Shown: positions 1 through 64,000 of the stretch, piece after piece
Position numbering within the stretch: position 1 is the stretch's first letter
Layout of the letters: each line of letters opens with the position of its first letter
Source of the DNA: Selaginella moellendorffii
Taxonomy: Eukaryota; Plantae; Lycopodiophyta
NCBI RefSeq assembly: GCF_000143415.4
Contig: NW_003314320.1
Span: forward strand, 1,202,796-1,266,795
Reading direction: 5' to 3'
DNA length: 64,000 bases
Notes under the pieces: generated by a model
Database searches by the model: none
What the model saw: only the letters and a program-made list of their open reading frames with translations
Told to the model about the DNA's origin: nothing
Translations under genes and position numbers: made by a program

Positions 1-1646
1 AACCTCTTTTCTGGAATTCAATAACATAAATATATGCGATGCACTTCCCAAAAATTCCTTTGATACTTATATCATATAGGAATTCTTTTAGTTTTAAGTT
101 GAAAACTCTTGAAATAAAATCAAGTCAATTCTCAAATAATTCATTCAACTGTAAGTTTTACACAACTTCAAGCCCTTTTGGGTTACATATAAATGTAATA
201 AATAAGTCAGGTTTTCCAAAATGTGTGACAATAGCAATAACATCTTGATAATATTATTGCATTGCTCATGGGCTACCAAGAAATGTAGAAAGTAAAATTA
301 TAACTTTTCCAAATTCAACATTATTAATAGTAACTCTGTTGCCAACATAGTCCATAAGACCTATGTAATAATCCAATTTTAAGTGTTTTTTATGAGTGTG
401 AAAGAAATTAAAGTTGTTAAATTCAACCTTTACATAAGCATCAACCATAAACTGTTGAGTGAACTTTCCAGCATGTAACAATTGATCATAAAGGAAAGAG
501 TTGCCAATGTTATCTCATTAAAATAATACTAAAGTAATGTTACATGTGACTCATTGTGGTAGGTTTTTTCATGCCAACCTTTATCACCAAATGGTAAAAG
601 TAAAGGATAAACCATAAAATCATAATTTTCATTAAGAATAGAAACTTTTTTGGTTGTGAGTTAGATGGATATATGTGTATTTCTCTATCAAAAGATGGCT
701 TACCCTCATCAATAGCGAAAAAAACAGCAACATCATTAGTCTATGGCAAGTTATAACAATGTAAATTAGTACCTTCACTTTTAACAATCATGTAAATATT
801 ATATTTCGGAGTTCCATTGCAAATTGAGAGATATTGTTCTTGTGATTCAAAATCATACATCATTTGAAAAACTTGTGCATATGGGTTTATTATTCTTAGC
901 AAGTGATTTAATTGTAATAGCAAATTAGGATCATAATTTGTGTGGAATGGGTTTTGCTTTCTAATATTTGTAGCCTCAGATACGTCAAACATGTAAAATA
1001 CTATTGCTTTAGCATATCCTGCTGCTAAACATGCCACCAACATATGGACAACTATCCATATGATGGTGGCATGTTTAGCAACAGGATATACTAAAGCAAT
1101 ATTGTGATAAATTTGATTCTGTATTGTAAAGTGATATGGGCCTTTACCACTTAAATTATTAACATTAGTACCCATTGATGCAAAAGCCAAATCACTATTG
1201 AAATTTCTTATGTTAATTTTAAAGTTTGAGTTTTTATTTTCATTAAAAAGCATATGCAATATATGGGGAAGGGAAACCTTTCCATTCTTGCAGCATATTA
1301 ATCTTGACTCGTTTTCAAAATGTAATGCACCATAAAATACAAATATAAATGACATATTTCCAATATTAAATATATGTATTATATGGTCATTATAATTCTT
1401 TTGATATGCTAATTTATAGACAGTATAACTATGATGATTGCATGCATTTATATTAGTTTCATTAGCATTTTTAAGGTCTATATTTGTATAATCTTCATTA
1501 GTATGTGCTATGTTTATATTAGCATTGTCAAGATCTGAAGTAATTTTTGCATTAGCATGTTCAAAGTCTAGATTAGTTTCTTCATTAACACATGCAAGGT
1601 TGTTGTGAGTGTGAATATATGTGCTAGTGTCAATAGTTGGAAGCAA
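1..1646 (-). mobile_element. Helitron Rep/helicase, N-terminal part, decayed; continues off the left edge
   Basis: Minus-strand translation gives Helitron_like_N motifs: CCKNGKV, IRNFNSDLAFASMG, QNQIYH, GKFTQQFMVDAYVKVE, LLSTFLGSP*AMQ*YYQDVIAIVTHFGKPDLFITF. Stops and frameshifts are present and the sequence is very AT-rich. Confidence 0.9.
1002..1101. repeat. 47-bp-arm fold-back inverted repeat inside the Helitron ORF
   Basis: tattgctttagcatatcctgctgctaaacatgccaccaacatatgga, loop caacta, then its reverse complement with 3 mismatches. Confidence 0.9.
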
Positions 1647-2961
1647 CTAGTGAGGTATACTTCATAATACTTCTGAAGCTAAGGTATATTTGCTAGGGAG
1701 GAAGTTTTATTTGATAAATGAAATGAAATAACCTATCTAGTGCAAATTTAAACTTAAGGCAAGAAGTAGATGTGAGTGATGCATCAATCTAAAAGAAAAT
1801 CAAAGCACTTATCTTAAAATTTTTAGAGATTGCCACAACTTGCATTCTTCCACTGGAAAAAAAAATATATAAAAAAAATCGAAGACTATACTGTGAGAGC
1901 ACAATCTGTACATGCCTTAAGCTATAAACAAAAGAGATTAATCTAGCAACCAACAAAACCTAAACATAGGACTGGCACACCTTTTCCAAGGTGTGGTGAG
2001 AATTCAAAAAACCTCCCATGCTTTTTAGAATACAATGATGCTTGAGCCATGAGAGGTGGGTGGGGTTTGCAAGTTCAAGAACTCACCTTGGGCTTGTTCT
2101 CTCTCACGGAAGGATAGAGACTGCAAACTCTCTAATGGTTCTTCATAAACCCAAATGAAGGCGTCTCAAATTTCCACAGCACATAAAAATCTAGATTGTT
2201 GTGGTTGGGGGCCAAATTAGTGGCTGCCAACCTAACGCTAAACATGGATCTCCATAAGAAGAAGTGTAATTGCTGTGATTGCCAGTGATCTAGCAAGCAA
2301 GCATTAGCTCAATTGCGGCAGAGCATCTAGGTGAGTTAAAAAGAATGGGTACAAGGGCAGGACACATAAATGACACATGTCAGATGCTTATGTTGCCTTG
2401 TTTGAAGCCAATGAGCACTGGAGCTGTGCTGGTCTCCCATTGGCCAGGGCTAACATCAGGAAAATTTTTCATGCAACCATGCAAACAGAGCTTGGCCTGG
2501 GCCTGGGATACAATGGCTGGCAGGCCTCCTTGCTAGAGGGAACCATTCATATTGGAGACCCACAGGCATGTGCCGGCTTGCTTCTCATCCAAATTTATAG
2601 ACTTTCCTAAAACACTTCCTAGTATATTCCAATTTATTCTACCATCTAATGGTTGATAGACAATAAGATAAATCTTGTGTTTATAAATTATAAACATACA
2701 TTTGATCAATTGAATTGAATAACACAACTATTAAATAAACCAAGCATTATTGTATGCAACACATAGCAAATAATTTAATTATCAATATCAGTTTTCATGT
2801 AGCTCTCACAAAAACAAATTGGTTTGAATAAAATGAAATTAAATACATATACATGTTCCAACATAATTCTTTTATGTATAGCTATAAATCTGGAATTGAT
2901 AGTTATCAATATATATAACATTTATGCAACTAAAATCAACCTGGTTTTTATTATACATAAC

Positions 2962-3053
2962 ATATAATTTTCTTAAGTATATTTTGAGACTATAATTGAT
3001 AAACCCTAAACCATATCAATTATAGTCTCAAAATATACTTAAGAAAATTATAT
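2962..3053. repeat. Perfect 40-bp inverted repeat with a 12-nt loop containing plant telomere repeat sequence
   Basis: Arms 2962-3001 and 3014-3053 are exact reverse complements; the loop is aaccctaaacca. Confidence 0.95.
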
Positions 3054-3104
3054 ATAAAAATTATAGTTCTTTGAAGTTTTATTCTGAAAGTGTAATATAA
3101 TATA

Positions 3105-3335
3105 ATTTTCAATATAGACAATGTTGTGGTGTATGTAATACGAAACTAGAAGACAATATTGTTTTTAGTGTAGATGTTATATCATTCTCTCAACTACTAT
3201 AATAAAACTAGAACAAAATATAGTTTTTAGTATAGATAATATTCTGTTGTATTATATTATACAAAATTGGAACATAATATAGTTTATCATATAGACAATA
3301 TCAACCAATATTTTCAAACTGGAAAACAAAATTTA
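3105..3335. repeat. Degenerate tandem repeat with a period of about 60 bp
   Basis: Recurring AAA(C/T)T(A/G)GAA..AATAT.GTTT.. TAGA units at about 3143, 3205, 3264 and 3317. Confidence 0.5.
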
Positions 3336-6300
3336 TGAAAAAAAAATTTATTATATGAATAAGTTGCAGTTTATAATACCTTGAACAATAGGCTAGTATG
3401 GTATGGAAGTGTGTTGTCTTCCTTCCAAAACCCATTTTCAACTACATATAAAGGATGAATGGTGTATTTTCTCCTTGACAATATTCTTTTGACATTGCAC
3501 TATTTTGGAAACTAATGATGTCTCTAACCAGAACTTGTCTAAAGAAATTCCCATACTCTTTTAGTAAGATAAATAAATTTATATTACTACTATTTAGTAT
3601 AGGATGTTGAGTAAGGCTTTTTCTGCCTGCCTTTGTATTCTCACCCTTGCTTGCAAAACAATGTCAAATAGACAAAGACAAGAACATAGAAGGAGAGAAA
3701 AAAAAAGAATGAGAAAATAGATTATAGAAGAATTGAGCCTCAAACTCTAAAGGCGTAAGTAAGGATAAGTATATGTCACTCTCTCAATTCTACAGTCATA
3801 AACGGGAGAAAAAATGGTTAATTTAATGCAAATGCATACAACAGTGAGTGGGAGATTATTATCTAGCATGTCTAAGTGTTATTGATTTTATAACCATTCC
3901 CAACTACTTCTCGCATATATCAGGTCTTTCTTCTTTGGATGTTTAAACTTAAGTGTAACTCTATTTCACCTAACTTTTTTTCTCTGCTCTGCCTAGGAAG
4001 ATATATAAGAATAAAACATTTTCCTCTTCATCAAATATCCTCTCCTAATGCTATATATAAACTCCATCCACTTGGCTGGTACCTCCGTTATATATCAGTT
4101 TCTTCCTGGATTTTGACTATATCACCTATTGCCACTTTTATTGGACTATCATTGTTGAAGACACCTCTTGGAAAAACCATATCCAAAATCAAATGGAAGT
4201 GGTTCTAAGTGTGGCACAATAGAAACCTTTTTGGAGTATAATATCCATTGGTAGGATGCAAGTGTGATCAAACTGAACAATCCCTAGAGCTAAAACATGC
4301 CAATTAGTATAGTGATCCACTACTAGAGCTTCTCTTGGGTAATTTCAATTTACTTTTTTTCATTATACACCACTTTTGGCACTAAAAATATTTGTCATGT
4401 CTAGTACCAACTTTCCTCCCAGTGGCTGACCAACAGCCCTACATATGAAACAACATAAGCTTAAGAAAAAAAGTAAAAAGAGGACTTACATCTTGTTAGA
4501 AGGTAGCAATAGGCAATCTTCTAACTCTTACTCTTACTACTCGAAGTAGACTGTTTGTTGCCATGCAATTCCAACATTTGCATTACTCACAACTGGCACA
4601 AGCTAAAAACTTTAACACCACATCCTCCATTTTCTACAGCTCAAAGCAAGCACTAAGAGTGAGATAACAAAACCATTGATTGAGGTATTAAAAATAATTA
4701 TCTTATTAAACATATGTGGTAATGGTAGAAGAATGTTTTTTACTTCTACTTGACACTTCTTCATCCTTGGATTTTTCTTTTTCTGTTGTTATTCTTGCAA
4801 CAAGACAAGCATCATGATGGAGGGATTAGCAAAGTAAAACTTTCAATACTAGTAGCATGTTTAAGTTCTTGTTGCTCTTTAGACCATAGCAAAGATTGAC
4901 TCCTATCTAGACAAGTACAATACAAGGAAAATAAGTTAGAACTGAAAAGGCTTTTTTATTTCTCTATTTACTCACTTAAGTAGACAACTTGGAAGAATAC
5001 TCATCTTTGTCCTAGATTGTACACAGCCATCTAAGCCTTATAGATAAATCTAACTTATTTCCTTGGATGGCCTCCAATCACTTCAATGCTTGTCTTAATT
5101 GTGGACTCTTGTCCTTGGTCTTGTAATAAGTTGCAATGCTAAGCTCAAAGAAAATCAATGCATTCCCAAACTATTGCAAGTTTATTAATGCTAGAGACCA
5201 AGAATATCAATAAAGGACCAAGAATTATCAAGATTGCTTATTGTCCCTAATATGTACTACAATTCTAGAAACCTTAGCCCCCACAATAGCATTCTAGAAT
5301 GGCAAAGCCTTGCGACACTCTCCTGGAGGAGAAATCCCTAGTGCCATGGTCTTTAAGCATTAGAATATTCATAGAATCTCCCTGCCTGAATTAAAATATT
5401 CATCCATTAGCTCAATCAGCTGACAATATGCAGTCAGGATACATCCAAAATTGGCTTGGCACCCAAAATGAAGAGTTGGGCGATACATTGGGTCAAATTT
5501 ATCAGTTCTAAGTGTGGTTGATAATAATGCATAACAAGAATTAACAACTATCACTAAAGTAGTATAGAATCAAATTATCATTTCTTCATTTAAAATGAAC
5601 AAATATCCATAAAAGTTTGACATAGTAACCTTGAAATAAATAGTGCAACTACTACTTGAATTAAAGCTTTCTTTTGCCAACACAAAGTGATACTTTAGAA
5701 GTGAGAAATACATCTACCAATTGCCAAATTCATAAAAAATTGAAATTGTGAAGGCCTTAAGTACATTGCTAAATAGGCTGTGAAGTTTGGATAGTTGATC
5801 ATTTTTAAAGAGGTTTGGTCCAAAAATACTTAGGACTACCACAATAATATTTACTAGAAAAATATACTAAAACTATATCTATTTCCAAAATATATTGTGA
5901 ATCATTCTTTATTTATAACAATATATGTAAATTATACTAAAACTTAAGTGCATAAAAAGACCAAAACATTATTCCAAAATTACTCTCTCCATTAGTTAAT
6001 TTTAAACTTTATCTATATCGGTGAATTATATAGAAACTATAGAAACCACACTGAAAACCACTCCTAGACTGATTGTCAAATAGCATATAAATAATATTAA
6101 AAACCAGATTTGTTATGGTCCCAAACTAGAGTATAACTGAATTAAAAAAACATTCCCAAAACCAGTGGTATATATAGATTTTTCTAGTTATTTTTAAAAA
6201 TATTTTCTGTAATGTAGCATAAAATTTTATATACTTTATTATGAATTGAGAAAATTTATAAGAAATATTTATCTTAATAAAATGACTCAAAAGCATAAAC

Positions 6301-6930
6301 TTATAATATTATCAGAGAATTTGATAAATTATAACTTATGAGCTATAATTATGAAATATATTAGTAATATTATGTACCTAAAAATAAGGTTAAAAAATAA
6401 AAAGGACATTCTTAAAAACGTACTGGATATTTCAATTTATGAAAATTTACAATAAATATTTAATTTTAGGAATGTGTGACGACTGAAATTTAGAAAATCA
6501 AAATTACACGAGCCTAGAGTCGGAGCGTGCAAGGCCTTAAATGCGAGAAATGATTGTGGAATTCCTTGAATCCGCAAGAGATCTTACGCTGGATTCGGTT
6601 ATGATTCTAGCTAGCGACAATCACTGACTGACGATGACCACTCTCAAAGCGAGGAAGGAAGAACGATGCCCATCGAATTGAATGTGCGACTTGCTATATA
6701 GGAATCCGTATGGAGTCCTTACCGCAGTATTTTCTTCTTGCTTGCTTGGTCGGTCTCTCTCTCTCCATCGCTCGTGTGCCGTGCGTGCGTGCGTGCGCTC
6801 TACCTACGAGATCTTCTATCTAATCCCACGGGCACCCACTTTAAAATCGCGAATCCACTATATATCTGCTTGGTACTCCCCTCCTTCGATCGATCAACCG
6901 ATCGATCATTCGTTCGATCGCGAAATCATC

Positions 6931-7647
6931 ATGTCTGCTACTGCTACTGCTGCTGCTGGTACAAGTGATTCGAGCGCGCGAGAATCACCACCTGGGCCAG
7001 CGGCGGCGAATCGGGGCCATGCGAGGAAGAAGAAGATCAGCAGGAAGAACAGCGAGTACCGGGGCGTGAGGCGGCGTCCCTGGGGGAGATTCGCGGCGGA
7101 GATTCGCGATCCAAACACGAAGGAGCGGCGGTGGCTGGGGACGTTTGATACCGCCGAGGAGGCGGCGCTTGCCTACGATGTGGCCGCTAGGGCAATGCGA
7201 GGGATTCGCGCGCGCACCAATTTCGTCTTTGATCAATCTGATCGTTCAGCGGTGGCAGCAGCAGCAGCAGCAGCCGCGCCGCGATCTTCCTCTTCTTTCT
7301 GCGGGATCTCGAAATATCCTTCCTCTTCCAGTTCTTCGATGATGATCCAGCAGCAGCCCGGCGGCGCCAAGAGCCCCAAGCAGGTGGAGATCGAGCAAGT
7401 CCTGGAGAAATGCCGCATCTATCAGCTCCAGATCCAGAGCAAGAACATCCAGCACGATCAATCGAGGGAGCGCGCAATGGCTGGTCCGGACTTCCCCCTT
7501 GCCCGCGACGACGACAATCTCCTCCAGATCCTCCAGCAGCCATCGCCTCAGCAGGAATGGGATCTCGGGGCGGCGATTGGTTTCTCGACCCAGGAACACG
7601 AGATGATCGATTACTATGGCGAATCGAGCTTCTACTGTTTAACATAG
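6931..7647 (+). CDS. AP2/ERF transcription factor, ERF group VIII-b (DRN/ESR1/PUCHI-like), intronless
   Basis: [56 protein letters not shown]. The [13 protein letters not shown] and ARTNF motifs are typical of the DRN/ESR subgroup. A TATA-like ctatata lies at about 6858, just before ATG 6931. Confidence 0.9.
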
Positions 7648-8240
7648 AAATAAAAGAGTTTTTAGGGCTCTTGTGTATTGAGTAGTCGAGGTCATGGCGC
7701 CCGCGGCTACCACGGCGATCGCGTCGGCTTCCACCACAGATCGCCTCCTCCGCCGCCAGCTTCCAATGGTATGCACTTCGATTTCTGGGGATTTTTGGCG
7801 AAATCTCGAAGATTATAGCTGCCTTGTTGGTGAGGATATTGCCGAGGCCTATACGTAGACAAATGTATATGTCTGGTGTGCCTTAGATTGTTTACTGAGG
7901 CGCTGGAAGAGCTACACCGGCTGTGTTTCTCTCCCTCTGGATCAAGGTGAGCGTTTGATTCATAATTCTCAAAGTTTGTGATCGTTTTTTTTTTGTTTTG
8001 TTTTTGCCAGTAGACCACTTTGGGACATTGTGACACATATGGTAACGTCTGTGCCACTTCCCACTCCTGGACACAGCCAAGTGTTGTTTTCGCTGGAAAG
8101 CCGTGAAGAGCTATCTATCTGTGTATAGATATTGCTTGTTATTCCCTACTTCGCTGCTAGTGCTCCCAGGATTTGCTTGGAAGCAAGTTCCCGGCTTGTA
8201 ATGTGGTGGAAAGAAGAGCAAAGAAAGCCACCGTGTGATC
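7648..8240 (+). pseudogene. Collapsed duplicate: SCD1 5' fragments joined to the 3' end of the MBOAT gene
   Basis: 7648-8130 aligns in order, with many deletions, to 10121-10915 (introns included). 8146-8236 aligns to 19800-19908. Confidence 0.9.
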
Positions 8241-8685
8241 GAGGAGAGCTTCTGGAGGTAAGGTTTTTTTTTTTCTAATTTGCTCGGTTGGCTCTATTCC
8301 CAGTTCTCCATGTTTTGCTATTGTTTGGTTTCACAGTCCCATCTTCTGGAAAATTCGCCGCTCTCTGTCTGAAGGTGACAATATTTCTTCTCTCACTCAC
8401 GCTATACACTTCGTCAAGGCGGAAGCACGGAGGCGTGAAGTGTTACAACAATGCTCTTTGCAACTCCTGCGTGTAAGACTTGCCTAGTCTGTTTTTCTCA
8501 ATATTGAATTTTCTGCCCTTGCCTAGTGGAACCCAAAGATGTAAAACACATCAATCCGGAGCAAGAAGAGGAAGAACGAAGTGGCAAAAATCTCCGTATC
8601 ATTGGTATAGAGGACAATGTCTTGCCAGAATCTTCCGAGGCTGAAAAGTTTCAAGCGGCTTTAGCTTACTAGAATCTTGTTGTAG

Positions 8686-8865
<180 letters not shown>

Positions 8866-9083
8866 TAAGTTGTGGCGTGGCGATGTATAGAAGAAGAATG
8901 GCAGAAACGGTAACTGCGAAGAACCACTGAAACTTCGAAACCACTGAAAAATCGCATAAGCTAAGCAGAGATTACATGATCAAAAGACTTCTCCATTCGT
9001 AAATTAATCCGCTTGGCCAAAAACTAAGCCCTGGCTTTAATAATCGCAGAAGATGGCGGAAGAACTCTAGGTGAGAGTGAGCA

Positions 9084-9743
9084 ATGGCACGCGTGTCGCT
9101 TGAGGAGCTCTTGCCGGATCCACGGATTGTTTTCGGGGATGAGAGCTGGATCAGCAAGCATCTCCCAGATCCATGGAAGAATCCGCGGGCTTCCTTGGCG
9201 GGTATCTGGAAGAGTTACTGGCGTACAGGTAAATCCTTTTGTTGTGTCTGTTGCTTGCGCATTGCGAGTCGCTCAATTTGCAGTGGCGACTTCGACGGCA
9301 GGCGGCCAGGCGGGATCCTCTTCCTGTGCGCCAAATGCTATTACGACATGTATGCTGCGCTAGACGAGAAGCTTGAACAGGTCGACCATGATCGAGAGAG
9401 CTACGTTCTCTACGGCGTGTTGCTCAATCGGGGATACCGAGTGTCGTTTTACAAGTGGGAGCGGCATCCTGATGGCACGGTCACAAAGGTGGTGTGCCAC
9501 ACAATCTACACTTTCAGGCGTCCCTACGAAGTGCGTGAGATAATTGGGCCAACCATTCGGGGCATGCTCAACGAGGTGCAGGACAACAGCGAGCTCGAAG
9601 TTCTTGAGGGTGGCATACATGTCAAGGCGCATTCCGAAAGTGAGAGGGCGGATCCAAAGTGGCTTGACTACCCTGCTATAATGTTTAAGCCCTCAATGTG
9701 GCGACTCAATGGAGAAGCTCCACCCGGGGTTTCATATCTGTGA
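9084..9743 (+). CDS. Intronless 219-aa protein of unknown function with a CxxC..CxxC-like cluster
   Basis: Open ATG-TGA frame with coding-like composition and FCCVCC...LCAKC. No family recognised. Confidence 0.5.
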   Translation: MARVSLEELLPDPRIVFGDESWISKHLPDPWKNPRASLAGIWKSYWRTGKSFCCVCCLRIASRSICSGDFDGRRPGGILFLCAKCYYDMYAALDEKLEQVDHDRESYVLYGVLLNRGYRVSFYKWERHPDGTVTKVVCHTIYTFRRPYEVREIIGPTIRGMLNEVQDNSELEVLEGGIHVKAHSESERADPKWLDYPAIMFKPSMWRLNGEAPPGVSYL

Positions 9744-10169
9744 ACATTTACAGCTGCAATGCTGAAGCCTCGTCCTCACACCAAGCAGCTCCTCAACCAT
9801 ACAATAACCGTGAGATATCCTATAGGAGGAACTACCACCTTTTATCAGTTTGAAATGGAAAGGGATGGAGACCACTAAGCAGAACGTCCACAACTGATAC
9901 AATATCAACACCACACATTTTTAACATTTCGAAGGCACAGTATTCATGGTTCATTATAAGAAATCCTTTTTGTAAAAATGGTCCCAAGAATTATAAGATT
10001 TCTCTCCAAAATCTCAGGAGCAAAGTCGTGAAGAAATGTCGCATCTAAGATCCACCCAAAATATAAAATTTCTTGCCCGTGACGACGACAATCAATGGGA
10101 TCGACGAGATGAGATAGAGTAGAAATAAAAGGTTACCTCGAAATTTTTAGGGTTCTTGAGTATGATGCC

Positions 10170-13100
10170 ATGGCGAAGTTAGTGGAGTATTTCCTCGTCT
10201 GCGGCCTCGGTCCAGAGGTCCAGGCATCGAATGGCGCCCGCGGCTACCACGGGAGTTCCGGCGTCTCCTATAGTCCATCGCTGCTGGATCAGTTCCCTCC
10301 GGCTTCCACAGATCGGCCTCCTCCGCCGCCCCAACTTCCAATGGTATGCACTTCGATTTCTGGGGATTCCTAGCGAAAAATCGATTTTCTTAGTGCGTTC
10401 TACCGGGTGGAGTGGCATTTCATTCGACTGGATTCATAATCACGGACGAATCGAGCTATCCTCGCAGCTATCCAATTATCTTAACTGGTAGTGTTGATTG
10501 TTTATTCCTCTTACAGTCCTATCTTGAGTGCTCTAGACGGCGATGGATCTAAGATCTACGTTAGCTGCGTTGCCTTTCGAGATCCAGTTGATGAGGATAT
10601 TGCCGAGGCATACCGCATTCCTGCGAACTCATACGTAGACAAATGTATATGTCTGGTGTCACACTCGCCTTGCTTTAGATTGTTTGCAGAGGCGCTGGAA
10701 GAGCTTCACCGGCTGTGTTTCTCTCCCTCTGGATCAAGGTGAGCGTATGATCTGTTATCTCTTCGATTCAAAGTTTGTGTTCGTTTTTTTTTTTCTTTGC
10801 CAGTAAACCACTCTGGGATATTGTGGCACATATGGTAACGTCTGTGCCACTTCCCACTCCTGGACAGAGCCAAGTTTTGTTTTCTCTGGAAAGCCGTCTT
10901 CTGTGTATAGATATGCCTCCGAAGGGCGGTTTTCCTCACGCAGACGTACGATTTCCATTCACAGGACACTAAATTTTTTACTAACCATTGGAGTTTTGGT
11001 TTGCAGATGTCATTTCAACCTCTCCTACAATGCTTGGATGTAGATAATGTTTTGCAGCTCTTTGTTTCTATTCTTCTTGAGAGACGGGTTCTTCTTCGGG
11101 CTAACAAGTAAGATGACGTTGTAAATGTTTCCATTTTATCTTTTGGTGTTCGGTACAGGCTTTCGTTGTTGACAATGGTTGCGGAAGCTGTATGCCATCT
11201 TATCTATCCAATCAAGTGGCAGGTACATTCTCAGACGACTGTATGCATGCGTTTAAACTTTTATGTGTGAGCAGCATGTGTACATTCCAGTATTATTTTA
11301 CGCTGGAGTCGACTACATTGAGGCTCCGACTCCCTATTTGATGGGTCTTCATTCGGCTGTTGACATCTCTAACTTTTCGCTGGACGGGGTATGATGTCAA
11401 ATGAACTTCGGTTTTTCCGCTTTACATGTCTTCTTACTCCACAGGTGGTGGTTGTGGATCTGGAAAACAATCAGATATTTTCCTCAGAAGCCATACCTCC
11501 TCTTACGGAACCTGAAGGCTCAATTCTGCGAAGAGACCTTGTGCGCTTACTGTATCCAAATGTAGTTCATTTGGATCGTGCTCGCAAAACAATTGGCGAT
11601 CCCTGCTATGATGATCTAAGGCTTGGAAATAAGAAATGGAATGAGCAACATGATTTGGAACTGAGGTATGGACTGATACGAATGTTTCTCTTACGCGTGC
11701 TAAGCAAGTACCACATTCCAGGCTTATTTTTCTCCAGTTTTTTGCATCAGTTTTGCCTGACTACCGCAAATTTGTGGTAAGTGGTGCATCTTCTTTTAGA
11801 TGCGTACTATCTAGTCAAATCTTACGACAGGGGGCTGCGATTGCTCTCCTGGATGCAGGGCAGTGCTCACGTAGCGATGAATGTTTTCAATACGCAAGCT
11901 TTCTTGAAAAAACGTGCAAGAGCCCTTGGACGTCAACCTGATCCCATGGCAAGTCTTTGGCTTTTTCGTGGTTTGTTTTTTTTTTTTTACTGGTTTACGG
12001 TGTGCAGATTTTTCAGCTATTGAACTCCCAAGGATTTATGGATTTTCTGGATCGAGGATATGGTGCACCTGATGCGGGTTTAAATCTCGTGGATAAACTT
12101 CAGAGTGCTATCGCTAATAGCGAATCTCGTGGAGCCATTCTACCTCTGCCGTACGACGAGCCTGAAATCATAACCGTTGCAGATATACAGAGTAAAGGTC
12201 CAGGTGAGGAGAAATCGTTAGTTGGTTTTCTAAGGATTCAACCACCTGTGTTTCAGCTGCAAGGTCAAGATTTTGTTATGATCGATTTCCTGCCAACGTG
12301 AGGACTCAGTTTGAGGAGGAGAAACGAAGTGCGGTTTTGGCTAAAGCAAACGCAAGTTTCGACCGTCCCAATAGACCAGCTGTTTCAAGGTGAATACGAT
12401 TTTATCTGTTGGAAAATGTTGTCTAATCAACTTTTGTTTTTACAGTCCTGTTTCAGGGAGTTTCAGTCCACGAGAAAGAGCTGTAAGTATTATGGTTTTC
12501 TGCACATTTACAGTAAAAGACTCATTCAGGCTGAGCGGGACCGCATGGTGCTCGACATAAAAGTCAAACTCCAGGTACTTGCTAACTTGTCAATACGCAA
12601 TCTTACGGGTTTTTAAAACTCAGGGATTGTGGCTACGGCTTCTCAATTTAAGTTCTGTAGAGGATCCCTTTTCGTCGTTTGAATATGGCACCATACTCGG
12701 TAAGATCTCTTTCTCATTACGTAGTGCTCCTAAGCTTTTTTTCTGCAGCTTTGATTGAGTCCGATGCGGAAGGTATTGGTGGAAGTGGATTTGTTGAGTG
12801 TGTCAGGGAGCATATTCACTCGGTAAGCTAAATGTTTTTGGTACACGCTGTTCTAAAGCTCGAACCTTTGCAGGGGTGGCAATGTCGTGTTTCCGAGGAA
12901 CAATTTATGGCAGTTAAAGAGCTTGTAAGTACTCTTTTGTTGTCTTTAAGTTCTCTCCAATCTTTTATTCTTTTCCTTTGCAGGTGAAAACCATTGTCAA
13001 TCGTGCTACTTCACGCAATGATATGGAAACAGTTCGGGATGCACTGGAGATTTCTGCCGAAGTTCACCGTCGTGATGCTGGCAATATTTTAGACTTTGTA

Positions 13101-15418
13101 CAACGTCATTTGGGATCTTTGCCAGTTTGGGACGACATACGGTGAGCCTAAGTTGTTTCTTAAATATCTTTTAACTGTAAAATTGCAGTTTCTGGGAAGG
13201 ATATTGTGAGTATATAATGGAACGTTCCTCTGATAGGTATTGATTTCTTTATAAATCTTAATTATCTCTTGGTGAACATGTGTTGCCTGTCTTAGGACTG
13301 GGAAGTATGCTGATCTTGTAACCGAACAACTTGTCGTCATAGCTCGGCACCTGGTACGATATGATTTGAATTCTACGTTTTATTGCTTGATTTTTATAGG
13401 CTGGTTTGAAAGTTCCGGATCCAGAGGCCTGGCTAATTCTTGAGTCATTAGCATTGAAGAATAATCTTGGATCGAAGCAACTGGTGGGTGTGCACACTTT
13501 TTTCAATCACGTCCAATGACATTTTCCTTTTTTTTTTCTGCAGATAAAATTGAGAGGCATTTTAGCTCATGTACAGAATGTGAAACAAGGTTACTGGGGA
13601 AAACTACCTACATCAAGAGCACAGCCAGTAGCCTCTTATCCTCAAGATCGACAAGAAAACGATGACAGTCAGAGCTCTCAAGCGGCGGGTGCTGGAAGAA
13701 GCTGGATGCAAAGTATGTTTAGCAGGGATCGCGCCTCGTTCAGACAACCTGCCAACGACGCTCGAGGTCGTACGGACGCACCTGTTTCAGGTAAGTTCTT
13801 TATGAAATAAAGTGTTTCTGTTGATGGTTTTCCCGTTTAGGCTCAAGGCAAAATCAGCGAGCCAATGTAGACAGCACGCAGGCAGTGAAACGGTCTCCAG
13901 CTTTGCGAAACCTTCGTGGTCATACAGGTCCTGTGACAGCATTGCACGTGGGAACGAGAAGTGAAATGGGGGATCTTGTCGGCGAAAATGAACCAGGCAT
14001 GTTCATAAGTGGATCTGCTGACTGCACGGTTCGTTCTAGTCTCGGTTCTCTGATTTAGCATTGACAAAACATTAAGTGCAGTTAAAAATGTGGGATCCAA
14101 CCGTGCGTGGTTCTGAGTTTCGAGCAACATTAGAAGGACACACGGCGTATGTTTTAACTGTGTGGTTTGTTGATGTTTGTCCTTCTAACGATTCGTCTAC
14201 AGGACAATTCGTGCAATATCGTCCGATAAGCTGCGTATAGTTTCCGGTGGCGACGATACTCTTGTACTTATCTGGGACAAGGCTACGTCTCAGAACAGCA
14301 TGAAGCTCGACGGTCACAGAGAAAAGGTACTCTTAATGTCTTTACTTGAAATAGTTTGTGAAGCATGGAAATCGCAGATAAGCTGCGTGAGGATGCTGTC
14401 GGAGGAACGAGTTCTTTCGGCTTCCCATGATGGCACGGTCAAGATGTGGGATGCCAGAACGGACGCATGCGTTGCCAACGTGGGACAATCTTCGAGTGCA
14501 ATTCTATGCATGGACTACGATGACACTACGAGAGTCCTTGCTGCCGCAGGAATGGACGGGTATGCTTGTTGTTACGTCAACCATCTATCTTGATGCTTTT
14601 TATTTTGCTCAGAGTTGTGAAAGTTTGGGATGTCCGAGCTGGGAAACAGGTTCATATGCTTCTCGGTCACAAGAAGTGGATAAGGTAAAGCTGGTTGTTC
14701 TTGGCTTGTGAGACTGTGTTTTCTTTTGCTGCCATGGCCAGAACTTTGAGAATGGTGAAGGATACGATCGTCACTGGAAGTGACGACTGGACAGCGAGGG
14801 TGTGGTCTGTGTCTCAAGGTTCTTGCGACGCAGTCCTTGCATGTCACGCAGGTGGAATCACCTGCGTGGAGTACTCTGCTACAGACGATGGAATCATCAC
14901 AGGTTTGTTGCTTCACTTCTACTTGTGCTACTTACACATTACTCTTTTCATACAGGTTCGGCAGATGGTCTGGTTCGCATTTGGGAGTATCAAAACGGTA
15001 AGCAGAGCTTTCATTTCTTCGCTTCCGAGAGTAACCAATGATGTATAATGTGTGCATCAGGAGGCTTGCTTCAGTGCGTGAAAAACGTCGGTGTCCACGT
15101 TTCGCCCATTCTCTCCGTGAAAGCGGGACCGCGGTGGCTGGCAATAGGCGCCGGAGATAACTCCATGTCCCTGTTCCACAAGGCGGAGCAAAACGACCAA
15201 GCAAAGGGAATGGCGGGATGGCAGCTCTACCGCACTCCACAGCGTAGCGCCGCAGTGGTACGTCTCGATTGATCTTTATCTTCCAATTCTCTGGATCTAT
15301 GTATAATAAGAACTTTCACTCTTTCCAGGTGAGATGCGTTGCTTGTGATGCGGACAGAGGAAGGATTTGTAGCGGCGGCCGCAATGGGCTTCTTCGTCTC
15401 TGGGAACCAAACCTCTAG
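10170..15418 (+). CDS. SCD1: STOMATAL CYTOKINESIS DEFECTIVE 1 (DENN domain plus C-terminal WD40 repeats), multi-exon
   Basis: N-terminus MAKLVEYFLVCGLGPE; DENN motifs (FRDPVDEDIAEAYRIPANS, APTPYLMGLH, AERDRMVLDIKVKLQ); WD repeats (LSASHDGTVKMWD, TGSDDWTARVWS); ends RICSGGRNGLLRLWEPNL*. GC-AG intron starts at 11949. Confidence 0.95.
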
Positions 15419-15682
15419 AAATTTTAAAACGAAGTGAATATGCGTTTTTTTAATTTTTGTAAGAACTCTTGATCTAAGTCATTGGCGGGACGAAATCCTG
15501 GTTGGTTTTGTGTGTAAAGTAGCACATAGGCACACCAAGTGGATGATCTTCCGGGTTCTTAGCACCATGGACGTAGAACTGCCTATAGTAGTCTCAGTAA
15601 GTTCCGAGGTGTAAACGCTAGTTCTTATAATCGAGAAAAGAATATCCGGCGAACATCTTCTGGGATTTAGGGCTTTTCCACA

Positions 15683-18600
15683 ATGCTGAAGAACAAGGCG
15701 TTTGTGAAGAAGAATCGAGGCGGCCGGGTTTTCAAGGTGAGGGATGCTCTTGCGGTCTTGGTTTCGATGGATTTGCGCCTGCGTCCAGGTCGTTCGCGAG
15801 CACTACCTGCGCGATGATATTCCCTGCGGCGCTACGTTTTGTTCCAGCTGCGACACCTCCACTGCCAATCTCGTTGCGGCCGACCGGCTCGTTGTGGTCG
15901 ATACAAATGTGGTGTTACACCAGGTGCTTGTTCTTGCCTCTCTTTTTTCTTCTATTAGCGATTTTTTGCAATCTTCTATCTAGATGGATTTGCTCGAAAA
16001 TCCGGCATTTCGCAACGTGATAATTTTATCCGTTGTTCTGGAAGAAGTGAAGAACAAGAACTTGAGTGCTTACAATCGCCTGCGCAACATTTGTGCGAAT
16101 CGATCACGTCAGTTCTTCGTTTTCTCTAATGAACACCACAGGCAAGATATCAATTATGTCTTCTTCCTAAATCTTTTTCTCTCAGGGAGACTTACATCAA
16201 GGCAATGGCGAGTGAGAGTGTTAACGACAGGAATGACAGAGGTACTTGGTTTTTGCTGTTTCCTTTTTCGAAGCGACTTTTCTCTCGAATCTCCAGCTAT
16301 TCGCGTCGCAACCCAGTGGTTTCAGAAACACCTCGGAGATGCGTGCACTGTTGTTCTTCTGACAAACGATCTTGACAATAGAACCAAGGCCAATGCAGAA
16401 GGAATTAACGTTTTTTCTGGTAAGTTTTCTAGTGAAGTAGATATAACACTTAATAAAATCCTCTTTTAGTGGACCACTTTGTTCAGTCGCTAGGCAAGCC
16501 AGAATTACTGGATTTGGTTGCTCGGAGTGAGTCCGAGAATGCCACTCCGATGGAAATAGAGGACTCGAGACCGTCAAAAAGAAAGATCATCTATTCAGAG
16601 GTACATGTAGCTCAATTGTCACCGGCGCTTACATTGCATCTTTCAGCACAAACCTATGTCCGAAATCACTGCGGGCATACATCAAGGAATATATCACCAA
16701 GGAAAGCTGCGAGTTAACAGATATAACCCGTTCCAAGCCTACGTCGGTAGCGAAAGTGTTGGCGACGAGATTTTGGTTCAGGGAAGACTGAATATGAATC
16801 GAGCATTTGATGGGGATGTGGTTGTTGTAGAGCTTCTCCCGCACGAGTCTTGGCAAGGCGACATGACAATGATTGCTGAAGAAGAAGGTACATAGCTCTA
16901 AATCTCCATTTTGTTCTGAAGCTCCTTACAGACGGCGATGGTGATGAAAGAGTCGGGCTTGCTCCTGACACCTCTGATGAGGCAGCCGTGAACAAGGCGG
17001 ATGAAGCCAGTGAGAAAGCAACAACGTCCGGTGGATCCAGCAGACCGAATGGACGTGTCATTGGAATAATCAAGCGGAACTGGAGGGCGTAAGAACTTTT
17101 CAGTTCGTCATGCTATTGGAAACTAACGTTTTCACGTTCCTTCTTCAGGTACTGTGGCTCTCTGGAGCCAATGACAACCCCAGCAGGAGCGGGAAGCGTG
17201 GCAAATGCATTGTTCGTGTCAGCGGACCGTCGAATTCCAAAAATCCGTATCCAAACTCGTCAGTTTGGTAATTTGGTTGACAAACGCATCGTGGTGTCTG
17301 TCGACTCCTGGGATTTAAACTCCAGATATCCTTCTGGACATTACGTGAAAACTGTCGGCAAAATTGGCGATCGTAACACAGAAAGCGAGGTAAACGCCTC
17401 GTTAAGAACTTGAAAATCAGCTCTATGTGTTTTGTTTTCAGGTTCTTCTTATTGAGAATGACATCAACAATAGGCCATTTTCGGACCAAGTGTTGGCCTG
17501 CCTCCCGCCGTTGCCTTGGTCGGTACCCGCAGAAGCGTTGCACGATCCTCATCGTGAAGATTTACGAAATTTGAGGGTGTTCAGTGTAGACCCCATTGGT
17601 AAGGATGATCAGTGCGTAAAGCTGCTTTCATTCACAAGTGCCGCTAAAATGTGTAGGCTGCAAGGATATCGATGACGCTCTTCACTGTACCTTGCTGCCA
17701 ACTGGCAACTATCAAGTCGGAGTCCGTATCCAATCTTGTGTTTATATTCTTTTCTCTGTTCCATCCTTAATAAGTTTCCAGATATTGCGGATGTAACAAG
17801 CTTTGTTCATCCTGGTACACCTCTAGACATTGAAGCTCGGGAAAGAGGAACATCTGTTTACTTGGTTGAACGTCGGATTGACATGCTTCCCAAGCCGCTT
17901 ACTGAAGGTTAGCTCGAATTCGTGGATTTTCAGTGGTATTTACGTATATACAATGCAGATGTGTGCTCTCTCAGAGCGGATGTAGAAAGATTTGTTTTCT
18001 CGGTCATTTGGGTAATGCCAGCTTCGTTCATTTCTATTCATTGTCACTTACAATTCTAAATTCAGGAGATGTCCTCAGAGGCGGATATAATTTCAGTTCG
18101 ATTTACAAAGGGCGTAATCAAGTCCTCCGCTGCTCTTTCGTACGTTGAAGCTCAAGCCCGAATGGATGATAGGTACGTACACTTGCTCCGAATTTTCTTG
18201 AAGTGGAGAGTAACTTTTATGTACGTCAGCCGAATGTCGGACCCCTTAACTACTGATCTTCGGAACATGAATCGCCTCGCTAAGGTTGTTAAGCTTTTTG
18301 TCTCTGCCATGCTCATCGGCAAACTGCAGGTTTTGAGGCAAAGACGAATTGAACGCGGGGCTCTTACTCTTGCTTCTCCTGAAGTGAAGTTCGAAATTGA
18401 TACAGAAACACATAATCCTTTGGATGTTGGTCAGTATTCTGCGTTTACGTTTGCAAAGTTAATCTAAACTAACAGAAGGTTGTTTCAGGCATGTACCAAG
18501 TAAGAGAATCAAATCACATGGTCGAAGAGTTTATGCTGTTGGCAAATATTTCAGTCGCTAAGAAGATATTGTCGAGTTTCCCAGTGTTTTCTCTTCTCAG

Positions 18601-19716
18601 GTATTTTCCTTTTTTTTTTTGTCAGCAAACCTTGGATTGAACTTGACAGACGGCATCCTACGCCAACACCGAAAATGTTTGAGCCTCTTCTAAAAATTGC
18701 TTCGGCAGTAGGCATCAAACTGGACATCACTTCGTCTATGACTCTCGCAAATACTCTTGACCTTGCAGTGGTATGTGTAGAACTTTACATGTTTTTTGTT
18801 CATCGCCTCACGTTTACATGCCTATAGGGGGATGATCCATACTTCAACAAATTGATAAGAATTCTTGCAACTCGGTGCATGACCCAAGTAAGCTGATTTT
18901 ATAGCGTTTAGTAGCTCATATTTGCGTTGTTGCTTTTCAGGCGGTTTACTTTTGCAGTGGCGAGCTAAGCCCTCCAGAGTTTCAACATTACGGACTTGCA
19001 TCAGCAATATACACACATTTCACGTCTCCCATCAGACGATATGCTGGTAAGTGACCACTTATGCTGTTGATGTGAATCTTATTAAACAGCGTCTCAACGC
19101 AGATGTGATTGTACACCGCTTGCTGGCTGCAGCTTTGGATTTGGAAAAGCTGTCACCGTCCTTACGCGACAAATCCGAGGTCACGAAGATCGCAGACAGT
19201 AAGGCTATGGCGTTTCCTCAGTGGCCTCATGTCTTACTTTACTCAAACAGATTTGAACTACCGGCATCGAAACGCGCAAATGGCAGGCCGAGCATCAGTG
19301 GAGCTCCACACTTTAATCTTTTTCAGAAACAGGTTGTTCTTCACGGATCTTTTGTGCGCTTTCTCACGCATTGTCTCGTTGTAACCAGGCCTACAGACGC
19401 AGACGCAAGGATTGTGCAGATCCGATCCAATGGGCTGATAGTGTTTGTTCCAAAGTATCTATTCTCCTCGTTGTTTGCAAATCTCTGTACTGAATCTGGA
19501 ATTCGCTTTGCAAGGTATGGCATTGAAGGGCCCGTGTTCCTGGTTGACAAGGCAAGCAAGTCGAGTACCAACTGGATAATGAACGAGGAGCAACAGTGTG
19601 CCAATGCTCGGGATGGTAGTACAAAGTACAAAGTGCTAGACAGCGTGAAGATTCGCATTCAAGTTGTGGAGCCGCAGCCAAACAGGCCCAAGTTGGAACT
19701 CACTTTACTGGCATAA
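15683..19716 (+). CDS. RRP44A: Exosome catalytic subunit RRP44/DIS3 (PIN, CSD, RNB, S1), multi-exon
   Basis: [13 protein letters not shown]; PIN motif [10 protein letters not shown]; NDRNDR; [14 protein letters not shown]; [12 protein letters not shown] 44-nt GC-AG intron spans 16142-16185. Confidence 0.96.
17726..17781 (+). other. Probable U12-type (minor spliceosome) GT-AG intron in RRP44A, 56 nt
   Basis: 5' site GTATCC and branch site TCCTTAAT at 17764-17771, ending 10 nt before the intron end. Removal restores the conserved VGVH-IADV. Confidence 0.75.
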
Positions 19717-19799
19717 CAGGTAGATCATGTTAAAGCTTCTCTTCGTTTTCTAAACCTCTCGCCTCTTACTCGCAGCGATTCTTCAAACTTTGTTACTGG

Positions 19800-20927
19800 C
19801 TATTTCACTGCTAGTAGTGCTCCGAGCATTTGCTCAAACTCGTCGAGAGCTTGGAAGCAAGTTCCCGGCCTTTGAAGCGGTGGAAAGAAGAGCAAAGAAG
19901 CCGTCGTGAAGATAAAACCCAGCGTTATCACTACGCACATTACCTTGGGCAGCTTTGAGACGAGCGGGCCAAAGTTTCTTCGCAGTGCCACCTCCACGAC
20001 CATGGCGAGGCCGTTGACCAGGAAGAACCCAGTCACCTGCCACGTCGGCGTTGACTTGGTGGTGTAGAGAAAAATCACTTCGTGCATGAGACCAGAGACG
20101 AGGAAGACTGCCATGGTTGCCGTGGCTCTCACCCAGAGCAGTGACCGCGTACGGCCCGGTCCGGCTCGGCCCAACCTGGTTAGTACGAAGAGTACGGGCT
20201 CGTATACCGAGGCCCTGAGCATGCTGCTAACGAGTCGATTCCAGCGCTTGCCCCAAAACTCCGAGATGGATGCCGCGAGGAAGGGCTTGTCGAATTGCGG
20301 CTCGAGCTTCACACCGATCGTGGCGGCGGCGATGGCGGCGATGGCCTCGAAGATGAGCGAGCAGGCAAGGTAGATGTGGAGGGAATAGATGAGGTAGAGG
20401 AGGAGCTCGGGCATGCCGCGGTCGCGGAATGCGTAGGCGGAGAAGAGGAGCACGACGAGCAGGACCTTGATCGAGGCCCGGATGATCACGGCCTGCCAGG
20501 CGAGGGATTCTTGGAGCCATATCCAGGAGGATTTCCAGGATATCGGGGCCGATCGATCGTCTGGAGCTGGAGCGGCATTGGATTCTGCCGCATTGCTGCT
20601 CGCATCGATGAGGCTGCGCGGGATGTTGATGGAGAGCGCCATGGCCGCGAAGAATCGGGGGAAGCTGGCCGTGACGGATGGATCTTGGACGGCGCCGAGG
20701 TTCCAGCAGAGGAGGAGGAGCTTGGACGGGATCATCCACAGGAAGAAGAAGGAGAGGACCGCTCTTAGGTGGATGGTTGGAACGTCCCAGGCGGATCGAT
20801 AGAGGAGAACGATCCATGGCAGCAATGCGACGAGCCGAGGGATTCCAACGGGCAGGCGGAGGAGGACAATGTAAGCGAAGACGATGCAGCCAATGCCTCC
20901 GGCGGCGACGTCTCCTCCCCTGACCAT
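19800..20927 (-). CDS. MBOAT-family O-acyltransferase (wax ester synthase / sterol acyltransferase-like), intronless
   Basis: EPQFDKPFLAASISEFWGKRWN, LRASVYEP, FLVSGLMHE with the catalytic His, and multiple transmembrane segments. Confidence 0.93.
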   Translation of the reverse strand: MVRGGDVAAGGIGCIVFAYIVLLRLPVGIPRLVALLPWIVLLYRSAWDVPTIHLRAVLSFFFLWMIPSKLLLLCWNLGAVQDPSVTASFPRFFAAMALSINIPRSLIDASSNAAESNAAPAPDDRSAPISWKSSWIWLQESLAWQAVIIRASIKVLLVVLLFSAYAFRDRGMPELLLYLIYSLHIYLACSLIFEAIAAIAAATIGVKLEPQFDKPFLAASISEFWGKRWNRLVSSMLRASVYEPVLFVLTRLGRAGPGRTRSLLWVRATATMAVFLVSGLMHEVIFLYTTKSTPTWQVTGFFLVNGLAMVVEVALRRNFGPLVSKLPKVMCVVITLGFIFTTASLLFFPPLQRPGTCFQALDEFEQMLGALLAVK

Positions 20928-20963
20928 TTACCCCGGAAGAGCCCTAATTAGGGCTTGGGCGAG
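20928..20963. promoter_or_regulatory. 36-bp divergent intergenic gap containing the 16-bp palindrome AGCCCTAATTAGGGCT (two back-to-back telobox-like half sites)
   Basis: Start codons lie at 20927 (-) and 20964 (+); the palindrome spans 20940-20955. Confidence 0.65.
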
Positions 20964-23298
20964 ATGCTGGTAGCGCGGGTTGTGCTGCTCTTCCTCCTCC
21001 TCTCGACGACCTTGCTGGGGGCGAGGGGAGTAGCCAAGAAATTGGTGCTGGTACTGAATGACGATGCTGGGACCGACGAGGAGGAGGGATCCATCGCCGG
21101 CGTCCAGGATGAGCTCTCGCAGTTGGAGAATCCGCCAGAGGATGGATCGGTGCCTCCCGAGCCCGAGGAGTCTTTTTCCGACTGGGATTTCCCGGATTTG
21201 GACGGGACGGAGATCGAGGAGCCGGATCCAGGATCGTGGAGGTTGGTGATGGAAGAAGTGGAGCACGGCAAGAACGATTCTTACGGTGCCGCGGTAGCCC
21301 AGCTGATCAATTCGGTGAGTGATGGGGAGCTTGAGTTGATCCAGACTGCGGTGAAGGAGCTCCAGGGTCTAGCGGATCAAGGCCATGCTCATGCTCAGTC
21401 AACACTCGCGTCGCTCTACGGACACGGCTACGGTATGGAACAAAGTGACCTCAAGTCGTTTTTGTTCCACCATTTTGCTGCTGAGGGAGGGAATTATCAA
21501 TCAAAGATGGCGCTCGCCTACAGCTACTACAGACAGCAAGTGAGTTATTTCTTCTTTTCTCTCTCTTTGGATTGATGATGAGTGTTGTTTTTCCCAGCTC
21601 TTCGAAGAGGCAGCTCATCTTTACGCCGAGCTCGCAGCAGCAGCTGTGGCCAGTTTTGTGTCTGCCAAAGAGGGGCCTTTGATCGAACACGTCCGTCTGA
21701 ATTACGGTCCCGAGGAGAGTAAAGACTCGCTCAAGAAGTTCCGAGGTGAAGAGGATGACGATTTCCAGTTCCTTGAGTACCAAGCACAGAAGGGGAACTC
21801 AGCCGCAATGCACAAGATTGGTGTCATCTATTACTACGGACTGAGAGGTATTCCTCGTGACCACCTCAGGGCGTTGTCGTGGTTTACGAAATCAGTCGAA
21901 AAGGGAGACTCGGCCTCTCTGGAATTCCTTGGCGAGATTTATGCCCGTGGTTTCGGAGTGGAGAGGAACTACACAAAAGCGTATGACTATTTCAAGAAGG
22001 CTATACGTGAGAAGCGCTTCTCGGCTTATAACGGGATCGGGTACTTGTACTTTATCGGGCAGGGGGTCGACAAGAAAAACATGACAAAGGTGAGACAGCG
22101 TTCTAATTTTTCCTTTTGCGTGTTCTTAACAACACTCTGGCGTGTCTGCAGGCCAAGGAATTTTACAAAAGAGCGGCAGATCATAATGATCCCAATGGTT
22201 TTTATAACTTGGGAGTCATCTATCTCAAGGGTGCCGGCGTCAAGAAAAGTATCAAGATGGCAAGTCGGTACCTGATCCTTGCGGCTAACACCGGTCATCC
22301 TAAAGCGTATTACCAGCTTGCAAAAATGCAGCAGAGGGGCCTTGGTATGAAAAAGGACTTGCCTACGGTAAGTTCTTAATTCCCACATTCGTCCTCACAT
22401 TACAATTTTCGACTGCAGGCTGTGGATTTGTACAAGGCCGTGGCCGAAAGGGGTCCATGGGGAGCTCTACTGCGATGGGGACTTGAAAGTTACCTGAAGG
22501 GCGAGATCGCTCTTTCTTTGCTGCTTTACTCCAGAGCTGCCGAGCTTGGCTACGAGGTGGCCCAAAGCAACGCGGCATGGATACTCGACAAGTTTCATGA
22601 AGAAGCAGTCTGCATTGGCAAAAATGGTTACTGTACCGTTGAAGAACGCCATCACCGTGCACACACGCTGTGGCGTTTTGCGTCGGAACAGGGAAACGAG
22701 TATGCGGCTTTGTTAATTGGTGATGCGTACTACTATGGACGGGTATATTACTTTTCTTTGCCTGGCTGGGAGGCACTCACTATTGGTACTTTTTGCAGGG
22801 AACAGTGAAAGACTTGGATCGTGCTGCAGAGGCATATATGCGAGCACGTTTACAGTTTAACGCACAGGCAATGTATAACATCGGCTACATGCATGAACAC
22901 GGTTTAGGCTTACCCAAGGACTTCCATCTCGCCAAGAGGTACTACGACCTGGCCCTGGACGCAGACCAAAGCGCCTTCTTACCAATCTATCTTGCTCTGG
23001 GAGTTCTCTGGCTGCGGCAGCGTAACGAGGAAAGCATGCTGGTAAGTAGGCTACCTTTCTCTTTCTCAGATATGTTTCCTGATTCGAGCTTTAACAGGTG
23101 AAAGCTATTGACATGCTCCCGGAACTGAGTAAACAATTCACGACCTGGGCCCGAGACTTTACTACGGCTTTCTCCATTGAGGAAGGCAACGCGACTTTAC
23201 TCACTCTGGTGGTGTGCCTGGTGACTGTTCTATACCTGCGATCTTTACGACGCCAGCAAAGGCAGCAAGAGGATGCCGTCTATGATCAACAGGAATGA
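20964..23298 (+). CDS. HRD3A: ERAD component HRD3/SEL1L (Sel1 repeats), multi-exon
   Basis: Signal peptide; [18 protein letters not shown]; [19 protein letters not shown]; [10 protein letters not shown]; [14 protein letters not shown]; C-terminal transmembrane [10 protein letters not shown]. Confidence 0.93.
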
Positions 23299-23848
23299 GG
23301 TCGTCTGATATCATTGTATACGTTTAGAGCAGCGGACTAATCATAATCGAAAGCGCAAGGAAAATTTTTGCTTTATCACTTTGTCTGGCTTACTTTGGTG
23401 ACTGGCAGGAAGCGAGGGAGGCATCGCTATCAGCTGGGGAGAGAACTTATCCCCTCGGGACAGGGAACTTTTCATTGGTCATCCTGGATTCTGCCAGCTC
23501 GGCACTTGCGTTTTTCAGCAGCCAGCTTTGGGTTGGAGGAGCTCTTGGGCCTGCAAACATATGCCACAAGTAAGTTCGTCTGGGTGTTTTTCTTTTTTCG
23601 TCAGCCAGAGTAACTAACCGGAAGCTCTTTGATTCAGAGGAACAGTGAGCATCGCTAAGATGGTGTGCTCAATTGTCAACCTCAATCGTTCTGCCATGAT
23701 CCCAGACCATGAACAGATGTCCTTCGCTGCTGCTCCACTAAGCTAGCCACCACAGCTCACAGCCACTGGGGAAGAAAGCTAGAAAAAAAAAGAACAAGAA
23801 CAGAACGAGGACACTGGGAACAAAAAAAACTTGGGAAATTGCTACGTG

Positions 23849-25895
23849 ATGGCGGTCACTTCGAGCAAACGCGTTGGTCGAAACAGCTTCAGCATGAGGC
23901 GCACCAACGATTGGTAAGTTGGATTCATCATGACTTGGCTCCGGGTTTTACTGCTTTCTTCCGTTTTCTCATCGCAGGGTCATGTCGACTGACGTCCCGA
24001 CGGATATCACGGTAGACATCTGCGGAACCAGCTTTGCCCTCCACAAGGTAGCGGAGCTTCTTCCTTCACTCCCCACCAACAGAATTTCTCATGAATTTTG
24101 GTGCGGGTTTCATGCTCTCGTGGTTACAGTTCCCCCTGGTGTCGAGGAGCGGAAGGCTGCGAAAGCTCGTCGCGGAAGCCAGGGACTCGGACCTGTCCCG
24201 AGTCGAATTCAATGACATCCCCGGCGGGCCGGAAGGATTTGAAATGGCTGCGAAGTTCTGCTACGGCATCAACTTCGAGATCACGGCGTCCAACGTTGCA
24301 ATCCTCCGGTGCGTAGCAGAGTATCTGGAGATGACGGACGACTTTGGCCAGGCAAATCTCGCGTCCAGGAGCGAGGCCTTCATCGAAGACGTGGTGACGC
24401 ACAGCTTCGGGAGCTCAATCACGGTTCTCCACAGCTGCGAGAAGCTCCTTCCAATGGCCGAGCAGCTCAACATTGTCAACCGGTGTGTCCAAGCAGCAGG
24501 GGCCAAGGCCAGCCACGAGGCGCTCTCCCTCGCAGCTCGTCCAGAGTACCGCAATGCCAAGACGCCTCCGCAGCTCGACTGGTGGGCCGAGGACCTCTCC
24601 ATTCTCAGCCTCGACTTCTACCAGAGGGTGCTGGCGGTGATGAGAAGCCACGGGATGCCGCAGGAGAACCTGTGGGGGAGCCTCATGCACTACGCGCAGC
24701 AGGCTCTGAAAGGATTCAACAGCACCAGCAGCAAGAGCCCCGGAAGATCGGTCACCGGACTGGAGCACGAGCAGCGGATGCTGGTGGAGACCATCGTCGG
24801 TTTGCTGCCACCGGACAAGAGATCTGCGTCTTGCGGCTTCCTCTTCGGGCTCTTGCGGACGTCGATCATCCTGGACACCACGGTTGCCTGCCGACTAGAG
24901 CTGGAGAGGCGGATCTCATTGCAGCTGGACGAGGCGACGCTGGACGATCTGCTGATACCATCGTTCTCGTTCGCGGCCGATACCCTCTTCGACACGGACC
25001 TCGTCCATCGCCTGCTCTCGAGCTTCCTCCAGCACCATCTCCAGGACGAGTCCAAGGCGTCGCAGAGCTCGCTGGCAAAGGTGGCGAAGTTGATGGACAG
25101 CTATTTGGCGGAAGTAGCGCCGGATGCCAACCTCAAAGTCTCCAAGTTCATCGCGCTGGCCGAGGTGCTGCCCGAGCACTCGAGGATGGTCGAGGATGGA
25201 TTGTATAGAGCGGTGGATATCTTCCTCAAGGCAAGCTAGCTTTCTTCCTTGTGTTTTTCCTCTTTCTTCGTTGGCGAAGAACACCTCTTTGATCCAAACT
25301 CTTCCTGTTCCTCCAGGCCCATCCTTTACTCGTCGAGGCCGATCGCAAGAGAATCTGCAAGCTCATGGATCCCCAGCGCCTGTCCCAAGAGGCGTGCAGC
25401 CATGCCGCGCAAAACGAGCGCTTGCCCGCGCACTTCATCATCCAGGTTCTCTACTTCGAGCAGCTGAGAATCAAGACCGCGCTCGCAAACTATGCCATCG
25501 AGATGCCCAAGGGCGATCACGGCCCGACCCCCATCGCCGCGGCGCTGCGATCGTCCACTGCTGCTGCCAATGCCGCTGCTGCCGCCGCTGCCGATGCGAA
25601 TCCCCAATCCGCGCTGCGGAGGGAGAACAAGGAGCTCAAGATCGAGCTTACCAGGATGAAGATCAGGCTATCAGACTTGGAGAAGGAGCAGAGCCCGGGA
25701 GTATCAAGGGCGAGCGAGGAGAAGAGGCTGAGCAGCCCGACGTCGTCCGCCGCTAGCTCGCCTGGATCCGGCCGGTTCTTCTACACTGTGTCGCGGCGGC
25801 TTGGAAAGCTTAATCCGTTTGGGAAGAGCTCGCTCAAGCCGCCGGCCACGCCCGAGCTCCAGAAGCCGCGGCGCCGCCGGCATTCGATCTCGTGA
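23849..25895 (+). CDS. NPH3/RPT2-like (NRL) BTB/POZ protein, 4 coding exons
   Basis: FALHKFPLVSRSGR, DIPGGPEGFEMAAKFCYG, DWWAEDL, DGLYRAVDIFLKAHP, HAAQNERLP, a coiled coil and C-terminal RRRHSIS (RxS motif). GC-AG intron at 25231-25316. Confidence 0.94.
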
Positions 25896-25986
25896 CGCTC
25901 GATCGAGAAGCTCTCGATCGCTCCAGCAGAAGAAGAAATCCAATTGTTAGTCTCCAAGAACTCCAAGAACCCTAGAGTATTGTCAA

Positions 25987-26826
25987 ATGGATAGGCAGGA
26001 AGCGCGCGTGGAGATGGTGGTGATCGCCGGCGAGGATCTCAAGAATGTGACGAGCTTGCTCATGTCTGGCAGCAAGATGAGCTCCTACGTGGTGTGCTGG
26101 GTGGATCCGTGCTCCAAGCGCTCCACCAGGATCATCAAGAGAGGCGGTAGGGATCCCGTGTGGAATGAGGCGCTGTCGCTGCCCGTGGATGCGATTGCCC
26201 TCGCCAATCCCTACGCCTGCCTCACGCTCCAGGTGATGAGCAGCCGATCGGGGGGCGACGATGCGGTAGTGGGCAAAGCGTGGATGCCGCTCCACGAGAT
26301 CGCGAGGCTCTCCACCACGACCTCGGCATTCGATAATATCATCTCTCTCGGCGTCCAGCGGCCGTCTGGGAGGATGCAAGGCTCGATCCGGCTGTGCGTG
26401 TGCTTGATCGGGGCGGGATTCCACAATGCTGGTTCCACGAGTGGGGGAAATTTCCATCCGGGCAAGCCGATGCTCCAAATCCAAATGCCCCAGCACCAGA
26501 TTTCTTCTCCTGTTGAGAGCTCGCTTGAGGAATTCGCGAGTCCATCGTCATCCTCGGGAGGAGGAGGGGCACCAATCCAGCCGGTGGAAGGGATCCCAGT
26601 GATTGGCTTTGCTGCTGGGGCAACGAGCTACCATCAAGGTCACCACCACTTCCAAATGCCGCCATATCTTCCATCTCCATCGGCACCACCAGTTCTTCCT
26701 GATCACAACGGTAACGGGAATGGTAACGCTCGTGGTCATGGTCATGGTAATGGTAATGGTCTACTTCTGGGGCTTTTGGGTGGTGCCTTGGCTGCGCTTG
26801 TGCTGGGTGATATTTTTTTCCAGTGA
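25987..26826 (+). CDS. SRC2-like C2-domain protein, intronless
   Basis: C2 domain (AGEDLKNV, DPVWNE, VQRPSGRMQG), a Pro-rich linker and a C-terminal hydrophobic LGLLGGALAALVLGD. Confidence 0.88.
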   Translation: MDRQEARVEMVVIAGEDLKNVTSLLMSGSKMSSYVVCWVDPCSKRSTRIIKRGGRDPVWNEALSLPVDAIALANPYACLTLQVMSSRSGGDDAVVGKAWMPLHEIARLSTTTSAFDNIISLGVQRPSGRMQGSIRLCVCLIGAGFHNAGSTSGGNFHPGKPMLQIQMPQHQISSPVESSLEEFASPSSSSGGGGAPIQPVEGIPVIGFAAGATSYHQGHHHFQMPPYLPSPSAPPVLPDHNGNGNGNARGHGHGNGNGLLLGLLGGALAALVLGDIFFQ

Positions 26827-27028
26827 AGATCTGGCTACTTGGGTGACATGTTTTTCCAGTGGGATCTGTTGCTTCTCTTTTCTTTGTGGATACTGTGCTT
26901 GCTTGCTGCTGCTTGGGATTTAAAATTATTCTGAGTGCGTTGCTGCCGGCCTCGAGTTTGTCATTATCATCACCTCGTAGATGTGTTCGTCATTTTAGTC
27001 GAAGGTGTTCTTCCTGGTCGTTTGGGTC

Positions 27029-30000
27029 ATGGCGGAAGTGGGTCTCGCCTTGGGCTCCTTGCCGGTGTCCAGGCAGATTGTTTCTTCGAGAAAAGCAAGA
27101 ATTAGAGCTGCTGGATTTGGGTCCTGGTTTCCTGGCTTTCAGCTGAAATGCTCCCGGCTAACAGCCGAGGCGAAGGCTCATCCGCAAATTGTCCAAGCCG
27201 AACACAATTTGGTAAGTAACTAGTTTCTTCAACTGGGTTCCTGATGGCTTTTTGTGTTTCACAGAGTCTGGAAGATGTGAAGGATACATCGGAGGTGGAG
27301 AAGCCGCTTAAAGTAGCTTTAATTTGCGGGGGACCTTCAGCCGAGAGAGGGATATCTTTAAACTCTGCAAGATCCGTTCTTGATCACCTCCAGGTGGTGT
27401 TCTCTTCTTATCCAATTTTTTTTTTTTTTTTCGCAATTTGTGTAACGAAAACGTTAGTGCAGGCGGAAGATGTTGAAGTTGATTGTTACTACATGGATCA
27501 GCAACTTCGTGCCTATGCAATTTCACCTTCTCAGGTTCGTCACCTTGCAAAATGATGAAGTGGAGACATTGTGGGCTATGCTTGATACTTCTGCAGATGT
27601 ACTGTAACACGCCTTCTGATTTCGATTTTAAGCTGCACAGGTGACGGACGATTTTTTTTTTTTTCTTCTCATCGTTTGTATTTTGGCAGCTTGGCTCAAT
27701 GCTTCACGTCCCAGGCCGATTTCTTGCGACGGTTAAAATCTTCCGTCGATATTGTGTTCCCGGTGATACACGGGAAATTTGGTGAAGACGGAGGCCTACA
27801 GGTTATAGAAAGAATTGCAAAAGCTGTAACCTTTCAAATCCCATGAATTGTGCAGGAACTTCTGGAATCCGCTGGAATACCGTTCGTGGGAACTGGTTCT
27901 TCAGCAGCCCGTTGTGCCTTCGACAAGGTAAGCTTTGATGGTATTTTGTATTGCCTTAATTTTGGATATTGCAGTATGAAGCAGCAAAAGAGCTTTCCCG
28001 TCATGGATTTGTGACAATTCCAAGCTTTCTTATTGACGTAAGTACCTTTTTCTTGAGCCAACTTGAAAATACTTCCTTCCAGAGTCCCGAGATTGATAAG
28101 GCAGCATTGGTAGAATGGTTCAAGGCTAACGATTTGAATCCTTCTTCAGATCGTGTTGTGGTAAGGCTTCAACAGGAGATAGTTGACTCTATCCGCTTTT
28201 CAACAGGTGAAACCAGCCAAATCGGGATCAAGCATAGGGGTTACTGTGGCTCATGGACTTGACGAGGTCATCCGTGATGCTGAGACTTTACTTAAAGAGG
28301 TGAGTGATACCGACAAGTTGTCTTTGTGTTTAAAAAGAAGAATTTATTTTGTCCAGGGCATTGATGACAGAATCGTGGTGGAAGTTTTTCTGCAAGGCTG
28401 TACAGAATTTACCGTCATTATTCTCGATACTGGTTCTGGTGAACAAGTTCAACCAGTTGCTCTTCTTCCCACAGAGGTATACATTTGCGTGCTGGGCCTA
28501 CTTAAACGTATGTTATCGCTGTAGGTGGAACTGTTACATGGCGATGGGCAGTCGATAGGTGAAAAGATTTTCAATTACCGGAGAAAGTATCTTCCAACTA
28601 GACAGGTATGGCATGTATATCCGTTTCATTTGTACTTAAGAATTTTCAGGTTTCTTACCACACACCTCCTCGTTTTCCTGTTCAAACCATTCAAAGCATA
28701 CGTTCTGGTGCCTCGAAACTTTTCACACTCCTGAATCTGCGTGATTTTGCTCGAGTAGATGGCTGGTTACTTCCACCTTCAAGTTCATTCAACAAATCAA
28801 ATGATTTTTTGGTCGTCTTTTCGGATGTCAATCTGGTAGTAAAGTCGTTTCTCATTTATATATGAGTGCAACTGACTCAGTGAACAGGTTAGCGGCATGG
28901 AGCAAACAAGTTTTTTGTTTCAGCAAGCTGCACAGGTATAAGTTCAACAAGTACGTTTTATCATGCTGTATTTACACCATGTGAAGGTTGGTCTGAGCCA
29001 CAGAGATGTTCTGCGGTTAGTCCTGAATCGAGCGCGCACAAGATATCCCAGCCTTTCAAATTTTCCTCAGGTGGGATTGCATGGAGTTGATGGCTCCCCG
29101 CAAACAAGTAAACGAAAAGTCTACGTCTTGTTTGGAGGAGGAAGCTCAGAACGACAAGTGTCATTGATGAGCGGAACCAATGTTTGGCTCAATCTTCGCG
29201 GCTGTAAGGACGTAAGTTTTTGGCCACCTGAATCAATGGATACTCAACCGTTTGTATTTTCTACGACAGCTCGATGTCTCTCCATTTGTTCTTGCACCCC
29301 AATCAAGGGGTGAATCGCCGGAATCAAGATCAATTTGGGCACTTCCGTAAGTTTATCTACTCGTCCTTTTCGCGAATAACGGTATTTTGCATGACAAGGT
29401 ATGCTTGTGTGCTTCGTCACACTGTGGAAGAGGTGGTTGACGGTTGTTTAGAGGCACTGGATCCTCGTTTTTCTGCTGTTTCCGGCTCACTCAAAGCACA
29501 AGTGATGTCAGAACTTAGTTCCAGTGGTTCTAAAGTTGATTACAATGTGGGATCCGGCGTCCCAACGAAGTTGTCCATGAGTGAATGGATTCAGCATGCT
29601 AAGGATGACGACGCTATTGTTTTTATAGCAGGTAAAACCTCTGAATTTTTTGCTGTTTATTGTAGTAACCGCGCGCTTGTGCAGTGCACGGTGACATTGG
29701 GGAGAACGGGATATTGCAAGAGATGCTCGAAGCGAAACGCATACCATTTACAGGTAACATGATTTTGCATTTGCAAAGCTTCTTACCGCGTGTATGGATT
29801 AGGATCTGGCGTGAAGGCATCCCGGATATGTATGGACAAAGCCGTTACAGGTCATACGATTTCTCCTGTAAGTCAGCTCTAATCGTTTTCTTGTTTTAAT
29901 ATGAGTTGTTTCGTTCCTTGTAGTTGAGTTCGAATGGAGTTTATAGTGCCAAAAGAGTTGTCTATAAGACAGCAGAGCTGCTTCATGACTGTGGAGATAA

Positions 30001-31030
30001 CAGCCAACTTTGGCTCTCGTTGCAAGACAAACTGGAAGATTCTAGCATATGTGTGAAACCAGCAGCTGATGGATGCTCCACGGGAGTTGCGAGATTATGG
30101 TAAGGAAGTCTAGTGACATGAAGAACGTTGCTGATAAAATTGCCGCAGCTGTGCAAGGGACTTGACGGTATATCTCACGGCATTGAAGGAAAAGCTACCT
30201 CGTTTGCTTCCAGGATCTCTCGGCAAGGTAAAAATTGTCATGACCTCCAGAAACCGATTCTAAGCTTGTACTTTACAGCCGCATGGAATTATTGAACTTC
30301 CTGCCACTATCCCGGATAGTTTGATCTTTGAACCGTTTATACAAACGGATGATATACTTGTGTGTGAAGAATCTCAAATCGCATGGGAAGGCAAGCATAG
30401 ATGGGTGGAAATCACAGCTGGTGTGATTGGTAAGAAGGGTGCCATGCATGCTTTGCATCCAAGCATCACACTGAAGGAATCTGGCGACATTTTGTCCTTG
30501 GAAGAAAAGTTTCAAGGTTTGAACAATTCCACCCAACAAGTTAATTACGTTTTATTTTTCTTTCTTTCTTTGCAGGTGGTACTGGCGTCAATTTGACTCC
30601 ACCACCTCCTCTCATTTGCAGGTTAGTTGTAAGCCTTACGTTTGGCGTAGAGTCACAGGTTCTTTATTATCTTTCTGCAGTGAAGAAGCAGTACGTTCGT
30701 GTAGAGAGCGTATTGAACTTGTTGCCAACACCCTCCAATTGGAAGGATTTGCTCGAATTGATGCTTTCATGAATGTGGACACTGGAGAGGTATGGTTGTA
30801 ATCACTTTCGAAATTCTTGACTCAAAACTGGCGACAGGTGATTGTTATAGAAGTGAACACGGTCCCTGGAATGACTCCCTCGACAGTTTTAATTCATCAG
30901 GTTTGAAGACAGATTCTAAGCTGCGTGTACAAACTGCTTACGCTGAAAATTTCAGGTGCTTGCGGAAACCACGCCATTATTTCCACGAGAGTTCTTCCGA
31001 GCAGTCGTTGATTTAGGCTCAAAGCGGTAA
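27029..31030 (+). CDS. DDL: Plastid D-alanine--D-alanine ligase with two tandem Ddl modules, multi-exon
   Basis: Transit-peptide-like N-terminus. Module 1: ICGGPSAERGISLNSA, HGKFGEDG, GSSIGV. Module 2: LFGGGSSERQVSLMSG, HGDIGENG, LEEKFQGGTG, ARIDAF, EVNTVPGMTP. Confidence 0.93.
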
Positions 31031-31234
31031 TCGTATCACAAGGAAGCTTTCATACCCGGTCGCCTTTTCTCGAACATCCATTCCTAGTCGTTTCTTAACG
31101 AGTCCAAGTCCTGTCGGTTTTAATTTATACCATTAGCATGCATTGAAGCTCGTGGCAATATCTGTTTTAGTGGAATAACAAGGAATGATTTAAACTAGCA
31201 GAACTTTACCGAAGGAATAATTTCATTTTGATTA

Positions 31235-32179
31235 ATGGCTGCTGACGAGCTCCAGAACTCGAGGTATCTCATGCTACACTCGATCGCAGCCCACTGGGAT
31301 TTCGATCCTGCCACGCTCCTCGTGGGTCGCTTTGCCTGCTCAGACGTGGACGAGATCCGGGCATACTCTGCAGCAGCGGGCGCGGCGATGGTCTCGCAGA
31401 TCAGACTCCATTTGTCATCACCGGGAAGCCAGCACAAACGATCTGGACCAGTTCCTCTTCGTGGGAACCAACAGTAGAGGAGATGCGGCAATTCCAGATG
31501 AGGATTTCAAGAAGCTATCCTACACAGAATCCAGGAGTGTGCGTCCATACAGGTCGCGCTTGGTGTATCAGCGGTTCAAGGCGATGAGGCAGGAACTCAT
31601 CATCGACGAGTCTGGAGTTCATCACTACATACGTGCGAAGGATGATTTAGGCAGTGCAGTTGCCCCGTTTGTGGGAGCTCTTCACATCGTCCCGAATGGA
31701 TCAAGGTTCGATGGCAGTGCACGTCGCCCAGTTGGAATGGTATCACTGGTTCGCTGCGACGGTTACTGCTTGACTGCGGCTCAATGTCTGGAAGGTTTCG
31801 ATGGTGACGACAACACTATCTTCGTCAGCTTCCCACGGATGAGCGATCATTCGTGCTTTTACGAGTGTAAGATTGCCAAGGCCGAAGAGTTTGTGGTGCA
31901 CTTGGAAGCTAAAGAGCAACCAAGCGTCAAGTGGTGGTTTGGACCGCGTCTGCCTCAGTTTTCAAGTTCAGCGGCCCCAACAGCACGCAACTCGTGGAGT
32001 GTCCGATGGTTGATTCGTTCGTATGTCCATTCGAGGGCATTGTATTGCAGAGCGCGAAGATCGACCACAAGCTGTCGCTAGGAGGTCCTGTTGTCAACTG
32101 TACCGGCGAGATGAGAGGGGTGATTATTGCACACAGCCTACTGAAGAAGACCAGCGACCGGAGAAGAAAAGCGAGATGA
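31235..32179 (+). pseudogene. Trypsin-like (HtrA/Trypsin_2-fold) protein with catalytic residues lost and frameshifts
   Basis: DGYCLTAAQC (His to Gln) and LSLGGPVVNCTGEMRGVI (GxSGGP Ser to Leu). The coding signal is spread over three ORFs. Confidence 0.6.
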
Positions 32180-32614
32180 AAGTGCAAAGTGTTTCGGACT
32201 TGCAGGAGTTTCTAGATGATGCACTGAATGGAAGAACGTAAACAACAAGCTGAGCAGGACTCGAGGCGATGCAAATTATGAGAGTATTGGTACTTCTTTC
32301 TGGTTCTCATTCTTCCTTTTTCTTTCTTGTCTGTTAGAGTGGAAAAATTGCTCGGAACTCAGGAGGTTAGTCCAGTCTTGTTGATCTAGTAGTTACCAAT
32401 GTATTCCTCGCTTGCAGAATTTATCGACAGCGCTGTGACGGAGTTTAATGCTCCACCGTCTAAGCGTCCGAAAGTTAAATACGTCCCCATGTCCGAGGAG
32501 AAAATCCAGAAGTTTTACAAGGAAGCTGTCAGAGAGGTTTTTAGATCTTGTTGTCAGGATAAGCAATGTGTTTGTCGCATTTTTGTTTTACTCCAAATGT
32601 GAATTGATGATCAT

Positions 32615-32985
32615 TCCGCAAGATGCATGGATTCCAATGGCCCTGGATGGATTCGATAAACACATTCATACTGAATCATACACAGGGAAGGAAGTTTTTC
32701 CCGCGACTTTGGAGATTTAGGATAGGGTGTTTTCTTGCCAACGCTAACTCGCATCTCACGTGAGTTGCTAGACAGACACAGTCTATACACCTGTAGCGTT
32801 TCCTTTATGTCGATTTGCGATTCTGTAATCCCACGGGTTTGGAGGTTGGCATGGTGATGAGTGTTTTCTTCGCACCATTTTGGCTGGTACAGGCGCCCGT
32901 GCTCCTGGAGCTGATTAATCCATGACCGCCTGGATCATCCCAATGGCGGCCTTCTTGCAGATTTCCAGTACCGCGCAGCAGGAGG
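32615..32985 (+). pseudogene. Degenerate copy of the PMT gene's upstream region and first codons
   Basis: Matches 39810-40335 (e.g. tgcatggattccaatggccc, aatccatg.ccgcctggat, ttcttgcagatttccag). Confidence 0.8.
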
Positions 32986-33178
32986 TAATTATCAAACGTA
33001 CACTAAATAGCTTGAGAATGGCAAGAACGAAGAACAAAACTTTTAAGTAGAGATGTCTAGAGATCCATCCAGACTAAAACAAGAGAGTTTCTTCGAACCC
33101 GATATCCTATCTACAATCGCCTTTTCAAAAATAACCATCCAAGAAAAATAAATTAGAAAAATTCAAAACAATTATAAT

Positions 33179-33352
33179 TGTGAGGGCCAAGTGTACAACT
33201 ACGATGCCGTATACTAATATTAGCGTAGTGGATTTTGGTAGCCGTTAGATTGGTTTCAATCCGGACCACTCGCTCCTGTATATAAGCTAGGGTTTTTGGG
33301 CTAATTGATATGCACATTTCTGTATTCCCTTTCCATATTCCATGCACTCACA
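33179..33352 (+). repeat. 5' LTR
   Basis: Direct repeat of 38093-38266 with 8 substitutions in 174 bp. Confidence 0.95.
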
Positions 33353-33664
33353 TTAGTGGAGTTGAGGGGCACCTTTGATTGTCCCTAGGGAGTGCTTGGA
33401 TTTAGGATTTCGGTTTAGATCTAGCTTTTGCATCATCTAAATCTCGCTTTTTCCATTTCCTTTCTTTTGTTCTTTCCTTTCAAGATTTTGGTTTAGATTT
33501 AGCTTTTGCATCGTCTAAATCTCGTTTTTTCCATTTCCTTTCTTTTGTTCTTTCCTTTCAAGATTTTGGTTTAGATCTAGCTTTTTGCATTGTCTAGATC
33601 TATCATTTCTTTCCAGCTTTTTTGTCATTTCTCTTCTTTTGCTCTTTCTTTTTAATTCATCTTC

Positions 33665-34597
33665 ATGGCTGATCTGCAATCTCCTCTTTTGACTCTAGAG
33701 TAGCAGTTGGTTCAATTGCTTGATGCTATGCGCTTGCAATTGAACAACCAAACTCAGTTGATGGTGGTGTTCACGGCACATTGTACAACTCCTCCCGCTC
33801 TTGGTGCCAATCCTCGCGTTCGGCCGGAGTTCTTTCGCGGGAATCCTGGGGATGATGTGTACCATTGGTTCGATCACTTTACGGTGATTGCCACATATCA
33901 TTCTTGGGATGATGCTCGACAGTTGCGTGAGTTTCCCACGTGTCTCCAAGGGACGGCGTTGCAGTGGTACAATGGTTTGAGCGTAGTCACTCATGGGGAT
34001 TGGAGTGTTCTCCCGGACGTCTTCAAATGCGCCTTCGGACATGCCGATGATTGTGATGATGCTTTCCAACAATTGCATCGTCTTCGCCAAGGGCCATCTG
34101 AGTCGGTGATGCAATTTTGCGTTCGTTTCCGAAGTCTTTTGCTTCGTGTGGAGCTAAATATGTCAGAGCGGATCAAGCTAGGAATGTTGTGGCTAGCCCT
34201 TCATCAAGATCTTGTCGGACTTGTGCATGCACTTGCTCCTACCACCCTTGACGATGCTCTTCGTTTGGCACAACGTTATGAAACGTCGCCTCTTCCACTT
34301 CTCGCTGCACGTCCTTCCACTTCACTTCCTATGGGTGATGATCCTGTTCCAATGGAGGTTGATGCTGCTGCTGCTCGAGTCCAAGGACAAGTGCGAGGAC
34401 ATGGTCGTGGCCGTGATGTTTGCTGCTGGGCGTGTGATGAAGTTGGTCATACTTATCGGCGTTGCCGTCATTTTCCGGATTGGCAACCTCCATTTCCTGG
34501 GTGGAGACCTTGGCGTCAGCAACGTCCCCTGGGTGCTGCTGTAGTGGAAGGTCTGGACACCAAGATGCATCCCGGAAACGAGGAGTCGCGCGATTAA
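33665..34597 (+). pseudogene. gag: gag, with a premature TAG at codon 13
   Basis: Retrotrans_gag-like LRQGPSESVMQF, PVPMEVD and the CCHC knuckle CWACDEVGHTYRRC. Confidence 0.9.
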
Positions 34598-37500
34598 CGG
34601 AGGGACCTTGCACAAATAAATCAATGACCCCTCCATCTTTCTTTTGAGAGTATCATCAAGGGGTTCACTCAGCACCAGTTCATCCAGTGTTTACTTTCCA
34701 AGCTCGTTTTTATAACAAGAGGTCTCCTATTATTCTCTCCGTGTTGGTTGATACAGGTTCGAGTTTATCTTCTATTGCTCGACCTGTTGCCACACGTTGT
34801 CGTCTACACTTGCGTCATGTGGCAGAACCAGTTTTCATTCTTTATGGCAACGGCCGTACACATGCATGTGCACAGGATGAGGTGGACCTGGTTGTGCATG
34901 TGTGCGATCTCGAGCTTGAGTTGCAGTCGTTGCGGGTGGTGCTGAGTCAAGCTTTTGACCTCATTCTTGGTATGGATTGGTTGCAACGCAATCATGCCAA
35001 GTGTGACTTTGAGGCTTCTCCCCCTTGTCTCATACTTCCTTATGTTTCATCCATTCCTCTTACTTTCATACCCCTTCGTCCCTCTACTTCTACCTCTGCT
35101 TCCATTACTTTTGTTCCCCCACTCTTTCCTTCTGTGTTTCCATCTTGTTCTGCTTTTCCCTTTTCCGATCCCTCCGACGCTCTTTGTGTTGTAGCAGTTG
35201 ACCGGCTCATGAAGGAGTATTCTGATCTCTTTGAATTTGACCTATCGTCTGGGGCCAAGATTGCCACACGTCATCCGATTCCAACCGGGGATGCTCGTCC
35301 AATCAAGGTTCCTGTTCGTCGTCAGTCACCTAAGGAGATCAAGATTTTACGAGCAAACGTCAAGGAAATGCTGGAGAAGGGTGTTATTCGGAAGTCACGG
35401 AGTCCTTGGGCATGTGAACCTCATCTTGTGACGAAGTCTGATGGGAGTATTCGTTTCTGCATCGACTATCGTCTGTTAAACGAAGTGACGATCCCAGATG
35501 TGTATCCTCTTCCTCACACTGCTGATCTCTTGGATCGTCTGGGGCGAAGTCGTTGGTTCACCAAGCTAGATCTTGCTTCTGGGTATTGACAAGTATCGAT
35601 GGCCGAAGAAGATATTCCTAAGACTGCTTTTCGTACACCATTTGGTTTGTACGAGTTCTTGGTGATGCCGTTTGGTTTGAATAATGCTCCAGCAACTTTC
35701 TAGCGGATGATGGACGAGGTTCTTTGCGATATGTCGGAGGTGACTGCTGACTTCATTGATGATGTCTTGATCCACTCGGAGGGGACGTGGGAGGAGCACG
35801 TTCGTGATGTTTGTAAAGTGTTGGATCGGTTACGTGATGTTGGTTTAAAGCTGAAGCGGTCAAACTGTGTGTTTGGGTCAAGGACACAACCTATCTTGGG
35901 TACCGTATTTCTCATGAGGGTTTGCAAATTGATCCTAACAAACTTGTGGCTGTTCTAAAGTTCCCTACTCTGAAGTGTGTGAATGATGTGCAACGCTTTT
36001 TGGGTAAGGTGCAGTATCTCGGTCGTTTTGTGGATCATCTTTCCGATCGCACTACACCATTGCGAGCATTGCTGAAGTCATCAACATCATCTTTCATCTG
36101 GTCTCCGGATTGTGAGCAGGCGTTCGTGGATCTCAAAGAGCTATTGATGACTCCTCCAGTTTTGGCATATCCTGATTACACTCGACCTTTTATTTTGCGC
36201 GTGGATACTTCTGACATTGGTCTTGGAGGTGTGTTGATGCAAGAGAGCTCGAGTGTACCTGGTCAGCGCCATCCCATTGCATACATAAGCCGTACATTAC
36301 AACCAGCGGAGATGAACTACTCCACGACGGAGAAGGAGTGTTTAGCAGCAGTTTGGGGTTTCGAGAAACTTCATGCATATCTACATGGTTCTCGGACGTT
36401 ACTTGAAAGTGACCATGCTGCTGTTACTTCATTATTGAAGCGGAAGAACCTGGTTGGTCGTACGGCTCGATGGGCTTTGAAGCTTCAGATATATGATTTC
36501 AATGTTGTTCATCGCCCAGGGAGTTCTATGGCTGATGCTGATGCCCTTTCTCAGGCTCCTCTTCCTTCTCCACTCACTTCTCATGTTTCTGACGAACCTG
36601 TTATTCCAGCGTCTATGGATTTTCTAGATGAAGATTCTATGCCATCGGCGGTTGTTGTCCTTGATGTTCAGTGTCCACAGGGCGCAGAGCAAGATCTACC
36701 TTCTCTTGATGAGGTTCGCGAGGCTCAAAAGATTGAGCCGTGGATTCGAAGGCTTCGAGATGGGTTTGAGAATCCTGCATCACTTGCTGATGACTTGCCT
36801 TTCCGGCATTTACATTCTCAATATCGCCTTGAAGATGGCCTTCTTTATTTTGTGGTGACAGATCCTGATGATCATTTACAATTGGTGGTGCCTTCGGTGT
36901 TTATTCCGCGGTTTCTCCATGCCTACCATGATTCTCCTGTTTTAGGTGGGCATATAGGACACCATTGTGTCACCGAGAAGTTGCGCAGGTCTTTCTATTG
37001 GCCGGAGATGCGACGTGATATTATCCGGTATGTGCGTAGCTGCGTTTGGTGCCAAGCTCGTAATACTCCCCCTTGTGCTGCGGAAGGATGGTTGGAGTCA
37101 ATTGCAGTTTCCCGTCCGTTTGAGTTGGTAGCGTTTGATCTTATGGGACCTTTTCCACGATCGACTGCTGGCAATGAGTATGTTATTATTACTTCTGACT
37201 ACTTGACTCGTTGGGTGGAAGTTGGTGCTCTTGCTAGCGCCTTTGCAACTGCTGTTGGATACTTCCTCCTCAATCGAGTGGTGTTCCAGCATTCTTGTCC
37301 AGAGCGGATTCTTTCGGATAATGGTCCTGCATTTATGGCTGAGGTATTTCATGTTTTGACATCTCGGTTGGGGATACGCCACACTTTTACAAGTGCTTAT
37401 CATCCACAATCAGACGGTTTGGTGGAACGGCTCATTCGGACATTCAAAGGGATGATTGCGATGTATGTGAACTTTCAGCATTCGGATTGGGATGGTTATT

Positions 37501-37982
37501 TGCCATCTCTTCGGTATGCCTATGTCACAGGGGTACAGAGTTCTATTGGTGCTTCACCATATAAACTTCTATATGGTCATGATCCAATATTACCAACAGA
37601 GTTGGGTTTACCTTCACGATTGCCACGAGCTCCTGATGCTAGGTCATGGGATCAGTATTTGACAAGCATTCTTCCACTTGTCCGAGCAGAGTCTGCCGAA
37701 CACTTAAGCCGCGTACAAGTGGGACAACAACAGCGCTACAACTCCCATCATTGTCCACCTGCGGAGTATAAAGTGGATGATTTGGTGTTAGTCCGTTTTC
37801 CCCATCTTACGGTACGTGGTTTATCTAAGGGGCTCCTTGCGCAGTGGAAAGGACCGTATCGGGTGTTATGGCAAGTTGAACCGCAAGTTTATGAGGTTCA
37901 GCATGACGTTCAGCAGGCCGATCCTCTGGAGATTGTGCATGTGTAGCGGTTAAAACGCTTCATACAAAGGGATCAGGAGTAG
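34570..37982 (+). pseudogene. pol: pol (protease, RT, RNase H, integrase with GPY/F) with stops and one frameshift
   Basis: LVDTGS, DLILGMDWL, RFCIDYR, KLDLASGY*, MPFGL, FIDDVLI, DTSDIGLG, LSDNGPAF, AYHPQSDGLVER, WKGPY. Confidence 0.95.
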
Positions 37983-38092
37983 TTAATACCGTCTACAGAT
38001 CCGCCGATGCCTCCTCCTGACGTTCCTCCAGATCCCGGCCCATCTACAAGAGAACCCTGATGGCATTTCATTATTCCAAGAGGAGGGGATGA

Positions 38093-38266
38093 TGTGAGGG
38101 CTAAGTGTACGGCTACGATGCCGTATACTAATATTAGCGTAGTGGATTTTGGTAGCCGTCGGATTGGTTTCAATCCGGACCACTCGCTCCTGTATATAAT
38201 CTAGGGTTTTTGGGCTAATTGATATGCACATTTCTGTATTCCCTTTCCATATTCTATACACTCACA
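38093..38266 (+). repeat. 3' LTR
   Basis: Direct repeat of 33179-33352. Confidence 0.95.
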
Positions 38267-38639
38267 TAGTTAAATTTGGATGTGGATTCTATTCTTAAAG
38301 CCTATTCTGAGTTGTGTAGCTTAAGTCTTCATCTTCTCTTGATCAAAACCCTCTAACACCGCTGGCTGCCATTAAACCACCTAGGCTAACAAACAAACCA
38401 TCTCTAGGAGTATCCATTGGACATTTAAATTTTCCTCAATTGAATTACAATGCCTTTGGATCTTGTCTCCATGCCTGATTCATTCGTTTCTTTGGCTGCT
38501 TCATCTTCCACAACTTACCACAGTAATTTTCAGAATCACACTCAAGCACACCAGGAGAACTCTTCCAATATCTTCGAATTTAAATCTGCTAGAGCTTTCA
38601 TCGTCAACGTTTTCCTTCTCGTTATGCTTTTGAGCAGCA

Positions 38640-39400
38640 GCTTTTATGAGTGTAAGATTGCCAAGGCCGAAGAGTTTGTAGTGCACGTGGAGGCTAAAGA
38701 GCAACAAAGCTTCAAGACTTGCATGGCTACCTGGTTTGGACCTGCGTCTGGCTCCTAACAGCACGCAACTCGTGGAGTCTCCGATGGTTGATTCGTTATC
38801 CATTTGAGGGCATTGTAGTGGCGAGCTCAAAGATCGACCACAAGCTTTCACTGGGAGGTCCTGTTGTCAACCGTGCCGGCGAGATGATAGGGGTGATTAT
38901 TGCACACAGCCTACTGAAGAAAAACAGCGACTCGAGAGGAAAAGCGTGCGTTACCTGGTTTGGAACCAAGATGTGTTTCGGACTTGCAGGAGTTTCTAGA
39001 TGATGCACTGAAATGGAAGAAGCACTCGAGGTGATGCAAATTATGAGAGTTAAGTTCATTGGTACTTCTTTCTGGTTCCTATTTCTTTCTTGTCTTTTAG
39101 AGTGGAAAAATTGCTTGGAACTCAGGAGGTTGGTCGCGTGCATGGGAGCTGACTTCACTTCTCCCGCTCAGGAGTGGTATTCGCAGCATCCACTGACAGG
39201 TTCTTAAACATCTATTTGATTTTGTTGACACTAATGTATTTTTCGCTTGCAGAATTCATCGACAGAGCTTTGAGGCAGTTTAATGCTCCAGCGCCTAATC
39301 GTCCGACGTCCGCATGTCCGAGGAGAAAATCCAGAACTTCTACAAGGAGCAGGAAGCTGTCAGAAAGTTCTTCCATCGATGGAAAAACCCAATTTTCGCC
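38640..39400 (+). pseudogene. Second, 5'-truncated copy of the trypsin-like pseudogene and its downstream sequence
   Basis: Aligns to 31855-32540 (FYECKIAKAEEFVVH, KIDHKLSLGGPVVN). Confidence 0.85.
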
Positions 39401-40269
39401 TGTACATCTAAAAGACTCCTATTCTTTCGTTCACAATCGTGTGCTTCTTTCTCTCGGATGAGAGATCTGGAGGAATTTGGGAGTTCTTTCTCTAGTTTCT
39501 TCGTAGATCTTCTTCACAGATTTAAATTTGCATAAGCAAAGATCATGGTGAAAGCATAGATCGAGCGCCAGTTTTCTGTCGAGCAGGAGTGTGACCTCAT
39601 GGAAAACGAGCTCCGCATCTTCCTAGCATATCTGCAAAGTTGGACGATGGAATAATGCAGCCTTTTATTAAAACAGAATATCTAGATCTTGTTGTCAAGA
39701 CTGATTCTAATTGTCAAGATAAGCTCGAAAAAGCAATGCCTTTGTCTCATTTTTATTTTACTCCAGATGTTGTCTTTCATACAGGCCACCAAAATGCCCA
39801 TAGTCTCAACCGATGATTATTCCGCAAGATCCTCTAACTTGCTGTCTACTCTTGGTGTATGATCTCGCTCGCTTTCTCCTAATTTGCTGACAGACACGGT
39901 CTATACAAGAAGACTGTGGCTTTTCCTCTACGTCGATTTGCGATTCTAATCTTTGCTTGGACGTTTTACATACGAGTGCAACGTGCCAAATTAGCATTCA
40001 TAGGCGATGACTATGCATGGATTCCAATGGCCCCAGATGGGGACACGTCATGCCCACACATCGATGGACACATTCATACACAGGGAAGGAAAATTTTCCC
40101 GCGACTTTGGAGGTCGGCGGTTCGATTTATGATAATGGGTGTTTTCTTGCCAACGCCAAGCAACTCGCATCTTGGGCGGTATCTTTGGCTGGTTCACCGA
40201 TCAAGAAGAAGCGATGGCGCCCGCGCTCTCTTCTCTCTTCTCATCTACCGGCGTGTAGCCGATCAATCC

Positions 40270-42448
40270 ATGGCCGCCTGGATTACTGGGATGCTGGCGA
40301 TCGCGGCATTCTTGCAGATTTCCAGCACCGCGCAGCTCAATCTCTCCAGCAACATCGAAATTCTGGGGTTTCTTGATGGCCAGGGCTCGGTCGCGATCGA
40401 GGGACTGATAGGGATTGGGAAGGAGGAGAGCGTTGCTGTGGCGGAGGTGGAGGAGGAGATTATCTCGTCGCGGCTGTCACAAAATTCTACTTCCGACAAT
40501 TCAAGGCTCAGGGACTTGAGGCGCTCGATTTCTTCCCAAGCCTGCAAGTCGATCCCAACGGATTCAATCCCTTGCCAGATCGAGAATGAGTCTAATTCCT
40601 CCAGCTGCGAGCGCCGGCGCATTGAAAATCCCTGTCTCGTTCCGCTGCCACGGGGATACACGCGCCCGGATGCCTGGCCTTCTTGCGTCCACAAGGTTCG
40701 CGCCGCTTGCGATTCCTTCCCTCCAAGCGAAGAGGAATTCTAGGGTTTGATCCTTTCGATTTGATGCCAGGCAAGGGCGGAGAACATCGGCAATGGCGAT
40801 CTTGCGCGGTCGACCGCCGCTGCGATCCAAATGCACGGCACCAAAATCTCGTTTCGATCTGCCGAACTGGACGCCGCCAGGAAATATGTCGATGAGCTCC
40901 TCCAGGTAGTAGTGGCATTCTTGAGATGTACAGAAGAATTCTTGCTTTCTACAGTCGCTACCAGGATTTGAGCCCCGGTTGGCCCTGAATCTAGAGGCCG
41001 GTGTGGGGAGCTTGAGCGTGGAGTTTGATAGACATGGAGTTTTGGCGCTTTCCATCGCATCGAAGAAATCGAGAGCCGATGCCATCCAGCTTGTTCTCGA
41101 GAGAGGCTTTCCCGGAATGGTCCAGAGTTTTGCCAGAGAAAGACTTCCATATCCAAGCGAGGCCTTTGATCTCATCCATTGTGGAAGCTGTAGTACGTCT
41201 TGGGCCAGGAAGAGTGAGTGAGCATTGGATGTCTAAGCAATTGACAAACTGGTTTCTTGCTTGCAGGAGCGTTGCATCTTTTCGAAGCTGATCGAATTTT
41301 GCGACGAGGTGGTCTTTTCGTTTGGAGCAATACATCAGGAAAAGAAAAACTATGGAACGGTTAGTCTTTTTCAGTTTTCTTTTTATCTTGATGGTCTTGA
41401 TTGATAGAAGCTTTCTCTGCATTTGGCAGATATGTTGAAAGCAGCAGTTTCGATGTGTTGGATCCTGGCTTCGAGAAAAAACAAAGTTGCTATTTGGCAA
41501 AAGCCCACGAACAATTCGTGTTATCAGCTACAAAACCACTCGGTGTTTTGTGATCCTGGAAGTCCACCTCCTGATGATGCTTGGTAAAATACTCGCGAAG
41601 GGTATGTGATAAGCTGTTGGACTCACACTCAGGTTTTATGCTTTTCGCTGTCAGGGGCATTCCATTGCAAGCTTGTATATCCGGTCCTTCAAAACTAGCA
41701 GCAACAAGTGAAAGACGCAGCTGGCCAACACGATTGCTAAATGCGATGCGCCTCAAGACCATCCTTTCTTACAACAGCTTGAAGTTGGCCACAGTGGAGG
41801 CGTATGAAGCTGACCTGAACTACTGGAAAATGCTGACGGATTTTTACTTGACATCTTTGGGTCCATCAAGGATTCGGGAGATTCGCAACGTTCTCGATAC
41901 AAACGCTGGATATGGCGGGTAAGAGAGAGGCTTCTTGCGTTTTGGAAGCTGATAAAGCTTGGAGATTGTTACGTAGGTTTGCTGCTGCATTGGCATCACG
42001 AAATCCTGCTCTGTCATGGTGGGTGCTCAACGTTTCTCCGGTGGACAATCCTCACAACCACCTCGCAAACATATTTGATCGAGGACTGCTGGGAGTTTAT
42101 CACGATTGGTGCAAAGCTCTGCCCATGTATCCACGCTCCTTCGACTTGGTGCATGCTTCTCGACTCTTCTCCGCCAAGCACAAGTAAGCCCCTTGTGATA
42201 GTTTTGATTTCCGTAGTTGCTAATCGCTGATCTGGTGCAGTTGCTCAATGGTTGTCATCCTTCTCGAGATCGATAGATTGCTAAGGCCTGGAGGTTTTGC
42301 GATATTTCGAGATGACATAGGGACGCTGCTAGAGGTGAGGAGTATTGCCAACGCTTTGCATTGGAAGACAACGATTCAGGACACTGATAGTGGACCTCAG
42401 GGCAAAGATAAAGTCATGCATTCCCAAAAGACTTCTTGGCAACCATAG
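40270..42448 (+). CDS. PMT/DUF248 (Methyltransf_29) SAM-dependent methyltransferase, divergent, multi-exon
   Basis: N-terminal transmembrane segment; CLVPLPRGY; IQLVLERG; RLPYPSEAFDLIHC; IRNVLDTNAGYGGFAAAL; DRGLLGVYHDWC; YPRSFDLVHA; LLEIDRLLRPGG. Confidence 0.9.
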
Positions 42449-42668
42449 TGAGGCGAGAGAACTGTGTATTTTGTTTCCGAATTTAAGAGCACGTCTTCCA
42501 TTCAGTTTCAACGTTGATGCTTTCATAAGGTGATCGGTGGAACTCGTTCATGCTGAGAATATTCTTTATTTCTAGTCAGTTCAACTGTCTGTATTTGCCG
42601 TCGCCCACTTCACGCCCATTTCATTTGGTCAGTAAGATGCAATGCTCTGGAGATCGCCCGGGTGCAGC

Positions 42669-42802
42669 GCCATCAGAGAAAATATGTAGCTCCGATACCA
42701 TGTTGGAATGAGGAAGTGTGGACAATGTGTCTATTATGGATCCATTGTCCATGTTTCCTCATTCCTTCATGGTATCGTAGCTGCATATGTGCTTTGATTG
42801 GC
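42669..42802 (+). ncRNA. Candidate pre-miRNA hairpin, miR845/miR1511-like (antisense to the tRNA-iMet PBS)
   Basis: Stem of about 60 bp with G:U pairs favouring the + strand. The 21-mer UAGCUCCGAUACCAUGUUGGA (42687-42707) pairs with the 3' arm with 3 mismatches and no bulge. A lower stem of about 18 nt lies below it. Confidence 0.7.
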
Positions 42803-42989
42803 TAGTTGTTTCCCACCTGGTCTAGTTATAATGCAAATGGAACGGTTCTAGTTCATGGAAAAGGATCTGTGGGACAAAGTTTCCAGAAGATAAGGGAGAA
42901 CAACACAGGGGAAGGATCTCCTTGTGAAAAGTAGCATCTGACATTTTGGAGGCGCCAACCACGGCGACGAGGTGTCTCCATACACAGTG

Positions 42990-43310
42990 AGGACCTACGG
43001 TGTACAAGACGATCTTGGTCTTCAGTGCTACACCAAGGGAATACATGCAGGAAATCGTGAGCAAGAAAGTGGATCCAAGTGGCAGGCTTCTATTCCGCAG
43101 AGGACATGGAGTGGATGCAGAGTCCAGCAAGCCGGGACAGGATTAAGGACTTGAGGACTGGACAAGGGCTTGAATAAGCTTGTGTGGCTGATGACACTCC
43201 CTACAATCCATCCCATGAGCGGGATCGTGGTGTCACCTTTCATGGGTGATCCTGGTGACTAGGAGCTGCAGGAACTTGCTAAGTGTCGGGATGTGGTTGA
43301 TGCTCTTCGC
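42990..43310 (+). pseudogene. Fragment of an NIF/SCP-type HAD (CTD-phosphatase-like) gene, frameshifted
   Basis: ILVFSATPREYMQEIV...IKDLR..DKGLNK..VADDTP...GIVVSPFMGDPGD*ELQEL resembles the NIF-domain C-terminal half. Confidence 0.65.
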
Positions 43311-43311
43311 A

Positions 43312-43410
43312 TCAGGACACTGATAACGTCGGGGCAAAGATAAAGTCATGCATACCTCTATAGTAAAGCGAGATCGTTTTGAAAGAATTGTGTATTTTGT
43401 TAACACGTCT
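43312..43410 (+). repeat. Degenerate duplicate of the PMT 3' end
   Basis: tcaggacactgata...gggcaaagataaagtcatgcat...tgtgtattttgtt matches 42376-42476. Confidence 0.85.
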
Positions 43411-43426
43411 TACAAGTGGCATGGTT

Positions 43427-46400
43427 TCATACTTTTCCATATCGCCAGTATTGTGCCCAGCGATGCATTGTATCCACCACTTGAGGAAAAAGAGCATTAA
43501 CACTCTCGTTTATCAGTAATTGGAAAAACTGGATAGCTTCCTCGTCGTCCAAAGATAATTGGAATTTTTCTTGCAACTACAAGCAAAACACGGCACGATT
43601 ACTGCTGCTGACATACAAGGAAAACTTACCTTCAAGATTGCAACTTCGGAATTTGACATTAAATAGAAGAGGTTCAGTATTAAGTTGCTGGACTTCCTCA
43701 GAATGTTGAATGCCTCACAGCAGTATAGCTTAAACTTCCCGTAGTATTCACTGTAAACGACATGGATAAATTGGTTTGAAAAAGGACAAATCCCGTTACC
43801 TGTTAATACCTCCCATGGCGTCGACCATTTCTTTACACAGCTTCATAGGTGGAGGGAAAGGCTTTGGATCCTTGCCAAGAATGAAGCCAAAATCTACATG
43901 AAATAATCGTCCATCGTCTCTGATCAGTAAGTTTTCCAAGTGCCTGTAGATGGAGAAGCTTCAAACCCGTTAACAAGCACTAACAAGAATGCTTGCCTGT
44001 CTCCCACACCCAAAATGTACGTTATAACACAATATCCAGCGCAGCTCTTCACAAAAGTTTCGAGACATGGTGCGCTGATCCCGAATTGACCCTCTGGATC
44101 GGGATGGCATTGTCGAAAGTAGTTGATAATAGACCTGTGACGGACCAAAATCTGCAACAATAATTAACGCCTGAAAAGAAGAAGAAGAAGAAAAAAAAAA
44201 CAACAAAAACAAAACAAAACATACCGTTTGCAAATTCTTTGATCCTGTCACGAACTCGAGCAATCCCTCGTCCTTGTTGGTAGCAAGAACCCTGTAAGGC
44301 GTGAGCTGCAGATCAAGGTTCTCCACTTTCAGAAGCTGGTCCATCAGAGTGATAAGTTGGATCACCTATAACGGAGTAAGTTACTTTCCTCGCAAAACAA
44401 CGAAAAAAGAAAAAGAAAAGCTCACCAGCTGATCTTGTTGGAGATCATCACCTTTTTTGAACATGACCTTGCAGCTTCCACCAGCCACAGTTCGAAAAGT
44501 TAATACTAGTGGACTACGTGAACTCGTGAACACTGATGATTCACGTGGTACGATCCCCGTGATTATAATTTTCGGATCCAAGGGGGAAGGCAGCTCCTCA
44601 AAGGAGGTCAAGTCGCTAAGCAGTTGACGAAGCTTCTCGTCCTTGTCAGCAACATCCTTGACAGCCGTGGTAATACTGCAGAGCTTAGAAACAAGCTCAG
44701 TTTGACGGTGAAGCTGGTCCAGCAGCGGCTTTCCACTATAATCCATAGGCTTCTCCTGAAACAGAATTTATAGCAGAAGGAAATCAATATAACATGCACA
44801 CACCTTCAACATCTGTGTCTCAAACAAGTCGTGCACGGAAAAAAATCTCTTCGTTTTGTTTGATGGCTCTGTCGCTTTGGCGAGTTCCTTCATCACATAC
44901 CAATGAAAAGAATTAGCCAGGTCTGGGATTTGCACCGCTGTAGGAAGGTTGTTTGTCAGACCAGCCAGACTTGGTAGCACAAGAATCGGCTTACCTTTCT
45001 GTACCAAAAAATAAGCAAGCGGGGACTTGTCACATCGTTCAAACTGAAGAGCTTGTACTAGCTGCAACCAGTAGCACTGCAGCTCCTCCGCCGTTGTTTT
45101 CTTCCTCAAAGCCTCAACTGCATATGCTCGTACCTGGAATGCACCTAACGTGGTAAGGATAAAAGAAACTGCTGTGGGACTAGTACCTCCTCACTCTCAA
45201 AATCAGCAGATAAGAGCTCCAGAGCATCTGGAATATCAACAGGTTCCCACTTATGCATCAATTCCGTCGCTTGCTTTGCTTCCTGCACGAATAAAGAAGT
45301 AATCAGGAGGAAAAACTCCAGAGTACACCACCTGTGCGTCATTCCAATCAACGCATCGAAGAAACTTTGTAAGCGCCTTTTTGTCGGTCGACAAGTAGAA
45401 ACGAAATTTCCACAGTAACATTTTGTCATCGCTAGTCAGCTTTTGCGTGGGAGGAGAATTACACACTTGCATGAGTACTCTGCAAAAACATAATGTCTGA
45501 AAGAAACACCAATGACGAACTGTAGCGCACCTCTTTTCTTTGGAGCTCGGTTTCAAGTCCGGGTCAATGACAAGTCTTGAAATACTTCGAGCCAGTTTGA
45601 AGTGCTTGACCTCACAGGGATTTTCACGACCAATCTCGGTATCCCATAGTGCACACAAAGTTCTAGAAGTCGGTGGCTGAGAAAGTAACGCTTCAGCTCG
45701 TTCCTGGAACAATTGTAAGTTACAAGGGAGAAAAGCGGAAACACGAGGTAAAACCTGGTACTCGACGGCGTGTCCGAATGACCACAACTTCACTGTCAAA
45801 AAAAAATGAGTGCTGCTCTTTTTCTGCTCTGCCATGATCTTGTCGATAGCTTTCAAAGCCGAGTTGTCCAGCCAGTCAATGTGTTCGATCTCTCCTCTTT
45901 CATACTTCGAAAGGAGCTTGTCAAGACGTTCCACTTCCCCTCTCTCACCTTCCGGCACCTGAGAATACTTCGTTTGGCCAGTAAGTGATCTAAGCACGTA
46001 AATACCTTGCCAGGCGTGGTGCTTACAGCGGAACCATCGGCAACACGCCCTCGCCAAAGCCTGAGCCTCTGCTTTCCAGTTTTAAGCTGTCCCTTACTGT
46101 TAAATAGCTTAAGAGTTGAACCACCTACGGCGATTTCTTGCAATGGGTTCGATACATCCCACACCTGTAAACAAATGCATGGTCACAAAAACGACACAAA
46201 GCGGAAAACACTACACTTAACAGTGAAAGCTAGCTGCGCATTCAAAGACAAATCTCTGTACTTTCCAGTAAGTGTGATCGCCTCGTTCCACTTATAAGGC
46301 TTTTCGATTGCCAATCTTCATGGGAATCAAAAAAATTAAAAAATTTACCACGTAGATTTAACCATACCCAGTTCTTGTGACGAGGCCAAAAGGCGATCCA

Positions 46401-46592
46401 TCAATGTAAAGCGCGCATTCCACATAGAGCGCAGGAGAGAGATCTTCTGCAGTGGAAGGAAAAGAGTATATAAATAATAAAATTTTCCCTTGTACCTTGA
46501 GAGCTTGGAGGCGAGCGCAAATCTCCCTGCAAGGACTCTACAAGAGCTGTTACCGGAAAATTGATATCCGAGGAGAGGAACACTTGATCCAT
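43427..46592 (-). CDS. VPS34: Class III phosphatidylinositol 3-kinase VPS34, multi-exon, divergent
   Basis: FLSSDINFP; C2 domain ([11 protein letters not shown]); helical domain ([20 protein letters not shown]); kinase motifs [52 protein letters not shown] intron at 43996-43944 splits DRH. Confidence 0.94.
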
Positions 46593-46645
46593 TCGTTCCC
46601 CTTCTGCTAAGAAGCCCTAAGCCCTAGGTAATAATGGAGGGAAGT

Positions 46646-47077
46646 TCAAGCGACTAAGGCCAAGGGCCGTCGCTTGCGTGAGGAGGGGCAGCCAACAGAC
46701 TTGTCCTTGTTCTGTGACGATGATCTTGGCTGCCTCCCGGAATTGGCACTGCTTCTTCTCTTGCTGGGCGGAGGAAAATCTTCCCAAACAAAGAATTCTG
46801 TCGAATCGATCGTTTTGGCCCCAACTTCTGGAGCAGTGTAGTGCTGCGCGCGTGGTCCCTGCAGAGAATCGAGCTTCACCTGTTCTAATTTCTCCGCAAC
46901 TACATGCTGATTGCTCTCACTCTCATCTTGTAGCGGCTGTCGATCCTGCTGCTGCTCGGGACCTAATTCTACCTCACCGCCGAGCTCCTCGGGATGACAC
47001 ACAAGCTGCAGAAGCTCCGCCTTGCGGACAATCTCCTCGATTCTCCACCCGATCTCCCAGAGTTGCTGCTGCGCCAT
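46646..47077 (-). CDS. 143-aa protein of unknown function with a C-terminal RxxL (D-box-like) motif
   Basis: ATG-TGA ORF with a telobox-like tttagggc 15 nt upstream and MSA-like elements further upstream; ends RKRRPLALVA. Confidence 0.5.
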   Translation of the reverse strand: MAQQQLWEIGWRIEEIVRKAELLQLVCHPEELGGEVELGPEQQQDRQPLQDESESNQHVVAEKLEQVKLDSLQGPRAQHYTAPEVGAKTIDSTEFFVWEDFPPPSKRRSSANSGRQPRSSSQNKDKSVGCPSSRKRRPLALVA

Positions 47078-47137
47078 TGCTCTCTCGCCAGAGCCCTAAA
47101 AGCGTTTCCCGCTCTACGCTTTAATTTTAAAATTTAA

Positions 47138-47178
47138 GCCCGTTAGAAGTGCCGAATTCTAAAAATCATCCAACGGTC
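47138..47178. promoter_or_regulatory. Pair of MSA-like elements (YCYAACGG)
   Basis: TCTAACGGGC on the minus strand at 47138-47147 and TCCAACGGTC on the plus strand at 47169-47178. Confidence 0.5.
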
Positions 47179-49571
47179 TGTAACCCTGCAAATTTCTAGT
47201 ATCTCAACTAGTGCCCCAGTGCGCTCTCGTAGTCTCCCTGACGAAAGAATGCATTGCCTTGGGCCTAGAAACAAGAAAAGTTCTCACAAACAACTAGAAC
47301 AAAGATTGAAAGATTCATCAATTCCACACACATGAGCACTATGAGTTTATCGGATGATAACTGCATTGAAATATTTTTTGTGTTCCAATCTAAAATCCCA
47401 ATTTCCGCCAGGGTTAAGAAAATAATGTATGAATTCATTTATTTAAATATAATTTTTGTACATAAAGGTATAATATAAAAGTTTATATGAAACTAATTTT
47501 TAGAAAAACAAATCTTAAAAACCACTCATTACCAAAAAGTCTAAACTTATCCTAAGTCTGTCCATTTATGGCCCAATATCCGTCTGTTTATAGCCTAAGA
47601 TTTTGTTTATCGTGTAAGCGACTAATGTTTCCATTCTACTTTAGTCACTTAACCACACCTCCAACCACTTGGAGGAATCTCACTCACAACCTCCATAAGT
47701 CTTATTTTGGACTTGGGCTTGCTAGTCCCAAGAATGGCATCCCTGCCACTTGACCTTTGCACTTGGTCCAAGTGCTCCACGTGTCCGATCCCATGACCGA
47801 CACCCCAAAATACCATCGACATATCAGCCTGTTACACTAAGGCCATGCCCATTCACCTTGGTCACATTGGTGGTCTGACACCACCTACATTACAGTCCCG
47901 TCTCTCAAAGACTAGGTCATCTGTCCATGAATGATCATCCAAGCTCTATTTCGTTAAAGTGGGATTTATTCAGTAAAATGGGACTAGGTACAAATTTTCA
48001 AGTATTTGAAAATGACGTGAAATTATATGTTTTTTGTCCAGGGGCTAGACATATCTGGGGCATGGTGACTAGTGCGGTGACTTTGTGTCCAGACTGAGTC
48101 CATCTGGTTGTATAATAAATCTCATTGTCAAGGTGAACAAGCCGAATCTGAAACTAAAGAAGAGCGACGGCATGCACGCACACACTATTTGTTTGTTCAT
48201 TGAGCATGTGGTGAGCTTTCCAAGATGAACGTCATTCCTATTAGCCAGACATATAACTTAATGGTGAGAACATTTAGATATTATTCAATGTTATCTTTTT
48301 CTAACGAATCTAATTATGAAGGTGTAGCAAGAGGCATTACTAGTCTGGAGAAGTCATTTAACTCATTTGACCCTTAGTGTATTTTCATGAAACTAAATAA
48401 CATTCATATTATTAAGGAATTTCTCTAGTACCTTTTTTTTACGACATAGAGGCTTGCATTTCTTTCAAAGGTGATTTAGTAAAAGGCCTGAGGGCACATG
48501 CCATTCTATTTCTCAGACCGGTATTAAGATATACTAGTGCAAAGGGAAAAAGGTATTTGGTGATCAAGTAAATGGCATGAGGGCACACGCCATTATAAGC
48601 CTAAGCGCTAGTGGACACCTCCTTTTTGGTACTCTCAGCGGTACTATCATCCTTCTCCGGGTCAGTTGTTTTGCTTTGGATTGTTGTCTCTGATGTTACT
48701 GGGGCGTTCTCGATAGTTGTTAATGTTGCCGTTTGTTCAGAAAAATGATCACCTGGAGTATAGTACGGGGAGTTTGGAAGACTTATATATTCTACATCTT
48801 CACCTATCTCCTTCTCCGTCTCCTTTTTTGCCTCACTTACAGATTTTGTGCTTGCCATGAGAACGCTCTTCACCCTAAAATATGGAGTTCGTTGTGTTAT
48901 AAAACGAAACTAACACACACGCTGCAAGGGAATGATGGTACATAAAGCACGTAAGCCCACAATATGGGTTTATGTGCCATTAATATGGGCCACACGCCAT
49001 ATTATTAGATTTATGCACGTGTGATTGGTAAATGCATATGTCACATCATCTTTGTTTTACCTCACACACTATATCAGGCCTAATGAACCATATCACATGT
49101 GCGCACATGCTATATATATGGAGAAGTATTATGCAAGGATAGAAAAATTCAATGCATGATTGTGGAGAGCAATGGCATGAAGCCACATGCTAAATAACAT
49201 TTTAGAGAAAGAATTAAAATAGAAACATGCAAACAGTACTGAGTGGACCAAGACTTAGAAGTGCACAATTGAATGAGGTATTTCTAATAAATATTTCACT
49301 CACCTCATATAGGAATGGCTACCACTCTCAAATGGCGTATCGCCTCATGCCATCACCTCGCAATTTGTTATAACAATCCGATGAATTCATATTCGGCTTG
49401 TTCACCTTGAACTTTAAGTAAGATTTACTAGAACAACTAAGAATTTATACTTGTTATTTGTATCATCTCACCTAGGAATGGCGTAAGGCCACATGCCATC
49501 ACGCCTCCTCTGATTCAGATTCGGATTGTTCACCTTGAAATAAAATACATTAGAAACTTAGTAAAGGAATA

Positions 49572-52397
49572 TTAATGAATCTCACCTTGAACCCGGGTTA
49601 TGAATGCTCTTGCTACATCTCTTGCATGGTCTGGCAAGGTGATGGTGGCACTCTGCTTCCGCATCCAACCATGCACAACATTATCCACCGATATGCTCAT
49701 GCTGGGATCCCTTGGATTCAGCACCCATCTCTTTTCTAGGCAATCCTTCATATATCCGAAACTTGGCTTGAACCACTCCACAGTTACATTGAAGGAGTTA
49801 GTTTCCACGTCCTCCTCTGCATCAGTGATGCAGCGCCCCACCCATATCATTTGTTTTTTATTACTGGGTCTAACAAGCACGACCATTCCTTTGCAGACCT
49901 GTACTGGATTGAATGCTGAATCCGGCTTCTTGTTCCTCAGCCCACAATAGTGATCCTCAACATTGTTATCTGTCACTGCATTTCTAGAGGACATTGTTCT
50001 GCTACTATTTGGTGCTCTGGGTTCTGGCCAAAAGGACTCTTCCAATTTTTCATATACAACCGGCCCATTTTGGATAGCAGATATAATCTTCTACCAGTAT
50101 TCGAGCAAAGGCTTGCACCTCTGAAAATAGGATTCTCCACCAAACACCAACCCCCTCTTCCAGAAGGCAATATGCTATCTAATCCCAGCCACTATACTTT
50201 CCTGGTCTTTGAGTCCATCCCGGCGCATCGGCCGTGGGGAACCCTGAGGAATCATAGGTTCCCCAGTTATGGGATCTCTCTTCAAGAGTTCAATGCCGTC
50301 CACTGGCAGCCACACTGTGTCCCATTCTCTCATCTTGTACCTCATCACTAGAGCACCATCACGCATGCTGAAATGAAATTGAAGAGGCTTGAAGTGGCCA
50401 ATCAGCGTTTCGGATCCGTCCCTGATGTAGCCTCTTACAAACCCCTTAAAGTCTGGAACCTCTGTCAGAAGTGCAGCTTCAACAGTGCCTTTGATGCATT
50501 TTTGGAATTCATCGTAGAGTTGTGGGAGGGTGAGGACATTGGATCGCCGGAGGGACTCTGCCAGGTGACTGAACATGGCATCGACGTCTTCATGAGTGTG
50601 CCCAACCATGAGAAAGCCAAGTGTAACCGTTTCAAATATGCCTTTGGCAACAAGCATCGCCAAGTACGCGAAGACGTACATGTTTTTGTTCTCACTGCCA
50701 ACATTGTCTGTTTGGAGCAGAAGATGGGGTGGAAGGCCACATCGGCCGCAAGAACTTCCTTGAGATTCTACTTCATTTGGATGAGGCTGTGCATTCACCG
50801 GGCGACCAGCCTCGTCGGAATGGCATGAGGCCTCACGTGATAACCCTACAATCTGACGGCCAACATATTCACTGGGATGGCATGGGGCCCCACACAATAC
50901 TGCAAGCCTTTGCTCCTCCTCTAGCTGAACCCTGTATGGGGTTCGATCGACAAGGGCCTTATACAAGGGTTGGCCGTTCAGCTCAGTCTGCGCACTTTGC
51001 AGAGACCTTAAGTGTTTTGCTAGGGACGCAATCATCATGTTTGCACCCCCGCCACCCCATAGAGGTACAAAGAAGTTCCCATAGTTCTGGGCACCATGCC
51101 CATGAGCGATTATGCCAAACAGAGACACAGGCAGCTGCATGGATGAAGAGATTGCCTTGGGGGCAGGATTGAGTCGAGGTAAGCACGTCTTTTTCTGGTC
51201 CATTTTGTCGTGGATGATGCAGAGATAAGAGTCAGGTCTCTCCATGGAGAGAATCCTGTTATGATAATATGCAGTCCTGCAGCTTCTCTGCTCGATGTTG
51301 TGGTCGAGCCGCCTTCTAACCAACGTCTCTCGCTCTTGAGCGATGCAAGAATTCTTCGACAAAGCCATTTTGATAGCAGTGCACTCGTCACACTTTGAAA
51401 AGCTGGAGTACTTTCCTATACTCACATCCCTGAACCTGTTGCTCCACAATCTACTAAATCTAGATTGGCTCAGCTTCCTGTAGCCATTACTCTGGAGTTC
51501 CCGATTCACATCTTCCAATATGGCCCCCTTGGTATACATGGAAGGGAGAACTCGTTGGGTGTCTCGAGTTCCATCTTCCAAGAGGTGGGTTTTATGTGGT
51601 TGCTGCTCGCTACATGTCTCGACAAACCTCTTGAAGATTGCCTCTCCATATACAACATGACCCCTGGTTTTATGAGTACCGTCGTTCCCATGGACTGCCT
51701 GTTGAACCCTTTGTTCCTCGAACTCAGTTTTGATTCTGTAGAATGTGGTTCGAGGGACTCCATAAATGATTCTCCATGCCTTCATGCAGACCAAACCCCT
51801 CTGGAAGACCATGCCCCCCACTTGATGTTCTGAAGCATCAACAGATGACCGTAATGCCTTATACACAAAATTGCGAGCTGCCTTCCAGGACAATGTCTTG
51901 TATCTTGCTCTCTCCTCTTCAATAGCATCCCAATCAGCATGTTGACAGCACCTCCTCTTGCAACAAGCAACTGTCGAGACCATTCGAACCTCCATCGCCA
52001 TTTTCTGCCTTTTCGGTTCGTTGCTCAGATCCCTTTGGCTGTGCTTTAGGAAGGTGTACTTTCTTTTCCCATGAAGAGATGTTCTGTCATCAGTTGTAGT
52101 GGTGTTTGATTGTGAATCCTTCACATTCTCAAACACTAAGTGCCTCAATTTCCACCGCACAATGCTTCCAATAGTCAGACTGTTTTCTTCTGTGTCAACA
52201 ACCTCTAAAATCGCAACTCCAATATCATCCCAGCCCAATTCTTGATTAGCAACCGCATCTCTTGGATCGACAACTGTGGCTAAGCCCTCAGCTACCACCT
52301 CCCCCTCGGGGTTGTTTAGAAACACCTTTGCCTGAATCCATGTAGCACGGTTCTTAAGATCCACGGAGGGAACATACGTTGCACTTGCAGAGGCCAT
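49572..52397 (-). pseudogene. Sola-like transposase, about 941 codons, with two in-frame TAG stops
   Basis: CCKRRC, VCMKAW, HGN, FSKCDEC; putative DDD triad in IIHDKMDQ, LQTDNVGSENKN and FLMVGHTHEDVDAMFS. The 50175-52397 and 49572-50045 ORFs are in one frame separated by two TAG codons. Confidence 0.85.
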
Positions 52398-53692
52398 TCT
52401 GAAAGTGCAGAAAAGAATTTAAGACCATACAAAAAATGATTGGAGAATGGCCTAAATCATAACATACCAAACAACCTCAATAGCATGAGGCCACATGCCA
52501 TTATTCAAACATGCTATTGACACCCACGTGAAATTTCGCATTCACAAAATTGGCATGAGGCCTCATGCCATCTTGATATACACACAGCTACAGGCAAGTA
52601 AAAACATACATGACAATACGCTAGCCATGAAATTGCAAGGGCCCAAAATGGCATGTGGCCTCATGCCATTTCTAAATGTGGTCCTAAGCCATTCCATGGT
52701 GAACATACTAGGAAGCACAAGTGCCGAATATCAAGAGGAAGCGGTAGCCACACCAAGGACAGTGCCGCTCGCAACACCGCAACTACTCGTAGCGCCGCTC
52801 GCAACACCGCAACTGCTCGTAGCGCCGCTCGCACAAACTGCCACTCGCATAAACTGCCACTCGCAATGGCGCTCGCAATGCCGCAACCGCTCATAGACGC
52901 ATAAACCACAGCTCACAACGCCGCTTACACAAGCAGCGCTCACTGCGCTCAGCGGAACCAAGAACACGGCGCACAAAAATGATAGACCTAGGAATGAGTT
53001 CGAGAATTCAAAAATAACACACGCTTGAACGTCACATCAAATCCTCTGACAAACCAGATCTTATGATTCCTCTGACAAATTTCAAACTGAGTAGCTTCTA
53101 GACTTTGCTGTCGGAGGTTGAACTTTGTCACATCATGTCCTTGCCTCGATCCAGCTGTGCCATGTTAGTGATTCGAACTTTGCCATGCCATGTCAGCGAT
53201 CCGCGCCAAGATTATTCGCCGTGTAAAGGAATAATTATGCTGTGTGTGTACGTCCATTTATGGCAATATAAGGCCACACGCCATTCAAAGAATAATGCTA
53301 GTCGAGCATTTTTTGGTGCATTTTTGGGTTCAAAATTGCATGAGCCCACACGCTATAAAGTTTACCTGTACCAAAAATAGAAACAGCTTTATTTACTTGG
53401 GAATTTAAGTGGTTGAGGCATTTTTAAACTTACAAACACATGCCCTACTTACATTCCTTTGGTTGCTTAAAATTCAAAAATATTATAAACCTTTCTTTTT
53501 GCATTTTCAATGTTTTCAATTATGGTTTTTGATTTTCGCAGGACCAGCCTAGTAATCTATTTGCATCCCGTCATGTTTATAGCTAGCTTTCATTTGTCCC
53601 CTTCGCTAGCCTGAGATACATCTGCTCGGCATCTGCCTCTTACAGCATTTGCCCATAAAGGGCATCTTTCTTCACGCAGCATTTGCCACATG

Positions 53693-53718
53693 TTTAGGGT
53701 TTAGGGTTTAGGGTTTAG
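53693..53718 (+). repeat. Interstitial plant telomere repeat (TTTAGGG)3 plus a partial unit
   Basis: tttagggtttagggtttagggtttag. Confidence 0.9.
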
Positions 53719-54887
53719 CAATTCAGTAGCTTGATAAACATGCAAATACAGAACTTGATGCAAAATCCTTTGATATGTCAGGATCATAAACACATTTCAA
53801 TAGAGAGGGTCCTTTCATTTCATAACTCCTTACGTAGATCTTGGTGAAACCAGAGTTAGTGAAGTTGGTTTCTTGTGATCCCACATCTGATTGTGATGTC
53901 CCTTTGCAGTGTCGATGGAAAGGTCAATGCACACCAAACTGTAGAATCTTGGAGCAAAATAATGGTCGGATCTATGGCAAATGCTCCTGAAACATTGTAA
54001 GGCTCGTGTGGTCTCATGTGGTGTCCGATTGAGATGCTTCTTTGCATAGTCATCAAGAAGGACATTGTATACCATTCTTTATTTAGCTGAACATCTGGCA
54101 TTTTTGGAAATACAAGATGCTTTGGAATATCCAATCATGCATGGTATAAATATAGCGAGGGTATTAAATGATATCTCAATCATGATCTTTCTTTTGGATT
54201 TCGCGTGCATGCAGTTCGAGGAATGATGACGTTGCGGATTTCTTTTGGATTTCACGTGCATGCATGCGCGCGGCGATCCAGAAATTAATGGTGGCGCCCA
54301 AGTTCGAGGAATGATGACGTGGCGGGATTACCAACCGTCGTGACATTTCGCGCGTGTGAAGTTAGGTTTTACATTGTACTCGCGCTCGCACACTCGCGCT
54401 CGCATCGCACTCCCACTCGCGATCACGCTCACATTCGCGCTCATCTACCTTCTCTACAGGTTTCTCGTGTGCATCGGCGTCCACTCGCGCTTGCATCACA
54501 CTCGCGCTCGCATCGCACTCGTGTGCATCGGCGTCCACTTCAAGACACACCCAGTTTGTAACTTCGCCGTCAACTCCGCCACCCACACGCAGCCCACTTG
54601 GCGTCCCGGGAGATTTCAGCACCACTCTCCAACTGTAAGTGGCAGAGTAGCCTTGCTGCTACGATCCACTGCACACACAGTGCACATTTGCCAGCGAGTC
54701 CGGCCTCGATTGTCACACCTCCATTCGGCTTCAAATGGTAAGTCTTTTAGGCCAAGTAGAAAATGGCATGAGGCCACATGCCATTCAGTAGCAACATTGG
54801 CATGCACCGATTGGGCTCTCGAGTGCAGTCTGGTTACAGATGGCGTGTAGCCTCATGCCATTTTAGGATGCAGCCTCAAGACATCTG

Positions 54888-57800
54888 ATGCAGTGGTGAA
54901 TGGCGTGTGGCCTCACGTTATTTTCAGCTGCTAGCTTTTCATCTGTCAGCTCTAATTGTTGTCCATTTCTGAACAAGCGAGGAATTGCGTTCTTCTTCCA
55001 GCCACTGTCAATGTGGATGCAAAGAAGGGGGAGGAGCTCACCAGTTGGACTTTCGGGATGGAAGGCGAGGATCTGAGGCTGTACAACACAGATGGTGGGA
55101 GAAAAGAATGCATGGGGATCCTCATCCAAGTGACAGACACTTCATGCAGTTCCATGCAAGAATATAGACTGGCACTTGTGGTAGAGACAACGTCCGCCTT
55201 CAAGATCCACCTTGCACATCCTAGCGGCTTCCCGGAGGGGGGCAGTGGCTATGAGGAATTCCAAGAGGGAGCTAGGGAGAGGTTGTCCAGGAGGCCTATA
55301 ATTTCAAAGACGCTGCGGGTTTATGAAGATCACATGGAATCCACGGACCTCACCTACGGCGATGTTCAAAAACTATATTCCAACATTGAGCCGTTGAGAG
55401 TGCCTCCAATTCACGAAGCGAAGGGGAAGGGGGTCGATCTGGAAACTACCCCGAAGCAGAAAAAGGTGGTCAAGCTCAAGCCGACGTTCGACTCTCCTGG
55501 TCCAAAAAAGAAGCTACTCGGTGATGCCATTGCCTCGGGTTCGAACACTACACCCACCAAAAAGAAGAGCCGCAAAGAGCAGAAAGAGCAAGAAGAGGCA
55601 GCAAAAATCGTTGCAGATAATAGTACTTGTTACTATTCCAACAAAGTATATACAATCGACGTGAGCCGTATCAACATCCAAAGCAAATACAATCACAGGC
55701 TAGTATCTGATGAGTGGGTGGAGAAACTGAAGTAGAAGATGCTGGCAAGTCCAGTAACACCTGACATCGCAGACGTGATCCCCTACTACCGAACAATGAA
55801 GGGCGAGACGAGGTTTCCAAACTTGATCAATAGGAAGGTGTTGGACGATCAAAACATCCGGTTCTATGCCGTCTCCGGGCAGCATTCTAGCTTGGCGATG
55901 CAAGAGATAGTTGTGGATATTATGGTGGGCGAGGAGGTGAAGAAAGTCTTCAAGACAAGAGTTGTCCGCCTGATAAAAGGCAACTCGCCCCTCCGATCTA
56001 TCATATCCATCTCCCACGCGCAGAATGTCAAGCAAGAAATGTGCTACAAATCGGGTCTGCACGAGACATTGGCACGAACACAGAAGCTCTGGGTTCAACT
56101 GAAGAAGCCACAAAAACCAGGACAAGGACGTGCACTAGCAACTAGCGCCTGGCAGGTAAGCCTCGTTGCATGTGGCATAGCATGTGGCCTCACGCCATTT
56201 CCATTGCAGGAATTCTCGAGTCTTCTCTCGAAAACACTGGGGGTCAATGACACACTCAGCATCCATAACATTCTACTCGCGACAAAAGTTGTTTTTGACA
56301 AATGGGTAGATGTGCTGAGGAGGTACCATGACGGGGAGTTGCTAAACTCAATGGGTGTGGAGGATGGCCGGAAGCCCAATGATTTGAAGCTCAACACCTT
56401 GCGTTTCTCGCGGTCTCTAGATGACGATGACCTTCTGACAGTGGCTAATGCTCTTCTACGTGGTGAGGTAGTCTTCAACAAGACCAAAATGACTCCCGGC
56501 CATATTGTGACATACGAGGACTTGTGCACGACTCTGAGAGCTCGTGTGCTATTGAAGGATTGGATCTTCGAGCAAGTGGCCGTGGAGAGGGTGAGCATCG
56601 ACACCACGCAAGAGATGATGGAAGAGCTGGAGTTGTCAAATGAAGACATCGACGAGTACGTGAAGGGGGCCCCCAAGTTCATCGATCTGCTGCGGGATGC
56701 CACGAAAAGTAAAGCTGAGAAGTTGGATCAGTATCCAAATTTCATTAAGAGGGATGTCGACCGCTGGCTTCAAAAACAGCTCGACCCCGCAGCAGAGGCC
56801 TATCGAGAACCTTACCGGGTATACATGAATTCGGATGAGGATCAAAGGTGGAGGAGCATCATTTCCCGCGGAGATGAGCAGGTCAAGAACATCTTTTGTG
56901 TGATGGACTTCACAAACGAGGAGATCACTCATGCAGACGAAGTCAGCTCCATCATTGACTTAATGGTGGGACTTGCGGAGGTGGAATCTTCAGTCCACTA
57001 TATGATCTACGACTCCGAATCCTATCACAAGTTCTAGAAGGCCTTGAACGAGGTGAAGGCTCGGTTGAAAGGCAAGGAGATGCAGGAGATCCATGGGATA
57101 ATGGCTAAGAAGAAGATACCGACGAATGTCTGCATCTTCACACTCGCCCTTGTTATTGGTCCTGCAACAGAGTGGGATTGGAGTGACTTCCCAGCTTCGT
57201 TCGACAAGGCCGATCGAATTGATCTGAGGGAGGTCAATTTACCCGTGCCTGAGGAACTGAAGATGGCTATGGAGCTTTCGAATCCAGAGAAAGCTCCAGG
57301 TGCAACATGGGAAATGCTCAGCTGGGTCTTCAACGCAATAGTGGGTGGGTCACCTACTTCCGACTCCAAGGGCAAATGCGTTGTCGAGTACAATTGCGGC
57401 AGAATATTCTTTCGAGCCGCACTACTCAAGGGTGTCCCGTGTGTTGCGGTGACAAACTCCATTGAAGAGGTGACTTCAATGGAGCATATAATTACAGTTG
57501 CCAAAGAAAAACAGTATCTTCTCTGCGAACCTGGTGAGTACGCACTTTAAGTTTAAATGTTATCTCACAAGCTCTGTATGCAGGAGCGTGGCCACCCCCA
57601 GATGCTGAAACGGCGTTAACAGCTACTGTTGAAGATACCCATGTTGGGCCGAGCTCACAACCTGCACAAGGTAAGGTCACGTGAGGCCTCACGCCATTTT
57701 GATTATAGATCATTGTGAATATTCAGACACGGGGACTGAAAAGCGCACTGGTGGCGCGTCGAAGAAGGACAAACAGACAAGCAATAGGAAAAAAGGAGGT

Positions 57801-60317
57801 ACAAATTATATTTGCAATGGCGTGTGGTCTTATGCCATTCCTTGCAGGAGACACTTCTTCAAAGGCAAAACAGGCAAGCACCAGCCAAGCTCAAACTGAC
57901 AGTGGTCATAAAAAGCGAAAGCACGTTGGACAGTCGTCGGGATCAGAGGCGTTTGATTCGAAAAGGAAGAAGGGCAACGAAAAGATGATAGGTAATGCCT
58001 CGCGGTTATGGCGTGTGTGCGAAAGCAGCCAGTCACCACCTCCTGATTCAGATTCCTATGGTGGACTTCCCTTCCCCAATCTCAATGGAGAGGTACAATG
58101 GATGAGGGATGATTTTCAATTCAGGGCCATGTTTTTCTCATCTCGTCATCTTCGAAGGGTGCAAGAACGTGCAGAAACCATTTTAAGACAGTCGGGTGAG
58201 GATACGGTCCTAGGTCACGCACTAAAACAGGCTATGGATGTCTAGTATTTTGAGATGGAGACTCGGCCAGATGATTTTCCCAAGATGGTCCTGGAAGAAC
58301 AAGCCATCCAGCCTGAGCAGCCTATGGAAGAAATGCAGGAGGGGGATGAGGAGCTAGAGAAAGATAATGAGTAGGAAGAGTAGAAGGACGAAGATGAGGA
58401 CGAAGAAGAGGAGGACGAAGAGGACTTGGATGGTCCTCACAATGGTGACGATCACAATAACGACGACGACGATGATGACGACGATGGCCAGCCTGAGGTG
58501 GCCAAAGAGCAACGGAGGAAGGTCATACAAGACAAACCATCAGGTAAATAACAGTACATCCATTCCTAACCTTTTACCATTTCTAACATTGTCCATGTAG
58601 GTCGCAGAGCAAATGGTAAGTAGAGATGATTCAGTTGAATTAAGATACAAACTCTAGCCTTTAGTGTCGAGGAAGGATAGTGCCAAGCAAGGGTCGAAAC
58701 GTATGTCCAATCCTTCAGAATCAGCAGTGCGCCCAAATGATATCGGTCCTAGTTCCTCAATAGCAGTTGATGGTAAATACAGTATAGTCGATTCAATGTG
58801 CTAATGAGTTTGTTTTTAGTAGCCAGTAGGGAGGATACCATCTCAATCGAAGGGAGATATTTGGACATACATATGGATCCGCCAGTGGACTCTACTTGCC
58901 TGCAAGAGTCATCAGAGTTGGTGGAGGCTACTATCCATATCAACGCCAAGCAAGCTGACCACGCTCCACTTGATGCTGCCTATACCACTGAGTCAATCTT
59001 GTCCACGTATCCAACTGACGGTGACCAGGCGCCATTGGACCAGCATGAGGCCGCCCCAGCCGCCGAGCCGGTCGTATCCTCATTTCCAACGGACTCAACG
59101 TGTGCCCAATCGTCTGACTACGCGCCGTTGGAACCTCCCTACACCGCCCCTGCTGCTTGTTCGGTCATGTCCACTTTGCCAACGGAGGCACCAGCTGAAA
59201 TGGCGTGTGATCACACGCCATCGGAACCACCCCATGCCACTGTTGAGCCAGTTGTACCAGAGTCTACAGTTGAAATGGCATGTGCCCACACGCCATTGGA
59301 TGCGATTGACCCCACATTGCAGAGGAGAGTATTTCCGCCCTTCACGTTTCCTCGACCAAAACCCTCTCAACGACCATCGGGTGCACCATTCGCTAATATT
59401 GTAGATGGTAAAATTGACTTGTACCATTTTTTATGCTGACGCTTTTCATTTCAGAGTCACGGCGAAGGTACTGTATCGTTTTTGATCTGAACGGTGTCCT
59501 TTTCTCCCATGAGCGTGGCTCGTCCTCGAATGTCACTGCACCCTCCAAAGCCTGCGGTCGCAAGTTGGTCAAAAGAGACAGATTCACATTAATCACACGG
59601 GAGAAACTGCGGGATCTAATAATGACCATGCGACACTTAAAACAGAGGGCCGGGTTCAATTTGCAATTGGGAGTTTGGACATCCATGATGCGCCACAATG
59701 CATTAACGTTGCTACAGATGATGCACGATCAGACGCGAGTAATATTACCATTTGACTTTCTCCTAACGCAGGAGGATTGCTTGACTATGGTCCATGTGAG
59801 GGGTAGCAAGCCCATCTTCGTCAAGCCAGAGGTTGTAGTGATGAACCGGACTGCTAGGTCAAGTGAAATCCTCATCATCGATGACTCGCCGATTAAAACT
59901 GCAGCGAACACGCACACATATGCAGTGCACCCCATCTCTTGCAGTATGGAAACTAGGGAGAAGAAACCGTATGTTCTGGGGGACCTTGCAAAACGGCTTG
60001 GAGCGATGGTGATAGAGAACCGGCCAGTCCAGGAGGTGGCTGCAGAAATCAACCAAATGGCAGATGGAACGGTATATCAGAAGCCATTTGATCGGACAGA
60101 CACCAGTCATCATTTATGGCATGTATATTGTCTAGCCAAGCACTATCCGCATCTCCATAATCTGCTCAACCGGATGGGTTCTTCGACCACTGAACATGAG
60201 CATGGACGTATTAGAGAAGAGATGGCATTACTATTGGGTTTAAATCCTGATAGTGTGGAGAGTGATGAAATTCCAAGATTATTGTATAGGCGTTGGAGGC
60301 AAAAAATAACAGTCTGA
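54888..60317 (+). pseudogene. Transposon cargo gene: ParB/Srx-like domain, degenerate N6/N4 DNA-methyltransferase-like fold, acidic linker and FCP1/SCP-like HAD phosphatase; spliced; start approximate
   Basis: Short GT-AG introns (56156-56209 and a run of phase-1 introns to 59408-59454) join the ORF-track pieces in one frame. Motifs: HRLVSDEWVEKL..FYAVSGQHS; VVEYNCG..AALLKGVPCVAV; IVFDLNGVL, VWTS, IIDDSP. In-frame TAGs occur at 55733, 57035, 58243, 58372 and 58381. Confidence 0.75.
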
Positions 60318-60754
60318 GATGGCATGTATTTATTTAAAAATGTAACTTATCATGGCATGGGGTTCCATGCCATTGTATTAATATTAAAAGACAATTCTTT
60401 GAGAGGATTTGCATTATACTAGAAGTGTTACAGCATGTTATTGGAAGTCTACGAAGTTGTTTTATTAATAAGGGGAAAGTAAAGATTGAATGGGGACTTG
60501 GGCTCCACCTAGACTCGGAGCAACTGAGCCAATATTAAAAGGATGGAAAGAAATTGGACAACAATGACAAGGAGAAGAGAGAGGTGAAGCAGTGGCAGGG
60601 GGAGGAGAAGTGATTGAGTAGACATTTCCTTGTTTAAAATAAAATGGCATGTGCCTCAATGCAGTTGAATTTTGTTATATTTATATACTATATAAAGGTT
60701 TGGAAACCTTATTTTACAAGTGGGATAATGACAATTCCCACTTTAACGAAATAG

Positions 60755-62630
60755 AGTTTATTCCAGATCCACTCCTTAGCATCCTTAAGATGCCCACAAA
60801 CATGGGGAATAGCCTTCCCCAACATCCACTTTCTGGTCCCCACCAAATCCCTTTCTGCCCATGGCCGTGTTCGCCAACATTGCCACTGGATCAAAGCCCA
60901 TAGGTCCGACCACTAAGTCCCATGGTCCTCTGGGACTTCCTCCTCACATGACCACATCCTTGGTTTCTACACTATAGGACGACTCCTCTTCCTTTTCACA
61001 GTCTGGGACCTTGGGACAACATTTTGAAACACCGTGGTCTTACGCGAGCCTCGTGGGTACTCTCCCCGCCTTCTGCCTTTGGGTGCTCTAGCCATGGGCT
61101 TAGAGCGAGGTTCCGTTGAGCCACACCAGGTATCCAAGTAGGTAGTGCCACCCACACTTGGACTGGGAGCATCGGCCAGTCGATCTCCCAGAGGAACTAG
61201 AGCCAGCTCTTGAACACTTCACCAAGCTAGCCCGCTTGTCAGTCCGTGTTCACTTTAGTCTTGGACTTCCCAGTGGGCAGCTTGTCACCCAACATTGGGT
61301 ACAGCCTTCCTGGCCCAAACTGGCCTTTCCTGGCCAAACTGGCTCCACTGCAGTCTTCCCACTACTATACTTTTGGAGCTCACCAAACCCCCCAGGGTCT
61401 GGGAGACGAACGCTTTGGGCTTTCACCCTCTCAGAAAGGGTGAGACTTAGACTCGGACTCGGACTTGGACTTGGACTTGGACTCGGACTCAGACTTAGAC
61501 TCGGGCTTGGACTCGGACTCAGACTTAGACTCGGGCTTGGTCTCGGTCTTGGCCTCAGTCTCGGTCTCGGTCTCAGTCCCGATCTCGGTCTCGGACTCGG
61601 TCCCGGTCTCGGTCTCGGTCCCGGTCTTGGTCTTGACCTCGGACTCCATCTCGGGTCCTTCTCAGACTCCATCTCGGATTCCATCTCGAATCCATCTCAG
61701 ACTCCATCTTGGATTCCATCTCGGACTCCATCTCAGACTCCATCTCGGGTCCATCTCAGACTCCATCTCGGACTCCATATCGGATCCATCTCGGACTCCA
61801 TCTCGGACTGCATCTCGGACTCTGTCTCGGTCCATCTCGGACTCCATCTCAGGTCCATCTCGAACTCCATCTCGGACTCCATCTCGGACTCCGTCTCGGT
61901 CCATCTCAGACTCCATCTCGGACTCCGTCTCGGTCCATCTCAGACTCTTCCACGTGTCATGTGTTGGTCCTTTTGGGTCCCTTTTTAGAGCCTCACTTAT
62001 TGCTCGCTTCGTGCTTATTCCTCGAGCACTTTGTTGGGAGTTCCACTCCTGCTTTTGACCTTTCAAGTCGGAGCTTTTAGTCCAAACATGTTACGCTCGT
62101 TTGGCTTTCGCTTCGGCCATTACCACGTGGTGCCCTTCCGGCTCCACTTTGGGGCCTAGGAATTTTGTGTCTCACAACTCCACCACCCATAGACAAAGTT
62201 CGATGTCCTCATCAAACGGTAAACCATTTTTATAAAGTAACACTAACATGTATTACCCTTTCCATCCTTAGCATCTAACCAATATTCGTCAATGGTATAA
62301 CACCGAAGGCTCACCATGCCTTCTCCATCCTCTAAGGCACATAGCTTCTCTGACATAGAGACTCGATCAACCACCTATGGTGGTTCTTTCCCTTTCATTG
62401 GTTTAGTTCTTGCTAAACCCGTTAGAGGCACCTCTCTATCTCAATCCCGGGTATCACTCCTTGATAGCCTCAGTTCTCATTGATTTAACTTGCACTCTAG
62501 AACTTTTAATTTGCTTGTTAAAGTTATTTCCTAAGTGTCCCGGGACCTTGCTTTGCCCATATGCGCACTTCACTTTCCATCTTGGAAGTTCTCTATTTAG
62601 GGGCACTATACTCTCTATTTCATTTTGGTG
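60755..62630 (-). mobile_element. Unclassified older decayed element; its other piece is about 47560-47945
   Basis: The two flanks of the Sola element have similar composition, with stop-riddled minus-strand coding-like sequence. It is interrupted by the Sola element and bounded by the LTR at 62631. Confidence 0.45.
61442..61947. repeat. Hexamer-based tandem repeat: (GGACTY/GGTCTC)n grading into (GGACTCCATCTC)n
   Basis: Directly visible; it generates the low-complexity ORFs in all frames. Confidence 0.95.
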
Positions 62631-64000
62631 TGTCAAGACCCCCAACAAGATCAAGACTGGAAAATGCTAAAGACAAAGAGAAAAAGCTAGTGAAAACAAA
62701 GAAGAGGCCTTAGACTGGTGTTGATTCAGATTGTGGAGAAATGGAACAAGGCTAACCTATATATACTATAGGTTGATGAAGCTCCACCACTCTTGGATCG
62801 AGGACGGCCTAAATACAGCTGAGGTCGAGGAGGTGCCACATCATCATCAGGAATGTGGCTCGAGACTCAGGAATCGGGAAGTGTCTCGAGACTCAGGAAT
62901 CGGGAAGTGTCTCGAGAGTCAGGAATAGGGAAGTGTCTCGAGAGTCAGGAATGTGGTCTGCAGGTCAGGAATCCGGAGAGTCAGGAATGTGGCAAGAATT
63001 GGGGGATTCCTGACAGCACCCCCTCCTCAAGAACGAGTGGAACGAGGATGTGAACGAGAACGAAGAGGAGGATGAGATGAGCGGCAAGGGATGGGAGATG
63101 GAGAAAAAAAATGAGGACTGGGACGAGAAGGATAGCGGCGGTGGAAGTCCTGAACAAGGTCAGGAGAATGAATCAGATTGTCCGCAGGTTCCCAAGTGCG
63201 TTCCTCAGGTCCGTAACCTTTCCAGTCCACCAGATAGTAGAGTTTAGACCGTGAAATCTTGGAATCAAGGATGTCCTAAACCTCATACTCAGACCCATCC
63301 TCGAGCTGCACTGGTGGAGGCGGAGGAATGACCCGATTTGGAATAGGACTGGGAATATAAGGCTCAAGGAGAGAGGAGTGAAAAACGGGGTGAATTTGAT
63401 ATGAGGAGGGAAGTGCAAGGCGATAAGTGACAGGATTAATGATGGCAGTGATAGGGAAAGGACCAAGGCGTTTGAAATCGAGTTTTGGACATGGCCTGGT
63501 GGTGGAGATATTTCGCCTGAGGAGCCAGACTTTATCCCCGATATTGTAAGGGGGACAATCCTGACGATGGACATTGGCAAATGTTTTATGAGATTCCTAA
63601 GCACGATGGAGGTGGAAGGAGATGGAGTTGTGGATTTCCTGGAGGTTGGAGATAAATGCCTCAGAGCGGGGATTTGAACGAGAGGATTCAGATTTAGAAG
63701 GAAGTGAGAGATTGAATCGGGGATTTCGGCCAGAGTTCGCAAAGAAGGGGGAAACTCAAAGAGAGGAGTGAACAGAGTTGTTATAGGAGAACTCAGCAAG
63801 GGGAAGGATATCGAACCAGTTATCCTGATGATAGTTGATGAAGCACCTCAAGAATTGTTCCAACGTCTGAATCGTTCGCTCGGACTGCCCATCAGTTTGA
63901 GGATGATATGCCGAAGAGAGGTTGGCCTTCACTCCAAGCAGCTGCAAAAACCGTTGCCAGAAATGAGAGATGAACTGAGGCCCCCGATCCGAAACCACAT
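62631..64000 (-). mobile_element. 3' part of a Ty3/gypsy chromovirus (integrase, chromodomain, PPT, 3' LTR); continues off the right edge
   Basis: [35 protein letters not shown]; chromodomain EYEV*DILDS..YLVDWKGY..TWEP; PPT gaggagggggtgc; LTR 63015-62631 (TGTCA...TGACA) with internal 26-bp tandem repeats. Confidence 0.92.

What the first reader, a model, noticed from the sequence alone, without database searches (positions are those of the whole stretch)
42669..42802. miR845/miR1511-like hairpin aimed at the retrotransposon primer-binding site in a probable lycophyte
Seen: a hairpin with miRNA-like geometry. The 5'-U 21-mer UAGCUCCGAUACCAUGUUGGA has a predicted star CUUCAUGGUAUCGUAGCUGCA (42765-42785), three symmetric mismatches and a lower stem of about 18 nt. 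Its complement TCCAACA-TGGTATCGGAGCTA reads as an LTR end (..CCAACA) plus the tRNA-iMet PBS (TGGTATCAGAGC, one A>G). Known: angiosperm miR845 and miR1511 carry GCUCUGAUACCA and target this PBS. Inference: an inverted duplication of an LTR-PBS junction created a genome-defence miRNA, convergently or by deep conservation. The exact mature register is a guess, and I cannot exclude that it is already catalogued.
Basis: partly seen in the sequence, partly recalled or inferred. Interest (0 to 1): 0.85.

Follow-up and report, generated by a model that had tools for sequence, protein, structure and literature searches.

The report
Retrotransposon-derived microRNA-like hairpin in Selaginella
A spikemoss gene carries in its transcribed tail a very stable RNA hairpin built from two inverted copies of a Copia retrotransposon's LTR-end/primer-binding-site junction, the same design as known flowering-plant microRNAs that attack retrotransposons, but nothing yet shows that it is cut into small RNAs.

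Summary
Window 42669-42802 folds into a 58-bp hairpin (-85.1 kcal/mol, z -17). The proposed 21-mer and star have the stated geometry.

The retrotransposon origin is now solid. The 21-mer's complement matches real Copia LTR-end/PBS junctions 21/21 in three metagenome contigs. One of these lies 21 nt upstream of a Copia gag-pol ORF. The A>G is a natural PBS variant (17 of 122 sites).

New here:
- The genome is Selaginella moellendorffii.
- The hairpin is single-copy, not a MITE.
- It is transcribed in + sense inside the 3'UTR of a spliced Methyltransf_29 (PMT-like) mRNA.
- All seven transition differences between the arms are G:U on the transcribed strand, none A.C.

The nearest known sequences are rice miR1863/miR1873 and a 21-nt Salvinia small RNA (19/21, same register), not miR845/miR1511. 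PBS-complementary small RNAs were already catalogued in ferns and lycophytes (You et al. 2017), but not this sequence.

Untested: dicing, register, targets in Selaginella, and whether PmiREN already lists it. No small-RNA reads were reachable. The scan noted a similar hairpin elsewhere in this genome (s1-337375, unchecked).

Verdict: a probable young or proto-MIRNA of a known kind. Moderate interest.

The parts
42669..42802 (+). Core fold-back: 58 pairs (51 WC, 7 G:U), 3-nt terminal loop
   Evidence: minus strand folds 18 kcal/mol less well
42658..42822 (+). Extended stem seen when the whole 3'UTR is folded (about 11 further pairs below the core)
   Evidence: approximate limits
42687..42707 (+). 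Candidate 5p guide, 21 nt, 5' U. It is the PBS complement (42689-42700) plus the LTR-end complement TGTTGGA (42701-42707).
   Evidence: Its complement is 21/21 identical to Copia LTR/PBS junctions in L080, L092 and L004. It is 19/21 to a Salvinia 21-mer. The register is inferred, not shown.
42765..42785 (+). Candidate 3p (star) strand. It contains the sense junction TCCTTCA (42763-42769) + TGGTATCGTAGC (42770-42781).
   Evidence: The only difference in the hairpin between alleles (42777 G>A in DNA run X3) falls here.
42708..42764 (+). Upper stem, 20 pairs with no unpaired base (3 of them G:U), then a U.C mismatch, 5 pairs and a 3-nt loop. By inference this is the U5 end of the source LTR. It leaves room for a second phased duplex (42708-42728 / 42744-42764).
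   Evidence: the second duplex is inference only
42248..42448 (+). Last coding exon of the host gene (Methyltransf_29 / PMT-like), stop codon at 42446-42448
   Evidence: Pfam PF03141 E 1.3e-13; spliced RNA contig
42449..42843 (+). 3'UTR of the host mRNA, containing the hairpin. The RNA contig ends at 42843, 11-16 nt after a UAUAAU.
   Evidence: X1 record 1 has GT..AG joints 41917/41976 and 42183/42241 and is continuous from 42241 to 42843
42375..42499 (+). Copy A of a ~115-bp direct duplication (end of last exon plus start of the UTR)
43306..43412 (+). Copy B of the duplication. Copies A and B bracket about 806 bp (42500-43305) that carry the hairpin.

Best explanation
This is a lineage-specific, MIRNA-like fold-back made by an inverted duplication of about 63 nt from a Ty1/Copia element. 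The duplicated piece comprises the last ~34 nt of the LTR, a tRNA-iMet primer-binding site of the natural G variant, and ~18 nt of leader. It arrived with an ~806-bp insertion into the 3'UTR of a PMT-like methyltransferase gene of Selaginella moellendorffii, and it is transcribed as part of that mRNA (shown). Most likely (inferred) a Dicer-like enzyme cuts the stem into ~21-nt duplexes. A 5'-U strand from the 5' arm, at or within 2 nt of 42687-42707, would be loaded into an AGO1-type protein. It would pair with Copia genomic RNAs exactly across the LTR-end/PBS junction. Cleavage there removes the site where tRNA-iMet must prime reverse transcription. In design it is the lycophyte counterpart of rice MIR1863/MIR1873 and of miR845/miR1511. 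Dicing would also detach the host mRNA's poly(A) tail, so small-RNA output and host-gene expression would be coupled.
For: Structure: -85.1 kcal/mol, z -17, MFEI 1.49, and a duplex with 3 mismatched positions and 2-nt overhangs. Origin: the complement of the 21-mer is 21/21 identical to junctions in L080, L092 and L004 and 20/21 to 20 more. The L080 site lies 21 nt before an ORF with Retrotran_gag_2, gag_pre-integrs and rve. Transcription: a spliced RNA contig runs from the exons through the stop codon and the whole hairpin to 42843, with the + strand as the RNA sense. RNA-level constraint: 7 G:U against 0 A.C among the transition differences between the arms. This gives one-sided p 0.008, or 0.03 if the three adjacent pairs count as one event. 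The + strand folds 18 kcal/mol better than the - strand. Single copy: no second copy in the window, and one contig only at >=80% likeness in DNA run X3. The guide arm is identical in three sampled sequences (the window, the X1 RNA contig and the X3 DNA contig); the one SNP is in the star arm. Precedent: rice miR1863/1873 pairs carry the same junction in sense and antisense (PMC3161970). A Salvinia 21-mer with 32,724 reads has the same 5' U and register and is 19/21 identical (PMC5569507 supplement). miR845 and miR1511 target the PBS (PMC7197481, PMC9780303).
Against: No small-RNA reads could be examined. The 209 S. moellendorffii candidates of You et al. 2017 contain no sequence with CCGATACCA. 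This is weak evidence, because that list was built by similarity to miRBase entries. The intact hairpin sits in an assembled mRNA contig (the contig's mean depth is 122, which says nothing about depth at the hairpin itself), so at least some transcripts escape dicing. Above the proposed duplex lies a 20-pair stretch with no unpaired base, within a stem of about 60 bp. That is more typical of young hairpins diced imprecisely than of canonical MIRNAs. No target was found: the window's only LTR element (Gypsy, 33180-38267) has no iMet PBS, and no related LTR end was seen in DNA run X3. The C at guide position 7 mismatches the canonical A-type PBS. The G:U asymmetry rests on 5-7 events.
Confidence: 0.45

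Rival explanations
1. It is an inert fossil. A rearranged or snap-back fragment of a dead Copia element landed in the 3'UTR. It is transcribed passively and yields no small RNAs of consequence.
For: The hairpin lies inside an ~806-bp insert bracketed by a ~115-bp duplication, which looks like an accident of repair. The mRNA contig keeps the hairpin intact. No small RNA with this core appears in the published Smo list. An earlier scan note describes a fold-back Copia in this genome ascribed to reverse-transcription snap-back (s1-432117; unchecked). SNP density in the hairpin (1 in 134) does not differ significantly from the flanks (20 events in about 1320 nt).
Against: The 7:0 excess of G:U over A.C on the transcribed strand argues against neutral decay. 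The stem stays almost intact although the flanking duplication has decayed to roughly 85-90% identity with indels. A ~60-bp RNA duplex in a Pol II transcript is an expected Dicer substrate in plants (general knowledge).
Confidence: 0.3
2. It is a cis-acting 3'UTR structure that controls the host PMT mRNA's stability, translation or 3'-end formation. Its retrotransposon origin would then be incidental.
For: It lies 221 nt after the stop codon and ends about 40 nt before the mRNA 3' end. Pairing appears constrained on the mRNA strand. Hairpin-forming inverted-repeat elements in 3'UTRs are reported to repress translation in rice (own knowledge, not checked here).
Against: Nothing ties the structure to the host gene's function. 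The duplicated relic of the older 3' end (copy B) lacks it, so the gene worked without it. The best-preserved feature is the junction sequence itself (21/21 to Copia junctions), which a purely structural element need not keep.
Confidence: 0.12
3. It is a MITE or another high-copy foldback transposon inserted in the UTR.
For: The whole unit is a near-palindrome of about 134 bp, a size typical of MITEs.
Against: The window has no second copy at up to 3 mismatches or by blastn with word size 7. Only one contig of DNA run X3 covers it at >=80% likeness. No target-site duplication flanks 42669/42802. The arms match an LTR/PBS junction, not a known TIR.
Confidence: 0.03

Closest known systems
Rice osa-MIR1863 and osa-MIR1873 (24-nt 'long' miRNAs)
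   Same: In both, the guide and star are the antisense and sense of an LTR-end + tRNA-iMet PBS junction (published pairs in PMC3161970). Our 21-mer is 18/20 identical to miR1863 and 18/21 to miR1873*. The rice miR1863 star even carries a variant PBS, as ours does.
   Different: The rice small RNAs are 24 nt, while ours is predicted to be 21 nt. The precursors could not be compared. Likeness of the mature part is forced by the shared target, so common descent is not shown. The rice loci are not known to me to lie in a coding gene's 3'UTR.
Scu-miR1863.2161, a 21-nt small RNA of the fern Salvinia cucullata (You et al. 2017, PMC5569507)
   Same: It has the same 5' U, the same length and the same register relative to the PBS, and is 19/21 identical. 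It had 32,724 reads.
   Different: It is known only as a read. No precursor was shown, and the authors themselves suspect that some PBS-type candidates are siRNAs from repeats. For ours the reverse holds: a precursor is known but no reads.
miR845 (Arabidopsis) and miR1511/miR5139/miR8155/miR7782 (strawberry, other angiosperms, Cryptomeria)
   Same: They contain the complement of the tRNA-iMet PBS and are reported to target LTR retrotransposon RNAs there (PMC7197481, PMC9780303, PMC5846777).
   Different: The register differs. miR1511/5139 extend into the tRNA-like side (AACCUGGCUCUGAUACCA) and miR845 extends into a different LTR end. Identity to miR845a is only 12/21. There is no covariance-model match to any Rfam miRNA family.
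Young MIRNA genes born by inverted duplication of their target (Allen et al. 2004 model; MIR1094 in this genome per scan note s1-432147)
   Same: The long, nearly perfect stem has arms that are sense and antisense copies of the presumed target.
   Different: The source here is a transposon junction, not a host gene, and the locus is embedded in a coding gene's 3'UTR.

Membership tests
Plant MIRNA locus (Axtell & Meyers 2018 criteria, cf. bioRxiv 10.1101/213314) | A single fold-back under 300 nt, with no secondary stem or large loop inside the miRNA/miRNA* duplex | tested here: met
   134-nt hairpin, uninterrupted duplex region
Plant MIRNA locus (Axtell & Meyers 2018 criteria, cf. bioRxiv 10.1101/213314) | At most 5 mismatched positions in the duplex, at most 3 in asymmetric bulges, and 2-nt 3' overhangs | tested here: met
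   For the proposed register there are 3 symmetric mismatched positions plus 1 G:U. The register itself is assumed.
Plant MIRNA locus (Axtell & Meyers 2018 criteria, cf. bioRxiv 10.1101/213314) | Small-RNA reads show both strands with at least 75% precision, replicated in independent libraries | not testable with these tools
   No small-RNA run was served. Reads under 31 nt leave no contigs. The published Smo candidate list lacks the sequence, but that list is similarity-based.
PBS-complementary miRNAs (miR845/1511/1863/1873/5139/7782/8155) | The mature sequence contains the complement of the tRNA-iMet PBS (GCUCUGAUACCA) | tested here: met
   It carries GCUCCGAUACCA, one difference. The matching G-type PBS makes up 17 of 122 natural CCAACA-type junctions.
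PBS-complementary miRNAs (miR845/1511/1863/1873/5139/7782/8155) | It pairs across a real LTR-end/PBS junction of LTR retrotransposons | tested here: met
   21/21 to L080, L092 and L004. The L080 site is followed by a Copia gag-pol ORF. The organisms of these contigs are unknown.
PBS-complementary miRNAs (miR845/1511/1863/1873/5139/7782/8155) | Targets are present in its own genome and are sliced there | not testable with these tools
   The window holds no iMet PBS other than the hairpin.
MIR845 / any Rfam miRNA family | The precursor matches the family covariance model at its gathering score | tested here: not met
   There were no gathering-level hits. Sub-threshold hits were to unrelated hairpin families only.
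MITE | Many copies in the genome, with terminal inverted repeats flanked by a target-site duplication | tested here: not met
   Single copy in the window and in DNA run X3 at >=80% likeness; no TSD

The most novel reading that the evidence does not exclude
A lycophyte independently evolved a bona fide PBS-targeting microRNA whose precursor is the 3'UTR of an expressed protein-coding mRNA. Every dicing event would trade one host mRNA for one anti-Copia guide. Selaginella lacks a prominent 24-nt siRNA class and CHH methylation in adult aerial tissue (You et al. 2017), so such post-transcriptional attack on the reverse-transcription primer site could be a main line of retrotransposon control there. 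With the second hairpin noted by the scan (s1-337375), PBS-junction hairpins would be a recurrent invention across vascular plants.
Probability: 0.25. Interest if true: 0.7.

Novelty: new member of a known kind. Interest (0 to 1): 0.5.

Why it matters
PBS-targeting miRNAs are an elegant defence: they hit the one short sequence an LTR retrotransposon cannot easily change. With a defined precursor they are known from angiosperms. In gymnosperms, ferns and lycophytes only reads resembling them have been listed, and those are suspected to be siRNAs. A genomic precursor in the reference lycophyte would make several questions directly testable with existing small-RNA libraries and one degradome experiment. 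The questions are how old or how often re-invented this strategy is, how it works in a plant with weak 24-nt siRNA and CHH methylation, and what follows when the precursor is a coding gene's 3'UTR. If the hairpin is not diced, it is just a tidy transposon fossil.

Tried and rejected
1. The idea that the ~500 bp after the hairpin is the leader and gag of the source Copia was rejected. Pfam found nothing in the ORF pieces or in a 47-aa read-through with X at the stops. tblastn with 27 Copia gag ORFs from the metagenome loci gave only noise.

2. The census of PBS types in Selaginella failed. The window's only LTR element is a Gypsy without an iMet PBS. A homologue search with its pol ORF gave no Selaginella loci (best hit 50% identity). 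The census could not be made.

3. A conservation test through the host gene failed. The last-exon ORF found no homologue in the allowed length range.

4. Literature look-ups of the exact sequence found nothing: no paper holds the 21-mer or its core. The Axtell 2007 and Borges 2018 papers are not held. The Lunardon 2020 atlas does not cover Selaginella. PmiREN-based tables list Smo MIRN2970-2998 without sequences, so I cannot exclude that the locus is already catalogued.

5. I found no local targets. No complementary site with 4 or fewer mismatches to any 21-mer of the hairpin exists elsewhere in the window.

6. The tRNA-primed snap-back origin got no support. Beyond the 12-nt PBS the arm does not follow the tRNA-iMet 3' end (by eye against the tRF AACCTGGCTCTGATACCA).

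7. The search of earlier findings by sequence was blank.

8. Locus L006, a contig from a human-gut metagenome, was left out of all scripts as a precaution.

Full report
**Observation**

As + strand RNA it folds into one hairpin of -85.1 kcal/mol. The 200 dinucleotide shuffles averaged -31.8 (z -17.3) and none folded as well. The - strand folds at -66.8.

The pair list has 58 pairs, 51 Watson-Crick and 7 G:U. The 5'-U 21-mer at 42687-42707 pairs with 42765-42785 with 2-nt 3' overhangs. That duplex has three symmetric mismatched positions and one U.G. Eighteen positions of stem lie below it, and a 20-pair stretch with no unpaired base lies above it. The MFEI is 1.49. When the whole 395-nt 3'UTR is folded the hairpin stays and the stem extends by about 11 pairs.

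**Organism and setting**

- An ORF of the window (19800-20927) is itself in the NCBI-derived collection, on a 1.27-Mb contig. Its cluster mate at 90% identity or more is SELMODRAFT_447564 of Selaginella moellendorffii. This confirms the identity given by scan note s1-432147.
- Upstream on the + strand lie the last exons of a Methyltransf_29 (PMT/QUA2-like) gene, with the stop codon at 42446-42448.
- Downstream on the - strand lies a PI3/PI4-kinase-domain gene, which I read as VPS34-like. Its transcript contig begins near 43374.
- About 115 bp from the end of the PMT last exon and the start of its UTR (42375-42499) are repeated at 43306-43412. The roughly 806 bp between the copies, which hold the hairpin, therefore look like an old insertion into the original 3' end.

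**Transcription**

In run X1 one 1075-nt contig lacks both introns exactly (joints 41917/41976 and 42183/42241, GT..AG). It continues from 42241 through the stop codon and the whole hairpin to 42843. So X1 is RNA, the + strand is the RNA sense, and the hairpin is part of the 3'UTR of the PMT mRNA.

The contig ends 11-16 nt after a UAUAAU. Coverage beyond it drops to a separate contig of depth 3.7. Three more RNA-like runs of the same study hold 53-70% of the sampled words of 42480-43310. Contigs cannot show levels or small RNAs.

**Copy number**

- The 21-mer has no other match in the window at up to 3 mismatches.
- blastn with word size 7, using 42480-43310 as query, finds only the self inverted match.
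- At 80% likeness, DNA run X3 lays a single contig over the hairpin, whereas short repeats elsewhere in the stretch attract several contigs.
- No target-site duplication flanks the stem.

**Origin**

The bare 12-mer resemblance to the PBS is weak evidence: 0.24 such hits are expected per window. I therefore scanned public metagenome contigs for CCAACA + TGGTATC[A/G]GAGC.

- Of 122 sites, 105 have A and 17 have G at the variant position.
- Three sites (L080, L092, L004) equal the full 21-nt complement of the candidate guide, and 20 more differ at one position.
- In L080 the site lies 21 nt before an ORF with Retrotran_gag_2, gag_pre-integrs and rve. A related junction in L025 lies about 260 nt before a Copia gag ORF.

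The 5' arm is therefore the antisense, and the 3' arm the sense, of a Ty1/Copia LTR-end/PBS junction. The A>G is a natural variant. As an inference, a G in the element RNA still pairs with the U of tRNA-iMet as G.U.

The canonical tRNA 3' end is present in the lycophyte Isoetes and in ferns as the read AACCTGGCTCTGATACCA. Nothing retrotransposon-like is left outside the arms. How the inverted duplication arose is open. A scan note (s1-432117, unchecked) reports a Copia in this genome folded back on its own LTR-leader-gag.

**Sign of constraint**

The arms differ at 13 paired positions plus one bulge. The seven differences that are transitions all appear as G:U on the + strand, and none as A.C. 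Under neutral decay half should be A.C. The one-sided probability is 0.008, or 0.03 if the three adjacent G:U pairs are one event. This fits selection for pairing on the transcribed strand, but it rests on few events.

The window, the X1 RNA contig and the X3 DNA contig have identical 5' arms. The one difference in the hairpin (42777 G>A in X3) is in the star arm and costs 3.3 kcal/mol. SNP density in the hairpin does not differ significantly from the flanks.

**Comparison with known families**

- No Rfam family reaches its gathering score. Sub-threshold hits are to unrelated hairpin families.
- miR845 targets the PBS of Gypsy and Copia elements in Arabidopsis pollen (PMC7197481).
- fve-miR1511 targets the tRNA-iMet PBS in strawberry (PMC9780303).
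- miR5139 and miR8155 reads with the PBS complement occur in Cryptomeria (PMC5846777).
- Rice miR1863 and miR1873 are published with stars that are the sense and antisense of the same kind of junction (PMC3161970).
- You et al. 2017 (PMC5569507) list many fern and lycophyte reads of this type under miR1511, miR845, miR1863 and miR5139. They caution that some may be siRNAs from repeats.

The candidate 21-mer is 19/21 identical to Scu-miR1863.2161 of Salvinia (32,724 reads, same 5' U and register). It is 18/20 to osa-miR1863, 18/21 to osa-miR1873* and only 12/21 to miR845a. So it works like this group and is nearest to the miR1863/1873 type. Because the target dictates the sequence, the likeness says nothing about descent.

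Among the S. moellendorffii candidates of You et al., none holds CCGATACCA. The list was built by similarity to miRBase entries (fewer than 3 mismatches, less than 2 nt length difference), so the absence weighs little. Their Smo-miR845 (11 reads) is identical to ath-miR845a and to entries of two ferns. It looks like carry-over.

**Mechanism and odds**

Shown:
- the structure;
- the Copia-junction origin;
- single copy;
- transcription in the PMT 3'UTR.

Suggested: pairing constraint at the RNA level.

Inferred:
- dicing into about 21-nt duplexes;
- loading of the 5'-U strand;
- slicing of Copia RNA at the junction, so that tRNA priming is lost;
- loss of the host mRNA's tail with each dicing event.

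I put 0.45 on the (proto-)MIRNA reading, 0.30 on an inert fossil, 0.12 on a cis-acting UTR structure and 0.03 on a MITE. The long upper stem and the intact hairpin in the mRNA contig make imprecise or inefficient dicing quite possible.

S. moellendorffii lacks a prominent 24-nt class and CHH methylation in adult aerial tissue (PMC5569507). That would give a post-transcriptional route more weight if it operates.

**Limits**

- No small-RNA data, no genome-wide target census and no orthologous UTRs could be reached.
- The exon-joined protein search was left out by rule.
- I cannot exclude that PmiREN already lists the locus.
- The scan noted a similar LTR-end/PBS hairpin on another piece of this genome (s1-337375; unchecked).
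Locus L006, from a human-gut metagenome, was left out of the scripts.

Noticed in passing
window 33180-38267: A Ty3/Gypsy element on the + strand with ~175-bp LTRs 95% alike (TGTGAGG...CTCACA) and gag, protease/RT and RNaseH/integrase ORFs. The sequence after the 5' LTR (TTAGTGGAGTTGAGGGG) is not a tRNA-iMet PBS.
   Followed up: partly
window 31855-32979 and 38640-40336: Blocks of 81-100% identity about 6.8 kb apart flank the Gypsy element. This is a duplicated gene segment that appears to include the 5' part of the PMT-like gene.
   Followed up: no
window 42375-42499 and 43306-43412: A ~115-bp direct duplication of the PMT last-exon end brackets ~806 bp of unassigned sequence that carries the hairpin. 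No Pfam or Copia gag similarity was found in the rest of the insert.
   Followed up: partly
window 42917-43288: RNA run X1 has a low-depth contig identical here except for an 11-nt insertion after 43078. It also has 22 unrelated letters at its 5' end that occur nowhere in the window. This suggests a second copy or another allele that is transcribed.
   Followed up: partly
loci L001-L118 (metagenome contigs): The junction CCAACA+TGGTATC[A/G]GAGC is very common in environmental eukaryotic DNA. 14% of sites carry the G variant, and GAGC is often followed by TA.
   Followed up: partly
PMC5569507, supplementary file 4: The entry 'Smo-miR845.2500' (11 reads) is identical to Arabidopsis miR845a and to the entries of two ferns. 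It probably reflects library carry-over rather than a Selaginella miRNA.
   Followed up: no
window 47946-60754: An ORF at 50175-52397 (-) carries DUF7869 (E 4e-42). It lies within the Sola-like transposon that other notes of the scan describe.
   Followed up: no
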